From NCBI GenBank assembly GCA_964479455.1, contig CAYZMF010000002.1, forward strand, positions 1 to 47,195: a stretch of DNA of 47,195 bases, written 5' to 3'. The notes under the pieces were generated by a model. That model saw only the letters and a list, made by a program, of their open reading frames with translations, did not search any database and had not been told where the DNA came from. The position numbers were made by a program, and so were the translations under genes. The stretch comes from an uncultured Gammaproteobacteria bacterium. Lineage in GTDB: Bacteria; Patescibacteriota; Patescibacteriia; Patescibacteriales; UBA12465. Shown one piece after another: positions 1 to 47,195 of this stretch. The stretch's first letter is position 1. Each line of letters begins with the position of its first letter.

Positions 1-14
1 AAGAAATAAATAAT

Positions 15-935
15 ATGAAATTTTTAGATTTTTATAAAGAAAAATTAAACTGTAAAACAAAAGATCAAGTTTTTGATTATATCATTGAAAATCTGAAACC
101 AAGTAATACACTTTGGACTTATTTTGTAAATTGGGAAAAGGTTTTTAAAAATACTAAGAAGATTGAACTTGCTTTAAATAATTTAAATTATTTAATTGGT
201 AAGGATGATTTTGATAAAGAATTTAAATTTTTAGTAAAAGAAAATCCAAGTATCATAAAAGTTATTCCAGCTCTATCCGTAAGGGATGGAAGTAATAAAA
301 AGAAATTTGAGATTTTAGTTGATTTTTCTAATAAGAAACTTATTTACGATGAATATGATTTTACTATTAAGAATCTGAATGACAAGGACGTTGAAAAATA
401 TTTAACTTTTATAAAAGAAACTGGACTAAAAGATTTGATAACATCAAAAAAAATAAAAAACCTTGTTGATTATATGATTGGTGTTGAGGCTGGACTAGAT
501 AGTAATGGTAGAAAAAATAGAGGTGGTCATGCCATGGAAGATATTGTTGAGTATTTTATTAAAGATGCTTGTAAGCAAAGTGGGTGTAAGTATTTAAAAG
601 AAGCTAATGCAGAGAAAATTAAAAAAGAATGGGGTTATGATGTTCCAGTTGATAAATCATCACGAAGATATGATTTTGTAGTAGATAACGGTAAAGAACT
701 TTTTATCTTTGAAACTAACTTTTATGGTGGAGGCGGTTCAAAATTAAAAGCAACCGCAGGTGAATATAAAAGCCTTTTTGATGTACTAAAGAGGAAGTAT
801 AAGTTTATATGGATTACTGATGGTCTTGGCTGGAAAAAAGTTCATAAACCTTTAAAAGAAACTTTTGAATACAATGATTATTTATTGAATTTAGATATGT
901 TGGAAAAGGGAATTTTAAATTACTTATTAAAATAA
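15..935 (+). CDS. Type II restriction endonuclease, DpnII/MboI family (predicted GATC-specific)
   Basis: 306-aa ORF. Motifs LWTYFVNWEKV, NLVDYMIGVEAGLDSNGRKNRGGHAMEDIV, FIFETNFYGGGGSKLK and FIWITDGLGWKK match, from memory, the layout of S. pneumoniae R.DpnII (DpnB) along the whole length. Confidence 0.8.
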   Translation: MKFLDFYKEKLNCKTKDQVFDYIIENLKPSNTLWTYFVNWEKVFKNTKKIELALNNLNYLIGKDDFDKEFKFLVKENPSIIKVIPALSVRDGSNKKKFEILVDFSNKKLIYDEYDFTIKNLNDKDVEKYLTFIKETGLKDLITSKKIKNLVDYMIGVEAGLDSNGRKNRGGHAMEDIVEYFIKDACKQSGCKYLKEANAEKIKKEWGYDVPVDKSSRRYDFVVDNGKELFIFETNFYGGGGSKLKATAGEYKSLFDVLKRKYKFIWITDGLGWKKVHKPLKETFEYNDYLLNLDMLEKGILNYLLK

Positions 936-975
936 TATGGCATGAGAAGTAAAGATATCAAATCAAGATTACAGC

Positions 976-1415
976 TTGGTTAAAAGATTTTCTCAAAAGT
1001 ATGTTGATGATTTTAGCGATACATATAATTTTGTGGGAGACGAGGAGTTTAAAATGATTAAGTCTAAATTAGAAGAGAAAAAAAAGAGTATAATAAAAGG
1101 AGAGATTGCCTCTAAAGGTCAAAAAAATATTTATATAGCCACGGCCTGTGTTATACACTCATCTTCTGAGTGGAGAAAGGTGAAAAAAGGTGAGATATTA
1201 GTTACTTCCATGACTACCCCAGATTTTGTGACAGCTATGAAAAAAGCTTTAGGCTTTATCACTGATGAGGGGGCATTACTTGTCACGCCGCCATAGTGGC
1301 CAGGGAAATGGCTAAACCTTGTATAATTTCGACAAAAAAAGCTACTCAAATGATAAAAAGCGGTGATAAATTAAGGATGAATTTACTTACCGGCTTAGTT
1401 GAGATTATGATTTAA
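976..1415 (+). pseudogene. PEP-utilising enzyme mobile (phosphohistidine swivel) domain protein, interrupted by a 1-nt deletion in a G-run
   Basis: The frame-1 ORF (976-1296) ends ...KGEILVTSMTTPDFVTAMKKALGFITDEG then stops. From 1269 the -1 frame reads GGITCHAAIVAREMAKPCIISTKKATQMIKSGDKLRMNLLTGLVEIMI* (stop 1413-1415). Joined, this gives the canonical TDEGG-x-T-x-HAAIVARE swivel-domain motif. The junction is the G5 run at 1267-1271. Confidence 0.75.
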
Positions 1416-1457
1416 AGCCTAGTAATTACTAATTTTACAAATTAAGTAGTAAATAAT

Positions 1458-2492
1458 TTATAAGCCATGGGCGATGCTTTCATCATAACCGGCCTGACTT
1501 ATTTCGATGAAATCGGCTTTGCCTTTGAGTGATTCAATGTTTCTGGCGCCGATATAGGTCATACCCGAGGCGATTCCTCCTAAAAGATTGTTAACTATTA
1601 GATTAATTGAGCCTTTATATTTCACTTTAGTCATTTCTCCTTCAACATGAACAACTTCTTTTACCCTCTGACCATCTAGACTCATTTTTTTAATGGTAGC
1701 TAGATAGCTGGCCATGCCCCGATAGTCTTTATATTTTTCTCCTTTAATAGTGATTATTTTACCGGGACTTTCTTTAGTGCCGGCAAATAGAGAGCCGGAC
1801 ATAATACAATCAGCCCCAGCACCAATAGCTTTAACGATGTCGCCTGAGTTTTTCATACCCCCATCAGCGCAAATTGGTACTCGTCCTTGGCTTGCCTCGT
1901 AAGCGTCCATAATAGCAGTGATTTGAGGAACACCAGTTCCCGCCATAATTCGAGTAGTACACATTGAGCCCGGTCCGATTCCTACTTTAATAGCATCAGC
2001 TTTTTTGCTGATAAAATACTCAGCCGCATCTTTAGTAGCAATATTACCTACCATAATATCAATATGAGGATAATGTTCTTTTAAATAATCCAGAGTTTTG
2101 CCAGTTCTTTTGGAGTGTCCGTGGGCAACATCTAAAACCAAAATATTCACCCCAACTTCATTTAAGGCCTTGACCCTAAGTTCGTAATCTTTAACGCCAA
2201 TGGCAGCTGCCACCATTAGTTTGTTATCTTTAACTTTTTTTACCTCTTTAACTTGCTTTTCAATGCTCATAAAGCGGTGGATAACCCCCAAACCACCTAA
2301 ACGACCCACAGCAATCGCCATCTTACTTTCACAAGTGGTATCCATATTGGCCACTACAATCGGTATATCAAGTTGATAGTTTTTGGTAATTTTAGTTTTG
2401 AAGCTAACTTCTTTTCTGGACTTAATCTTATTATACTTAGGAACGATTAAAACATCATTGAAGGAATAGCCTTTAGCGATAATTCTAGCCAT
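1458..2492 (-). CDS. IMP dehydrogenase / GMP reductase family protein lacking the CBS subdomain
   Basis: 344 aa. Motifs FNDVLIVPK, ANMDT, GLGVIHRFMSIEKQ, LDVAHGHS, catalytic-Cys loop GIGPGSMCTTR, ADGG, YRGMAS. There is no CBS pair between the IHR...VKKVK segment and AAAIGV. Confidence 0.85.
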   Translation of the reverse strand: MARIIAKGYSFNDVLIVPKYNKIKSRKEVSFKTKITKNYQLDIPIVVANMDTTCESKMAIAVGRLGGLGVIHRFMSIEKQVKEVKKVKDNKLMVAAAIGVKDYELRVKALNEVGVNILVLDVAHGHSKRTGKTLDYLKEHYPHIDIMVGNIATKDAAEYFISKKADAIKVGIGPGSMCTTRIMAGTGVPQITAIMDAYEASQGRVPICADGGMKNSGDIVKAIGAGADCIMSGSLFAGTKESPGKIITIKGEKYKDYRGMASYLATIKKMSLDGQRVKEVVHVEGEMTKVKYKGSINLIVNNLLGGIASGMTYIGARNIESLKGKADFIEISQAGYDESIAHGL

Positions 2493-2554
2493 ATATTTTA
2501 AATTATTTATTTCTAACGAGTTTATTATAGCAGATTAATTAAATATTTAAAGAC

Positions 2555-2583
2555 TTGAATTATTTAAAAATATTGTCTATGAT
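2555..2583 (+). promoter_or_regulatory. Sigma70-like promoter (TTGAAT-17-TATGAT) upstream of the 2592 operon
   Basis: -35 ttgaat at 2555-2560, 17-nt spacer, -10 tatgat at 2578-2583. Only 8 nt separate the -10 box from the ATG at 2592, and no SD is present. Confidence 0.4.
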
Positions 2584-2591
2584 AAGCTTAT

Positions 2592-3464
2592 ATGCAAGAT
2601 TTAATTAATAAGATACTTTATTCAAACAAAGAAGAAAGTAGGCAAGCTAAGTTAGAGATAGAAAAATTAGAGCGTAAAGACAAGAAAAAAATTTTGTACA
2701 ATCTATTTATACAAAATATAAAGGATTTTAAAGAAAACGATAATCATCAAGGAGTAGCTAACTTTATTTACGCCTCTAAATGGCTTATCTTTAGTTGTCC
2801 AGAAAAAGATTTAGATTTTTGGGCTGATTTTCTTTTAGAACAGATTAGCTCCGATTCTGGACTAGTTAGAAACGCGGTGGTTAAGGTCTTTCCTAACCTG
2901 TTAATTAATATTAATTTTTCCCAGAATGTTTTAAAAAAGCCAAGCTCTAAAGATTTAGAGTTAATGAAAAAGTATTGGCAATTATCAGTTAGGATAGAAG
3001 ACTTGCTTGATAAATATGCTAATGAAAAATATCATAGATATGAATATGTTTCTGACTTACCAGCTTCTGTTTTCAAAAGTCTCAATTATCTCTGGGTTGA
3101 TTTAAAATATTATCAACAAGGAGATAAAATTTTGGATTACTATTTTAATAATGTTATTCATAAAGAAGAGCCAGCCAATACCAATACTAGTCAGCAATTA
3201 GGCATTCTAATTGATTTTGAAAGATATCTGCAGGCTAATCATATTAAGATAAAAATTGAAGACATCTTAGAGATTATTTACAGAAATAAAAGTGATCAAT
3301 CTCTAAAGATTGCCCTGTCTTATATCTGCAAGCAAACTCAAGTACCAGTTCAACTTATACCACAATTTTTAAAATACCTGAATATTCTTTGGAATATTTT
3401 TCCGCACCTCGATTTAGATGGAGAGGCGCCAATTAATTTAACTAATAAAAAAAAATATGAGTAA
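2592..3464 (+). CDS. Hypothetical protein (helical, possibly HEAT/ARM-like)
   Basis: 290-aa ORF with coding-like composition. It overlaps the next gene by 8 nt. I recognise no motif. Confidence 0.6.
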   Translation: MQDLINKILYSNKEESRQAKLEIEKLERKDKKKILYNLFIQNIKDFKENDNHQGVANFIYASKWLIFSCPEKDLDFWADFLLEQISSDSGLVRNAVVKVFPNLLININFSQNVLKKPSSKDLELMKKYWQLSVRIEDLLDKYANEKYHRYEYVSDLPASVFKSLNYLWVDLKYYQQGDKILDYYFNNVIHKEEPANTNTSQQLGILIDFERYLQANHIKIKIEDILEIIYRNKSDQSLKIALSYICKQTQVPVQLIPQFLKYLNILWNIFPHLDLDGEAPINLTNKKKYE

Positions 3465-4293
3465 ATCTTTCAAAGCTAAATATAGCTATTTTTACCTTCT
3501 CTCTTTAGTTTCTTTAATATTTCTCGCTATTTCACTGGGCCTAATTTTATTTAACATCATCAATCTTAGCATTGGCGATGCTTTAATTGAGGGGAATTTT
3601 AATAATTATGACAGCCAACTAAAGTTTGCCATTTCCGCTCTTTTAATTAGTGCCCCCGTTTATTATTTAAGTCAGTATTTTATTAAAAAAGGTTTTGAGA
3701 AAAAAGAATTTTTTAAAGAAAGTAATTTAAGGAAGTGGTTAATCTATCTGATTTTATTAGTCTCTTCAGTCATTATCTTAGGGCTACTTATTAGCCTATT
3801 TAATAATTTTTTAAGTGGTGAATTGACCACTAGATTTGTTTTAAAGGCAATTAGTGTCTTTTTTCTTTCCGCCTTTGTTTTTCTTTATTACCTCTACAAC
3901 CTTAGAGATCATCAAAAAAAAATATTGGAGAGATTATTTTTATTTAGTTCTCTTTTTATAATCTTAGCGATATTTATTAGTGCTTTTTTCTTTATTGAAT
4001 CACCGCAAATGTCTCGAGATAGAAAATATGATCAAGCCTTACTCAATAATATTTATAATTTAGAGTCCTTGATAAACGAATATTATAATAATAATGAAAA
4101 ACTGCCAGCTGATTTAGAAGAGATTAGAAATTTCAATACTAAGTTATCATATATCAATGTTAAAGATTTGGCTTTAATTGATTATAATATTATTAGCGAG
4201 ACAGAGTTTGAGCTCTGTGCTGATTTTAGAATTGAGCCTAAAAGCTGTCATCAGGGAAATCTATGGATAAGAAAATCAAGCCAGAATTACTAG
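3457..4293 (+). CDS. Membrane protein, DUF5671-like (multi-TM N-terminal region plus pseudopilin-like C-terminal tail)
   Basis: 278 aa with about 5 hydrophobic helices. The C-terminal segment YDQALLNNIYNLESLINEYYNNNEKLPADLEEI...FELCADF resembles the globular tail I recall from DUF5671 proteins common in CPR genomes. Confidence 0.6.
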   Translation: MSKSFKAKYSYFYLLSLVSLIFLAISLGLILFNIINLSIGDALIEGNFNNYDSQLKFAISALLISAPVYYLSQYFIKKGFEKKEFFKESNLRKWLIYLILLVSSVIILGLLISLFNNFLSGELTTRFVLKAISVFFLSAFVFLYYLYNLRDHQKKILERLFLFSSLFIILAIFISAFFFIESPQMSRDRKYDQALLNNIYNLESLINEYYNNNEKLPADLEEIRNFNTKLSYINVKDLALIDYNIISETEFELCADFRIEPKSCHQGNLWIRKSSQNY

Positions 4294-5504
4294 CTCCAGC
4301 TGGTGATTTTTTAAAGTTAAAAACTGCTTTAGCTTTTGGAGCGGATGCCGTCTATTTTGGGGTGCCTGATTTTTCTTTAAGAACCAGAATTAATAATTTT
4401 AATTGGTCAGATGTTGATAAGGCGCTTAAGTATACCCGAGAAAAGAAGAAGAAAGCTTATTTAACATTAAATATTTTTGCCCATAACCAGCATATCACTA
4501 GCTTAAAGAAACAATTAAAGAAAATAAAAGAGATTAATCCAGATGGACTAATTATTTCTGATCCGGGCATTCTTTTGCTTCTTAAAAAATATTTACCAAA
4601 AACAAAATTAATTCTAAGCACCCAGGCTAACACTACTAACTATTTGTCAATGAAGTATTGGGAAGAGCAGGGCATTAGTCGCTTTATTCTTTCCCGAGAA
4701 TTAAAATATACCGATGTGGCAGAAATTATTAAGCAGAAAAAAAAGAGAAGCGAGGTGGAAGTGTTTGTTCATGGGGCTTTGTGCATGGCTTATTCTGGAC
4801 GCTGCTTTCTCTCCCAGTATTTTAAACAAGCTAATGCTAATTTAGGTGACTGCCTGCAACCCTGTCGCTTCGAATATGAGTTAAAAACTAAAAATAGTGA
4901 AGATTCAATGATTATTGGTGAGGATAAAAATGGAACATATTTTTTAAATTCCTTAGATTTATGTTTAATTAAAAAAATTCCTCAGTTAATAAAAATTGGT
5001 ATTTCTTCTTGTAAAATAGAGGGACGGGCGAAAAGCGTCTATTATTTAGCCAATGTGGTCGGTGCTTACCGACAGGCAATTGACTTATCATTTAAAAAGA
5101 AGAAGGTAGAGAAAGAATTAAATTATTTATACAAGGAATTAGAATCTAAATTAGTGCAACGCGGTTTTACTGAAGGTCTAATGTTTGTTAGCAGCGATGG
5201 AAAACTGCAAAATACTGCTAATAGTAAAAATAGGCCTGGGTGGGAGTTTTGCGGACAGGTGCTTGATTCAAATAAAAGCGAGGTGAAAATCAAGGTTCAT
5301 AACAGCCTTAAAGTTGGCGATCAAATAGAAATTATCAGCCCCCCTTATAAACTAACAAAAATTAAGCTCAAGCAGATTTTTAGAGCTGACAATGGAGAAA
5401 GTATTGATGAAGCACATGGCGGAGGCGGCTCAATCGAAGTAATTCTTAAGCTAAACAAAAAAATCCCTAGATACAGTGTCCTCAGGAGAAAGATTATGTT
5501 ATAA
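4263..5504 (+). CDS. Peptidase U32 family protein (collagenase-like; family now linked to RNA hydroxylation)
   Basis: 413 aa. N-terminus MDKKIKPELLAPAGDFLKLKTALAFGADAVYFG, ...FVHGALCMAYSGRCFLS, and KIEGRAKS are typical U32 motifs. Confidence 0.85.
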   Translation: MDKKIKPELLAPAGDFLKLKTALAFGADAVYFGVPDFSLRTRINNFNWSDVDKALKYTREKKKKAYLTLNIFAHNQHITSLKKQLKKIKEINPDGLIISDPGILLLLKKYLPKTKLILSTQANTTNYLSMKYWEEQGISRFILSRELKYTDVAEIIKQKKKRSEVEVFVHGALCMAYSGRCFLSQYFKQANANLGDCLQPCRFEYELKTKNSEDSMIIGEDKNGTYFLNSLDLCLIKKIPQLIKIGISSCKIEGRAKSVYYLANVVGAYRQAIDLSFKKKKVEKELNYLYKELESKLVQRGFTEGLMFVSSDGKLQNTANSKNRPGWEFCGQVLDSNKSEVKIKVHNSLKVGDQIEIISPPYKLTKIKLKQIFRADNGESIDEAHGGGGSIEVILKLNKKIPRYSVLRRKIML

Positions 5505-5513
5505 TATATTAAT

Positions 5514-5864
5514 ATGACAATTGCCTTAAAAATTCATTCAATTATTGGAATAATTTTAGGTCTGCTTTTTTTCTATGCTCCTAGTACTTGGTATTTTATT
5601 TTAATCAGCGCTCTATTAATCGCCTGGGGAATTTTAACTTATTGTTTTGCCGATAAAAAGCAATATTGTCTCTATATTAAAATTATTGCCTACATAACTG
5701 GCCTATTTTCGTCTTTACTGACTTTTTTTTCTGCCTTTTTTATCTTTAGTACTAGCACTGGCTATATTAAAAACATTTTAATCTATATTTTCTTTCTTTC
5801 CATCTTTATTCTCAGTTGGTCAATTATTAGCCTTAGCTACTTAAAAAAGCAATTTAAAAGATAA
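5514..5864 (+). CDS. Small integral membrane protein (4 predicted TM helices)
   Basis: 116 aa, almost entirely hydrophobic helices. It lies 9 nt after the U32 gene. Confidence 0.55.
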   Translation: MTIALKIHSIIGIILGLLFFYAPSTWYFILISALLIAWGILTYCFADKKQYCLYIKIIAYITGLFSSLLTFFSAFFIFSTSTGYIKNILIYIFFLSIFILSWSIISLSYLKKQFKR

Positions 5865-5878
5865 GCTTTTTTCTAAGA

Positions 5879-5907
5879 TTGCCCTAGCTCTCTATATACG
5901 CTATAAT
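5879..5907 (+). promoter_or_regulatory. Sigma70-like promoter (TTGCCC-17-TATAAT)
   Basis: ttgccc at 5879-5884, 17-nt spacer, tataat at 5902-5907, in the 221-nt gap before the efflux operon. Confidence 0.4.
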
Positions 5908-5966
5908 ACCAGCATAATTATATGATTGATAAATTCAATGATTTTTTAACTGACAAACACTTGGTC

Positions 5967-5995
5967 TTGACTAAATGTCATTTCTATGATATATT
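5967..5995 (+). promoter_or_regulatory. Sigma70-like promoter with extended -10 (TTGACT-17-TGaTATATT)
   Basis: ttgact at 5967-5972, 17-nt spacer ending tga, tatatt at 5990-5995. It lies about 90 nt upstream of the ATG at 6086. Confidence 0.4.
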
Positions 5996-6085
5996 TACTA
6001 AGCTTTATCTATAATATCAGAGATTTAGTCAATATAAATAATTTTTTAACAAATAGCTTGTTGAACTAAGTATTTTTTTAATTCT

Positions 6086-8017
6086 ATGAAAATAAATAAA
6101 AAGTATAAAAAGTATATCTATTGGGCGGTAGCTATTGTCTTGGTGGTTTTAGCTATCTTTTTTTTGAGGCGAGATAAGGGGGAAGAAGAATATAGCACTG
6201 CCTTTGTTTTGGCCGGACCTTTAAAGCAAACGGTAGCAGAAACTGGCACAGTTAAGGCCTTGAAAGAATTAAATTTAAATTTTTCTCAGACTGGCAAAGT
6301 TTTAGATATCCTGGTTGAAGTTGGCGATGAAGTAGAAAAAGGAGCACTTTTAGCTCAATTGGATAACACCGCTTTGGGAATAAGGAGGTCAGAGGCTTTA
6401 GCCGGCTTGCAAATGGCCCAAGCTAATTTAAGTAAATTATTAGAGGGGGCCAGTTTATCAGCTATTGATATTAGTCAAAGTAATTTAGAACAAACTAAAA
6501 TCGCTCAGGCTTCAGCCGAAAATGAATTAGAAAAGCTTAAAATATCAGTTGAAGAAAGCATTAAGCAGGCTAGAAAAACACTGGCTGATTTAGAATCAAC
6601 TAAAACTATTACGCCTCTCAGGCAGGGAGTCAATAGTGCTCAGATTAATTTGAAAAATATTAGACAAAGTAATTTAAAAAATATCAATCATAGCCGTTCT
6701 TTAGCCTTAAATACTTTCAGTGATAAGATATTAGTGGCTCAGATTGCGGTTGATAATGTCTATTCTCTAATTGAAGATGATACGGCTGAACATGTCTTAA
6801 GTGCCAAGGATTCCTCTTGGCTGATTAAAGTAAAAAATGGTCGTCTAATATCTCTGTCTAAATTAGATGAGGCCCGTCAGGCACTTGATTTAGCTCTAAA
6901 TTCAAATGACAATGAACTAACTAGTCTAGCTGGGGAGGAAGCTCAACAGGCTTTAAGTTTAGTTAGAGAATTATTATCCAACACTTATTTCATGCTGGAG
7001 GCAAGTATTACTAGTAGCAGTTTCCCGCAAACTCGTTTAGATAGCTATAAATCAGCAATAAATAATCAAATTAGCCAGATTGCCGCGGCTATTACGACTA
7101 CTGAAACAGCTTTATTCAATTTTCAAAATACTCTACTCCAATCAGATAATTCATTATCAAATGCCAGTGAGGCTTTAAGGCAGGCAGAGGCTAATTTAAA
7201 TAATGCCATTTTAAACGCTAGCAATAATTTAAATAATCTAATTCTATCAGGCGATCAGCAAATTAGTTTAGCAGAAGCCAAGCTTAGTAGCACTAAGCAA
7301 GCAGTGGTGGTAGCGCAAGCTCAATTAAACAATATTAAGGATTCAGCTAGTCAGGCTGATATTAGTTTAGCCCAAGCTCAAATTAATCAAGCCCAAGCTA
7401 ATCTAAATTCAATTGATGAGCAAATTGAAAACACCAAGTTATATGCCCCTTTTAACGGAGTAATTACTGAATTAAACTACAATATTGGTGAACAATTTAG
7501 CCCTAGTTTAACTAGCTTCATTAAACTTTTAGTTGATGATCTTTTTGAAATTGAGGTAGATATTGCTGAATCAGATATCAATAAGGTTAAGCTTAATGAT
7601 AAAGTACAAATTACTTTAGATGCTTTTGGTAGAAATACGATATTTACTGGCCTCGTTTCTTTTATTGAACCGGCTCAAACCATGATTCAGGGAGTAGTTT
7701 ATTATAAAGTAAAAATCCAATTTACTTCACTAGAGGCCTGGTTGGCCGAAAATATAGAAAAAAAACAAGAAATTAAAACAGGGATGACTGCTAATTTGGA
7801 AATTGAAACAGCCAGTCGTGATAATGTTTTGCAAGTTCCTGGTCGAGCCATTATTAGCGAAGATGAGGCGAGAAATATAGTAAGAGTTTTAAATAATGGT
7901 GAGATAGTTGAAAAAGAAGTCCAAATTGGCTTGCGAGGAGATAGTGGTTTAGTAGAAGTAATTAGTGGATTAAGTGAAGGGGAGGAGGTGATTACCTTTA
8001 TTCGTAATTCAAATTAG
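6086..8017 (+). CDS. HlyD/MacA-family periplasmic adaptor with an unusually long coiled-coil hairpin
   Basis: 643 aa. N-terminal TM (YWAVAIVLVVLAIFF), lipoyl-like GKVLDILVEVGDEVEKGALLAQLD, about 350 aa of A/Q/L/N-rich heptad-like sequence, then beta-barrel/MPD motifs (LYAPFNGVITELN, GMTANLEIE). Confidence 0.85.
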   Translation: MKINKKYKKYIYWAVAIVLVVLAIFFLRRDKGEEEYSTAFVLAGPLKQTVAETGTVKALKELNLNFSQTGKVLDILVEVGDEVEKGALLAQLDNTALGIRRSEALAGLQMAQANLSKLLEGASLSAIDISQSNLEQTKIAQASAENELEKLKISVEESIKQARKTLADLESTKTITPLRQGVNSAQINLKNIRQSNLKNINHSRSLALNTFSDKILVAQIAVDNVYSLIEDDTAEHVLSAKDSSWLIKVKNGRLISLSKLDEARQALDLALNSNDNELTSLAGEEAQQALSLVRELLSNTYFMLEASITSSSFPQTRLDSYKSAINNQISQIAAAITTTETALFNFQNTLLQSDNSLSNASEALRQAEANLNNAILNASNNLNNLILSGDQQISLAEAKLSSTKQAVVVAQAQLNNIKDSASQADISLAQAQINQAQANLNSIDEQIENTKLYAPFNGVITELNYNIGEQFSPSLTSFIKLLVDDLFEIEVDIAESDINKVKLNDKVQITLDAFGRNTIFTGLVSFIEPAQTMIQGVVYYKVKIQFTSLEAWLAENIEKKQEIKTGMTANLEIETASRDNVLQVPGRAIISEDEARNIVRVLNNGEIVEKEVQIGLRGDSGLVEVISGLSEGEEVITFIRNSN

Positions 8018-8740
8018 ATGAGTAATGAATTGATAAAATTAAGTAAACTTTTTAAAAGTTATCAGAGTGGGGGCTTAATAACAGAAGTTTTATACGATAT
8101 TAATTTTTCTATCAATAATGGTGAGTTTGTCTCTATCATGGGACCATCTGGTTCTGGCAAGTCAACTTTAATGCATATATTGGGCCTACTAGAAAGAAGT
8201 ACTACTGGTCTTTATGCCTTCAAGGGGGAAGATATTAGCCAATTTGATGACGATCGTTTAGCTCTCCTGAGAAACAAAGAGATTGGTTTTGTTTTTCAGT
8301 CTTTTAATCTCTTGGCCAGAACCTCAGTTTTAGATAATGTTAAATTGCCTTTAATTTATTCTAGCAATAAAAAAGAAATGGATAAAAGAGCTCAAAAAGT
8401 TTTAGAGAGCGTTGGCCTGGGACATCGTTTACATTATCTTAGCAATCAAATTTCTGGAGGTGAAAAACAAAGAACAGCTATCGCCCGAGCTTTGATAAAT
8501 GATCCAGCAATAATCTTTGCCGATGAGCCGACTGGTAATCTAGATTCAAAAACCGGTATTGCCGTGATGAAAATTTTACAAGACTTAAATAATCAAGGAA
8601 AAACTATTATTCTAGTAACTCATGAAACTTTTACTGCTGAGCATGCTAAAAGAATTATCCATATTAAAGATGGCAGGATTGAAAGTGATCAAATATTAAA
8701 GAACAGAAGGATGGCAGAGAGTTTAAGTAGTTTAAAGTAA
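8018..8740 (+). CDS. ABC transporter ATP-binding protein, MacB/LolD type
   Basis: 240 aa. Walker [10 protein letters not shown], signature ISGGEKQR, Walker [14 protein letters not shown]-loop VTHE. The start abuts the adaptor stop (TAGATG). Confidence 0.9.
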
Positions 8741-8743
8741 TCT

Positions 8744-9994
8744 ATGCTAGTTAATCTTCAGCAAATACTTTTAATCGTTAAACGAGCCTTGCTAAGCAAC
8801 AAGACTCGTAGTTTTTTAACTATCTTAGGAATTGTTATTGGCGTAGCTTCAGTTATTATTATTATGTCTCTTGGGGCCGGTGCCCAGTCGCTAATTTTAA
8901 ACCAGTTAGAAGGCTTAGGTAATAGTGAAATCATTGCCGTTTTACCAGGCAAGTCAGATGATAGCGGTCCACCAGCCGCTGCCTTTGGTGTCCTGATTAC
9001 TACCCTAAATATGGCGGATTTAGAGGCCTTGGAGAATAAAAATAATGTTAGTTTTGCCCAAGAGGTGGCTGGTTTTTATGAGCTAGATATTAGTGCTACT
9101 TGGCAACAAAATTTAGTTAATACTAAACTAATTGGCGTAACTAGCAATTATTTGGAATTAGAAGGAGGGGATATTGCCGCGGGGCGTTTTTTTAGTCCCC
9201 AGGAAGAGATCAGTCTTTCTAAAGTGGCTGTTTTGGGTTCGACAGTGGCCAGTGAATTATTTGGTGACATTAATCCGATTGGCAAAAGACTTAAAATTAA
9301 AAATCAAACATTGGAAGTAATTGGGGTTTTAAATAAAAGAGGGCAAATTGCTTTTCAAAATTATGATGACCAAATCATCGCTCCTTTAAGTTTTGTTCAA
9401 AAACAAGTCGCTAATGTTTCTCATTTAAGTTCTATTAGGATAAGAGTTGACAGTCTAGATAACATTGAACAAAGCTTAGAAGAAATTGAATTAACTTTAA
9501 GAGAAAGACGAAATATCATTGATCCAGAGGATGATGATTTTTCGGTTAGAAGTTTTCAGGACGCTATTGATCTAGTAACTACTGTTACTAATGCTCTTCG
9601 CTACTTCCTAGCAGCCATGGCCGCCCTATCCTTGCTAGTTGGTGGAATTGGAATTATGAATATCATGTTAGTTAGTATTACTGAGCGCACCAAAGAGATT
9701 GGTTTGCGTAAAGCAATTGGGGCAACTAATTGGCAGATAATGCGTCAATTTCTATTAGAAGCAATATTTTTAACCCTAATTGGCGGTCTAATTGGCTTGG
9801 TATCAGGAATATTTATTAGTTTTTTAGTTTATATAACTCTAAGTGCTTTAGGAATTTCCTGGGTATTTAGTATTTCTTGGCTAGCTATCTTTTTAGCTAT
9901 TTTTATTTCCATTTTAATTGGCTTAGTTTTTGGTTTTTTCCCCGCTAAGAAAGCCAGTCAGTTAAGCCCAATTGAGGCTCTTCGTTATGAATGA
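8744..9994 (+). CDS. ABC transporter permease, FtsX/MacB family (paralog 1)
   Basis: 416 aa. N-terminal TM, extracytoplasmic domain of about 230 aa, C-terminal FtsX module (ERTKEIGLRKAIGA..., ends EALRYE*). Confidence 0.9.
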   Translation: MLVNLQQILLIVKRALLSNKTRSFLTILGIVIGVASVIIIMSLGAGAQSLILNQLEGLGNSEIIAVLPGKSDDSGPPAAAFGVLITTLNMADLEALENKNNVSFAQEVAGFYELDISATWQQNLVNTKLIGVTSNYLELEGGDIAAGRFFSPQEEISLSKVAVLGSTVASELFGDINPIGKRLKIKNQTLEVIGVLNKRGQIAFQNYDDQIIAPLSFVQKQVANVSHLSSIRIRVDSLDNIEQSLEEIELTLRERRNIIDPEDDDFSVRSFQDAIDLVTTVTNALRYFLAAMAALSLLVGGIGIMNIMLVSITERTKEIGLRKAIGATNWQIMRQFLLEAIFLTLIGGLIGLVSGIFISFLVYITLSALGISWVFSISWLAIFLAIFISILIGLVFGFFPAKKASQLSPIEALRYE

Positions 9995-11219
9995 TTATAT
10001 TATTGCCCTTAAATTAGCTTGGCGCTCCTTGACTGTTAATATACTAAGGACTAGTTTAACAGTTTTAGGAGTAATTGTTGGCGTAACTGCGATTGTGGTT
10101 GTTTTTGCGGCTGGAGATTCCTTAAATAATTTTATTTTAGCTGAGCTTGAGTCATATGGCACGGATATTATTCAAACGGAAATTAAGGTACCAGGCACAG
10201 CTAGTCAATTTTCTGCTGGCGAAATTACCAGTTTGAAATTGTCAGATATGGAAGAAATTGACAGTCTTTCAAACATAAAAAGATCATATGCTACCTTAAT
10301 TAGTCAATCAAGACTTAGTTATGAAAGCGAAAGAGAGGGTGCTTTAGTTTTCGGGGTAAGCTCCAGCTACCCTTTAATTGATCAAGCTAGTCAAACTATT
10401 GAGGGTCGCTTTTTTAATGAAGAAGAGAATCTTTCCCAAGCCATGGTGGCAGTAATTGGTTTTAAATTAAGAGAAAATCTTTTTTCTGGTCGTTCACCAA
10501 TAAATGAATATATCAATTATGGCAATCGTAAACTCCGAGTAATTGGCGTTTTAAGAGAAAGGGGCGGGGCAATGGGTTTTATTGATTTTGATAAAGCTAT
10601 ATACTTACCAATTCGAACTCTTCAAAAAAGAATACTGGGTGTAGACCACGCCCTTTATTTTGTTCATCAATTAGTCGATATTTCTAAGGCAGAGGAAACT
10701 GCTCAGGAGATAAAGTATATTTTAAGAGATCGCCATGATATTTCTGATCCTAGCCAAGATGATTTCCGAGTTTCAACCATAGATGAGGCTCTAGATATTA
10801 TTGATAGCATCACCGGGGCAATCACTGGTCTTCTTTTAGCCATCATTTTAATCTCTCTATTAGTCGGTGGGGTTGGTATTATGAATATTATGTATGTGGC
10901 CGTTAGTGAGCGAACTAAGGAGATTGGCCTAAGAAAAGCCCTGGGAGCCAGAAAAAAAGATATTTCCAAGCAATTTTTAATAGAAGCAATCTTAATTACT
11001 TTTTGGGGCTGGGTAGTTGGCCTTATCCTCGGTCTAGCTTTATCTAGAGTTTTAATAATTATCGCTAATAATTATGGGGTTAATTTGGAGTTTATCTTTC
11101 CTGGCCGAGGAATTATTGTTGCTCTTTTGTTTAGTCTTGCCAGTGGCCTTATCTTTGGTTTAAGACCAGCTAAAAAAGCCTCTCAGCTTGACCCAGTTGA
11201 GGCGATGAGGGTGGAGTAG
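9987..11219 (+). CDS. ABC transporter permease, FtsX/MacB family (paralog 2)
   Basis: Same architecture as the preceding gene (ERTKEIGLRKALGA..., ends EAMRVE*). The ATG at 9987 overlaps the upstream stop by 8 nt; the ORF-track start at 9972 is a TTG. Confidence 0.88.
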   Translation: MNDYIIALKLAWRSLTVNILRTSLTVLGVIVGVTAIVVVFAAGDSLNNFILAELESYGTDIIQTEIKVPGTASQFSAGEITSLKLSDMEEIDSLSNIKRSYATLISQSRLSYESEREGALVFGVSSSYPLIDQASQTIEGRFFNEEENLSQAMVAVIGFKLRENLFSGRSPINEYINYGNRKLRVIGVLRERGGAMGFIDFDKAIYLPIRTLQKRILGVDHALYFVHQLVDISKAEETAQEIKYILRDRHDISDPSQDDFRVSTIDEALDIIDSITGAITGLLLAIILISLLVGGVGIMNIMYVAVSERTKEIGLRKALGARKKDISKQFLIEAILITFWGWVVGLILGLALSRVLIIIANNYGVNLEFIFPGRGIIVALLFSLASGLIFGLRPAKKASQLDPVEAMRVE

Positions 11220-11242
11220 TTATTTATCTTTTCAGTTATTTA

Positions 11243-11251
11243 TGCTATAAT
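11243..11251 (+). promoter_or_regulatory. Extended -10 element TGCTATAAT
   Basis: The exact 9-mer tgctataat lies 8 nt upstream of an ATG (11260) that opens a 48-codon ORF. The same 9-mer recurs at 27473 and 47184. Confidence 0.35.
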
Positions 11252-11418
11252 AATTTCATATGTTATGTAAATTATTTCCCAAATTATTTGGATCTAAATG
11301 TGCTAAGCAAGAAGAAAAACTTAAGGCTGAAGTTGATCAATTAGACTCTGGTCCTGAGATTGACTTAAATCCCAAAACTGACGAAATAGAAGAAAAACAG
11401 GATTAAAGTTTTTTTGCT

Positions 11419-12279
11419 ATGTCAATGAAAAAAGGTCGGATTATTATTACTAATCCAAAGAGATTTGCTGAGCAAATTAAAGAGATTAAGAGACAGGGCA
11501 AAAAAAATTTGCGCTTTGTTTGTGATTTTGATCGCACTCTTAGCCAGTGTTTTGTGGCTGGAAAAAAAATGCCATCTTTGATTGGAATTTTGAGAGAAGA
11601 GTCATATTTATCAGCTAACTATGTAAAAGAGGCTTACACTCTACTTAATCGCTATCAGCCAATTGAACTTAATCCTAATTTAAGCTTAAGTTTTAAAAAG
11701 AAGATGATGGAGCTCTGGTGGCGGAAGCACTTTGCACTTTTAATAAAAGAAGAATTGACTAAAGATCTTGTTTATCAAGCAATTAGTCGTTCGCCTTTTA
11801 AATTAAGGGCTGGAGGGAGAGAATTTTTTCAGCAATTAAATAAGCAGCGGGTTCCCTTAATAATTTTTTCTGCCGGGGGTTTGGGAGAGTTGAGTATAGA
11901 AATATTTTTAAGGAAAAGAGCTTTGTTACTCGCCAATGTCTTGATTGTGGCTAATTCTTTCTACTTTAAGCCAGATGGTCGTTTGAAGAAGATAAAAGAA
12001 CCAATTATACATAGTTATAATAAAGATGAAACTATTATTAGGCAGTATGATTTTTATGATAGAATTAAAGAAAGAAGAAATTTAGTTATAATTGGCGACA
12101 GCTTAGCTGATGCTTCAATGCATAAGGGTTTTAAATATAATCAATTACTTAAAATTGGCTTTTTAAATGAAAAAGAAGAAATTAATTTAAATCCTTACCG
12201 TCAAGCCTTTGATGTTTTAATTTTAGGCGATTCAAGCTTTTATCACATAAATCAAATTTTGAAAAAAATATTAAGATAA
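11419..12279 (+). CDS. Pyrimidine 5'-nucleotidase, UMPH-1/NT5C3-like HAD phosphatase
   Basis: 286 aa. HAD motif I FVCDFDRTLS, motif II-like IIFSAGGLGELSIEIF, motif IV IIGDSLADASM. The overall layout matches my recollection of the cytosolic 5'-nucleotidase III family. Confidence 0.7.
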   Translation: MSMKKGRIIITNPKRFAEQIKEIKRQGKKNLRFVCDFDRTLSQCFVAGKKMPSLIGILREESYLSANYVKEAYTLLNRYQPIELNPNLSLSFKKKMMELWWRKHFALLIKEELTKDLVYQAISRSPFKLRAGGREFFQQLNKQRVPLIIFSAGGLGELSIEIFLRKRALLLANVLIVANSFYFKPDGRLKKIKEPIIHSYNKDETIIRQYDFYDRIKERRNLVIIGDSLADASMHKGFKYNQLLKIGFLNEKEEINLNPYRQAFDVLILGDSSFYHINQILKKILR

Positions 12280-12280
12280 T

Positions 12281-14356
12281 ATGAATTCTTTTTTCCAAGC
12301 AAAATCAATTGCCCTAGTAGGGGCTTCGGCTAAAAAATTTAGAGTATCTTATGGCATTTTAGATAACTTAGTTAAAAGTAATTACCAGGGAAAAATTTTC
12401 GCCGTCAATCCTAATTCAGACAAGATATTAGGCCTTAAGTCCTACCCCAATTTAAAAGCTATTTCAGCTAAAATTGATTTAGTAATTATTGTCATTTCAG
12501 CCGACAAAGTAGTCTCTATTTTAGAGGAAATGGCCTCTTTAAATTTAAAATCGGCGATTATAATCTCATCTGGCTTTAAAGAAACGGGAAATTTTAAGCT
12601 TGAGGAAGAGATAATAAGAATATCTAAGAAAAATAATATTAAAATATTGGGCCCTAATTGTCTGGGACTTATCAATCCTCATTTTAACTTAAATGCCTCT
12701 TTTGCTGGTAGCTATCCCTTGGCGGGCAATATTGCCCTTATCTCTCAAAGTGGAGCTATTTGTACTGGTTTAATTGATTTAGCTAATTCTTCAAAGATTG
12801 GCTTTTCTAAATTTGTTAGTTTGGGCAATAAATCAATAATTGATGAGGCTGATTTAATTGAGTATTTAGCTAATGACCAAGCAACGAAAATAATTGCAAT
12901 CTATACTGAGCAATTAGAGAATTCTAAAAAATTAATTGAAGCTTGTGCTCAAAGCAAGAAGCCAATTATTGTTTTAAGAGGCGGGGCTAGTCAGCTGGGA
13001 GCTAGCGCCAGTGCTTCTCATACTGGAGCCTTAGTGGGGAATAGCGGTGCCTATCAAGCCTTATTTAAACAAGCTAATTTCATTGAAGTTAAAAATATAA
13101 GAGAACTACTTAATTATTTATTAGTCTTTCAAACTAATTTAAATAAAAAGCTAAATGATTTAATTATTCTCAGCAACGCTGGCGGTCCTGGTGTCTTAGC
13201 AGCCGATCAGGCCGAGTTTGATAATTTGAATTTAACTATTTTAAATAAGGAGACAAAATTTAGTTTGTCTAAAAAGATGCCCCATAGTGCTAGTCTAGAT
13301 AACCCAATTGATATTTTAGGAGATGCTGGGCCGGACTCTTATCTTGAAGCCTTTAAAATCCTTCAAAGCCAAGAAAAAAAAGCGGCTTTTCTAGTGATTA
13401 TCAGTCCTCAATCAATGTCAGATATTTCTGGGATAGTAAAAGCTTTGCTGGCTGTAAAAAAGTCAGAAACTTTTTTAGCCTTTGTTTTGATGGGGGAGGG
13501 CTTAATAGTTGAAGCCAAGGAATTTTTACAAAAAAATAATATTAGCCTATTTACTTGCCCCAAAGAAGCGGTTCAAGCTATTTCTGCTTTTTTAAAACAT
13601 CAGGCTAGTAGAGGGGATATTAATACCAGAAATTATCTAATTAAAGGCAATGACAAGAATTTGGTAAAAAATATTATAAAGACCAGTTTAATTGAAAAGA
13701 AAAAAATTATTAGAGAAGATCTAGCTTTTAAGATTTTAAAGGCTTATCAAATACCAGTCGTCAAGAATTATTTTATTCAGTCGGAAAAAGAGGTGCAAAA
13801 ATTAACTAAGAAGTTTAGGAATAAGCTTGTCTTAAAAATTTCTTCACCTGATATAATTCACAAAAGTGAGGCTGGTGGAATTAAATTAAACATTAAGGCT
13901 GAGGATATAAAAAAATCATATTTACAACTAATTGAAGGAGTTAAAAAAAATAGACCACAGGCAAAAATAGAGGGAGTTTTAGCAGCTGAGATGATTGAAA
14001 GAAGTAATTTGGAGCTAATTGTTGGTGCATTTCGCGACCCTCTATTAGGGATCACCTTAGTTTTTGGCTTAGGAGGAATTTATGTGGAGATTTTAAAAGA
14101 CCAGTCCTTTGGCCTCGAGCCTCTTTCTTTTAAGCAAGCTATGAACATGCTTGAGTCTTTAAAGATTAGTCAAATATTTGATGGTTTTCGCGGCAAACAG
14201 GCTTATAACAAAAAAGACTTGGCTTTGACTATTTTAAAAATTCGTCAACTAATGAGCGATTGTGGGGAAATTAAAGAGATTGATATTAATCCTCTTTTAG
14301 CTTTTACTGGCAAAAGCCAGCCCCTAGCGATTGATGCTCGAATAATTTTAAATTAA
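12281..14356 (+). CDS. Acetyl-CoA synthetase (ADP-forming) / acetate--CoA ligase, fused alpha-beta form
   Basis: 691 aa. CoA-binding N-terminus (AKSIALVGAS...NPN), phosphohistidine loop GASASASHTGALVG, C-terminal ATP-grasp (LKISSPDIIHKSEAGGIKLN). Confidence 0.85.
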   Translation: MNSFFQAKSIALVGASAKKFRVSYGILDNLVKSNYQGKIFAVNPNSDKILGLKSYPNLKAISAKIDLVIIVISADKVVSILEEMASLNLKSAIIISSGFKETGNFKLEEEIIRISKKNNIKILGPNCLGLINPHFNLNASFAGSYPLAGNIALISQSGAICTGLIDLANSSKIGFSKFVSLGNKSIIDEADLIEYLANDQATKIIAIYTEQLENSKKLIEACAQSKKPIIVLRGGASQLGASASASHTGALVGNSGAYQALFKQANFIEVKNIRELLNYLLVFQTNLNKKLNDLIILSNAGGPGVLAADQAEFDNLNLTILNKETKFSLSKKMPHSASLDNPIDILGDAGPDSYLEAFKILQSQEKKAAFLVIISPQSMSDISGIVKALLAVKKSETFLAFVLMGEGLIVEAKEFLQKNNISLFTCPKEAVQAISAFLKHQASRGDINTRNYLIKGNDKNLVKNIIKTSLIEKKKIIREDLAFKILKAYQIPVVKNYFIQSEKEVQKLTKKFRNKLVLKISSPDIIHKSEAGGIKLNIKAEDIKKSYLQLIEGVKKNRPQAKIEGVLAAEMIERSNLELIVGAFRDPLLGITLVFGLGGIYVEILKDQSFGLEPLSFKQAMNMLESLKISQIFDGFRGKQAYNKKDLALTILKIRQLMSDCGEIKEIDINPLLAFTGKSQPLAIDARIILN

Positions 14357-14357
14357 T

Positions 14358-15038
14358 ATGAAATTTATAAAAAATCATCCATTAAAAATTACTTGGAAAA
14401 CAGAGTGGTTTCCGCTAAGCTTAATAATACTAAGCGTTTTTTCATCTTTCTGGTTTTTCTACCTATTTCCCAACCTAACACCTAGTTCTTGGGGTTTTAG
14501 TGGCGAAGTTAATAATTACTCGCCAGCTTGGTTGAGTGCTTTTTTACTGCCCACACTTAGTATTTTTATTTACCTTGTATTTATAATCCTTCCTTTTTTT
14601 GACCCTAAATTAAAAAGCAATAATGATTTCTCTCATAGCTATCATCACTTAAAGGATATAATAATTATTTTTTTTCTTTCTATTTATTATTTAAATTCCT
14701 TCAAAATTTTGGGCTATCCAATTGATATATCTTTATGGGTTCAATTACTAATGGCTCTTCTATTCTTTTATTTAGCCTTTATTTTACCCAAATTACCAAT
14801 CAATTGGTTTTTCGGTATTAGAACACCCTGGACCCTAAGCTCAGAGCTTGTTTGGAAGAAGACCCATCTATTATCTAAAAAAATATTCTTAATAGCCTCC
14901 GCCTTGCTGGCCTTAAGTTCTATCTCTCCATCATATATTAAAGCCTTCCTTTTATTTAGCTCTTTGTTTATATTAATTTTTATCCCCTTTTTCTATTCCC
15001 TAATAATCTATCAAAAAGAAAAGAAGAAAAAATCTTAA
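14358..15038 (+). CDS. SdpI/YhfL-family membrane protein (DUF1648 + SdpI domains)
   Basis: 226 aa, multi-TM. The motif NWFFGIRTPWTLSSELVWKKTH is the family signature as I recall it. Confidence 0.7.
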   Translation: MKFIKNHPLKITWKTEWFPLSLIILSVFSSFWFFYLFPNLTPSSWGFSGEVNNYSPAWLSAFLLPTLSIFIYLVFIILPFFDPKLKSNNDFSHSYHHLKDIIIIFFLSIYYLNSFKILGYPIDISLWVQLLMALLFFYLAFILPKLPINWFFGIRTPWTLSSELVWKKTHLLSKKIFLIASALLALSSISPSYIKAFLLFSSLFILIFIPFFYSLIIYQKEKKKKS

Positions 15039-15712
15039 TATTTCTGCAAACTTAATTTATAACCACGACCGGTGAAGGTGTGAATTAGATTTTTTTCTCG
15101 TCGGTAATTTAATTTTCGGCGTAGGCTCATAATATGAGCTTCAAGGGAGTTTGAAAAGGGGTCAGCATTAACATCCCAAACATTTTCTAGGATTTCAATT
15201 CTTGATAGTATTTGTCCCTGATTAAGCATTAAGTACTCAAGTAGGTTATATTCTTTTTTAGTAAGATAAACCTCCCGATCGGCTCTTTTTACAGACTTAA
15301 AATTTTGATTTAGACTTAAATTTCCGATACTTAAAATATTTTCCAGTATTTCTGGTGGCCTTTTTACTAAAGCTTTGATTCTCAGAAGCAATTCTGCGAA
15401 GATAAAAGGCTTAGTTAAATAGTCATCCGCTCCACTTAAAAACATTTTCTTTTTATCTTCAATAGTCATTTGGATGCTTAAGACTAAAATTGGAGTGTTA
15501 ATTTTATCCTGACGAATTCCCAAAAGAACCTTGTAACCACTGAGCTTTGGCAAATTACAGTCTAGGATAATCAGTTGATATTTATTAGTGCGAGCTAGAA
15601 AAAGCCCACGATCACCATCTAAGGCGGTGTCAACAACATACATTTTGGCCTCTAAGCCAGCTTTAATAAAATTGACGACATTTAGGTCATCTTCGATTAA
15701 TAGAATTTTCAT
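15035..15712 (-). CDS. OmpR-family response regulator (receiver + winged-helix)
   Basis: 225 aa. MKILLIEDD, phospho-acceptor LIILDCNLP, YLTKPF, C-terminal LTKKEYNLLEYL...TFTGRGYKL. No histidine kinase is adjacent. Confidence 0.9.
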   Translation of the reverse strand: MKILLIEDDLNVVNFIKAGLEAKMYVVDTALDGDRGLFLARTNKYQLIILDCNLPKLSGYKVLLGIRQDKINTPILVLSIQMTIEDKKKMFLSGADDYLTKPFIFAELLLRIKALVKRPPEILENILSIGNLSLNQNFKSVKRADREVYLTKKEYNLLEYLMLNQGQILSRIEILENVWDVNADPFSNSLEAHIMSLRRKLNYRREKNLIHTFTGRGYKLSLQKY

Positions 15713-15716
15713 ATAT

Positions 15717-15745
15717 TTGAATTAATTATAATTTAACTATATAAT
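15717..15745 (+). promoter_or_regulatory. Sigma70-like promoter (TTGAAT-17-TATAAT) for hisS
   Basis: ttgaat at 15717-15722, 17-nt spacer, tataat at 15740-15745, in the divergent regulator/hisS gap. Confidence 0.45.
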
Positions 15746-15790
15746 ACAATAAGGTGGATAAAATTCACTTAAATTATTAATAGAAAAAAT

Positions 15791-17080
15791 ATGTCTAGTA
15801 AAATCATTTCAAATTTGCCGCCTAAGGGAACGGCTGATTGGCTACCGCAAGAGTTTGTAATTAGAAAACACATCTTTGATACTTGGCGTAGTGTTTGTTT
15901 GCGCTATGGTTTTTTAGAGTATTTAACTCCCCTAGTTGAGTCAGCTGAAATCTATCGGCATAAATCAGGGGAAGATATTGGTGGCCAGGAACTACTTAGC
16001 TTTAAAGATTTGGCTGGTCGGGAATTATGTATTCGCCCTGAAATGACTCCTTCTGTTACAAGAATGGTTAGTCGCATATATGCTAGTAGTCCTAAGCCCC
16101 TAAAGCTATTTTCAATCGCTAATTTCATGCGTAATGAAAGACCGCAAAGAGGAAGGAATAGGGAGTTTTGGCAGTTAAATTGTGATATTTTTGGCTCTGC
16201 TTCAATTGCCGCTGACTTAGAGATACTGCAACTATCCTTAGATATTATGAGAGAATTGGGTGCCCCAAAGAAATCCTTTACCCTCCGTTTAAATAGTCGT
16301 AAATTATTAGAAGAAATTGCCATGAATTTTAAAATACCGGGGGAAAAGATAAAAAATTTTTTTAGAATTTTAGATAAACATAGCAAGCTCAGCAAGGCAG
16401 TATTTTTAAAAAGCTTAATTGATAATATAGGGCTTAGTTCTAGCCAAGCCAAAGAGATAGAGGCTTTCATGGCTGGTTTTCATCTAGATCTATTATTAAA
16501 ATATTTAGATACAAATCAAAATCTAAATCAAGCTAAAAAGGAAATTGATTTTGTGATTGACCGTTTGAATCTACTCGGCTACGGTCAAGAGATTGTTTTT
16601 GACCCCTCTTTAGTTAGAGGTTTTGATTATTATGATGGTCTAATTTTTGAAGTTTTCGATACCCATGAAAATAATTTAAGAGCCATGTTTGGCGGTGGTC
16701 GCTATAATGGACTAGCTGATGTGTTTGGAGCCGATACTTTTCCAGCAGTTGGTTTTGCCCCCGGCGACGAAACAAGCAAACTATTCTTAGAAAGCTGGCA
16801 ATTATTAGATAAAGTTGCTAATCAGAAACAAGATTTAATTTATTTCCCACTAATCTCAGCCGAGCTTTTAATTGATGTCCAGCGCTTAGCTTCTCAGCTA
16901 AGAAGATCCGGTAAACAAGTTCTCCAGTCTTTTGAACCCCAAAGAATTTCTAAAGCTCTAGAGAGTGCTAATAAGTTAAATTGTAATCAGGTAATTATTT
17001 TAGGAATTGAAGAGAAGGATAAAGGGCTTTACAAGATAAAGGATTTAGAGAGTGGCCAAGAGACTAAATATCCACTTTAG
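15791..17080 (+). CDS. hisS: Histidine--tRNA ligase
   Basis: 429 aa. PKGTADWLP, class II motif 2 FMRNERPQRGRNREFWQLNCDIFG, motif 3 GGGRYNGL, C-terminal anticodon-binding domain. Confidence 0.92.
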   Translation: MSSKIISNLPPKGTADWLPQEFVIRKHIFDTWRSVCLRYGFLEYLTPLVESAEIYRHKSGEDIGGQELLSFKDLAGRELCIRPEMTPSVTRMVSRIYASSPKPLKLFSIANFMRNERPQRGRNREFWQLNCDIFGSASIAADLEILQLSLDIMRELGAPKKSFTLRLNSRKLLEEIAMNFKIPGEKIKNFFRILDKHSKLSKAVFLKSLIDNIGLSSSQAKEIEAFMAGFHLDLLLKYLDTNQNLNQAKKEIDFVIDRLNLLGYGQEIVFDPSLVRGFDYYDGLIFEVFDTHENNLRAMFGGGRYNGLADVFGADTFPAVGFAPGDETSKLFLESWQLLDKVANQKQDLIYFPLISAELLIDVQRLASQLRRSGKQVLQSFEPQRISKALESANKLNCNQVIILGIEEKDKGLYKIKDLESGQETKYPL

Positions 17081-17714
17081 GCCACGACTTTCTTTTAAGC
17101 TTCTGAGCAAAGGGCGCAAAGCTGAGGCGGTGAATAGGGCAAGGTCCATATTCTTTAATTTTTTCTAAATACAGTTTAGTGCCATAAGCTTTATGTTGTT
17201 TAAAATTATAATGGGGATATTTATCGTGATATTTCAGCATTATATAGTCGCGACTAACTTTCGCAATAATAGAAGCAGCCGCAATGCTAAAAACCAAGGA
17301 GTCGCCAGAGATAATCGCTTTTTGATTATATTTAAAATTTGGAATAGCAAACTTACCATCAATCAAGCAATAGTCAGGCGAAATACTTAAAGCCTCAACT
17401 ACTTTTCTCATCGCTAAAAAACTAGCTTGTAAAATATTAATTCTATCAATCATCTTACTACCAACAACTCCAATTGAAACTGCCAGGCAATCATCTTTAA
17501 TTGTTTTAAATAAAGTCTCTCTTTTCTTAGGACTGAGTTTTTTGGAGTCATTAATTAAGCTCCATTTTTCTTCATTGGCGTTGAAGTTTGCATCTAAAAC
17601 AACAGCGGCTGCCACCACCGGCCCCGCTAAAGGACCGCGACCAGCCTCATCAATCCCCGCCACCTTCCCATAACCCAAGTCAAAATATTTCTTTTCTATC
17701 TCTAGATTAAGCAT
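17064..17714 (-). CDS. rnhB: Ribonuclease HII
   Basis: 216 aa. GIDEAGRGPLAGPVVAAAV, DSKKLSPKKRE, ASIIAKV. Its 3' end overlaps hisS by 17 nt (convergent). Confidence 0.9.
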   Translation of the reverse strand: MLNLEIEKKYFDLGYGKVAGIDEAGRGPLAGPVVAAAVVLDANFNANEEKWSLINDSKKLSPKKRETLFKTIKDDCLAVSIGVVGSKMIDRINILQASFLAMRKVVEALSISPDYCLIDGKFAIPNFKYNQKAIISGDSLVFSIAAASIIAKVSRDYIMLKYHDKYPHYNFKQHKAYGTKLYLEKIKEYGPCPIHRLSFAPFAQKLKRKSWPKVDI

Positions 17715-17768
17715 GCTTTAATTATAACATAGATTTACAAGAAACATTATTTATGGCAAGATATAAGT

Positions 17769-18368
17769 ATGAAATATAGCGGTGATTATGTAAAAACATA
17801 TAGAAAGGTTAGCCAAGAGATTGATGAGCTCTTTTGGTGTCGGTGGTCGCCACGGGCGATGACTGGTGAGACTTTAAAACAAAACGAAGTCCTCTCCTTA
17901 CTCGAAGCGGCTCGTTTTGCCCCTTCATCTTTCAATGAGCAACCTTGGCGTTTTATCTACTCCCTTAAAGACAGTTTAGCCTGGCAGAAAATATTAGATT
18001 GTTTAGTCCCTTTTAATCAGGAGTGGGCAAAAAATTCTGGAGCTTTAGTGATAGTTTTGAGTCGTAAGAATTATCTTAAGAATAATAAACTCAATGATAA
18101 GGCGAGCTTTGATACGGGATCTGCCTGGCAAAACATAGCTTTGCAAGCAAGTTTAAAATCATTAGTTGCCCATGGTATGGGTGGTTTTGATTTAGAGAGG
18201 CTAAGAAACAGTTTTTCAATTAATGATGACTATAATATAGAGATAGTAATCGCTTTAGGACATTTAGCACCAGATAGTACTTTAAGCGAGGAGTTAGCCC
18301 AGCTGGAAAAACCGTCTGATCGTTTAGATTTAGGACAAATTACTAGCTTAGATAAATTTAATTTTTAA
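17769..18368 (+). CDS. Nitroreductase family protein
   Basis: 199 aa. RWSPRAMTGE, AARFAPSSFNEQPWRF, and a GMGGFD-type C-terminal half. Confidence 0.8.
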   Translation: MKYSGDYVKTYRKVSQEIDELFWCRWSPRAMTGETLKQNEVLSLLEAARFAPSSFNEQPWRFIYSLKDSLAWQKILDCLVPFNQEWAKNSGALVIVLSRKNYLKNNKLNDKASFDTGSAWQNIALQASLKSLVAHGMGGFDLERLRNSFSINDDYNIEIVIALGHLAPDSTLSEELAQLEKPSDRLDLGQITSLDKFNF

Positions 18369-18370
18369 CT

Positions 18371-18970
18371 ATGATAAAAAATTATTTTATTATAATTATA
18401 GTAGGGATTATCTTAATTAGTGCTTTAGTCTTAAGAATTACTGACAATAGTGGTCAGTGGATATGTAAGGATGGCGAGTGGGTTAAACAAGGCAGAACAA
18501 ATCAAGAAATGCCAGAGAAGCCTTGTATTGACTATAGTAATATTCACAATTATGATACTTGCTCGCAACTAGATGATTTTATTTGGTGCCAGGAAATAGA
18601 AAAATGTATTGCTAGCACATTATCGTGTTCTGATTTCTTAGAATCAACTGTGTCTTTAGAAATAGAGTTAATTCAACCACTTGCTGGCGAGTTAATTTCT
18701 AGTCCTTATGAAGTTAGGGGTTTAGCCCCCGGGGTCTGGTTTTTTGAAGCTGACTTTGTGATTCAATTACTTGATGAAAATAATAATATTATTAGCACCA
18801 GTCTGGCTACCGCCCAATCAGATTGGATGACAAGCGAACTAGTCCCTTTTATTGCCAATTTAGAATTTGAAACCAATTATCAAGGCAAGGCTAAACTATT
18901 ATTAATTAAAGACAACCCTAGTGACTTAAGAGAATTTGATGACTTTTTTGAGCTAGAAATATCAATTTAA
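18371..18970 (+). CDS. Membrane-anchored Gmad2 immunoglobulin-like domain protein
   Basis: 199 aa. N-terminal TM, Cys-rich linker, then SSPYEVRGLAPGVWFFEADFVIQLLDENN...SDWMTSELVPF, typical of the Gmad2 domain. Confidence 0.65.
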   Translation: MIKNYFIIIIVGIILISALVLRITDNSGQWICKDGEWVKQGRTNQEMPEKPCIDYSNIHNYDTCSQLDDFIWCQEIEKCIASTLSCSDFLESTVSLEIELIQPLAGELISSPYEVRGLAPGVWFFEADFVIQLLDENNNIISTSLATAQSDWMTSELVPFIANLEFETNYQGKAKLLLIKDNPSDLREFDDFFELEISI

Positions 18971-18974
18971 ATAT

Positions 18975-19751
18975 ATGTCAATTAATTATTTAGATAAGAT
19001 TAAAGTAGGTGATGTAATTAAATTGCCGGAAAAGAAAAAAAGACCGCAGGAATATTTAACTCAATTAAAAGATTCAATAGCTGAGATGGCTAAGAGAAAT
19101 AATGATTATTTAGGTTTTAATTATTTTGCTGATGATTTAAAGATTAAAACTAGTCAGCCAGCCGATCTTGACTTTGTTAATGAGAGAGAAGGGGAGTGGT
19201 CAGCTTTAGATAAAAAAGATAAAGAGCAGTGGTTAAAGGATAAGGAGAAAAATACATCTAACATTACCGAGATAGCGATTAGTCTGCTTTTAGATAAACA
19301 CTTAGAAGATAGATATATTATCGCCCGGGCTTCTAGTTTTGATGATTATAAAAATGGCGCTGACAATATTTTAATTGACAAAGAAAGTGGAGATATTGTT
19401 TGTGGTATGGATGGAATAATTGGTCATCAAGGTGATGATGGTAAAGATATTAAGAAAGATAAACTTAAAAAGATTATGGAAAAAGGAGGGGTTAATATTC
19501 AATATGGAGCCAGTTTAGATAAGAAGGGCAAAATTATTCCGGCTAGTTGTAAAAATATACCGGCCTTCTATTTATCCTTAAGTAAGGAGGATCTCTCAAG
19601 ACTTCTAAAGGCCTACTACTCAAAACAAGCTGATGTCTTAGAGGAATTATTTAGCAAGCTAATTAATTCAATTAAAGAGCAGCTTGAGGCTTATAATAAG
19701 ATGAATTTAAATGAGAATCTGCGGGCTAATTTAAATAAATTTAAAATATGA
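18975..19751 (+). CDS. Hypothetical protein
   Basis: 258-aa charged soluble ORF with no motif I recognise. Its stop overlaps the cysS start (ATGA). Confidence 0.6.
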   Translation: MSINYLDKIKVGDVIKLPEKKKRPQEYLTQLKDSIAEMAKRNNDYLGFNYFADDLKIKTSQPADLDFVNEREGEWSALDKKDKEQWLKDKEKNTSNITEIAISLLLDKHLEDRYIIARASSFDDYKNGADNILIDKESGDIVCGMDGIIGHQGDDGKDIKKDKLKKIMEKGGVNIQYGASLDKKGKIIPASCKNIPAFYLSLSKEDLSRLLKAYYSKQADVLEELFSKLINSIKEQLEAYNKMNLNENLRANLNKFKI

Positions 19752-21163
19752 AGCTATATCTATATAATACTCTAAGTTTAGAGAAGGAAGAATTTAAAGA
19801 AATTAAAAACAAGGAAGTGGGAATCTATAGCTGTGGTCCGACTGTCTATAATTATGCTCATCTTGGCAATCTACGAGCCTATCTTTTTGTTGATCTTTTA
19901 AAAAGAACTTTGTTATATAATGATTATAAAGTAAGGCATGTTATGAATATTACTGATGTTGGACACTTAAGCGGAGACATGGACATGGGCGATGACAAAA
20001 TAGAAAGCCAGGCCAGGAAGGAGAAGAAAGATGCCTGGCAAATTGCTGATTATTACACCCAAGCTTTCAAAAAAGATTTAAAATTATTAAATATTATAGA
20101 ACCAGATATTTGGGCTAAGGTTAGTGATTATATTGCTGAGCAAATTGAATTAATCAAAATTTTAGAAGTAAAAGGATTTAGCTACAAAACTAGTGATGGG
20201 CTATATTTTGACACTTCGCTCGTTAATGATTATAACAAATTAAGTCATTTGCCTCTTGAAAGTCTAAAAGAAGGGGCGCGCGTAGAAATAAATATTGAAA
20301 AGAAAAATCCGACTGATTTTGCTTTATGGAAATTTTCTCCTCAAGATAAAAAAAGACAAATGGAATGGCCCTCTCCTTGGGGGCTTGGTTTTCCTGGTTG
20401 GCATATTGAATGCTCCGCTTTAAGTCGTCATTTTTTAGGCGAGCAAAGAGATATTCACTGCGGGGGGATTGACCATATAAATGTTCATCATAGCAATGAG
20501 ATTGCTCAAAGCGAATCAGCTTACGGTGAAAAATATTTTAATTATTGGCTTCATAATGCTTTTTTAAATATTGTTGGTGGTAAAAAAATGGCCAAAAGTG
20601 AGAACAATTTTTTAAGCTTGGAGTCTGCTGTTATTAATAAAAATATTAATCCGCTAGCCTTTCGTTTGGCTAGTCTGCAAGTTCATTATCGAAAAAATAT
20701 GGAGTTTTCTTTAGTTAGCTTAAAAAATATAGAAAATTCATTAAATAGAATCTATCAGCAAGTGGCTAACTTAAAGACTGAAGTTAAAACTTTTGGAGAA
20801 ATTAACCAAGAAAAGAAAAAGGAATTTAATTTAGCCCTTAACGATGATTTAAATTCTGCCCAAGCTTTAGCTATTTTAAATAATCTTTTAAAGTCAGAAG
20901 AGATAAAGGCTCAAGATAAATTAGCAACTGTTTATGACTTTGATTTAGTTTTGGCTTTGGACTTAAAAAATTCTCACTTGTATTTAAAACAAGAACTTGA
21001 AGTAGAAAGACTAAATGATAAGATTAAAAACCTCTTAAAGCAAAGAAAGGAGGCTAAAGAAAAGAGGAATTATAGTCAAGCTGATTTAATTAGAGAGAAA
21101 CTTTCTAATTTAGGTTATCTAATTGAAGACAAGGGCAATGAGCAGTTTATCTATGAAAAATAA
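19748..21163 (+). CDS. cysS: Cysteine--tRNA ligase
   Basis: 471 aa. CGPTVYNYAHLGNLR (HIGH), GWHIECSA (Zn site), KMAKS (KMSKS). Confidence 0.93.
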   Translation: MKLYLYNTLSLEKEEFKEIKNKEVGIYSCGPTVYNYAHLGNLRAYLFVDLLKRTLLYNDYKVRHVMNITDVGHLSGDMDMGDDKIESQARKEKKDAWQIADYYTQAFKKDLKLLNIIEPDIWAKVSDYIAEQIELIKILEVKGFSYKTSDGLYFDTSLVNDYNKLSHLPLESLKEGARVEINIEKKNPTDFALWKFSPQDKKRQMEWPSPWGLGFPGWHIECSALSRHFLGEQRDIHCGGIDHINVHHSNEIAQSESAYGEKYFNYWLHNAFLNIVGGKKMAKSENNFLSLESAVINKNINPLAFRLASLQVHYRKNMEFSLVSLKNIENSLNRIYQQVANLKTEVKTFGEINQEKKKEFNLALNDDLNSAQALAILNNLLKSEEIKAQDKLATVYDFDLVLALDLKNSHLYLKQELEVERLNDKIKNLLKQRKEAKEKRNYSQADLIREKLSNLGYLIEDKGNEQFIYEK

Positions 21164-22085
21164 TTTCTGGAATAATTTTAAAAAGCCGATCTTAGCCCTG
21201 GCTCCGATGGCCGGCTTTACAAATCTAGTTTTTAGAAAGATTTGTTTAGACTATCGAGCGGACATTGTCTATAGTGAAATGGCCTCAGTAGCTGCTTTAT
21301 ATTTTCAGGAGAATAAAGAAAAAACTCTAAAACTACTTAAAACTGATCAGGAAGACAAAAATTACATTGTTCAACTTTTTGGTTCTGAGCCGAAACACTT
21401 CGCCTTAGCTGCTAAGATTGTTAGCCAAGAGATAAGGCCAAGCGGAATTGATATCAATTTTGGCTGCCCAGTGGCCAAGGTCTTAAAACAAAAGGCTGGT
21501 GTTTATCTAATGCAAGATAAAAAACGAGCTAAAGAGATTGTTCAAACGGTTTTAGAAAATACTGACTTGCCGGTTTCAATAAAGATTCGGAAAGAAGCTT
21601 TTGGTGTAAATGCCTTAGATTTCTTAGAGGAAATAATTAAATTACCAATTAAAGCAATCATGGTTCATGCCCGAAGTTTAAAGCAGGGCTTTAGTGGAGA
21701 AATTGATTATGACTTAATTAAAAAAATAAAGACAAGATTTAAAGGTATAGTTTTAGCTAATGGGGGAATAAATAGCCTTAAGCAAGCTATCTATACCCTA
21801 AAGAAAACCCAAGCCGATGGTCTCGGTTTAGGCCGGGGCGTCTTATCTCGACCGTGGCTATTTCAAGAGATAAAAGAAGGGAGAGAGATTAAATTATTGC
21901 CAAAAGAAATTTTTGAAATAATAAAGAAACAGGCTAATTTAGTGGAAAAAGATTTGGGGCCAGAGGCAATCGTTGAGCTGAGAAAACATTTATGTTTCTA
22001 TGTTAAAGACCTGCCTCAAGCCAGTGCTTATCGCCAGCGCTTAGTTAGCATCACTCGAGCCAGTGATTTAAATAAGATAATATGA
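21153..22085 (+). CDS. dusB: tRNA-dihydrouridine synthase
   Basis: LAPMAGFTNLVFR, DINFGCP, VHARS. I prefer the ATG at 21153 (MKNNFWNNFKKPILALAPMAG) over the ORF-track start at 21123. Confidence 0.85.
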   Translation: MKNNFWNNFKKPILALAPMAGFTNLVFRKICLDYRADIVYSEMASVAALYFQENKEKTLKLLKTDQEDKNYIVQLFGSEPKHFALAAKIVSQEIRPSGIDINFGCPVAKVLKQKAGVYLMQDKKRAKEIVQTVLENTDLPVSIKIRKEAFGVNALDFLEEIIKLPIKAIMVHARSLKQGFSGEIDYDLIKKIKTRFKGIVLANGGINSLKQAIYTLKKTQADGLGLGRGVLSRPWLFQEIKEGREIKLLPKEIFEIIKKQANLVEKDLGPEAIVELRKHLCFYVKDLPQASAYRQRLVSITRASDLNKII

Positions 22086-22429
22086 CCTTAATTATTGATA
22101 CTAGCGATAGTCAGTATTTGAAAGTCGCCTTAGAGGGGATTAGCTCTATTAAAACCCCAGCCCTATTTAAACAATCAGAAAAACTATTGCCAAGCATTGC
22201 TAGGCTTCTTGAAAAGGAAAATAAAGAGATCAAAGACATCAAGGAAATAAAAGTGGCTGATAGTGGTGATAGTTTTACAGCTCTGCGAATTGGATTATTA
22301 ACGGCCAATGCCCTAGCCTACGCCTTAAATATTCCGATTAAGAGTTTAAATGACTCAAGGGTAAAAAAAATAATCAAGCCACAATATCAAGCCGAGCCAA
22401 GGATTGGAAAAAGGAAAGAAAATAAGTAA
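22082..22429 (+). CDS. tsaB: TsaB-like t6A biosynthesis protein, N-terminal half only
   Basis: 115 aa. LIIDTSDS...KVAL and ADSGDSFTALRIGLLTANALAYALNIP align to the YeaZ/TsaB N-domain (canonical GPGSFTGLRIG). Confidence 0.7.
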   Translation: MTLIIDTSDSQYLKVALEGISSIKTPALFKQSEKLLPSIARLLEKENKEIKDIKEIKVADSGDSFTALRIGLLTANALAYALNIPIKSLNDSRVKKIIKPQYQAEPRIGKRKENK

Positions 22430-22456
22430 TTTCTAAAGAAAAATTATAAAATAATT

Positions 22457-22482
22457 AATCACTTGTGGATAAGTGATTTTTT
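22457..22482 (+). terminator. Rho-independent terminator after tsaB
   Basis: Perfect 8-bp stem aatcactt/aagtgatt, 6-nt loop gtggat, followed by tttttt. Confidence 0.5.
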
Positions 22483-22520
22483 ATTAACTTTTTTCCCTTA
22501 TCTTAGATAAATTAGAATAG

Positions 22521-22549
22521 TTGACCTGCGGGGATAAGTGGTGTATAAT
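22521..22549 (+). promoter_or_regulatory. Sigma70-like promoter (TTGACC-17-TATAAT) of the mraZ/dcw operon
   Basis: ttgacc at 22521-22526, 17-nt spacer, tataat at 22544-22549, 47 nt upstream of the mraZ ATG. Confidence 0.6.
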
Positions 22550-22596
22550 TAAATCATCTAGGTGAAAAGTGGGGAACTAAGGGGAAATAAAAAAAT

Positions 22597-23028
22597 ATGT
22601 TTATTGGACAATATACACATAATTTAGATGACAAAGGCAGACTGGCAATTCCGGCTAAGTTTCGCAGTCTTCTTAAGAAAGGGGCAGTTATTACCAAGGG
22701 GTTGGATAATTGTCTTTTTTTATACCCTAAAGACCAATTTACTAAGATGGCAGAAAAGTTTGCCAATTTACCAATTGGTCAATCAAAGGTTAGGGCTTTA
22801 ACTAGACATTTAATTGGCGGAGCGATTGATGTTGAATTTGATAATCAGGGGAGGGTAACTTTACCGGTTCATCTAAGGTCCTTTGCTGCTTTAAATAAGA
22901 ATACGGTAATTTCTGGACTATATAATCATATTGAAATTTGGAATGAAGAAAAGTGGACAGCCTATAAGGGTGAAATAGAAGAAAATAGCAATGATATAGC
23001 TGAGGCTTTAGGGGATTTGGGCATTTAG
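22597..23028 (+). CDS. mraZ: Transcriptional regulator MraZ
   Basis: 143 aa with two SpoVT/AbrB-like halves: LDDKGRLAIPAKFR and FDNQGRVTLPVHLR. Confidence 0.93.
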   Translation: MFIGQYTHNLDDKGRLAIPAKFRSLLKKGAVITKGLDNCLFLYPKDQFTKMAEKFANLPIGQSKVRALTRHLIGGAIDVEFDNQGRVTLPVHLRSFAALNKNTVISGLYNHIEIWNEEKWTAYKGEIEENSNDIAEALGDLGI

Positions 23029-23029
23029 T

Positions 23030-23920
23030 ATGTCAGTTCATATTCCCGTTTTATTAAAAGAGTTAATTGAAAATATAAAAATAAAAAAAGGAGATAAAGT
23101 TCTTGATGCAACTTTAGGGGCTGGGGCTTATAGTTTAAAAATTAGAGAAATTATTGGCGATGCAGGAGAATTAATTTGTCTAGATGAAGATGACTTAGCT
23201 GTTTTAAAATTTAAGGAGATAATCAAAGACAAGGGCCTTGTAAACATTAAGGCTTTACAGTCAAATTTTAGAGACATAGGTGAATTAAATTTAAAGAAAG
23301 ATAATTTTCAAGCAATTGTGGCTGATCTGGGTCTTTCCAGTGATCAATTAGCTGATGAAAAAAGAGGTTTTTCCTTCAAGAATTTAGATAGCCCCTTAGA
23401 CATGGCTTTTGGAGAAAGGCCAGATATATTAACTACTGATATAGTAAATAAATATTCATTAACAGAATTAATTAAAATATTTAAAGAATTAGGAGAAGAA
23501 CCCCATGCTTGTCGTGTCGCTCGGGCAATTGTTTCCTCCAGGAGGAAGGAAAGGATTGCCCGAGTTGGTCAATTAGTAGAGATTATAGAAGAGGCAATTG
23601 GTGGCTACTATAAGAAAAAGAAGATTCATCCGGCTACGCTAAGCTTTCAGGCCTTAAGAATGGAGACCAACCAAGAATTAGTTAGTTTAGAAAAGTTTTT
23701 ACCCCAATCCTTTGATTATTTAGCCCTAAATGGACATCTGGCAATCGTCTCTTTCCATAGTGGTGAAGACAGGCTAGTTAAACATTATTTTAAAAAATTG
23801 AAAGAACTAGGGCAGGTAGAGCTAATTACTAAAAAGCCAATTACTGCTAGTCAAGAGGAATTAATGGTTAATAAAAGGGCAAGGAGTGCTAAATTAAGAG
23901 TAATTAAAAAAATAATATAA
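23030..23920 (+). CDS. rsmH: 16S rRNA (cytosine1402-N4)-methyltransferase
   Basis: 296 aa. HIPVLLKE, DATLGAGAYS, DLGLSSDQL, SFHSGEDR, NKRARSAKLRV. Confidence 0.92.
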   Translation: MSVHIPVLLKELIENIKIKKGDKVLDATLGAGAYSLKIREIIGDAGELICLDEDDLAVLKFKEIIKDKGLVNIKALQSNFRDIGELNLKKDNFQAIVADLGLSSDQLADEKRGFSFKNLDSPLDMAFGERPDILTTDIVNKYSLTELIKIFKELGEEPHACRVARAIVSSRRKERIARVGQLVEIIEEAIGGYYKKKKIHPATLSFQALRMETNQELVSLEKFLPQSFDYLALNGHLAIVSFHSGEDRLVKHYFKKLKELGQVELITKKPITASQEELMVNKRARSAKLRVIKKII

Positions 23921-23926
23921 ATCAAT

Positions 23927-24259
23927 ATGAAATCTTTCAACTGTTGTTTTAAGAAAAAGAAAAAAAATCTTAGTTTTTTTACGCTTAAAAAAATTAATAT
24001 TGGCCTATTCCTTTTTCTTTTTGTTGTTTCCTTCGCGTATATTCTTTTAGTAAATAATATTACCGTTAAGGGCTTTGAGTTGCGAGATTTACGGGCCCAA
24101 ATTAATGATTTAAATGAAGAAAACCGTAGTCTAGAAACTAATTTAATGAGCATGAAAGCTTATGGCAATATTTATAGTCAAGTAGAGGATTTAAACATGG
24201 TAGCAATAGCAGATTTCGATTATATCAATCTATCTGATTTTAGTGTGGCTAAGAAATAA
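23927..24259 (+). CDS. ftsL: FtsL-like cell division protein
   Basis: 110 aa. Basic N-terminus, one TM, then a coiled-coil (LRAQINDLNEENRSLETNL). It sits in the canonical position between rsmH and ftsI. Confidence 0.65.
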   Translation: MKSFNCCFKKKKKNLSFFTLKKINIGLFLFLFVVSFAYILLVNNITVKGFELRDLRAQINDLNEENRSLETNLMSMKAYGNIYSQVEDLNMVAIADFDYINLSDFSVAKK

Positions 24260-24264
24260 AAAGT

Positions 24265-26208
24265 ATGTGGCAGGATTTTAATCGCAAAAAAGGTCGACAG
24301 AAAATACTGGCACCTAGTAATCGCTTGAACTTTGGTATAGCGATTATTTTTTTATTATTTCTAGCCCTTATTGGGCAATTATTTAAAATACAAATTATTG
24401 ATAATGATAGGTATTTGGCTCTTGCTCTCAATCAACATCAAATAAGCAGTGAACTAAGCCCTGACCGGGGAAAGATTTTTTTGCAAGAAACAATTGCTGG
24501 CAAAAAGATGCCATATTTAGTAGCTAGTAATAAAGACTATGCCTTCATATTTACCATTCCAAAAGATATAAAAGAGCCTCAACTATTGGCCGAGAAATTT
24601 TATCTTTTTTTTGATCAAGAGCAATCCTTAGAAGAGCTAAAAGAAGCTGAAATCGAAGAAGATGAATTAAAAGAATTATTTTTAAAATCTTTTAAAGAAG
24701 AAAAAATAAAGCAGTATCTTAAGATATTGGATAAGCCAGGCGACCCTTATGAGCCATTTTTAGATAAAGTAGAGGATAAATTACTCCTAGATTTTTATGC
24801 TTTTTTAATAAGTGATGAGAAAAACCAATATAGCTCTGATGATTTAATGAGAAAGAGGAATAAAATCTATTTTAAAGATAGTCAAGATTTGATTAATATA
24901 AAGGGGCTTTCTTTTAATATGCAGAGTCATCGTTTCTATCCAGAGCCAAGTCTCGCTTCTCACCTTCTAGGCTTTGTGGGTATGAAGGAGGATAAACTAA
25001 AGGGTCAATACGGAATTGAGGAATTTTTTGAAAAGGAATTAGCCGGACAGTTAGGTTATTTAAAATCTGAGAAAGGAGCTGGCAATACTTTAATCATAAA
25101 TGATCGCGACCATTTTAAAGCTCAGCCTGGTAGCGATCTATTATTAACAATTGACCGCAGTGTTCAATATTATGCTTGTCAAAAATTAGAAGAAACTATT
25201 GGAAATTATCAAGCTAGCGGGGGAAGCGTGATAATCGTGGAAACGCAAACAGGAGCAATTAAGGCTATGTGCTCAAGTCCCGCTTATGATCCAAATAATT
25301 ATCGCCAAGTAGAAGATATTTCTGTTTTTAGTAATCCGGCAGTTTATCATCAATTTGAACCAGGTTCAACTTTTAAAACAATCACGGTCGCAGCGGCTAT
25401 CAATGAGGGGAAGGTAAATCCTAAAACAAGTTTTTTTGATGAAGGGAAAATATTTATTAGTGGCTGGCCTAAAGCGATAACTAATTCCGATTTTGCTAGT
25501 CATGGTGGGCATGGTCTCTCTACGATGCAGGATATGTTAGAAAAATCATTAAATACTGGAGCCATTTTTGCAATGCTTCAAATTGGGCCACAGGTTTTTG
25601 CTCAATATTTACAGGACTTTGGTTTTGGCGAAAGAACGGGAATTGAATTAGGGGCTGAAAGTCCTGGTAATATTGATAATCTACTAGCTAAACGGATTAA
25701 AGAAATTGATGCTGCGACTGCTTCATTTGGTCAAGGGATTGCCGTTACTCCTCTTCAAATGTTAATGTCCTATCAGGCATTAGCTAATAATGGTAAACTA
25801 ATGAAACCCTATATAGTCTCTCAGATTATAAACAAGGGCGATGGCAGTATTATTGAGGTAAAGCCACAAATCGTTCGACAGGTAGTTTCGGAAAAAACTG
25901 CTCAAACCGTGTTGGCAATGCTGGTTAATGTTGTTGAAAAGGGGCATGCTAAAAGAGCGATGATTGAGGGTTACTATATCGGCGGCAAAACGGGAACAGC
26001 CCAAATAGCTAGGCGAGGAGGGTATAGTCGTGATGAATATATTCATGTCTTTACCGGCATATTTCCAATTGATGAGCCTCGTTTTGCGATGATAGTAAAG
26101 CTGGACAAACCTAAGGGGGTTAGGTTTGCCGAAGCTTCCACTGTTCCTTTATGGAAAGATATTGCTCAATTTTTAATCAAACATTATGAAATAGCACCAA
26201 GTCGTTAA
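24265..26208 (+). CDS. ftsI: Penicillin-binding protein (class B transpeptidase, FtsI/PBP2-like)
   Basis: 647 aa. N-terminal TM, dimerisation domain, SxxK (GSTFK), KTGTA (GKTGTAQ). Confidence 0.9.
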   Translation: MWQDFNRKKGRQKILAPSNRLNFGIAIIFLLFLALIGQLFKIQIIDNDRYLALALNQHQISSELSPDRGKIFLQETIAGKKMPYLVASNKDYAFIFTIPKDIKEPQLLAEKFYLFFDQEQSLEELKEAEIEEDELKELFLKSFKEEKIKQYLKILDKPGDPYEPFLDKVEDKLLLDFYAFLISDEKNQYSSDDLMRKRNKIYFKDSQDLINIKGLSFNMQSHRFYPEPSLASHLLGFVGMKEDKLKGQYGIEEFFEKELAGQLGYLKSEKGAGNTLIINDRDHFKAQPGSDLLLTIDRSVQYYACQKLEETIGNYQASGGSVIIVETQTGAIKAMCSSPAYDPNNYRQVEDISVFSNPAVYHQFEPGSTFKTITVAAAINEGKVNPKTSFFDEGKIFISGWPKAITNSDFASHGGHGLSTMQDMLEKSLNTGAIFAMLQIGPQVFAQYLQDFGFGERTGIELGAESPGNIDNLLAKRIKEIDAATASFGQGIAVTPLQMLMSYQALANNGKLMKPYIVSQIINKGDGSIIEVKPQIVRQVVSEKTAQTVLAMLVNVVEKGHAKRAMIEGYYIGGKTGTAQIARRGGYSRDEYIHVFTGIFPIDEPRFAMIVKLDKPKGVRFAEASTVPLWKDIAQFLIKHYEIAPSR

Positions 26209-26211
26209 AAT

Positions 26212-27480
26212 ATGAAAAAAATTTTAGAATTACAATTAAAATTATTAGCGAAACTGGTTTTAAGGAAATATAAGCCAAAGCTTATTAGCATCACTGGTTC
26301 AGTTGGCAAAACCAGCACTAAAGAAGCGAGCTATTTTATTTTAAAAAATCATTTTAGAGTAAGGAGAAGCTATAATAATTATAATAATGAGATTGGCTTA
26401 CCTTTAACTATTTTAGGACAAAAATCAGCCAAGAACTCAATTATAAAGTGGCTTATAATCTTCCTAAAGTCAATTCATTTATTACTAAAGCACGATAAAA
26501 ATTATCCTGAAATTTTGATTTTGGAAATGGGTGTTGACCGACCGGGTGATATGCAGTACTTATGCGACATTGCCAAGCCAGATATTGCCATAGTAACAGC
26601 AATTGGTACAGCCCATCTTGAGTTTTTTAAAAGCCAAGCCAATATTATTAGAGAAAAACAAGTTTTAGTAGAAAATGTTAAAGCTGGAGGCTTAGTTATT
26701 TTAAATCATGATCAAAAAGAAGTTCTAGAGATGGCTAAAAAAAGCCCAGCTAAAAGCCTTAGTTTTGGTTTTTCTAAAAAAGCCGATTTAGGGGCAGTTG
26801 ATTATTTCCTGGATATTAAAAAAGGGGCCAGCTTAAAGCTTAATTTTGAAGGCGCCTTAGTGCCAGCTAATTTTCAAAATATAATTTCAAAAGGAGGGGT
26901 TTATGCCTGTTTAGCTGCCTTATTATTAGCCACTCATTTTGATATTAATCTAATTAAAGGGATTAAAGATTTAAAGAATTTTTCCTTACCAGCTGGTCGA
27001 ATGAAGCCATTTATTGGCCTCAATAACTCGCTCATAATAGATGATAGTTATAATGCCTCTCCTGAGTCAATAATTTTAGCTATTAAAACAATCAAAAGCT
27101 TAAAAAATAAAATTTTAGTATTAGGCGATATTTTAGAAATTGGTGAAGAGATAGCTCAGGCTAGTATTGAAATTGCAAAAGAAATTAATAAATTAAACTT
27201 TAGTCGGGTTATCACTAAAGGAGAAACAGCTATAAATATAAATCGCGAATTATTAGCTTTAGGCTTTTCTCAAAAAAAATTACATCATTTTTCTAGTCCG
27301 AGCCAAATTATTTCCTACTTAAAGCCAAAATTAAGCGAAGACAGTGTTATTCTAGTTAAAGGCAGCCAGGGAGCAAGAATGGAGATTGTAGTTAAAGGTC
27401 TCTTAAAAAATCCTGAATTAGATCAAAAAAATTTAGTCAGACAAGAAGAAGATTGGCTAAAAAGTGCTAAAATGCTATAA
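26212..27480 (+). CDS. murF: UDP-N-acetylmuramoyl-tripeptide--D-alanyl-D-alanine ligase
   Basis: 422 aa. P-loop ITGSVGKTSTKE, YNNYNNEIGLPLT, DDSYNASPES. The N-terminal domain is short. Confidence 0.85.
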   Translation: MKKILELQLKLLAKLVLRKYKPKLISITGSVGKTSTKEASYFILKNHFRVRRSYNNYNNEIGLPLTILGQKSAKNSIIKWLIIFLKSIHLLLKHDKNYPEILILEMGVDRPGDMQYLCDIAKPDIAIVTAIGTAHLEFFKSQANIIREKQVLVENVKAGGLVILNHDQKEVLEMAKKSPAKSLSFGFSKKADLGAVDYFLDIKKGASLKLNFEGALVPANFQNIISKGGVYACLAALLLATHFDINLIKGIKDLKNFSLPAGRMKPFIGLNNSLIIDDSYNASPESIILAIKTIKSLKNKILVLGDILEIGEEIAQASIEIAKEINKLNFSRVITKGETAININRELLALGFSQKKLHHFSSPSQIISYLKPKLSEDSVILVKGSQGARMEIVVKGLLKNPELDQKNLVRQEEDWLKSAKML

Positions 27481-27481
27481 T
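27473..27481 (+). promoter_or_regulatory. Extended -10 element TGCTATAAT inside the 3' end of murF
   Basis: The exact 9-mer lies 6 nt upstream of the rfbD ATG (27488). It includes the murF stop codon. Confidence 0.35.
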
Positions 27482-27487
27482 TTACTT

Positions 27488-28351
27488 ATGAAAAAAGCAT
27501 TAATCTTAGGCTCTAAGGGGAATTTAGGAGGGCAAATAGTGAAGGAGTTTAGACACGATTATCAATTAATACCTTTAGATAAAGAGCAAATTAATTTATT
27601 TGAAATTCCAAAATTAGCCTCTTTCTTAGAGCAATTTAAACCTAGTATCATTGTTAATACAGTTGCCTATAACAAAGTAGATGACTGCCAGGACTCAAGC
27701 GAAGAATATCAGAAGGCGCTTTTTTTAAATGAAAAATTAGTTGGTTTTTTAGCTGATTGGAGTCTGGAGAGAGAAGCCACCCTTATTCACTATTCAAGTG
27801 ATTATGTTTTTAACTCAGATAATATAGACCATCAAGGTTTTTTAGAAAAGGATCAAACTAAGCCAATTAATAAATATGGCTTAAGTAAGTCATTAGGAGA
27901 AAAAAAGATTTTAGCTCTGGCTAATAAGGGTCTCGCTTATTATCTAATTAGAAGCTCTAAACTATTTGGACCAGTCGGAAAAAGTCCAAATAGTAAGCCA
28001 AGTTTTTTTGACATAATGATAAAATTGAGTCAGGCTAATAAAAAGATAAGAGTGGTAAGTAGTGAGAGAAGTTGCTTTACTTATACCCCCGATTTAGCTC
28101 AGGCCAGTCTTTCCTTGTTAAAAGACCAAGCTAAATATGGCATTTACCATTTAGTCAACGAAAATCCAGTTACTTGGTATCAAGCTTTAGTTTTTTTGTT
28201 TGAATATTTAAAAATTAAAAATGTAGAAATTGAAGCAGTTAAGAGCTTAGAGAGAATTGCTCCTAGACCTATTTCTTCAATTTTAATTAACAGCAAAAGA
28301 AGAAAGCTAAGACCCTATACTGAGGCTTTATTAAATTATTATAAACAATAA
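27488..28351 (+). CDS. rfbD: dTDP-4-dehydrorhamnose reductase
   Basis: MKKALILGSKGNLGGQ (Rossmann), HYSSDYVF, YGLSKSLGE. I prefer the ATG at 27488 over the ORF-track start at 27464. Confidence 0.85.
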   Translation: MKKALILGSKGNLGGQIVKEFRHDYQLIPLDKEQINLFEIPKLASFLEQFKPSIIVNTVAYNKVDDCQDSSEEYQKALFLNEKLVGFLADWSLEREATLIHYSSDYVFNSDNIDHQGFLEKDQTKPINKYGLSKSLGEKKILALANKGLAYYLIRSSKLFGPVGKSPNSKPSFFDIMIKLSQANKKIRVVSSERSCFTYTPDLAQASLSLLKDQAKYGIYHLVNENPVTWYQALVFLFEYLKIKNVEIEAVKSLERIAPRPISSILINSKRRKLRPYTEALLNYYKQ

Positions 28352-28355
28352 ATAT

Positions 28356-29081
28356 ATGAGAGGAATCATTTTATCAGGAGGAAGTGGCACTAGGCTTCAC
28401 CCATTAACAAAAATCACTAGCAAGCAATTACTACCAGTCTATTCCAAGCCAATGATATACTATCCCCTCAATACCTTAATTAAGGCAGGTATTAAGGAAA
28501 TATTAATTATAGTCTCGCCAGAAAGGGCTGGTGATTATTTAAACCTACTAGGCAGCGGAAAAGATTTTGGCGTTAAGTTTACTTACGAAATACAAGATAA
28601 GCCGGAAGGTCTAGCCCAAGCTTTCATCATCGCCGAGAATTTCATTGATAAAGAAGATGTGACTATGATCTTGGGTGATAATATTTTCAGCGATGACTTT
28701 AGCCAAGATATTGCTAGTTTTAAATCGGGAGCTAAAATTTTCGCCAAAGAAGTATCTGATCCAGAAAGGTTTGGGGTTGTTAAGTTTGATGAGGAAAACA
28801 AAGCCCAGCAAATTGTGGAGAAACCTAAGGAATTTTTAAGTTCCTGGGCAGTAGTTGGGCTCTATATCTATGATCACAGTGTAGTGGAAGTAGCTAAGAA
28901 CTTAAAACCTAGTGCGCGTGGTGAGTTAGAGATAAGTGATTTAAATAGTCATTACTTAAAGGAACAAAAATTAGAAGTAGCTAAAGTAATGGGCGATTGG
29001 CTTGACGCCGGTACCTTCGACAGCCTTCTTAAAGCCCAGAATTTAGCTAAAGAAAAACTTGTCGATAAGCTGATAATATGA
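28356..29081 (+). CDS. rfbA: Glucose-1-phosphate thymidylyltransferase-like sugar nucleotidyltransferase (short form)
   Basis: 241 aa. MRGIILSGGSGTRLHPLTKITSKQLLPVYSKPMIYYPL, GLAQAF, LGDNIF, DAGT. Confidence 0.85.
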   Translation: MRGIILSGGSGTRLHPLTKITSKQLLPVYSKPMIYYPLNTLIKAGIKEILIIVSPERAGDYLNLLGSGKDFGVKFTYEIQDKPEGLAQAFIIAENFIDKEDVTMILGDNIFSDDFSQDIASFKSGAKIFAKEVSDPERFGVVKFDEENKAQQIVEKPKEFLSSWAVVGLYIYDHSVVEVAKNLKPSARGELEISDLNSHYLKEQKLEVAKVMGDWLDAGTFDSLLKAQNLAKEKLVDKLII

Positions 29082-29992
29082 AACTAGTGATTGCCACCTT
29101 GCTTTACCGACAAAATTCTTTTAATTACCTGCCATTTTTTTTGAATAGTTTAAAAACAGCCAGCTCAGTTTTAGACTTTAAATTTAAAATTTTCTTAGGT
29201 GACAATAGTGGCTCAGATTTAAATAACTTAAATTATCTAAAAAGGCAAAAAATAATTGATCAATCTAAAATTAATTATTATAAGTTTAAAACAAATCTTG
29301 GCTTTGCCAAAGGCTATAATAAATTAATTACTGAGGCTTCTAAAATGAGGGCTGAGTATTTTCTAGCTTTAAATCCTGATGTTTTATGCTCAAAAGAGGC
29401 TATTTTAAACTTAGTAAAGGCAAGCGATTTAAATTCAAAACTAGCCTCTCTCTCGCCTAAAATACTAGTTTGGGATTTTAATAATAATAGGCTAAAATCT
29501 CAAATTGATTCTTGTGGCTTAGTATTAAAAGCCGGACTAAAGTTTAAAGATTTAGGGCAGGGCAGAGAAGACAAAAATCAATATGTTCAAAATGAGATAA
29601 TCGGCCCCTCTGGGGCAGTTGCTTTATATAAAATGTCAGCTTTGGAGAAGGTCAAAGAAAATGATCAATACTTTGATGAAAATTTTTTTATGTACAAAGA
29701 GGATTGCGACCTGGCCTATCGCTTCTATCTAAATAATTTAAGCAGTAAGACAATCAACAACTCTATTTTCTATCATGACCGAAGTGTTTCTGGAGGTAGT
29801 TTGATTAATAGAATTAATAATCGCTTAAAAAGAAGTCGCCAAGTCCGGGCTTGGTCATTTCAAGGACAAGTTTATATTTACAAAAAACATTTCTCAACAC
29901 AATCATTTTTAAACAAGCTCATCATTATTTTTAATTTAATAAAACTCTATACATACTCTCTTCTTTTTGAGAGATTTGTTTTTAGAAAATAG
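29078..29992 (+). CDS. Glycosyltransferase family 2
   Basis: 304 aa. GFAKGYN, LNPDV, GAVALYK, MYKEDCDLAYR (ED motif). ATGA overlap with rfbA. Confidence 0.8.
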   Translation: MKLVIATLLYRQNSFNYLPFFLNSLKTASSVLDFKFKIFLGDNSGSDLNNLNYLKRQKIIDQSKINYYKFKTNLGFAKGYNKLITEASKMRAEYFLALNPDVLCSKEAILNLVKASDLNSKLASLSPKILVWDFNNNRLKSQIDSCGLVLKAGLKFKDLGQGREDKNQYVQNEIIGPSGAVALYKMSALEKVKENDQYFDENFFMYKEDCDLAYRFYLNNLSSKTINNSIFYHDRSVSGGSLINRINNRLKRSRQVRAWSFQGQVYIYKKHFSTQSFLNKLIIIFNLIKLYTYSLLFERFVFRK

Positions 29993-29995
29993 CTA

Positions 29996-30024
29996 TTGAC
30001 TAATTAAAATATATGTGATAATTT
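29996..30024 (+). promoter_or_regulatory. Sigma70-like promoter (TTGACT-17-TAATTT, preceded by TGtGATAAT-like sequence)
   Basis: ttgact at 29996-30001. tgtgataat at 30014-30022 overlaps the -10 region. It lies upstream of the ATG at 30055. Confidence 0.4.
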
Positions 30025-30054
30025 TATATTACTTAGATAAATATATATAAAAAT

Positions 30055-31080
30055 ATGGACAATATCACTTTAGAGAAAATTATTCAAGAAAGGCAAGCCG
30101 AGGAGTTAAAAAGGCTTAATTCGGTTTCTATGATGGAGGGTCTTTTAGCTAAACTCTTAGACAGAGAGAAGGATGTTTTAAATAGGCGCTTTTCTCTAGA
30201 TGGCCGTCCTAGTGAAACCTTAGAAAAGATTGGTGGTATTCATAATTTAACTAGGGAAAGAGTCAGGCAAATTGAGGCAGCCAGTATTAAAAAGATAAGA
30301 AAGTATAGTGACCTTGATGAAAGTTTAACTACCTTAAAGAGAGTGGTTGGACATCTATTAGAAGAGCACGGTGGTTTACTTAAAAAAGATTTCTTATTAG
30401 ATATTTTAACTGTTTTAAGTGTTGAGTTAAGTGGTGAGGCTGATTTGGCTGAAAAGAAGGAGGTCTATAAAAATAATTTTGATTTCATTATTTCTAAAAT
30501 TTTAGCAGATAAATTTGATTTTATTAACAAATCTGACCGTTTTAATCCGATTATTAGATTAAAGGAAGAAAAAATAGATCACCTTGAAAATTTAGCTGAT
30601 GACTTGTTGAGTAAGATTGATACTCTCAAGCAAACTTTAACGACGGAAGAATTAGTTGATATGCTTAAAAAACTAGACGCCTATACTCGCTATCAAGAAA
30701 AATTAAATAAAGAGAAAAGTATTGATATCTTTCCTCTTTATAAAAGCCAGACTTTTTATGATAAGGCAGAAATTATCAATAGCAATAAGGTGCTCTATTC
30801 TTTAATTCAAGCGATTAAAAACTTGGAAAGAAATCAGTATGGCTATTGGGGGAAGTCTGATTGGCAGGAAATAAAACCTAAAACTATCAATGACAAAATA
30901 TTTTTAGTTTTAAAACACTATGGACAGCCTTTACATTTTACTAAAATTGCTGAAAAAATTAATGAGGCAAAATTTGATCATAAACTAGCTAACGCTGCTA
31001 CAGTTCATAATGAATTAATTCTAGATGACCGCTATGTTTTAATTGGGCGGGGGACTTATGGATTAAAGGCTTGGCAATAA
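30055..31080 (+). CDS. Sigma-70 region-4 HTH protein with C-terminal HARE-HTH-like domain (not a complete sigma factor)
   Basis: 341 aa. Residues ~30-85 LLDREKDVLNRRFSL...ETLEKIGGIHNLTRERVRQIEAASIKKIRK are sigma region 4. The C-terminus ...IFLVLKHYGQPLHFTKIAEKI...TVHNELILDDRYVLIGRGTYGLKAW resembles the HARE-HTH/RpoE-delta N-domain. No region 2 is present. Confidence 0.7.
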   Translation: MDNITLEKIIQERQAEELKRLNSVSMMEGLLAKLLDREKDVLNRRFSLDGRPSETLEKIGGIHNLTRERVRQIEAASIKKIRKYSDLDESLTTLKRVVGHLLEEHGGLLKKDFLLDILTVLSVELSGEADLAEKKEVYKNNFDFIISKILADKFDFINKSDRFNPIIRLKEEKIDHLENLADDLLSKIDTLKQTLTTEELVDMLKKLDAYTRYQEKLNKEKSIDIFPLYKSQTFYDKAEIINSNKVLYSLIQAIKNLERNQYGYWGKSDWQEIKPKTINDKIFLVLKHYGQPLHFTKIAEKINEAKFDHKLANAATVHNELILDDRYVLIGRGTYGLKAWQ

Positions 31081-31111
31081 TCAATTTAGATAATAATTTA
31101 TCGATAAAAAA

Positions 31112-31141
31112 GAAAACTACCTTAGGGTAGTATTTTCTTTA
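31112..31141 (+). terminator. Rho-independent terminator
   Basis: Stem gaaaactacc / ggtag-t-(a)-ttttc with one bulge, loop ttag, followed by a T-rich tail. Confidence 0.5.
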
Positions 31142-31155
31142 TATATTATTATTTT

Positions 31156-31164
31156 TGTGATAAT
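31156..31164 (+). promoter_or_regulatory. Extended -10 element TGTGATAAT
   Basis: tgtgataat lies 8 nt upstream of the ATG at 31173, directly after the terminator. No SD is present. Confidence 0.4.
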
Positions 31165-31172
31165 ATAGAGAC

Positions 31173-32582
31173 ATGGAACCTTTTTTGTATTCAAATTCAA
31201 TGACAAGTTCAAGTGTTTCAAATTTCCTTGGCTGGGATTTTTATATTCTGCTGGCTATTATTATATTTGGAATTACTTATTTAGCTGGCTTTTCGTATTT
31301 CTATTTAATGCAGTTAAGAACCAAGTGGTCTGAGGCTAATTTAAGATTTATTATTCTGGCACTTGATATTCCTAAGGCAAATGAGCAGTCTCCCAAGGCA
31401 ACTGAAAACATGTTTTCCTATTTAGGCGGAGCCCATGGGGGAGTTACTTTTTTTGAAAAATGGTTTGAAGGGAAGTTTCAAGTTTCTTTTAGTTATGAAC
31501 TTATTAGCCTAGAAGGCTATACTCAATTTTTAATTAGATGTCCAATTGAATTTCGTAATTTAGTTGAAACCTCGGTCTATTCCCAGTACCCAGATGCGGA
31601 AATAATCGAAGTGGATGATTATGTTGATAACTTACCCCATAGATTTCCCGATGAGGAATATGATATTTGGGGAACTGAATTTATGTTAGCCAAACCTAAT
31701 CCTTATCCAATTAAATTGTATCGAGAATTTGAGTATATTAGCGGTCCGAGCGAAACTCAGTTTAAAGATCCAATGGCCTTATTAATGGATCTCTATAGTT
31801 CACTTGGTCTTGGGGAGTATGTTTATCTGCAAATAATTATAGTGCCGATTGGCTTTGATTGGATTGAAGAAAGTGAAAAGGAGGCGGCTAAAATTTTAGG
31901 TCGGAAGCCAGCTTACAAAAAAGATATGTCCGATAGATTTGTGGAGGTAATGGGTGAGGTTAGTGAGTTTATCTACCCACTTTGGGGTGATATAGAGGAG
32001 AAACCAAGACAGGAAGAAAAACAGCCGACAATGATGGATCTTACCCCAAAACAAAAAAAACAGATTGAAGCGGTTCAAGAGAAAGCCTCAAAATTAGCTT
32101 TTGAGGTAAAAATCAGAGCTGTCTATATCGCCAAAAAAGAGGTTTTTCATAAAGCAAAGGTGGCCAATGGTTTAGTTGGTTACATGAAGCAATTTACCGC
32201 CCTAGATTTAAATAATTTAATGCCTGATATTAAGGGCACTCTAACTAAAACAAGTTATTTCTCAAAAAAACAAAGATTGATTATTAAGAAAAATAATATT
32301 ATTAGAAATTATATTAATCGTGATGACTTTGCAGGTTCGCGTTCCAGTATTTTAAATATTGAAGAGCTAGCTACTCTTTGGCACTTTCCAATTGAAGCTT
32401 CAGTTAAGGGTCCATTAATTAAGAAAGCCCCGGGTCGTAAGGCTGACGCCCCTTCATCACTGCCAGTCTCTGAAGGCAAACAAGAGTTGATAAGCGAAGA
32501 TTTAAACTTTAAATTTGATGAGGATAAAAAAGAAGAGTCAAAGGAAATTAATATACCGGAGAATTTGCCCTTTATTGACTAA
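31173..32582 (+). CDS. Uncharacterised single-pass membrane protein
   Basis: 469 aa. TM helix FYILLAIIIFGITYLAGFSYFYL, then LRFIILALDIPKANEQSPKATENMFSYLGG..., an acidic/Lys-rich linker, and C-terminal ILNIEELATLWHFP. Confidence 0.7.
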   Translation: MEPFLYSNSMTSSSVSNFLGWDFYILLAIIIFGITYLAGFSYFYLMQLRTKWSEANLRFIILALDIPKANEQSPKATENMFSYLGGAHGGVTFFEKWFEGKFQVSFSYELISLEGYTQFLIRCPIEFRNLVETSVYSQYPDAEIIEVDDYVDNLPHRFPDEEYDIWGTEFMLAKPNPYPIKLYREFEYISGPSETQFKDPMALLMDLYSSLGLGEYVYLQIIIVPIGFDWIEESEKEAAKILGRKPAYKKDMSDRFVEVMGEVSEFIYPLWGDIEEKPRQEEKQPTMMDLTPKQKKQIEAVQEKASKLAFEVKIRAVYIAKKEVFHKAKVANGLVGYMKQFTALDLNNLMPDIKGTLTKTSYFSKKQRLIIKKNNIIRNYINRDDFAGSRSSILNIEELATLWHFPIEASVKGPLIKKAPGRKADAPSSLPVSEGKQELISEDLNFKFDEDKKEESKEINIPENLPFID

Positions 32583-32585
32583 TTT

Positions 32586-33737
32586 ATGAAAAAAAAAATT
32601 AAAATTGGAATTGATGCTCGTCTTTTTGGACCGGTTGGAAAAGGACTAGGGCGTTATATGGAGGAGTTAATAAAAAAAATGCTATTAATAAGTAAAGAGC
32701 AGCACTTTGTTGTTTTTTTAAATAGTTCAAATTTTAATTTGCTGCCAGAGGCTGATAATTTAGAAAAAGTATTAGTTGATATTAAGTGGTATAGTTTGAA
32801 AGAACAGATTATTTTGCCCCGCTTAATTAGAGAAAAGAAAATAGACTTAATGCATTTTCCTCATTTTAACGCGGCTATATTTTGCCCCTGTCCTTTTGTG
32901 CTTACAATTCATGATTTAATCTTAACTAAGTTTCCCTCAATTAAAGCCTCTAGCTTGTCTTATTTAAGTTATTGGTTTAAATACTTTATGTATCGGCTGG
33001 TTATTAAGATAGCGGTTTTAAGAGCGAGGAAAATTATCACTGTTTCTCTTTTTAGTAAAAATGATATCATTAAGAAATTAAAAGTTAAAAGCCAAAAAAT
33101 TGTGGTCATCTATGAAGGGGTTTCTAAACTGAAAAATTCAAGCCTCAAGGAAGATGATCTAATTAAAAAATATGACTTAAAGGGGCCATATATTCTCTAT
33201 ATTGGCAATGCCTATCCTCACAAAAATTTAGACTTTCTGCTAAAAGCTTTGTTTGAGATAAGAAATAGGGGAGAGAAGACTAGATTGGTTTTAGTCGGTA
33301 AAGAAGATTATTTTTACCAGCAATTAAAGAAAAATGCTGGAAATTTAAAGATATATCAAAAATATGATATAATTAAAAGTCCGGTAGTTTTCACTGGCTA
33401 TGTTAGTGATAATCAGTTAAAAAAATTATATCAGAAAGCTTTTTTTTACGCCTTTCCCTCCTTTTATGAGGGATTTGGCTTACCTCCACTTGAGGCTATG
33501 TCTCAATCCTGTTTAGTCTTATCATCTAATCAGTCTTGCTTACCAGAAATACTATCTCAAGCAGCTATTTATTTCTCTCCTTTTAAGCTAGATGATTTTA
33601 TAGAAAAGTATTTTCAGCTGAAAAATAATCCCAGTATTAAAGATATTTATGTCAAAAGAGGACAGAAGCAAATTTTAAAATACAGCTGGCATAAATGTGC
33701 CCAAGAAACTTTAAAGATTTACCGGGAATCCTTATGA
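32586..33737 (+). CDS. Glycosyltransferase family 4 (GT-B, GT1-type)
   Basis: 383 aa. C-terminal half has the FPSFYEGFGLPPLEAM motif (E-x7-E type). Confidence 0.85.
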   Translation: MKKKIKIGIDARLFGPVGKGLGRYMEELIKKMLLISKEQHFVVFLNSSNFNLLPEADNLEKVLVDIKWYSLKEQIILPRLIREKKIDLMHFPHFNAAIFCPCPFVLTIHDLILTKFPSIKASSLSYLSYWFKYFMYRLVIKIAVLRARKIITVSLFSKNDIIKKLKVKSQKIVVIYEGVSKLKNSSLKEDDLIKKYDLKGPYILYIGNAYPHKNLDFLLKALFEIRNRGEKTRLVLVGKEDYFYQQLKKNAGNLKIYQKYDIIKSPVVFTGYVSDNQLKKLYQKAFFYAFPSFYEGFGLPPLEAMSQSCLVLSSNQSCLPEILSQAAIYFSPFKLDDFIEKYFQLKNNPSIKDIYVKRGQKQILKYSWHKCAQETLKIYRESL

Positions 33738-36064
33738 AGAAAAAAAAATTAAAATTGAATATTATTGAAAATCCGAAATCATTATCGACTTCTTTTGTTA
33801 TTAACCTAAAAGATTTAAGTGTTAATAAAAAAAGAAGAGTTTCTAAGCTACCCTTTTTTCAAAAAAAAAATTTGGAAGTAAATTTTGCTACTAAAATTAA
33901 AAAAAGTTTTAGAAAAATTAATTTTAAAATCAAAAGAAGGCCAAGCACTAAAAGGCTTTGGTCGCAGAGATTGAGGGCCTTTTCTCAAGTTTTAAATAAT
34001 AACAAGGAAGAAAAGCAACTAAAGAAATCTAGATCTAGATCAATTCTGGCCTTTATTCTTATCCTTATTTTTCTAATTATTCCTTTTAAATTTCTCAGTT
34101 ATTTAAAAGTAATTGATATTTCAGGCTTGGAGAACAAGATTTTTAGTCATAGTCAGGCTGCCTTTAATAATTTAGGTCTAGCCAGCAATTCAATAAAAAA
34201 ACTAAATTTAGATGAGGCTAGTTCTAATTTTAATTTAGCGGCTGGCGATTTTAGAGAGGCTAGTTTAGAATTAGAAAAATTTAATATCCTGCTACTTAAA
34301 TTAGCAAAATATTCTAATGATCCAAAATTTAAATTAGCCTCAGCTGCCCCTCATTTTTTAGAGGCTGGTAAAAGAGCAGCTAATTTAGGTCAGTACTTAA
34401 GTTTGGGTTTTGAAGCTTTTTTAAATAATAATAATGATTGGGAAGAAAAGATTAAATCCTTTTTTAATTATAATAATTTAGCCTTGAGTGAAATTTATGA
34501 GCTAAATAAAGCCTTAGACAAGATTGACCCCAAGCTAGTGCCAATTGAGCATCAAGCTTTATATTCATTATATGAAAATACTGCCAAGGAGATAGAAGGT
34601 TCTTTAGCTGCTGTTAAAAACCTAGAAAATACTTTCTATACTATTTTAGGTTTTGACAGGAAGCAGAGATATCTCCTTGTTTTTCAGAATAATTATGAAA
34701 TGAGAGCTAGTGGTGGATTTATGGGCAGCTACGCCTTAGTCGATGTTTTAAATGGAGCAATTGTGAACTTAGAGGTCCCTAGTGGTGGCAGCTATGACAC
34801 AGAAGCGGGCATGACCAGCTTTATTGCCTCACCTGAGCCTTTATGGCTAGTTAGTCCTCGTTGGTATCTTTGGGATGCTAATTGGTGGCCAGATTGGCCA
34901 ACTAGTGCTAAGAATATAATGTATTTATACGAAAAAAGTAGTGGTCCGAGCGTTGATGGAGTAATTGCCTTTAACTTGCCGGTTTTAGAAACTTTACTTA
35001 AATTAACGGGACCAATTGACTTGGGGGACGACTATGGGCTAAGAATTGATGATCAAAACTTTTGGCTTCTTTTGCAAAAGACCACTGAAAAGAAAAATCT
35101 TTTACTTAGTCATTCTCAAGAATTAATGGATATTCCCGATAGTTTAGAAAATGAACCAAAGCAAATAATTGCTGACTTAATGACCTCTGTTTTAGAAATT
35201 TTACCTGAGAAACTTAACTTTGAAAGCTTAGCTTTTTTACTGCAAAGTTTAAACCAGCACCTAAAAGCTAAGGATATATTGTTATACTTTAATGACAGAC
35301 TGCCTCAAGAAAAAATTAATGAACTAGGTTTATCAGCTTCAATTTCTCAAACAGATTATGATTATTTAATGATTATAAATAGCAATATTGCTGGGCAAAA
35401 AACAGATAAAGTGATGGAGGAAAAAGTTTTTCTAGATACTAAAATTTTGAAAGATGGTCGGATCATAAATGAACTAACAATCGCTAAAAAACATACCGGT
35501 CTCAAAAATGAAATATTTACAGGAGTTAGAAATGTAAATTGGTTAAGGGTCTATGTCCCGGAGGGTAGTAAATTGATTTCTGCCAGTGGCTTTAAGACGC
35601 CTGATTTGGAATATTTTAGCTATCCAGAAGATGAGTGGGAAAATATTCCCTTAGTTGAAGAAGGGGAGAAAAGGGCCGAGATTGATCCCCAATCAAAAAC
35701 CTTGGTTTATCAAGAATTAGATAAAACAGTTTTTGCCAATTGGACAATGACAGATCCTCAAAAGCATTCAGTGATTAAATTAAAATATGAATTACCCTTC
35801 AAGTTTAAGCCCTTAGCGCAGGAACAGTCCTGGCTTAAGAGTTTAATCTCGAAAGACGGCAGAGAAAGTTATTTTCATTCCTTGCTCCTTCAAAAGCAAG
35901 CCGGCTTAAAAGACTTTCAATTCTATTCGAGGATGAGAGCCGAAGGGAATTGGCAGCTTAAGTGGTTCTACCCTGAAAATATGTCTAATTCGCAATATAT
36001 TTGGTCAATAGATGAAATAATTAATCAAGATAAAATTTGGGCTTTTAGTGCTCAAGCTTTATAA
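33734..36064 (+). CDS. DUF4012-type single-pass membrane protein
   Basis: Lys-rich N-terminus, TM ILAFILILIFLIIPF, and the motif RYLLVFQNNYEMRASGGFMGSYALV, which I recall as the DUF4012 signature. The ATG at 33734 overlaps the GT4 stop (ATGA). Confidence 0.75.
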   Translation: MKKKKLKLNIIENPKSLSTSFVINLKDLSVNKKRRVSKLPFFQKKNLEVNFATKIKKSFRKINFKIKRRPSTKRLWSQRLRAFSQVLNNNKEEKQLKKSRSRSILAFILILIFLIIPFKFLSYLKVIDISGLENKIFSHSQAAFNNLGLASNSIKKLNLDEASSNFNLAAGDFREASLELEKFNILLLKLAKYSNDPKFKLASAAPHFLEAGKRAANLGQYLSLGFEAFLNNNNDWEEKIKSFFNYNNLALSEIYELNKALDKIDPKLVPIEHQALYSLYENTAKEIEGSLAAVKNLENTFYTILGFDRKQRYLLVFQNNYEMRASGGFMGSYALVDVLNGAIVNLEVPSGGSYDTEAGMTSFIASPEPLWLVSPRWYLWDANWWPDWPTSAKNIMYLYEKSSGPSVDGVIAFNLPVLETLLKLTGPIDLGDDYGLRIDDQNFWLLLQKTTEKKNLLLSHSQELMDIPDSLENEPKQIIADLMTSVLEILPEKLNFESLAFLLQSLNQHLKAKDILLYFNDRLPQEKINELGLSASISQTDYDYLMIINSNIAGQKTDKVMEEKVFLDTKILKDGRIINELTIAKKHTGLKNEIFTGVRNVNWLRVYVPEGSKLISASGFKTPDLEYFSYPEDEWENIPLVEEGEKRAEIDPQSKTLVYQELDKTVFANWTMTDPQKHSVIKLKYELPFKFKPLAQEQSWLKSLISKDGRESYFHSLLLQKQAGLKDFQFYSRMRAEGNWQLKWFYPENMSNSQYIWSIDEIINQDKIWAFSAQAL

Positions 36065-36069
36065 AAAAT

Positions 36070-37953
36070 ATGCAAAATAATAAAAAAGGATCACAATTTA
36101 CGCAGCGTCCCTTGCCTAGTCAAGAAGATGTTTCGCGTTTTGAAAAAAATGTTAATAAAGAAATTAGGGAAGTGGAGATAAGTGACAACTTAGAAGATAT
36201 TTATAAAGATAAAGAGGGGAAATTGATTGATGTCGCTAATGATAAATTTAGGAAGAAGCGGTCTTGGTTATTGATAATTTTTAAAAACCTCTTTATTATC
36301 GGTATAATTTTAAGTGCCCTTTATTTAGCCTATAGCTATCTTAGTAATTATTATTATGCCAGCACCGGTAGTCCTAATTTAGAAATAATAGTACCCGAGA
36401 AGGTTGTTTTAGGGGAAGAAGTGTCATATATAATTAAATATCATAACCCCTCAATGATTAGTCTCAATGACTTAAATTTAGATTTAACTTTGCCAAAAAG
36501 CTTTGTAATAAATGATTTTTCCTTAGAGCCAAGTTCACTTCATAGTTGGAGTTTAGGAGAACTTGGCCCAAAAACAGGTGGGGAAATTATTATAAAGGGC
36601 TACTTTGTAAATTTACAAGATTTTCCCAATACTGCTAGTGCTTCTTTATCATATGTACCCGCTAATTTTTCTAGTCAGTTTAGCAAACAAGTCAGTGCCA
36701 ATACCCTTGTTTCAGATTTAGGCTTTAATCTCAGTTTAGATTATCAAAGTACTAATATGCTTGGTCAAGAAAATGAGGTTAAATTAAAATTTAACAATAT
36801 TGATGATTTTCAGCTTGAAAATATTATTTTAGAAATAGAAAAACCTGATAATTTTATTTGGCAAGAGCAGAAAAATGACAATCTTGAGACATTAGGCGAT
36901 AATCGGTTTAAAATAAAGAATTTTGAAGAAGAAATTATTTTTAAATACCTTATTACTGAAAAAAAAGCTGATCACCAAGGACTAAGCTTTTCTTTATATA
37001 GCGATGACCTTTTGTTTTGGGAGCAGAGCTACCTAGTTGAAATTTTAAAAAGTGATTTAGAACTGGCTTTAAGCGTTAATGATAGTCGTCAACAATTAGC
37101 GGCTGGCTTTGGCGAGACTTTAAATTATAAGCTAGAATTCTCTAATCATGGCGAGGCAGATATTGTTGATTTAGTTTTAATGGTGGTTTTAGAAGGTGAG
37201 ATTCTTGATTTAAATAGTCTTGAGTCAAATTTAAATTACCAAATAATGGACAATGTTATCATTTTCACTAAAAAAGAAATTGAAAAACTAGCAAATTTTA
37301 AGGCCGGAGAGAATTCTGAGCTAAGCTTTTCAGTTAAAACAAAAAGTTTTAACTCTCAGTACATAGCTCAGGAGTTGAAGCTAGTTAATTTTGCTCAGTA
37401 TAGTTTAGCTGGTAGCAGTAGTCAATTAGAGGACAATAAGAGCAATGAAGTAGAGATAGTGATTAATTCAGATTTAAGCCTTAGTGAAGAATTAAGGTAT
37501 TTCGATGAAAATAATTTCACAGTCGGTTCTGGTCCTTTACCACCAAAGGTGGGTGAAGAAACTAGCTTACGCTTCTATTGGACTCTAAAAAATAATGTCC
37601 ATGACTTAGATGATGTTTCTGTCCTCCTAGACTTACCAGACTTTGTTCAATTTGGTGATTTTTCTCAAGCAACGGTTGGTGCTATCAATTATAATCCTGA
37701 CTTGCATCAAGTTGCCTGGATAATTGAAGAAATGCCAATTTCAATTTTTAGAGCCGACGCCTACTTCAATATTAAATTGATCCCGACAAGCGGGGATCTT
37801 AATAAAATTTTAGTTCTGTCGCCCGGCACTCAAGTTTCCGCTTATGATAAGGTGACAGCTGGTCAAATTAGTATTAAAAAAAATACTAAGACAACTGCTT
37901 TAGAGGATGATGAGATTGCCCTTCTCAATAATCATGGTCGGGTAATTGAATAA
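36070..37953 (+). CDS. Single-pass membrane protein with repeated Ig-like (CARDB/DUF11-like) modules
   Basis: 627 aa. TM WLLIIFKNLFIIGIILSALYLAY. Repeated modules, e.g. VVLGEEVSYIIKYHN..., AAGFGETLNYKLEFSNHGEADI..., PPKVGEETSLRFYWTLKNNVHDL... Confidence 0.7.
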   Translation: MQNNKKGSQFTQRPLPSQEDVSRFEKNVNKEIREVEISDNLEDIYKDKEGKLIDVANDKFRKKRSWLLIIFKNLFIIGIILSALYLAYSYLSNYYYASTGSPNLEIIVPEKVVLGEEVSYIIKYHNPSMISLNDLNLDLTLPKSFVINDFSLEPSSLHSWSLGELGPKTGGEIIIKGYFVNLQDFPNTASASLSYVPANFSSQFSKQVSANTLVSDLGFNLSLDYQSTNMLGQENEVKLKFNNIDDFQLENIILEIEKPDNFIWQEQKNDNLETLGDNRFKIKNFEEEIIFKYLITEKKADHQGLSFSLYSDDLLFWEQSYLVEILKSDLELALSVNDSRQQLAAGFGETLNYKLEFSNHGEADIVDLVLMVVLEGEILDLNSLESNLNYQIMDNVIIFTKKEIEKLANFKAGENSELSFSVKTKSFNSQYIAQELKLVNFAQYSLAGSSSQLEDNKSNEVEIVINSDLSLSEELRYFDENNFTVGSGPLPPKVGEETSLRFYWTLKNNVHDLDDVSVLLDLPDFVQFGDFSQATVGAINYNPDLHQVAWIIEEMPISIFRADAYFNIKLIPTSGDLNKILVLSPGTQVSAYDKVTAGQISIKKNTKTTALEDDEIALLNNHGRVIE

Positions 37954-39076
37954 TAATATTGTGTATAAATTAAAAACTAAAACAAAGTATCGCCAAGGAA
38001 AACTTCAAACTAAAAGCGGTAGTTTAAACACACCCATCTTTTTACCTGACGCCACTCGAGGTTTTTTAAAGTTAAGCGATAAGCAGACTTTAAGTAAATT
38101 AAAATATGATGCTTTAGTAATTAACACTTTTCATCTATATCTTCAACCAGGGCGGGATTTAATAAAAAAATTTAAAGGCATCCATTCTTTTATGTCCTGG
38201 CCAAAGATATTGCTATCTGATAGTGGTGGTTTTCAGGTTTTTTCACTTATTTACAAAAACAAGAAGATGGGGGAAATTAGTGATTGGGCGGTTAAATTTA
38301 AGTCACCTCTTAATGGTTCGTGGCATAGCTTTAGCCCCGAGAAATCGCTTGCTATCCAATTTGATTTAAATACTGACATTATGGTTTGCTTAGATGATTG
38401 CCCGCCCAATGATAGCGAATTTTTAGTTATGGAAAAATCAGTGGCACGGACAATTGCCTGGGCAAAAAGATCAAAGCAAGAATTTGAAAAACAAATTAAA
38501 AAACGGAAAATTAAGGAAGAAAAGCGCCCTCTTCTTTTAGCCGTTATTCAGGGGGGTTTAGACCTGGGTTTAAGGAAATTCTGCGCCGAGGAATTGATTA
38601 AAATAGGCTTTGATGCTTATGGCTTTGGAGCTAGGCCAGTTGACAAGGAGGGGAATTTTTTAGAGGAAGTCTTGAGGGAAACAGCTAAGCTTATCCCCCC
38701 CGACAAGCTCCGTTTTGCCTTAGGAGTAGGTCTGCCTGAAGATATTTATCGTGCCTACCAATTGGGTTGGGATGCCTTTGATTGCGTTATTCCTAGCCGT
38801 GAAGGAAGGCATGGGCGCCTTTTTTATTTCAATAAAAATTTTAAGGGCTTGGACAAAAGACTAGACTTTTACTACACTATAAACATCAAGAATGCAAAGT
38901 TTAAAAATGATAAAAGTTTAATCAATGAAAATAGTCAATTTAAAAGCTTAGCTGATCATAACTTAGCCTATTTACACCATCTTTTTAAAGCCAATGAACC
39001 ACTCGGTCAGTATCTAGCCAGTTTAAATAATTTAGAATTCTATCAAAATTTAATTAAATATCTTAAAAAATTATGA
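37946..39076 (+). CDS. tgt: tRNA-guanine transglycosylase family protein, divergent (Zn-site ligands absent)
   Basis: LSDSGGFQVFSL, LDDC, AVIQGG, GVGLPEDI, DAFDCVIPSREGRHG. The ORF-track start is a TTG at 37946. A GTG at 37961 (VYKLKTKTKYRQGKL) aligns better with the E. coli Tgt N-terminus. Confidence 0.8.
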   Translation: MNNNIVYKLKTKTKYRQGKLQTKSGSLNTPIFLPDATRGFLKLSDKQTLSKLKYDALVINTFHLYLQPGRDLIKKFKGIHSFMSWPKILLSDSGGFQVFSLIYKNKKMGEISDWAVKFKSPLNGSWHSFSPEKSLAIQFDLNTDIMVCLDDCPPNDSEFLVMEKSVARTIAWAKRSKQEFEKQIKKRKIKEEKRPLLLAVIQGGLDLGLRKFCAEELIKIGFDAYGFGARPVDKEGNFLEEVLRETAKLIPPDKLRFALGVGLPEDIYRAYQLGWDAFDCVIPSREGRHGRLFYFNKNFKGLDKRLDFYYTINIKNAKFKNDKSLINENSQFKSLADHNLAYLHHLFKANEPLGQYLASLNNLEFYQNLIKYLKKL

Positions 39077-40101
39077 ACACTAAAATAATTGCAACAATTG
39101 GCCCCAAGACTGAATCTAAAAGTCAAATTAAAGAATTAATTAAAGCTGGCGTTAGTTTTTTTAGACTTAATTTTTCTCATACCTCATATACTCAATATCG
39201 GAAAGTAAAGAAATATATAGATGAGTTAAATAAAGAGCTCAAAACAGAGGTTAAAATAATTCAAGACCTGCAAGGACCCCGAATTAGGGTTGGTAATTTA
39301 TTAAAAGATTCTTATCTAATTAAAAAAGATGATCAGCTTAAGTTTAAATATTTTAGAAATAATACGGAGAAAGAGAGTATTTTACCACTGGATAGTCCAT
39401 CTTTGTATCAATTTTTAAAGCCCAAAGATTTAATCTATTTAGCCAATGGAGAAATGGAGCTAGAGGTATTGAAAATAGAAAAAAAAATTATTTCCACCAA
39501 AGTATTAAAAGGAGGTCTTCTCACTTCTCAGAGAGGCCTTAATCTACCAAAGACTGACTTTAAACAATCTGGTTTAACGGCTAAAGATATTAAGGATGTA
39601 AGGTTTGCCCTAAAAATTGGAGTCGATTATATTGCCCTTTCTTTTGTCCAGAGAGCCAGCGATATTTTACGATTAAAAAAATTGATTGATAATAAAAAAG
39701 TAGCTATCATCGCTAAAATTGAAAGAGCGATTGCCCTAGATAATATTGACAGCATCATTAAGGTTTCTGACGCAATTATGGTGGCACGAGGAGATCTTGG
39801 CATTGAAGTGCCAATGGAAGAACTGCCAATTATTCAAAAGCATTTAGTCCGACATGCTCATTGGCATGATAAGCCAGCCATTATTGCTACTCAGGTGATG
39901 ACTTCGATGATAAATAATGCTCGTCCAACCCGAGCGGAAATAAGTGATATTGCCAATGCGGTTTTAGATGGGGCTGATATGATTATGTTATCTGATGAAA
40001 CAGCGATTGGTAATCATAGTGTTTTGGCTATTAATTATTTAAAAAAAACAATTATAAGAACCAAACAATATCTCTATAAAGATAATGTTATTAAACATTA
40101 A
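39073..40101 (+). CDS. pyk: Pyruvate kinase, A+B domains only (no C-terminal regulatory domain)
   Basis: 342 aa. KIIATIGP, FRLNFSH, LQGPRIRVG, AKIE, MVARGDLGIEVP, ATQVMTSM, MLSDETA. ATGA overlap with tgt. Confidence 0.88.
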   Translation: MNTKIIATIGPKTESKSQIKELIKAGVSFFRLNFSHTSYTQYRKVKKYIDELNKELKTEVKIIQDLQGPRIRVGNLLKDSYLIKKDDQLKFKYFRNNTEKESILPLDSPSLYQFLKPKDLIYLANGEMELEVLKIEKKIISTKVLKGGLLTSQRGLNLPKTDFKQSGLTAKDIKDVRFALKIGVDYIALSFVQRASDILRLKKLIDNKKVAIIAKIERAIALDNIDSIIKVSDAIMVARGDLGIEVPMEELPIIQKHLVRHAHWHDKPAIIATQVMTSMINNARPTRAEISDIANAVLDGADMIMLSDETAIGNHSVLAINYLKKTIIRTKQYLYKDNVIKH

Positions 40102-40105
40102 AGAT

Positions 40106-41395
40106 ATGAACAGAATTAAGAATATATTAGCCTGGGAAATACTAGACTCAAGAGCAATGCCCAGTTTAGCAGTTAAGGTGATTTTAGAAAATGGAGTCTC
40201 AGCTGTTTCAATGCTTCCCTCTGGAGCTTCAACTGGTAGTCAAGAGGCACTTGAATTAAGAGATGGTGATAAGAGTAGGTATTATGGTAAAGGGCAATTA
40301 AGGGCCGTTTTTAATGTTGAAAAAAAAATTAAGAGAGCTTTAGTCAACAAAAATGTGGAAAAACAGAAATTGATTGATGAAGTACTGATTAGTCTTGACG
40401 GCAGTGATAATAAGAAGAATTTAGGAGCTAACGCTATTTTAGGAGTTTCAATGGCAGTCGCTAAAGTCGCCGCTAAAAATCAAAATATCCCTTTATACCA
40501 ATATTTAAGTCAATTTAATCCTCAGTTTTCTGCTAAATATGTCTTGCCAGTGCCGATGATGAATCTGCTTAATGGCGGGCGTCACGCTAATTGGTCAAGC
40601 GATATTCAAGAGTATATGCTTTTACCTAAAGCTAAGAGTTTTAAGCAGGGCCTAAGAATGATTGTTGAGGTTTACCAAACACTTAAAAATATTCTAATTA
40701 AGGAGTCTAAATTCATTGGATTGGGCGATGAAGGTGGTTTCGCTCCTGGCTTTAATTCCAATAGTGAAGCCTTTGATTTATTAATAAAAGCCATTAAAAA
40801 AGCTAATTATAAGCCGAGGGAAGAGATTGTCTTGGCGATTGATGCGGCTGCTTCAGAGTTTTACAAAAACAAGAAATATCAGTTAAGGAAAGATAAGCTA
40901 AAGTTAAGCGGTCCTCAATTAATTGATTACTATTTAAAATTAATTAAAAAATACCCTCTAGTTTCAATTGAAGATCCTTTTGCTGAAAAAGATTTCAAGT
41001 CTTTTTCTCTTTTAACGGAAAAAATAGGTAAGCATTGTCAAATAATGGGAGATGACCTCTATGTCACTAATATTAATTTAATTAAGAAAGGCTTAGAGCT
41101 AAAGGCCAGTAATTCAGTCTTGATTAAATTAAATCAAATTGGCACAGTCAGTGAAACAATTGAAGCAATTAAGCTTTGCCAAAAAAACCAATGGAACTAT
41201 ATTATCTCCCACCGGAGTGGTGAAACTGAGGATAGTTTTATTGTTGATTTTGCCGTTGCTATGGGCGGAGGTCAGATAAAAACCGGTGCCCCAGCTAGAG
41301 GTGAGCGAACTGCTAAATATAATCGAATTTTAGAAATAGAAAAAGAGCTTGAGGGAAGGGCAAAATATCCCGCTTTCCCTTATCAGGGCTTTTAA
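40106..41395 (+). CDS. eno: Enolase (phosphopyruvate hydratase)
   Basis: ILDSRAMPSL, GASTGSQEALELRDGD, IEDPF, MGDDL, LIKLNQIGTVSE, SHRSGETED. I prefer the ATG at 40106. Confidence 0.93.
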   Translation: MNRIKNILAWEILDSRAMPSLAVKVILENGVSAVSMLPSGASTGSQEALELRDGDKSRYYGKGQLRAVFNVEKKIKRALVNKNVEKQKLIDEVLISLDGSDNKKNLGANAILGVSMAVAKVAAKNQNIPLYQYLSQFNPQFSAKYVLPVPMMNLLNGGRHANWSSDIQEYMLLPKAKSFKQGLRMIVEVYQTLKNILIKESKFIGLGDEGGFAPGFNSNSEAFDLLIKAIKKANYKPREEIVLAIDAAASEFYKNKKYQLRKDKLKLSGPQLIDYYLKLIKKYPLVSIEDPFAEKDFKSFSLLTEKIGKHCQIMGDDLYVTNINLIKKGLELKASNSVLIKLNQIGTVSETIEAIKLCQKNQWNYIISHRSGETEDSFIVDFAVAMGGGQIKTGAPARGERTAKYNRILEIEKELEGRAKYPAFPYQGF

Positions 41396-41411
41396 ATTTA
41401 ATCCATATAAT

Positions 41412-42401
41412 ATGAAGCTAAATGATGTTTTAAAAAGTCAGCCTAAGTTTAGATATCAGCAAGTAAATAAAGGCTTGTATCAGGAGTATATTAGTAATTG
41501 GAATGATTTAAGTGTTTTGCCCCTTCAGTTAAGAGAGGAGTTAAATCAAAGCTTTCCCTTAGAATTAAAGCATCAATTACTTAAAGAAGAAAAAAGCTTA
41601 AAAGCCTTAATATACTTAGCCGATGGTCAGGCAATTGAAACTGTTTTAATTAGAAATAATCATTTAAACACAGTTTGTCTCTCATCGCAGATTGCTTGTC
41701 CTTTAAAATGTCGCTTTTGTGCCAGCGGTCAAGCTCCTTTTGTTAGAAATCTACAAGCTGATGAGATGATTAATCAATTTTTATTTTGGGCTCGATATTT
41801 AAAAGCAGAGCAAGAAAAAATAGATAGAGTGGTCTTTATGGGCATGGGCGAACCTTTTTTAAACTACAATGAATTTAAAAAAACTCTAGACATTTTAAAT
41901 AATCCCGAAAAAATTAATTTAGGAGCGAGAAAAATTTCCGTCTCTACGGCTGGCATCTTAAGTGGTATTAAAAAGTTATCGACAGAAAAGGCTCAGATTA
42001 ATTTAGCCATATCACTGCACGCTAGTAATGATATTTTAAGAAAACAATTAATGCCCCTAGCTAGTGCTCAGGCCAATCTCTATCAACTATTTAAGGCGAG
42101 TGATGATTATATCAAAAAAACTAATCGCCAAGTAATGCTGGAGTATTTAATGATTAGAAATATTAATGATAGTCCAGAGGATGCTTATCAGTTGAGTAGA
42201 TTGATTAAAAACAAAAAATTGTATATGATAAATTTAATTCCCCTTAATAAAGTAAAAAATTATAAATGCTCTCAGCCAAGAGTCATTGATGAGTTTAGGG
42301 ACATTCTTGAAGAAGAGGGCTTAAAAGTTAGTGTCAGGGAAAGTTTAGGCCAAGACCTGCAGGCTGCCTGCGGGCAATTAAGATTAAATAATAATAACTA
42401 A
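41412..42401 (+). CDS. rlmN: 23S rRNA/tRNA (adenine-C2)-methyltransferase, radical SAM
   Basis: CPLKCRFCASG radical-SAM cluster, MGMGEPFLN, ISVSTAG, LAISLHA, a C-terminal conserved Cys in AACGQL. I prefer the ATG at 41412. Confidence 0.88.
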   Translation: MKLNDVLKSQPKFRYQQVNKGLYQEYISNWNDLSVLPLQLREELNQSFPLELKHQLLKEEKSLKALIYLADGQAIETVLIRNNHLNTVCLSSQIACPLKCRFCASGQAPFVRNLQADEMINQFLFWARYLKAEQEKIDRVVFMGMGEPFLNYNEFKKTLDILNNPEKINLGARKISVSTAGILSGIKKLSTEKAQINLAISLHASNDILRKQLMPLASAQANLYQLFKASDDYIKKTNRQVMLEYLMIRNINDSPEDAYQLSRLIKNKKLYMINLIPLNKVKNYKCSQPRVIDEFRDILEEEGLKVSVRESLGQDLQAACGQLRLNNNN

Positions 42402-42411
42402 AAATAATCAT

Positions 42412-42999
42412 ATGTTTATTTTAAAAGAATTGCCATTTGAAAAAAATATTTTTGAGCCAATTATATCTAAAAAAACAATTGAATTTCATTACGGCAAGCA
42501 TCATCAAGCTTATCTAGATAAATTAAACAAGTTAATTAGCAATACTGACTTAGAAAATTTAAGTTTAGAAGAAATTATTCTCAAAAGTTACCAGAATGAA
42601 AAGCTTAAAGCTGTTTATAATAACGCAGCTCAGGTCTATAACCACGATTTTTTCTGGCAGTCACTTAAAAGAGACACTCAGGTTGGTCCTAATTTTAGGA
42701 TAATTAATGAATTTGGCTCGCTAGAAAATTTTAAGCAACAATTTCTAGAATTTGCTTTAGGTCAATTTGGTAGTGGATGGGTTTGGCTGGTAAAAGATGA
42801 GAATAATAAACTCTCAATAATTAAAACAGCTAATGCCGATAATCCTTTAACATTAAAACTACAACCCATCTTTACAGTTGATGTTTGGGAACACGCCTAT
42901 TATCTAGATTATCAAAATAAGCGAGCTGTTTTTGTCCAAACTATTTTAGATAATTTAGTAAACTGGGACTTTGTTAATGATAATATTAATAAACAATAA
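42412..42999 (+). CDS. sodB: Superoxide dismutase (Fe/Mn family, Fe-type features)
   Basis: 195 aa. FHYGKHHQAYLDKLN, AAQVYNHDFFW, FGSGWVWL, DVWEHAYYLDYQNKR. Confidence 0.9.
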   Translation: MFILKELPFEKNIFEPIISKKTIEFHYGKHHQAYLDKLNKLISNTDLENLSLEEIILKSYQNEKLKAVYNNAAQVYNHDFFWQSLKRDTQVGPNFRIINEFGSLENFKQQFLEFALGQFGSGWVWLVKDENNKLSIIKTANADNPLTLKLQPIFTVDVWEHAYYLDYQNKRAVFVQTILDNLVNWDFVNDNINKQ

Positions 43000-43002
43000 G
43001 CT

Positions 43003-43677
43003 ATGAGTAGTTCTCCTTATCATAAAATTAAGCCGGAATCTAGATTACCATACACTACTATTTATTTAATTAGACACGCTAATCCCGATTACAGCTTAGA
43101 AAAAAAGCTGGGTGATAAGTTTATGCCCCTATCTAAATACGGTAAAAAGCAAGCCACTTGGCTGGCTAAAAGTTTGGCTAAAAAGGAAATTAACCTTATC
43201 TACTCTAGTGAGCTACAAAGAGCCAAGGAAACCGCCCAATATTTTTCTAAACTAAGTAAAAAGAGGATTAAAATTGACAGTCGTTTAAATGAGATCAATT
43301 GGATTAACTGGCATCGAACTAAGTATTTTAATACCTGTGAAGCTAAGCGCCCAACAAAGCTGAAAGGCTATAAGCTGCTGGATAAAAAACTTGACCTCTT
43401 TCAGGCTAGGGGACGACGCTTACTCTGGGATTTATTTAGAAAAAACAAAGGTAAAAGATTAGCTGTTTTTTGCCATGGCAATATCATTAAATCAATAATT
43501 ACCAGCATACTAAACGCTGATGTGATTGGCTTCCTATCAATTGAGATCTTTCAATCATCAATTACCAAGGTTTTAATAGACTCCGATGGCTATGTCAAGA
43601 TTAACCAAATCAACGACATTTCTCACCTTCCCAAAATCCCTGATGAAGATCTGTTTAAAACGCTTTTAGCTCAGTAG
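43003..43677 (+). CDS. Histidine phosphatase family protein (phosphoglycerate mutase-like)
   Basis: 224 aa. IYLIRHANP (RHG-type motif), SSELQRAKETA, FCHGNIIKS. Confidence 0.75.
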   Translation: MSSSPYHKIKPESRLPYTTIYLIRHANPDYSLEKKLGDKFMPLSKYGKKQATWLAKSLAKKEINLIYSSELQRAKETAQYFSKLSKKRIKIDSRLNEINWINWHRTKYFNTCEAKRPTKLKGYKLLDKKLDLFQARGRRLLWDLFRKNKGKRLAVFCHGNIIKSIITSILNADVIGFLSIEIFQSSITKVLIDSDGYVKINQINDISHLPKIPDEDLFKTLLAQ

Positions 43678-43680
43678 TTA

Positions 43681-43709
43681 TTGACATATTCAATCTTGTC
43701 CATTATTAT
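43681..43709 (+). promoter_or_regulatory. Sigma70-like promoter (TTGACA-17-TATTAT) for rpsB-tsf
   Basis: Consensus -35 ttgaca at 43681-43686, 17-nt spacer, tattat at 43704-43709, about 80 nt upstream of rpsB. Confidence 0.55.
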
Positions 43710-43788
43710 ATAAGTATTAATAAAAATCATGCTTATTAATTTTTCTGGTTTATTTAAAACCTTTATAAGCAGTCGTTAAAAGAAAAAT

Positions 43789-44478
43789 ATGACAAACAAA
43801 TTACCTCAATTAAATGAGATGATGGAGGTTGGAATGCACTTCGGTCATCGCACAAATCGTTGGCACCCTAAAATGGCGCCTTTTATTTTCACTAAAAAAA
43901 ATGGTATTTATATCATTGATTTAAGTAAAAGTTTAGAAAAGCTTGATGAAGCGCTTTCTTTTATGATTGCTCTTTTGAAGGAGAATAAAAATATTCTTTT
44001 TGTAGGAACTAAAGATCAAGTTAAGAATAAGCTTAAGGAAACGGCTGTTGCTCTTGGCCAGCCTTATGTTGTTGGTAAATGGCTAGGCGGATACTTGACT
44101 AATTTTTTAGTTGTTAAAAAGTCAGTCAAAAAATATCAGGATTTACTTGAAAAAAAGGAAGCTGGTAAATTAGATAAATATACTAAGAAAGAAAGACTAA
44201 AATTTGAAAGAGAGATTAATAAGCTATCTGAGCGAGTCGGTGGATTGACTAAATTAATTAAATTACCAGACGCTCTTTTTGTTTGGGATATTCGCGAAGA
44301 GTCAACAGCTGTAGCTGAGGCTAAAGTTAAGAATATACCAATAATTGCTATTTGTGATACTAATGTTAATCCTGAACTTGTTAATTATCCAATTCCTGCC
44401 AATGATGACTCAACTAAAACAATTAAATTAGTTTTAGATGTGCTTAAACAAAATTTAAAAAAAGCTAAAAAAAATTAA
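43789..44478 (+). CDS. rpsB: 30S ribosomal protein S2
   Basis: 229 aa. GMHFGHRTNRWHPKM, ILFVGTK, and DTN... in AICDTNVNP. Confidence 0.95.
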   Translation: MTNKLPQLNEMMEVGMHFGHRTNRWHPKMAPFIFTKKNGIYIIDLSKSLEKLDEALSFMIALLKENKNILFVGTKDQVKNKLKETAVALGQPYVVGKWLGGYLTNFLVVKKSVKKYQDLLEKKEAGKLDKYTKKERLKFEREINKLSERVGGLTKLIKLPDALFVWDIREESTAVAEAKVKNIPIIAICDTNVNPELVNYPIPANDDSTKTIKLVLDVLKQNLKKAKKN

Positions 44479-44488
44479 TGATAAATAT

Positions 44489-45283
44489 ATGGAAGAGATA
44501 AAAAAATTACGCGAGGCTAGTGGAGCGGGTATGCTTGAATGCAAAAAAGCCCTAGACGAAGCTAATGGAGACCTGGACTTGGCCATTGACTTACTTAGAA
44601 AAAAGGGGATTGCTAAAGCGGCTAAACGCCTTGACAGAGAGGCCAGTGAAGGAGTGATTGTCCTTACTCAAAGTGATGATAATAAATCTGCTTTTATATT
44701 AGAATTAAACTCAGAAACTGATTTTGTGGCTCGTAATCAACAATTTCAAGACTTTGCTAAACAAGCCATTGACACTGCAGTGCGTCTGGATATTAGTGAT
44801 TTAAAAACTCTTTTAGCCCACCAAGAAAATAATTTAAGCCTAGAGGATGAATTAAAGAATTTAAGTGGCACGATTGGTGAAAAATTAAGTCTTTCTAAAT
44901 TAGCAAAAGTAGCTGGGGAGACGACTGCTAGCTATTCTCACCTTAATGGAAGGATTGGCGTGATTGTCGCTTTAGATAAGGAGAATAAGTCTGAATTAGC
45001 TAATGACATTGCTATGCATATTGCTGCCACTAATCCCAAGTATTTAGCCCCTGATGAAGTTTCAAGTGAAGAGCTAGATAGAGAAAAACAGATATACAAA
45101 GAGCAATTATTAAAGGAAGGGAAGCCAGAAAATATTATAGAAAAGATAATAGAGGGAAAAGTGGCTAAATATTATACAGAAGTTTGTCTCCTTGAACAAG
45201 AATTTATTAAAGATGATAAGCTAAAGATAAAAGATATTCTTAAAGAAGTAAGAATTATTAAATTTGTTAGATTTAGTCTTTAG
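44489..45283 (+). CDS. tsf: Translation elongation factor Ts
   Basis: 264 aa. KKLREASGAGMLECKKAL (UBA-like N-terminus), ELNSETDFVARN, AMHIAATNPKYL. Confidence 0.93.
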   Translation: MEEIKKLREASGAGMLECKKALDEANGDLDLAIDLLRKKGIAKAAKRLDREASEGVIVLTQSDDNKSAFILELNSETDFVARNQQFQDFAKQAIDTAVRLDISDLKTLLAHQENNLSLEDELKNLSGTIGEKLSLSKLAKVAGETTASYSHLNGRIGVIVALDKENKSELANDIAMHIAATNPKYLAPDEVSSEELDREKQIYKEQLLKEGKPENIIEKIIEGKVAKYYTEVCLLEQEFIKDDKLKIKDILKEVRIIKFVRFSL

Positions 45284-45285
45284 TT

Positions 45286-46083
45286 ATGCCTAAAATAGCC
45301 TTATTGCAATTTAACTCTTGGGACAAACTACAAGAAAGTTTTCTTGATATTGATTGTCAACCGGGAGATTTTGTAATTTCCGAAACAGAACACGGTAATG
45401 ACTTAGGCCAGGTAGTAGATATAAGAGAGGGAGATTCAGATTTTCGAGTTATTAGAAAAGTAGAGCCGGATGATTGGTTAATTATCAATGATCTAGATAA
45501 AAAAAAAGAAACCTTAGATTTATGTTCTCAATTAATAAAGAAGCATGAATTAGCAATGAAACTAGTTGATTTAAGGTTTTCTTATGATGGTCGGCGTCTT
45601 AATTTTGCCTTTGTCGCTAATTCTCGGATTGACTTTAGAGAATTAGTTAGAGATTTATCGACGGCTTGTCGGGCTAATATTCGATTAACTCAAATTGGTA
45701 GCCGTGATCAAGCCCAAATAGAAGGTGACTGCGGTTCATGTGGGCGAGAGCTTTGTTGTCGTCAGCATATTAAGGAATTTGCCTCTATCAGCTCAGAGAT
45801 GGCTGAGGTTCAACAAGTAGCTCATCGAGGGAGTGACCGCATTTCTGGAATTTGTGGCAGATTGAAGTGTTGCCTCGCTTATGAATATAAAAACTATAAA
45901 GAACTGGCTGACAAGCTACCAGCAATTGGCTCGAAGCTAAAATATGAAAGACAAGTTGGCACGATTATTGCTCAGCATGTTTTAAAGCAGACAGTTGATT
46001 TATTGATTAAATCAAGTAAATCAAAGGAAGACAGTTTTGTCGTGGAGATAAATCCTTTTACTAAAAAAATAGTAAATAGTTAA
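45286..46083 (+). CDS. PSP1 domain protein (RicT/YaaT-like)
   Basis: 265 aa. PSP1 core (LNFAFVANSRIDFRELVRDL) and Cys clusters GDCGSCGRELCCRQH / GICGRLKCCLAYE. Confidence 0.8.
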   Translation: MPKIALLQFNSWDKLQESFLDIDCQPGDFVISETEHGNDLGQVVDIREGDSDFRVIRKVEPDDWLIINDLDKKKETLDLCSQLIKKHELAMKLVDLRFSYDGRRLNFAFVANSRIDFRELVRDLSTACRANIRLTQIGSRDQAQIEGDCGSCGRELCCRQHIKEFASISSEMAEVQQVAHRGSDRISGICGRLKCCLAYEYKNYKELADKLPAIGSKLKYERQVGTIIAQHVLKQTVDLLIKSSKSKEDSFVVEINPFTKKIVNS

Positions 46084-46087
46084 ATTT

Positions 46088-47156
46088 ATGACCTTAATTC
46101 TGTTGTCTCTAGTCTTGATACTTTCCTTCTATCTACTTTCTGAAGTCTGTGATAAATACTTTGTAGGTTCTCTAGATAGGATTTCTAATCGTTTAAAATT
46201 ATCTTCAGATGTAGCTGGAGCAACTTTATGGCAGTTGGTTCAAGTGCCCCCGAGCTTTTTATAGCTATCATCGCTTTAGTAAAACCGGGAGATCATGGTG
46301 CTCTGGGAATAGGAACTATCGTTGGTTCAGCTATTTTTAATATTCTAGTTATAATTGGTATTTCAGTTTTAGTTAAAAAGGCAGTCTTATCTTGGCAGCC
46401 AGTTATTAGGGACATGATTTTTTATGCAATTTCTATTTTAATGCTTCTTTTTGTTTTTAAAGACGGAACGATTAGTTTAAATGAGGCAATATTTTTTGTT
46501 CTAATGTATGTCGTTTATATCTTTTTAGTAATCCATTGGCATAGAATTTTACCTTATAAAAGCAAGGACACTGAAAAAATATAGAGGAAATAGAGAGTAG
46601 AGAGTTTAAGAGGCCGAAGAAGAATTTTATACGAACTCTAACTTCGCCAATTGACTATCTTTTAGATAAATTATTCCCTAACCCTAAGCACTATTATATA
46701 GTTTTTAGCATTTCAATCACAATTATAGCCCTACTTAGTTGGGTTTTAGTAGAAAGTGCAGTTTCAATTGCTGATATTTTAAATATTCCTTCGGTTATCA
46801 TTGCTCTAACAGTTTTAGCAGTCGGTACTTCTGTGCCTGAACTTCTGTCATCAATTATAGTAGCTAAAGAAGGCCGGGGTGGGATGGCGATTAGCAATGC
46901 AGTTGGTTCTAATATATTTGATATTCTTTTTGGCCTAGGAGTACCTTGGCTTTTATGCCTAATCTTTTTTGATAAAGAAATATTAGTTAGCTCGGAGAAC
47001 TTATTTAGTTCAATAATTCTTCTCTTTGCCACAGTTTTAGTTATTCTTTTCTTAATGATTAGCCAAAGGTGGAAAATTGGTCGTTATTCTGGCTATTTCC
47101 TAGTTTTCATTTATTTACTTTACTTGGCTTATTCTATTTACTTTGCTTATAATTAA
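46088..47156 (+). pseudogene. Ca2+/Na+ antiporter (CaCA/YrbG family) disrupted by two 1-nt deletions
   Basis: Three consecutive frames. Segment 46088-46264 reads ...SSDVAGATL. Segment 46228-46584 reads MAVGSSAPELF... (alpha-1 repeat). Segment 46575-47156 reads ...[45 protein letters not shown] (alpha-2 repeat). The shifts fall at the T-run 46225-46227 and the A-run 46574-46579. Confidence 0.8.
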
Positions 47157-47183
47157 TTTATCTTTTTAAATAATAATAAATTA

Positions 47184-47192
47184 TGCTATAAT
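47184..47192 (+). promoter_or_regulatory. Extended -10 element TGCTATAAT at the window edge
   Basis: Third exact copy of tgctataat, 3 nt from the end of the window. The downstream gene is not visible. Confidence 0.25.
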
Positions 47193-47195
47193 GAA

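Follow-up and report, generated by a model that had tools for sequence, protein, structure and literature searches.

Gene layout and transcription signals

The window (the whole stretch of 47,195 nucleotides analysed here) contains on its forward strand four consecutive open reading frames, named genes A (31173–32582, 469 aa), B (32586–33737, 383 aa), C (33734–36064, 776 aa) and D (36070–37953, 627 aa). A and B are 3 nt apart (TAA-TTT-ATG), B and C overlap by 4 nt (ATGA), and C and D are 5 nt apart (TAA-AAAAT-ATG). An earlier sequence-only reading of this DNA had listed the same four frames, and the ORF calls bore out their coordinates, including the start of C at 33734, where the N-termini of its homologues align. 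The length of 789 aa given there for the C product was an artefact of the longest frame, opening at 33695, as the homologues align to its Met14, leaving 776 aa.

The tightness of these junctions is unremarkable. The gaps between same-strand genes of the window have a median of 3 nt and do not exceed 10 nt in 31 out of 39 cases, i.e. tight gaps are the norm in this Patescibacteria window. Gene D overlaps tgt by 8 nt, and the close packing runs on through tgt, pyk and eno, the first downstream gap longer than 10 nt being found only at 43677. Therefore, the single transcription unit that had been proposed has a start, marked by the signals described next, but no demonstrated end at 37953.

Gene A is preceded by a gene (30055–31080, forward strand) for a protein with sigma-70 region 4 and HARE-HTH matches (PF04545, 4.3e-11; PF05066, 1.1e-5). 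This gene is followed by a terminator-like hairpin with a T-run (31109–31141, forward strand; AAAGAAAACTACC-TTAG-GGTAGTATTTTCTTT; dG −12.4 kcal/mol), which a terminator scan picked up at 31116–31131, and then by an extended −10-like element, TGTGATAAT (31156–31164, forward strand). Both signals had been noticed before and both recur in relatives: of 78 related loci, 41 had a comparable perfect-stem hairpin with T-run, and 75 had the extended −10 (pattern TGnTA[ATC]A[AT]T) upstream of A. In the window the −10 element lies 8 nt ahead of the A start codon (ATG), which would imply a leaderless or near-leaderless mRNA. A sequence scan gave no evident terminator inside the block. Since the gene order and the tight junctions are invariant in the clade of the window, and a promoter-like element precedes A, it is probable that A and B–D share one transcript in that clade.

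Further upstream (27464–29992, forward strand) there are sugar-nucleotide and glycan genes: rmlD (PF04321, 5.5e-51), a short glucose-1-phosphate nucleotidyltransferase similar to rfbA (PF00483, 4.7e-65) and a GT2 (PF00535, 5.6e-6). They are collinear with the block throughout the clade and could plausibly supply a module formed by B, C and D. In the window, no gene could be recognised as encoding a priming transferase, a flippase or a polymerase.

Gene A and its relation to coupling-protein-like ATPases

The product of A belongs to family PF26449. Hydropathy and charge counts place a single transmembrane helix at residues 23–41 (31239–31295, forward strand), within a helix at residues 15–56 of the AlphaFold2 model (pLDDT 74, pTM 0.70). 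The 22 residues before the helix contain neither Lys nor Arg, and both appear after it. The same bias holds for the family (n = 245), with a mean K+R content of 0.55 in the 15 residues before the helix and 2.42 in those after it. As positive charge sits after the helix family-wide (positive-inside bias), the N-terminus is predicted to be outside and the body cytoplasmic. The single topology earlier attributed to the products of A, C and D thus applies to C and D, which are N-in/C-out, but not to A.

The body of A comprises some 380 residues of alpha/beta character. It leads into a PPxxLP stretch and then an acidic linker, and the protein closes with a PPxNLP peptide. The motifs quoted from this protein in the sequence-only reading do characterise the family: among 73 homologues, LAIDIPK...NMFxYLxGAH and EELATLWHFP show no or almost no variation, and the latter (residues 397–406; 32361–32390, forward strand), which closes the globular domain, occurs in most of 150 representatives of a 50%-identity set. 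The motif PPxNLP[FIVL], placed after a variable acidic linker, stands at the extreme C-terminus of nearly all representatives, even at 31–40% identity. Its version in the window, PENLPF (32556–32573, forward strand), is a candidate docking peptide.

When the A model was compared with the PDB by Foldseek, the top 13 matches were all TrwK/VirB4 chains (E 1e-4 to 3e-3, probability 0.97–1.0), and VirB4 of the R388 T4SS was the sole significant match. The likeness of the A body to the N-terminal domain of VirB4 is one of fold only (TM-score 0.33, rmsd about 12 Å), and hhalign comparisons with TrwK and TrsD, as well as PDB profile searches, gave no match.

A more telling clue comes from the neighbours of A. 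Downstream sequence was available for A in 72 diverse metagenomic loci. In 54 of them the same strand carries, within the next 3 kb, a gene for an ATPase like type IV coupling proteins (T4CP); a B-like GT4 follows A in 6, and DUF4012 occurs in 3, all of window-like arrangement. The adjacent ATPases match PF10412 (7e-13), PF12696, PF02534, a treble-clef zinc finger and, in the PDB, TrwB (2e-5). They usually bear a CxxC...CxxC zinc ribbon, a transmembrane segment is absent from 34 of 39, and their Walker A motif has a median position of 40. The earlier remark that proteins with this motif layout often sit beside VirB4/TraG-like ATPases was correct, the neighbour being VirD4/TraD-like. In a fused patescibacterial paralogue of 854 aa (L136:16090–18654, reverse strand), an A-like domain (residues 44–413, E 3.6e-43) is joined to a T4CP ATPase (residues 424–761) through a PPPTNMP stretch related to the A peptide, and a similar fusion is encoded by a plasmid ORF of Priestia megaterium. 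The other conserved neighbour of A is the sigma-70 region 4/HARE-HTH gene, which lies directly upstream in 34 of 66 diverse loci having an upstream neighbour; among close loci the figure is 78 of 80. VirD4-type homologues are abundant in Patescibacteria (5,713 in 2,918 genomes), with just 148 near virB4 (PMC12102498).

It seems reasonable to regard A as the half that anchors a split T4CP-like ATPase in the membrane, the other half being a soluble ATPase of the VirD4/TrwB/TraD family that in most Patescibacteria is encoded by the next gene. By direct contact, A would tether the hexameric motor to the membrane, probably via its globular domain and its C-terminal peptide, and the cargo of the motor could be either DNA or protein. 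No T4CP-like ATPase gene was found in the window, nor within 10 kb of A in the 80 clade loci, so in this clade the two halves would be separated, with the ATPase presumably encoded elsewhere in the genome.

Genes B, C and D

The assignment of B as a GT4 glycosyltransferase was confirmed by Pfam (PF00534, 1.4e-24; PF13439, 1.9e-13). It is a cytoplasmic enzyme of GT-B type with an E-x7-E motif (EGFGLPPLE).

The product of C contains, in this order, a K/R-rich disordered cytoplasmic tail, one transmembrane helix (residues 103–121; 34040–34096, forward strand), an extracytoplasmic helical bundle, an alpha/beta DUF4012 core and C-terminal beta-sandwiches (AlphaFold2 pLDDT 79.8). The tail has 33 K/R among its 102 residues, and the family means (4.4 K+R in the 15 residues before the helix vs 1.95 after it) indicate N-in/C-out. 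The earlier recognition of DUF4012 by a sequence motif was right: the invariant QNNxEMRxxGGFxGSYA lies inside the Pfam match (PF13196, E 4.5e-26; core at residues 310–448, 34661–35077, forward strand), and the invariant columns, drawn from 58 homologues, accompany a conserved surface rich in Trp and Asp. Foldseek of the C model against the PDB gave no meaningful fold match, only partial beta-sandwich matches (TM-score 0.13). To our knowledge, no DUF4012 relative has a solved structure or a functional test.

The product of D is also anchored N-in/C-out, by a transmembrane segment predicted from hydropathy at residues 66–92 (36265–36345, forward strand), with family K+R means of 4.8 before and 0.9 after it. 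Its ectodomain (36352–37950, forward strand) consists of three to four modules of about 115 aa (residues 95–215, 216–330, 331–460 and 461–627), of Ig-like DUF11/CLIPPER and DUF7619-like type; an ectodomain of several Ig-like, DUF11-like modules had been anticipated. The segments are homologous by hhalign (98.4%, E 1e-14; 95.5%, E 1.6e-8; 82%, E 1e-5), residues 334–456 give DUF7619/DUF11 matches below threshold, and PF01345 is present in 111 of 120 D homologues among the matches listed. D is fast-evolving. None of the HMM or fold matches assigns C or D to a known S-layer, LCP/teichoic-acid or pilus system.

Synteny and interpretation of the block

The order A-B-C-D and its tight junctions are invariant in all the assessable loci of the clade (80 species representatives). 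This order carries no specific signal, because the entire 20 kb region is collinear there, and it holds within the window's own clade and not elsewhere. Ten distant D loci (27–34% identity) are more informative. C and D are adjacent in nine, D standing without adjacent C in L167, and a B orthologue (43–48% identity) lies directly upstream of C in six and within three genes in eight, while A and T4CP genes are absent from all ten. Among the neighbours of these distant sets are Bac_transf, a priming phosphoglycosyltransferase (PGT), with three GT4s (L166, L168, L169) and PMT_2 (L171, L173, L174). In 5 of the 80 close loci, a BacA/UppP gene (PF02673, 5e-53) separates A from B and lies directly upstream of the latter. 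Outside Patescibacteria, DUF4012 occurs in polysaccharide loci of two other phyla, Actinomycetota and Bacillota, including those of Rhodococcus and Streptomyces, where it has a priming sugar transferase, rfbABC, a GT4, a Wzc-like kinase or an O-antigen-ligase-like gene next to it, and a Bifidobacterium EPS cluster.

The best explanation, to which we give a probability of about 0.65, is that the block is the junction of two unrelated systems, i.e. the membrane half of a split ATPase (A) and the conserved tail of a pathway for a lipid-linked glycan, at its outer-face end (B, C and D). The proposal of one conserved four-gene set stands for B, C and D, which stay together in distant lineages, and falls for A. 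Likewise, the idea of a machine for a glycosylated surface structure agrees with the ties of the GT4/DUF4012/Ig-like set to glycan synthesis, A not being part of it. B would most likely add sugar to a polyprenyl-phosphate-linked intermediate, being fed by rmlD, the rfbA-like gene and GT2. C, whose large ectodomain carries an invariant polar, Trp-rich surface, would most likely act once the intermediate has been flipped, handling the glycan or transferring it on the outer face, and D would be a membrane-anchored stalk of Ig-like modules, likely the surface partner or acceptor. Together, the three most likely complete a glycan of the cell surface in these ultra-small bacteria.

It is unlikely that B, C and D are neighbours by inherited order alone, with C and D as general-purpose envelope proteins that have nothing to do with the GT4 or with each other. 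Conserved adjacency of genes that share no function does occur here: dcw, rml and glycolysis genes are packed together, and in 5 of the 10 distant loci D keeps tgt, the gene of a tRNA enzyme, as its neighbour, so that conserved adjacency alone is weak evidence in these genomes; the lack of a C gene next to D in L167 also fits. Against this, the C-D pair persists despite low D identity and varied flanks, a specific B orthologue tracks C, coherent neighbours (PGT, GT4s, PMT_2, UppP) recur in independent arrangements, and DUF4012 reappears in polysaccharide loci of other phyla.

Rather improbable is a co-option of A in this clade, by which A, its ATPase neighbour lost, would now be a cytoplasmic scaffold recruiting B to the site of C and D. 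The A-B junction is indeed stable at 3 nt across the clade, there is no T4CP gene within 10 kb, and A and B would share the cytoplasmic face. However, A retains every family signature, EELATLWHFP and the terminal PPxNLP included, at 55–64% identity to its relatives, which argues for unchanged function, a subclade tolerates UppP between A and B, and B-C-D works without A elsewhere.

The reading of all four products as one envelope or surface-assembly machine, with three single-pass proteins bearing external domains and a GT4, is largely refuted and looks very improbable. The invariant order in 80 species, the junctions of 3, −4 and 5 nt, the conserved promoter-like element of A and the lack of an evident internal terminator speak for it; the predicted cytoplasmic body of A, its pairing and fusion with T4CP-like ATPases, its absence from the distant loci and the UppP insertions speak against it, and the collinearity of 20 kb and the genome-wide tight spacing deprive the order of specificity.

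Finally, that A and its ATPase power a minimal T4SS-like apparatus of monoderm type, with C and D as its extracellular parts (channel, adhesin or stalk), is already disfavoured and most improbable: A adjoins the C-D pair here, D resembles an adhesin stalk and monoderm T4SSs employ surface adhesins (PMC12102498), but the window has no VirB6, VirB8 or VirB1 homologue, outside the clade C and D are never found beside A or a T4CP (of the 72 diverse loci, the 3 with DUF4012 are all window-like), and DUF4012 is embedded in polysaccharide loci of bacteria without the A family, such as Rhodococcus and Streptomyces.

Layout of the block and its conservation in close relatives

The block at 31173–37953 consists of four genes, whose positions and junctions were borne out by ORF reading as the sequence-only reading had given them: gene A (31173–32582), coding for a 469-aa protein, a 3-nt gap, gene B (32586–33737) for a GT4 glycosyltransferase, an ATGA overlap, gene C (33734–36064) for a DUF4012 protein, a 5-nt gap, and gene D (36070–37953) for a 627-aa Ig-like membrane protein. 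The length of 789 aa proposed for the product of C had to be corrected. It corresponds to the longest DUF4012 ORF, taken by the gene caller, which begins at 33695, 39 nt upstream within the GT4 gene (33695–33733). The starts of 57 homologues align with its Met14, so that C actually encodes 776 aa, from the homologue-backed ATG at 33734.

It had also been proposed that the block forms one transcription unit. Concerning its start, the hairpin (31109–31141) and the -10 box TGTGATAAT (31156–31164) were both found in the window. An extended -10 is present upstream of A in 75 of 78 related loci, and a perfect-stem hairpin with a T-run in 41 of the 78. Given this recurrence, the block has a credible transcription start, and hairpin and -10 are not chance features. 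An end at 37953 was not supported: D overlaps tgt by 8 nt, and gaps of ≤10 nt go on past D to 43677, through the genes for pyruvate kinase, enolase, a radical-SAM enzyme, superoxide dismutase and a phosphatase. The window has a GC content of about 0.33 and one strand carries almost all genes; the same-strand gaps have a median of 3 nt and 31 of 39 are ≤10 nt, so tight gaps are the background of this genome and provide no argument for a four-gene unit. Co-transcription of A with B–D is likely in the clade of the window, and it could be a mark of co-option of A.

A first synteny sample was formed by the best 80 GTDB species matches for A, the homologues of the window proteins being from Patescibacteria, chiefly Falkowbacteria-like genomes. 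The order Sg-A-B-C-D-tgt, where Sg is the sigma-70 region 4/HARE-HTH gene upstream of A, was found in all 80 of these closest species, and mraZ, rsmH, PBP, Mur ligase, rmlD, rfbA and GT2 genes upstream, and pyk and eno downstream, were also common to them. As the entire 20 kb are collinear in the clade, gene order there tests nothing, and this frozen neighbourhood was dropped as a test. The replacement samples were a family-consensus scan of metagenomes for A, and the most divergent D homologues for B-C-D. Caution is called for in compact genomes of this kind, as neither 3-nt gaps nor clade-wide synteny defines a functional unit. Five close relatives have a BacA/UppP gene between A and B (L038:11578–12375; also loci L048, L060, L068 and L076). 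Another observation in the window is that the start of a dcw-type cluster at 22597–27480 (mraZ, rsmH, a weak FtsL-like 110-aa ORF, a class B PBP and a Mur ligase) passes straight into rmlD, the rfbA-like gene and GT2.

Gene A and its proposed partner ATPase

According to the sequence-only reading, the layout of A is one often found beside VirB4/TraG-like ATPases. This was correct, and these neighbouring ATPases are the key to A. With a family consensus obtained from 140 A representatives, 80 diverse metagenomic loci were recovered, 72 of them with sequence downstream of A. By tblastn, a VirD4/TraD-like ATPase was found on the same strand within 3 kb of A in 54 of the 72 loci; a B-like GT4 was downstream of A in 6, and 3 loci contained DUF4012. 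The tblastn count is the figure used, as the ORF-based neighbour count was too low on account of long A tails and spurious antisense ORFs. On the upstream side, the immediate neighbour of A was a sigma-region-4/HARE-HTH gene, preceded by secF and secD, in about half of the diverse loci. The corresponding gene of the window (30055–31080), a type often located after secD-secF, codes for sigma-70 region 4 (residues 30–83) and a C-terminal HARE-HTH domain (RNA polymerase delta-like).

The partner ATPase matches TrwB_AAD_bind (7e-13), TraG-D_C, T4SS-DNA_transf and a treble-clef zinc finger, and also TrwB in the PDB. Its Walker A is at median residue 40, 34 of 39 copies have no hydrophobic segment, 28 of 39 contain CxxC...CxxC, and it has a long disordered tail. 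Judged from these features, it is a coupling-protein motor without the usual membrane anchor. In NCBIfam it was weakly similar to TraD-type coupling proteins and to archaeal CedD, with all scores far below the curated cut-offs. CedD is a DNA-translocating ATPase, and these weak similarities hint at nucleic acid as the cargo of the A/ATPase motor.

Fused forms of A and the ATPase were also found. In locus L136, an 854-aa paralogue (16090–18654, minus strand) displays an A-like domain (residues 44–413, E 3.6e-43 to the family profile) fused to a type IV coupling protein (T4CP) ATPase at residues 424–761, with Walker A at 440. The L136 contig also holds a split A gene, so some genomes carry both forms. 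The fusion point follows a PPPTNMP stretch which is the counterpart of a KKxEPPxxLP segment of A. In a Priestia megaterium megaplasmid (NZ_CP045273.1, L176:6938–9253), an unannotated ORF, apparently frameshifted near 8542–8774, contains a TM helix, an A-like domain and a Walker-A T4CP ATPase; the fused architecture thus exists outside Patescibacteria. Among the best 150 members of the A family there were no ATPase fusions. So, a VirD4/TrwB-type ATPase is seen with A or fused to it in relatives, and is missing from the window. Neither this ATPase nor SecD or SecF was found in the window or within 10 kb of A in the 80 close loci, and the absence of a T4CP-like ATPase within that distance in the clade means that the A–B junction is best seen as a rearrangement breakpoint.

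The precomputed annotation assigns PF26449.1 to the A protein of the window and to nearly all its homologues; no family was obtained for A in the Pfam scan, nor any NCBIfam family at E ≤ 0.1, TrsD included. In an exhaustive profile search, this family came to 2,079 clusters (50% identity), its members being about 430–690 aa long. It had been claimed that A, C and D share one topology, with the N-terminus inside and the body outside. This held for C (K+R 4.4 before the helix and 1.95 after, 120 sequences) and for D (4.8 before and 0.9 after, 114 sequences). It was wrong for A, since its charge bias is the opposite: over 245 sequences, K+R per 15 residues was 0.55 before the first hydrophobic segment and 2.42 after it, the after-helix value being the higher in 85% of them. 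A is thus predicted to be N-out, with a cytoplasmic body. After its EELATLWHFP motif, A shows the KKxEPPxxLP segment with the first PPxxLP copy, then a variable acidic linker, and then a terminal peptide (residues 462–467, window 32556–32573) with the family-wide form PPxNLP[FIVL], kept in nearly all of 150 representatives, even at 31–40% identity. This terminal peptide looks like a short linear docking motif.

The AF2 model of A (pLDDT 74, pTM 0.70) consists of a long TM helix together with alpha/beta domains and a tail predicted as disordered. In the Foldseek search against the PDB, the top 13 matches were TrwK/VirB4 chains of R388 (E 1e-4 to 3e-3, best probability 1.0, global TM-score just 0.33). 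They were the only significant fold matches in the PDB, and no other RecA-type ATPases were among the matches. As A lacks a P-loop and gave no ATPase domain with Pfam or NCBIfam, what it resembles is most likely the N-terminal domain specific to VirB4. A itself is not VirB4, because the lack of the C-terminal RecA-like ATPase domain and of Walker A/B places it outside the VirB4 family ATPases; unlike TrwK, it also has a TM helix of its own. Comparison of the A profile by hhalign with pGO1 TrsD (0.1), R388 TrwK (0.25) and pGO1 TrsE gave probabilities ≤0.3 in every case, and nothing significant was obtained in PDB searches with the single sequences of A, C and D or with the A2, A3 and A4 profiles. 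With sequence and profile comparisons negative, the link to VirB4 comes solely from Foldseek, and the model is suggestive of a resemblance to the VirB4 N-terminal domain.

A VirB4-like A would fit the literature on patescibacterial T4SS parts: the T4SS component of greatest abundance in Patescibacteria is TrsD, a protein that stands alone and is remotely similar to the VirB4 N-terminus (PMC12102498). As in the TrsD-TrsE pair of pGO1, a non-ATPase, putatively VirB4-N-terminus-like protein (A) immediately precedes an ATPase of the VirB4/VirD4 superfamily in most lineages. However, while patescibacterial TrsD homologues mostly adjoin virB4 (PMC12102498), A adjoins a VirD4-type ATPase and, upstream, secDF, and it shows no detectable sequence similarity to TrsD or TrwK. 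With no sequence match and a VirD4-type genomic partner instead of virB4, A is not the patescibacterial TrsD.

The fused paralogue has the 'membrane anchor + motor' layout of a T4CP. Canonical T4CPs have a short two-helix N-terminal anchor within the same polypeptide; unlike in them, the anchor is here encoded separately, as a 470-aa protein whose cytoplasmic domain is large, the partner ATPase has a zinc ribbon and the long disordered tail, and neither virB4 nor a relaxase gene is close to the genes of A and the ATPase. None of the T4SS genes VirB4, VirB3, VirB6, VirB8 and VirB1-like was among the Pfam-scanned ORFs of the window. In 2,918 Patescibacteria genomes, 5,713 VirD4-type ATPases have been counted, i.e. 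about two per genome; only 148 are near virB4, and almost all of the ATPases are far from it and without a proposed role (PMC12102498). A would tether a soluble, T4CP-like hexameric motor to the membrane, the ATPase being assumed to be encoded elsewhere in this genome. A would give the orphan T4CP ATPase a testable architecture: a membrane partner that is dedicated to it, highly conserved, fused in paralogues, and of a fold that may resemble the VirB4 N-terminal part.

The glycosyltransferase, DUF4012 and Ig-like trio

The assignments of B to GT4 and of C to DUF4012 made in the sequence-only reading were upheld by Pfam. B shows GT-B fold domains above the Pfam thresholds, PF13439 (1.9e-13, 51 bits, cut-off 28.5) and PF00534 (1.4e-24, 87 bits, cut-off 26.4), and EGFGLPPLE, read in its translation, is the E-x7-E motif of retaining GT4 enzymes; by these domains and motif, B is a standard GT4. 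C matches DUF4012 (PF13196) at residues 310–448 (92.5 bits, cut-off 28, E 4.5e-26). In its AF2 model (pLDDT 79.8), a disordered, K/R-rich cytoplasmic tail (33 K/R in 102 residues) and one TM helix are followed by an extracytoplasmic bundle of long helices, the alpha/beta DUF4012 core and C-terminal beta-sandwiches. The invariant columns are chiefly polar or aromatic (Q, N, N, E and R of the signature motif, several D/E, and a Trp cluster), a composition that may mark a carbohydrate-handling site. Foldseek of C against the PDB gave partial beta-sandwich matches to an M1 aminopeptidase N-domain and ribophorin I (TM-score about 0.13), which were set aside as uninformative. Sequence, profile and fold searches of the PDB gave no solved structure for any DUF4012 member.

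D scored with PF01345 and PF24595 below both gathering scores (19.6 bits, cut-off 24.6, and 21.2 bits, cut-off 27, respectively); in the precomputed annotation, 111 of the 120 D homologues listed carry PF01345. Four segments of D are mutually homologous (hhalign 98.4%, 95.5% and 82%). PF01345 now bears the name CLIPPER and is a CnaA-like Ig fold that occurs in surface stalks (PMC12617251). Like those stalks (PMC12617251), D is made of repeated, outward-facing Ig-like modules, related to DUF11/DUF7619. Unlike DUF11/CLIPPER adhesins, it is anchored by an N-terminal TM helix, rather than by a sortase, OmpA or archaeosortase signal, and has no recognisable adhesive tip domain. A known S-layer, LCP/teichoic-acid or pilus system, under which the sequence-only reading was to be abandoned, was looked for in A–D, and no LytR_cpsA_psr, SLH/S-layer, sortase or pilin domain was found by Pfam or NCBIfam, nor any such match in the fold searches of A and C.

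D evolves fast, with identities down to 27% among the 158 matches retrieved, and the ten most divergent homologues located on long contigs were taken as the sample for B-C-D. C was immediately upstream of D in 9 of these ten loci; a B orthologue (43–48% identity) immediately preceded C in 6 and lay no more than three genes away in 8. None of the ten had A or the T4CP. So, the earlier observation was largely real and its interpretation half right: a conserved, glycan-associated trio stands, and the 469-aa gene as its member does not.

The flanks of the divergent loci differ, yet the functions encoded there are coherent: in three loci a Bac_transf priming phosphoglycosyltransferase with three GT4s after it, in three a PMT_2 GT-C enzyme, and in a fourth a weak STT3/PMT_2 match. 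It is also worth noting that tgt follows D in the window (37946–39076) and in 5 of the ten distant lineages (L167, L170, L171, L173 and L174). Tgt, the tRNA-guanine transglycosylase, modifies tRNA; this adjacency is thus conserved without an evident functional link, and adjacency alone is weak evidence here. In another of the divergent loci, a diversity-generating retroelement (L166:12005–14766; RVT_1, bAvd, 124-nt template and variable repeats with 84% identity) lies directly downstream of the D homologue. That it targets D was ruled out, as the repeats (13487–13610 and 14000–14123) are inside a separate 258-aa gene.

DUF4012 proteins are enriched in CPR and Gram-positive bacteria and are probably envelope-related (Méheust et al., PMC6744442). 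In a Bifidobacterium longum EPS cluster, the DUF4012 protein BL105A_0406 lies between a priming transferase and wzz (PMC5412050). On a Rhodococcus plasmid, a DUF4012 gene was flanked by those of a priming sugar transferase and a glycosyltransferase, next to rfbABC and a GT4, and in Streptomyces such a gene was found beside a Wzc-like kinase, glycosyltransferases and an O-antigen-ligase-like gene. C sits likewise among glycosyltransferases and sugar-nucleotide genes; unlike in those loci, patescibacterial C has a particular Ig-like membrane protein (D) and a particular GT4 orthologue as its companions, a GT4-DUF4012-Ig-like pairing of which there is no mention in the literature searched.

The glycan genes of the window are rmlD, the rfbA-like gene, GT2 and GT4; no Bac_transf, Wzx, Wzy, Wzm/Wzt, chain-length regulator, LCP ligase or ABC exporter was found among its scanned ORFs. 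Related loci resemble lipid-linked pathways (Wzx/Wzy, PMT/ArnT-type) in having Bac_transf, serial GT4s, UppP or PMT_2 directly upstream of B-C-D, whereas DUF4012 and D have no counterparts in the textbook versions of these pathways. B would extend a polyprenyl-phosphate-linked sugar chain on the inner face of the membrane, using the products of rmlD and the rfbA-like gene. After flipping, C would process or transfer the glycan outside, and D would be a stalk-like surface protein, either partner of C or glycan acceptor. The occurrence of the triad beside priming transferases, PMT_2 and UppP provides DUF4012 with a genetic context and a candidate acceptor.

Two proposed neighbouring systems and other genes of the window

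A further-reaching interpretation, which we regard as tentative, with a probability of roughly 0.3 for the whole, is that two undescribed systems meet in the block. In the first, A would be the missing membrane subunit of thousands of orphan patescibacterial VirD4-like ATPases, forming with them a split motor, VirB4-like in the fold of its N-terminal half and independent of a virB4 T4SS locus; usually encoded after secDF and the sigma-r4/HARE-HTH gene, it would move DNA or protein across the single membrane. In the second, the DUF4012 protein would be a new extracytoplasmic enzyme that transfers or ligates glycans, with a dedicated GT4, and would decorate or anchor the Ig-like stalk D, giving rise to a glycosylated surface layer of epibionts.

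The GT4, DUF4012, DUF11-like and PF26449 families are all catalogued and nothing is categorically new. What appears undescribed in the literature searched is the triad of GT4, DUF4012 and Ig-like protein, and PF26449 as the split-off membrane half of the orphan T4CP-like ATPase. Patescibacteria, whose genomes are minimal, live attached to other cells; envelope and translocation machines are central to their survival, and are mostly unannotated. The main text of Wang et al. 2023 (PMC10633639) contains no VirD4, coupling protein, DUF4012, VirB4, glycosyltransferase or S-layer.

Some other genes of the window deserve mention. At its left edge (15–935) there is a DpnII-type restriction endonuclease (PF04556, E 4e-93). 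The stretch 6086–11219 codes in a row for a 643-aa membrane-fusion protein of HlyD-like type, an ABC ATPase and two permeases of MacB/FtsX type, a tripartite-pump-like set in a presumed single-membrane organism. Finally, the gene at 11419–12279 strongly matches the mainly eukaryotic UMPH-1 pyrimidine 5'-nucleotidase family (PF05822, E 3.8e-63), and its product may have a part in salvaging nucleotides in an organism with a reduced genome.

Follow-up and report, generated by a model that had tools for sequence, protein, structure and literature searches.

A tRNA-guanine transglycosylase without the zinc site as the probable ordinary Tgt of a Patescibacteria lineage

In the excerpts available from PMC6165067, the barrel and the zinc domain are the two hallmarks of tRNA-guanine transglycosylases (TGTs), and these excerpts, like those of PMC5699537, give the zinc subdomain a part in binding tRNA and a place at the dimer interface. 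The stretch of DNA analysed here (47,195 nucleotides, contig C2 of genome G000, called the window) holds a TGT homologue for which an initial annotation had proposed that the catalytic aspartates are kept while all four zinc ligands and the preQ1-recognition loop are lost; that such a protein is unusual with respect to the literature agrees with the hallmark status of the zinc domain. The question raised by this locus is whether the protein is still the ordinary Tgt of its lineage, or whether it has another base or nucleic acid as its substrate, or acts as a non-catalytic partner.

The gene, its catalytic core and its substrate loop

Regarding the gene, it occupies positions 37946..39076 of the forward strand and encodes 376 amino acids, from a TTG start to a TGA stop at 39074-39076; an alternative GTG start at 37961, used by the database twin P0001, gives 371 aa. 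The protein matches the Pfam TGT family PF01702 over residues 15-374 (E 3.4e-92, 309.7 bits against a cut-off of 26.3), and it passes the NCBIfam Tgt equivalog TIGR00430 with 314 bits against a cut-off of 306.75, a margin of just 7 bits. A genome-wide profile search returned it as the sole TGT-family match in G000, and the second tgt that the initial annotation had suggested looking for does not appear. Most of the gene was read again in independent runs (positions 38179-39081 in contig X5 and 38216-39051 in contig X4), where 0 letters differ. The locus is a conserved housekeeping block, with an upstream neighbour common to 72 of 81 loci and with pyk and eno downstream; of the three genes upstream, one codes for a GT1 glycosyltransferase, one for a DUF4012 protein, and one has a weak DUF7619 match. 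No queuosine-related gene was found among the tgt neighbours, and the radical SAM gene at 41412-42398, taken as a candidate, is RlmN (304.8 bits with TIGR00048, whose cut-off is 290).

The Z. mobilis and E. coli enzymes (PDB 1ozm, 10fb; TIGR00430) have the same fold family and length as the window protein, and align with it end to end with E ~1e-64, apart from three short insertions. Residue equivalences were taken from the HMMER alignment to Z. mobilis TGT 1ozm_A (E 2.1e-64) and chain 10fb_A; positions were counted by hand from the alignment and the codons were then verified, and conservation was counted in 229 clade sequences, a set not de-duplicated between sources. The catalytic core is maintained, in line with the initial annotation: D92 (codon 38219..38221, forward strand) corresponds to the general acid/base D102, and D279 (codon 38780..38782, forward strand) to the covalent nucleophile D280. 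The base-recognition triplet D156-E157-C158 of the Z. mobilis enzyme is D150-D151-C152 (38393..38401, forward strand), and Q203, G229 and V233 are kept as Q202, G228 and V232. D92, D150, Q202, G228, F257, L259 and D279 are invariant (229/229), and Cys is found at position 152 in 218 of the 229 sequences.

As for the substrate loop, the replacement of GGLAVGE stands, and in the alignment to Z. mobilis TGT the segment reads GARPVDK: G228-A229-R230-P231-V232-D233-K234 (38627..38647, forward strand) takes the place of G229-G230-L231-A232-V233-G234-E235. The Leu231/Ala232 peptide switch with Glu235 is thus absent, Arg-Pro and Asp-Lys (R230, P231, D233, K234) being found in its stead; G230 has become A229, and outside the loop M260 has become L259. 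In the clade, position 229 is Ala in 218/229, position 231 is Pro in 210 and His in 19, position 232 is Val or Ile in 227, and position 233 is Asp in 228, while position 235 is variable. The contact of G230 with the base is made through the backbone. Glu235 and the amide of residue 232 are treated as part of substrate accommodation; the window protein has neither, and this counts against a canonical function.

The former zinc subdomain

The stretch of the former zinc subdomain (38933..39028, forward strand) was assigned by alignment, conservation and verified codons, and is identical in the independent contigs. In the alignment to the solved structures, the ligands C318, C320, C323 and H349 correspond to S330 (38933-38935), F332 (38939-38941), L335 (38948-38950) and N361 (39026-39028), exactly the four replacements that the initial annotation had read. 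They are shared by the relatives: S330 is Ser in 217 of the 229 sequences and L335 is Leu in 208, position 361 is Asn in 194 and His in 31, and two of the four former ligand positions are aliphatic or Phe in 216. The window protein has no Cys after residue 280, its C-terminal 96 residues being Cys-free, and in 200/229 clade sequences Cys is likewise absent beyond position 300, which excludes zinc ligands at shifted positions. Since the replacement residues are conserved and the independent contigs are identical, sequencing error or chance is ruled out as the source of the loss.

Two further explanations were tried and rejected. One was that an insertion ahead of the former zinc stretch compensates for the loss; the length of the GRHG-NAKF segment, however, ranges from 12 to 67 residues among zinc-free members, and the zinc-containing Moranbacteria-labelled sequences do not have a shorter one. 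Nor is genome-wide zinc sparing the cause, for L36, S14, L31 and L33 of G000 all keep their Cys. In this the genome differs from the setting of DksA2, QueD2 and FolE1B/FolE2, zinc-independent or relaxed members of their families, two of them in the queuosine pathway according to the excerpts available from PMC11672702; these are paralogs induced under zinc limitation, whereas the zinc-free Tgt is the only copy here, and the ribosomal proteins listed remain of the zinc type.

Queuosine genes and the probable function

The initial annotation had found no queuosine or preQ0 genes in the window, and the que-family searches of the genome indeed gave no match on contig C2; taken for the whole genome, this absence would mislead. 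QueH is present in G000 (E 1.3e-49), and among 41 related genomes QueA and QueH are each found in 35. Five of the 41 are without both, G000 is without QueA alone and G236 without QueH alone. The genome search returned no QueA match in G000. In both same-genus genomes, which have QueA, this gene lies three genes after a gene of 972-992 aa, whose ortholog in G000 is cut off by the end of contig C53 (3966 bp); neither QueA nor its three immediate neighbours gave a tblastn match in G000. The QueA block thus falls at a contig break, and this evidence, strong but indirect, points to the assembly as the reason why QueA is missing.

Unlike Z. mobilis and E. coli, G000 is without genes for the de novo synthesis of preQ1: QueC, QueF, QueG and YhhQ were not found in it, which fits precursor salvage, and in five good relatives, two of them single-contig assemblies, QueF, Vut_1/YhhQ and QueT were not found. 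The QueC match in G000 was discarded, as it lies within a 345-aa ORF that is MnmA-like as judged from its sequence; those of the relatives are equally weak and cover only the first 36-120 profile positions. Neither a known precursor transporter nor preQ1 synthesis genes were found in G000, and the salvage route as reconstructed is incomplete in having no known transporter. Substrates with a GUN anticodon are present, tRNA-Asp(GUC) and tRNA-Tyr(GUA) having been found among 32 tRNAs in all, while tRNA-His and tRNA-Asn were not assembled.

The gene probably encodes the ordinary bacterial tRNA-guanine(34) transglycosylase of its lineage. In genomes with QueA and QueH, the pathway partners that the relatives share with Z. 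mobilis and E. coli, its orthologs are the sole Tgt, and this indicates ordinary preQ1 insertion at G34, in place of the altered base specificity that the initial annotation had considered. The most likely function would then be the insertion of salvaged preQ1: preQ1 taken up from outside would replace G34 in the tRNAs with a GUN anticodon (Asp, Tyr, Asn, His), by the usual TGT chemistry, with D279 as the covalent nucleophile and D92 as acid/base. The base would sit between F96 and L259, bound by D150, Q202 and the backbone of G228/A229, and queuosine would be finished on the tRNA by QueA, followed by QueH. On two structural points the protein would depart from all TGTs characterised so far. 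In the C-terminal part, Ser, an aliphatic residue or Phe, Leu and Asn or His may replace the Cys3-His knot by a small, packed, hydrogen-bonded core, and the enzyme would be metal-independent. In the loop, Arg-Pro and Asp would stand in for the Leu231/Ala232 switch with Glu235, and the Pro may keep the carbonyl of residue 230 facing the pocket, the orientation in which it binds the preQ1 aminomethyl group.

The changed pocket (A229, R230, P231, D233, L259) could instead signal another base, such as queuine, preQ0 or another salvaged 7-deazaguanine, within a non-canonical pathway. The loop that reads the 7-substituent has been rewritten and is highly conserved, neither preQ1 synthesis genes nor a known transporter were found, four relatives have the same type of Tgt without QueA and QueH, and in the sister GGW-Pro clade QueA is missing in 14 of 19 genomes. 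This reading is nevertheless unlikely, for QueA requires preQ1-tRNA and co-occurs with the sole Tgt in 35 of the 41 relatives, and, with QueF absent, no enzyme is known that would act next on a preQ0-tRNA product. Queuine in particular is handled by Chlamydia-type TGT and eukaryotic QTRT1, likewise in organisms that need base salvage and are unable to make the precursor, and the excerpts available from PMC6165067 and PMC11570991 describe a pocket that GG[LS][AS]G opens in the queuine-salvaging enzymes, with Val at 158 in QTRT1, and state that Val at the V232 position (Z. mobilis V233) blocks queuine. The window protein keeps V232 and C152, and with Val or Ile at position 232 in 227 of 229 sequences the clade does not have this opened pocket; furthermore, QTRT1 keeps its zinc site, and the queuine-type enzymes are without QueA and QueG/H partners, whereas the relatives of the window protein have QueA and QueH. 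Five relatives have neither QueA nor QueH beside a Tgt of this type or a divergent one, and queuosine is not their final base.

It may also be that the subdomain still coordinates a metal, with His338/His344/His345 or Asp/Asn among the candidate ligands, given the YLHHLF histidines near the former site and the His found at the fourth ligand position in 31 of 229 sequences. The HH pair, however, is also found in zinc-containing TGTs and thus does not amount to a new site, H338 lacks conservation, and the aliphatic or Phe residues at two of the four positions, together with the scarcity of Cys in the C-terminal part, make other ligands decidedly improbable. Loss of the hallmark site, the divergent loop and a Pfam score of 310 bits, against 400-540 for canonical Patescibacteria Tgt, would suit a decaying pseudo-enzyme or a QTRT2-like partner, the latter being the non-catalytic role raised by the initial annotation; against this, all 229 sequences retain both catalytic Asp and every base-binding side chain, there is no second TGT gene to pair with, the QTRT2 match (E 1.4e-10) is far behind that for bacterial TGT (2e-64), the protein is strongly conserved across the order (mean column identity 65%, alignment A1), and QueA and QueH are retained beside it, so that such a role is very unlikely. 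Least probable of all is an enzyme of the DpdA or archaeosine type, acting on DNA or another tRNA position. The superfamily does offer a precedent in E. coli phage 9g DpdA, in which two of the four zinc ligands are lost (excerpts of PMC5699537); that enzyme acts on DNA with an ArcTGT-like pocket, and is not a tRNA G34 enzyme. The window protein scores 76.6 bits with the ArcTGT profile TIGR00432, against a cut-off of 350, matches ArcTGT 1iq8 just over residues 15-100 (E 3.5e-7), has no extra C-terminal domains in its 376 aa, has genes of the envelope and of glycolysis around it and none for DNA metabolism, and nests on the tree within the bacterial-type Patescibacteria Tgt; an altered nucleic-acid specificity, also suggested at the outset, finds no support in these data.

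Distribution in the phylum and meaning of the finding

The gene is the single, vertically inherited tgt of a Falkowbacteria-type order. A Tgt match was found in 39 of the 41 related genomes (G000 included), mostly in the zinc-less form, mostly 54-64% identical and with a single match per genome; those of G229, G233, G240 and G225 are weaker, divergent or fragmentary. Zinc-free forms were sought inside the phylum only, in a sample of 201 Patescibacteria genomes from which 176 Tgt were fetched; 31 of the 176 hold at most two of the four zinc ligands, and on the tree zinc status must have changed independently at least 11 times. QueA is also present in 11 of these 31 genomes, each with a single TGT match. 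The initial annotation had allowed that the zinc-less form might be the ordinary, already described tgt of this lineage; the first part appears to be right, while a prior description was not found. As far as our searches show, there is no account of a zinc-less bacterial Tgt in the literature; the supplementary tables of TGT pocket residues by taxon in PMC11570991 and PMC11130926 may bear on this.

As a natural counterpart that still has the zinc site, the window protein has Moranbacteria-labelled Tgt with the loop GFGARH[IV]D (loci L170, L171, L177, L179, L183, L184, L186, L188, L193, L194 and L197). These are 53-57% identical to it overall and ~61% in the barrel, and have the GAR-type loop, L259 and D233 in common with it; they differ in keeping CxCxxC...H, in having His for Pro at 231, and in having Pro or Val at the Cys158 position. 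In the C-terminal part, which in this comparison amounts to just ~57 columns, the window protein is 45.1% identical to these zinc forms (barrel 61%) and 48.6% identical to an f12-type zinc-free clade whose barrel is only 37% identical. A more speculative reading, which we regard as doubtful, is that Patescibacteria hold a mechanistically distinct TGT subclass, in which a metal-free Ser/aliphatic/Leu/Asn core would replace the zinc knot and a Pro-fixed Arg-Pro-Val-Asp loop the peptide switch, altering the discrimination between guanine and 7-deazaguanines (as in a one-way preQ1 inserter, or in the use of other salvaged bases); the zinc-free C-terminal module, so alike in two clades with distant barrels, may then have spread by domain exchange and not by repeated convergence.

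In conclusion, should the protein be nothing more than an ordinary Tgt whose change is cosmetic, the finding would matter for annotation and protein engineering only. Automatic checks based on CxCxxC would misjudge zinc-free tgt genes, and the zinc-free Falkowbacteria-type and zinc-containing Moranbacteria-labelled proteins, at 53-57% identity, provide natural matched pairs for experiments. A clade of TGTs without the Leu231/Ala232/Glu235 switch can also probe current ideas on substrate discrimination. As for the family, an order-wide sole Tgt that is without the zinc site and is partnered with QueA and QueH suggests that the metal is dispensable for function, and from the repeated changes of zinc status inside a single phylum the site would seem easy to replace; beside FolE1B and QueD2, this Tgt may be a fourth zinc-independent enzyme of the queuosine pathway.

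The tgt gene, its active site and its former zinc site

The gene at 37946-39076 on the plus strand is a single open frame of 376 aa with a TTG start, from which residues are numbered here; its database twin, P0001, has 371 aa and a GTG start at 37961. The Pfam TGT domain covers residues 15-374 (E 3.4e-92), and the protein passes the NCBIfam bacterial Tgt equivalog model TIGR00430 (314 bits, cut-off 306.75) and falls below the archaeosine model TIGR00432 (76.6 bits against 350). Its closest solved structures are bacterial TGTs (Z. mobilis 1ozm_A, E 2.1e-64; 10fb_A, 4.8e-64), with weaker matches to QTRT1 (6e-47), QTRT2 (1.4e-10) and ArcTGT (3.5e-7).

Residue equivalences were read by hand from the printed alignment to these structures, and the codons were then checked. 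In Z. mobilis TGT numbering, D102, D156, C158, Q203, G229, V233 and D280 are preserved, and correspond to D92, D150, C152, Q202, G228, V232 and D279. As for the substrate loop, the part of TGT to which the Leu231/Ala232 peptide switch and Glu235 belong, G230/L231/A232/G234/E235 are changed into A229/R230/P231/D233/K234, and M260 is replaced by L259. The zinc ligands C318, C320, C323 and H349, whose E. coli counterparts have reportedly been subjected to mutagenesis, become S330, F332, L335 and N361; there is no Cys after residue 280, which excludes ligands at shifted positions. The structure alignment, the codons and independent contigs thus bear out the initial annotation, according to which the zinc ligands and the usual substrate loop are gone and the catalytic aspartates kept: contigs X5 (matching 38179-39081) and X4 (matching 38216-39051), from independent public runs, differ from the window in no letter.

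TGTs have two hallmarks, the barrel and the zinc domain, according to PMC6165067; the zinc subdomain contributes to dimerisation, and phage 9g DpdA is without two of the four ligands (PMC5699537). Passages of PMC11672702 cover the zinc-independent proteins QueD2, FolE1B and DksA2, and Tgt is not mentioned in them. No description of a zinc-free bacterial Tgt, or of Tgt or queuosine in Patescibacteria/CPR, was found in the literature searched; supplementary pocket alignments may include zinc-free sequences.

Conservation in the lineage and recurrent zinc loss

CxCxxC is absent from every one of the 120 best-matching database relatives, which are 58-100% identical (labels including Falkowbacteria, Parcubacteria and Patescibacteria group); all of them carry the loop G[FL]G[AG][RM]P[VI]D. 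A Tgt match occurs in 39 of 41 related genomes (the window genome, 2 of its genus, 22 of its family and 16 of its order), mostly 54-64% identical and single in each; it is weaker, divergent or fragmentary in genomes G229, G233, G240 and G225. At least 586 stretches encoding relatives turned up when species-representative genomes were scanned; the 80 retained have 51-64% identity and bear the titles Falkowbacteria, Moranbacteria or Patescibacteria group. In a pool of 229 relatives, from which duplicates between sources were not removed, D92, D150, Q202, G228, F257, L259 and D279 never vary. Ser stands at position 330 in 217 sequences, Ile, Leu or Phe at 332 in 210 and Leu at 335 in 208; position 361 has Asn in 194 and His in 31. 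In the loop, position 231 holds Pro in 210 sequences and His in 19, and Asp stands at 233 in 228. This conservation indicates that the replacements themselves are under selection, and the lineage has this gene as its ordinary tgt.

Some contigs (L120, L122, L124, L125, L153, L155 and about 30 further loci) are titled 'uncultured Gammaproteobacteria bacterium', Omnitrophota, Bacillota and the like, and encode a Tgt 52-62% identical to the Falkowbacteria type; these titles look like default or wrong record labels.

Of 201 evenly sampled Patescibacteria genomes, 178 gave a TGT match and 89 have QueA. Once the window genome (G000) and G150 were set aside, 176 Tgt were aligned: all four zinc ligands are present in 142, two at most in 31 (from 13 family codes), and three in one, whose spacing is CxxxCC; contig ends truncate the other two. 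In 11 of the 31 zinc-free cases the Tgt is the genome's only TGT match and QueA is encoded as well, and several of these Tgt (families f7 and f4) keep a fully canonical GGL[AS]VGE loop. A FastTree phylogeny of 204 sequences, with the zinc stretch excluded, has 13 zinc-label changes, at least 11 of them forced by branches with support of at least 95; a smaller IQ-TREE tree has 6, with at least 3 forced. Zinc-site loss is therefore recurrent within Patescibacteria.

The window clade comprises 30 rows (support 99-100), and its sister clade keeps zinc, with a GGW-Pro or GGF loop. Eleven of the 229 relatives, Moranbacteria-labelled and 53-57% identical (L170, L171, L177, L179, L183, L184, L186, L188, L193, L194 and L197), bear both a GAR loop reading GFGARH[IV]D and a complete CxCxxC...H. 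His takes the place of Pro231 in them, and the residue corresponding to Cys158 is Pro or Val, Val being also the residue of the queuine-using QTRT1. Since zinc is kept with a changed loop both in these proteins and in the sister clade, the loop change came first and zinc loss later. QueA is missing in 14 of 19 genomes of the GGW-Pro clade (L034-L049, L072 and others), and the GGF-loop Tgt of family f22 adjoins QueA. Very divergent TGT-family genes of families f27 and f53 (L212-L215 and L217) share about 25% identity with the window protein (Pfam E about 1e-68 to 1e-74); all four ligands are present by alignment, and no other TGT match occurs in their genomes, which measure 0.6-0.8 Mb.

A second zinc-free clade, of family f12 (L219-L221, L257, L268, L270, L274, L278 and L069), has the loop GGVANGGEPE and a barrel 37% identical to that of the window clade, and it carries the same replacements (Ser, Phe/Ile/Leu, Leu, Asn/His/Gln). 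Its C-terminal subdomain is 48.6% identical to the window clade's, against 45.1% for the Moranbacteria-labelled zinc forms, which are the closest by barrel; this likeness could reflect convergence or module exchange. General zinc thrift was ruled out as a cause of the loss, for L36, S14, L31 and L33 of the window genome are all Cys-containing forms, and zinc status shows no relation to the variable insertion that precedes the former zinc stretch.

The queuosine pathway and the function of the protein

The window genome (725 kb, 65 contigs, 96% complete) holds one TGT-family gene in the whole assembly. As for the que genes, QueH is present (E 1.3e-49), and QueA, YhhQ/Vut_1, QueF and QueG gave no match; the lone weak QueC match sits in a 345-aa ORF judged MnmA-like. 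Among the 41 related genomes, QueA occurs in 35, both same-genus genomes included, and QueH in 35; five have neither, G000 is without QueA only and G236 without QueH only. The two same-genus genomes place QueA in a conserved block, three genes past a gene of 972-992 aa, whose G000 ortholog runs off the end of contig C53 (3966 bp); neither QueA nor any of the three genes immediately around it is matched anywhere in G000, so the absence of QueA is best explained by an assembly break. The 96% completeness hides absent housekeeping genes: among the 32 tRNAs assembled, tRNA-Asp(GUC) and tRNA-Tyr(GUA) are present, and tRNA-His and tRNA-Asn are missing.

In five good relatives, two of them single-contig, no QueF, Vut_1 or QueT was found, and the QueC matches are weak and limited to the first 36-120 profile positions. 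Tgt, QueA and QueH, with neither precursor synthesis nor a known importer, form the predicted profile of a preQ1 salvager; precursor transporters are often missing (PMC11130926), and a Tgt-QueA-QueH trio is described in DPANN archaea (PMC8204110).

QueH itself occupies residues 343-514 of a 515-aa ORF (L003:1498-3045, minus strand; match at 7210-7728 of G000 contig C5), the N-terminal part of which is a WecA/MraY-type glycosyltransferase family 4 membrane domain (PF00953, E 3.8e-28). Frames matching QueH are 516-542 aa long in most same-family genomes and 181-322 aa in the order's other families; the arrangement suggests a conserved fusion in which a tRNA-modifying Fe-S enzyme is joined to a membrane enzyme.

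The lost ligands and changed loop had raised two proposals, a different specificity or a role as non-catalytic partner. QueA requires preQ1-tRNA, and this Tgt, being the sole TGT present, must supply it; this leaves little room for a non-catalytic partner, there being no other TGT to assist and QueA being encoded in 35 of the 41 related genomes. Likewise, a new specificity finds no support in a sole Tgt that stands alongside QueA and QueH in relatives and retains Val232 and Cys152. Pocket motifs of preQ1 and queuine users are given in PMC11570991; the queuine signature is a GG[LS][AS]G loop with Val at the Cys158 position (PMC11570991, PMC6165067), and Val233 blocks queuine (PMC6165067), so that the retention of Val232 and Cys152 is evidence against queuine as substrate. 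The pathway context contradicts a new function, and the protein is most likely a working Tgt, predicted to insert preQ1.

Genomic setting and meaning

The gene lies in a conserved housekeeping block ordered GT1, DUF4012, a 627-aa surface-type protein, tgt, pyk, eno, RlmN, SOD and His-phosphatase, and no DNA-modification genes occur near tgt in the block examined. The three upstream genes (32586-37953, plus strand) encode the GT1 glycosyltransferase, a DUF4012 protein of 789 aa and the 627-aa protein, which is membrane-anchored with a weak DUF7619 match; they travel with tgt across the clade, the immediate neighbour being common to 72 of 81 loci, and probably serve the cell envelope.

In conclusion, the structural explanation of a zinc-free, Pro-loop Tgt would be one deduced from sequence, and the window Tgt exemplifies a zinc-free variant of the enzyme that is widespread, has arisen repeatedly and has no earlier description in the literature searched; here this variant is combined with a switch-less Pro loop.
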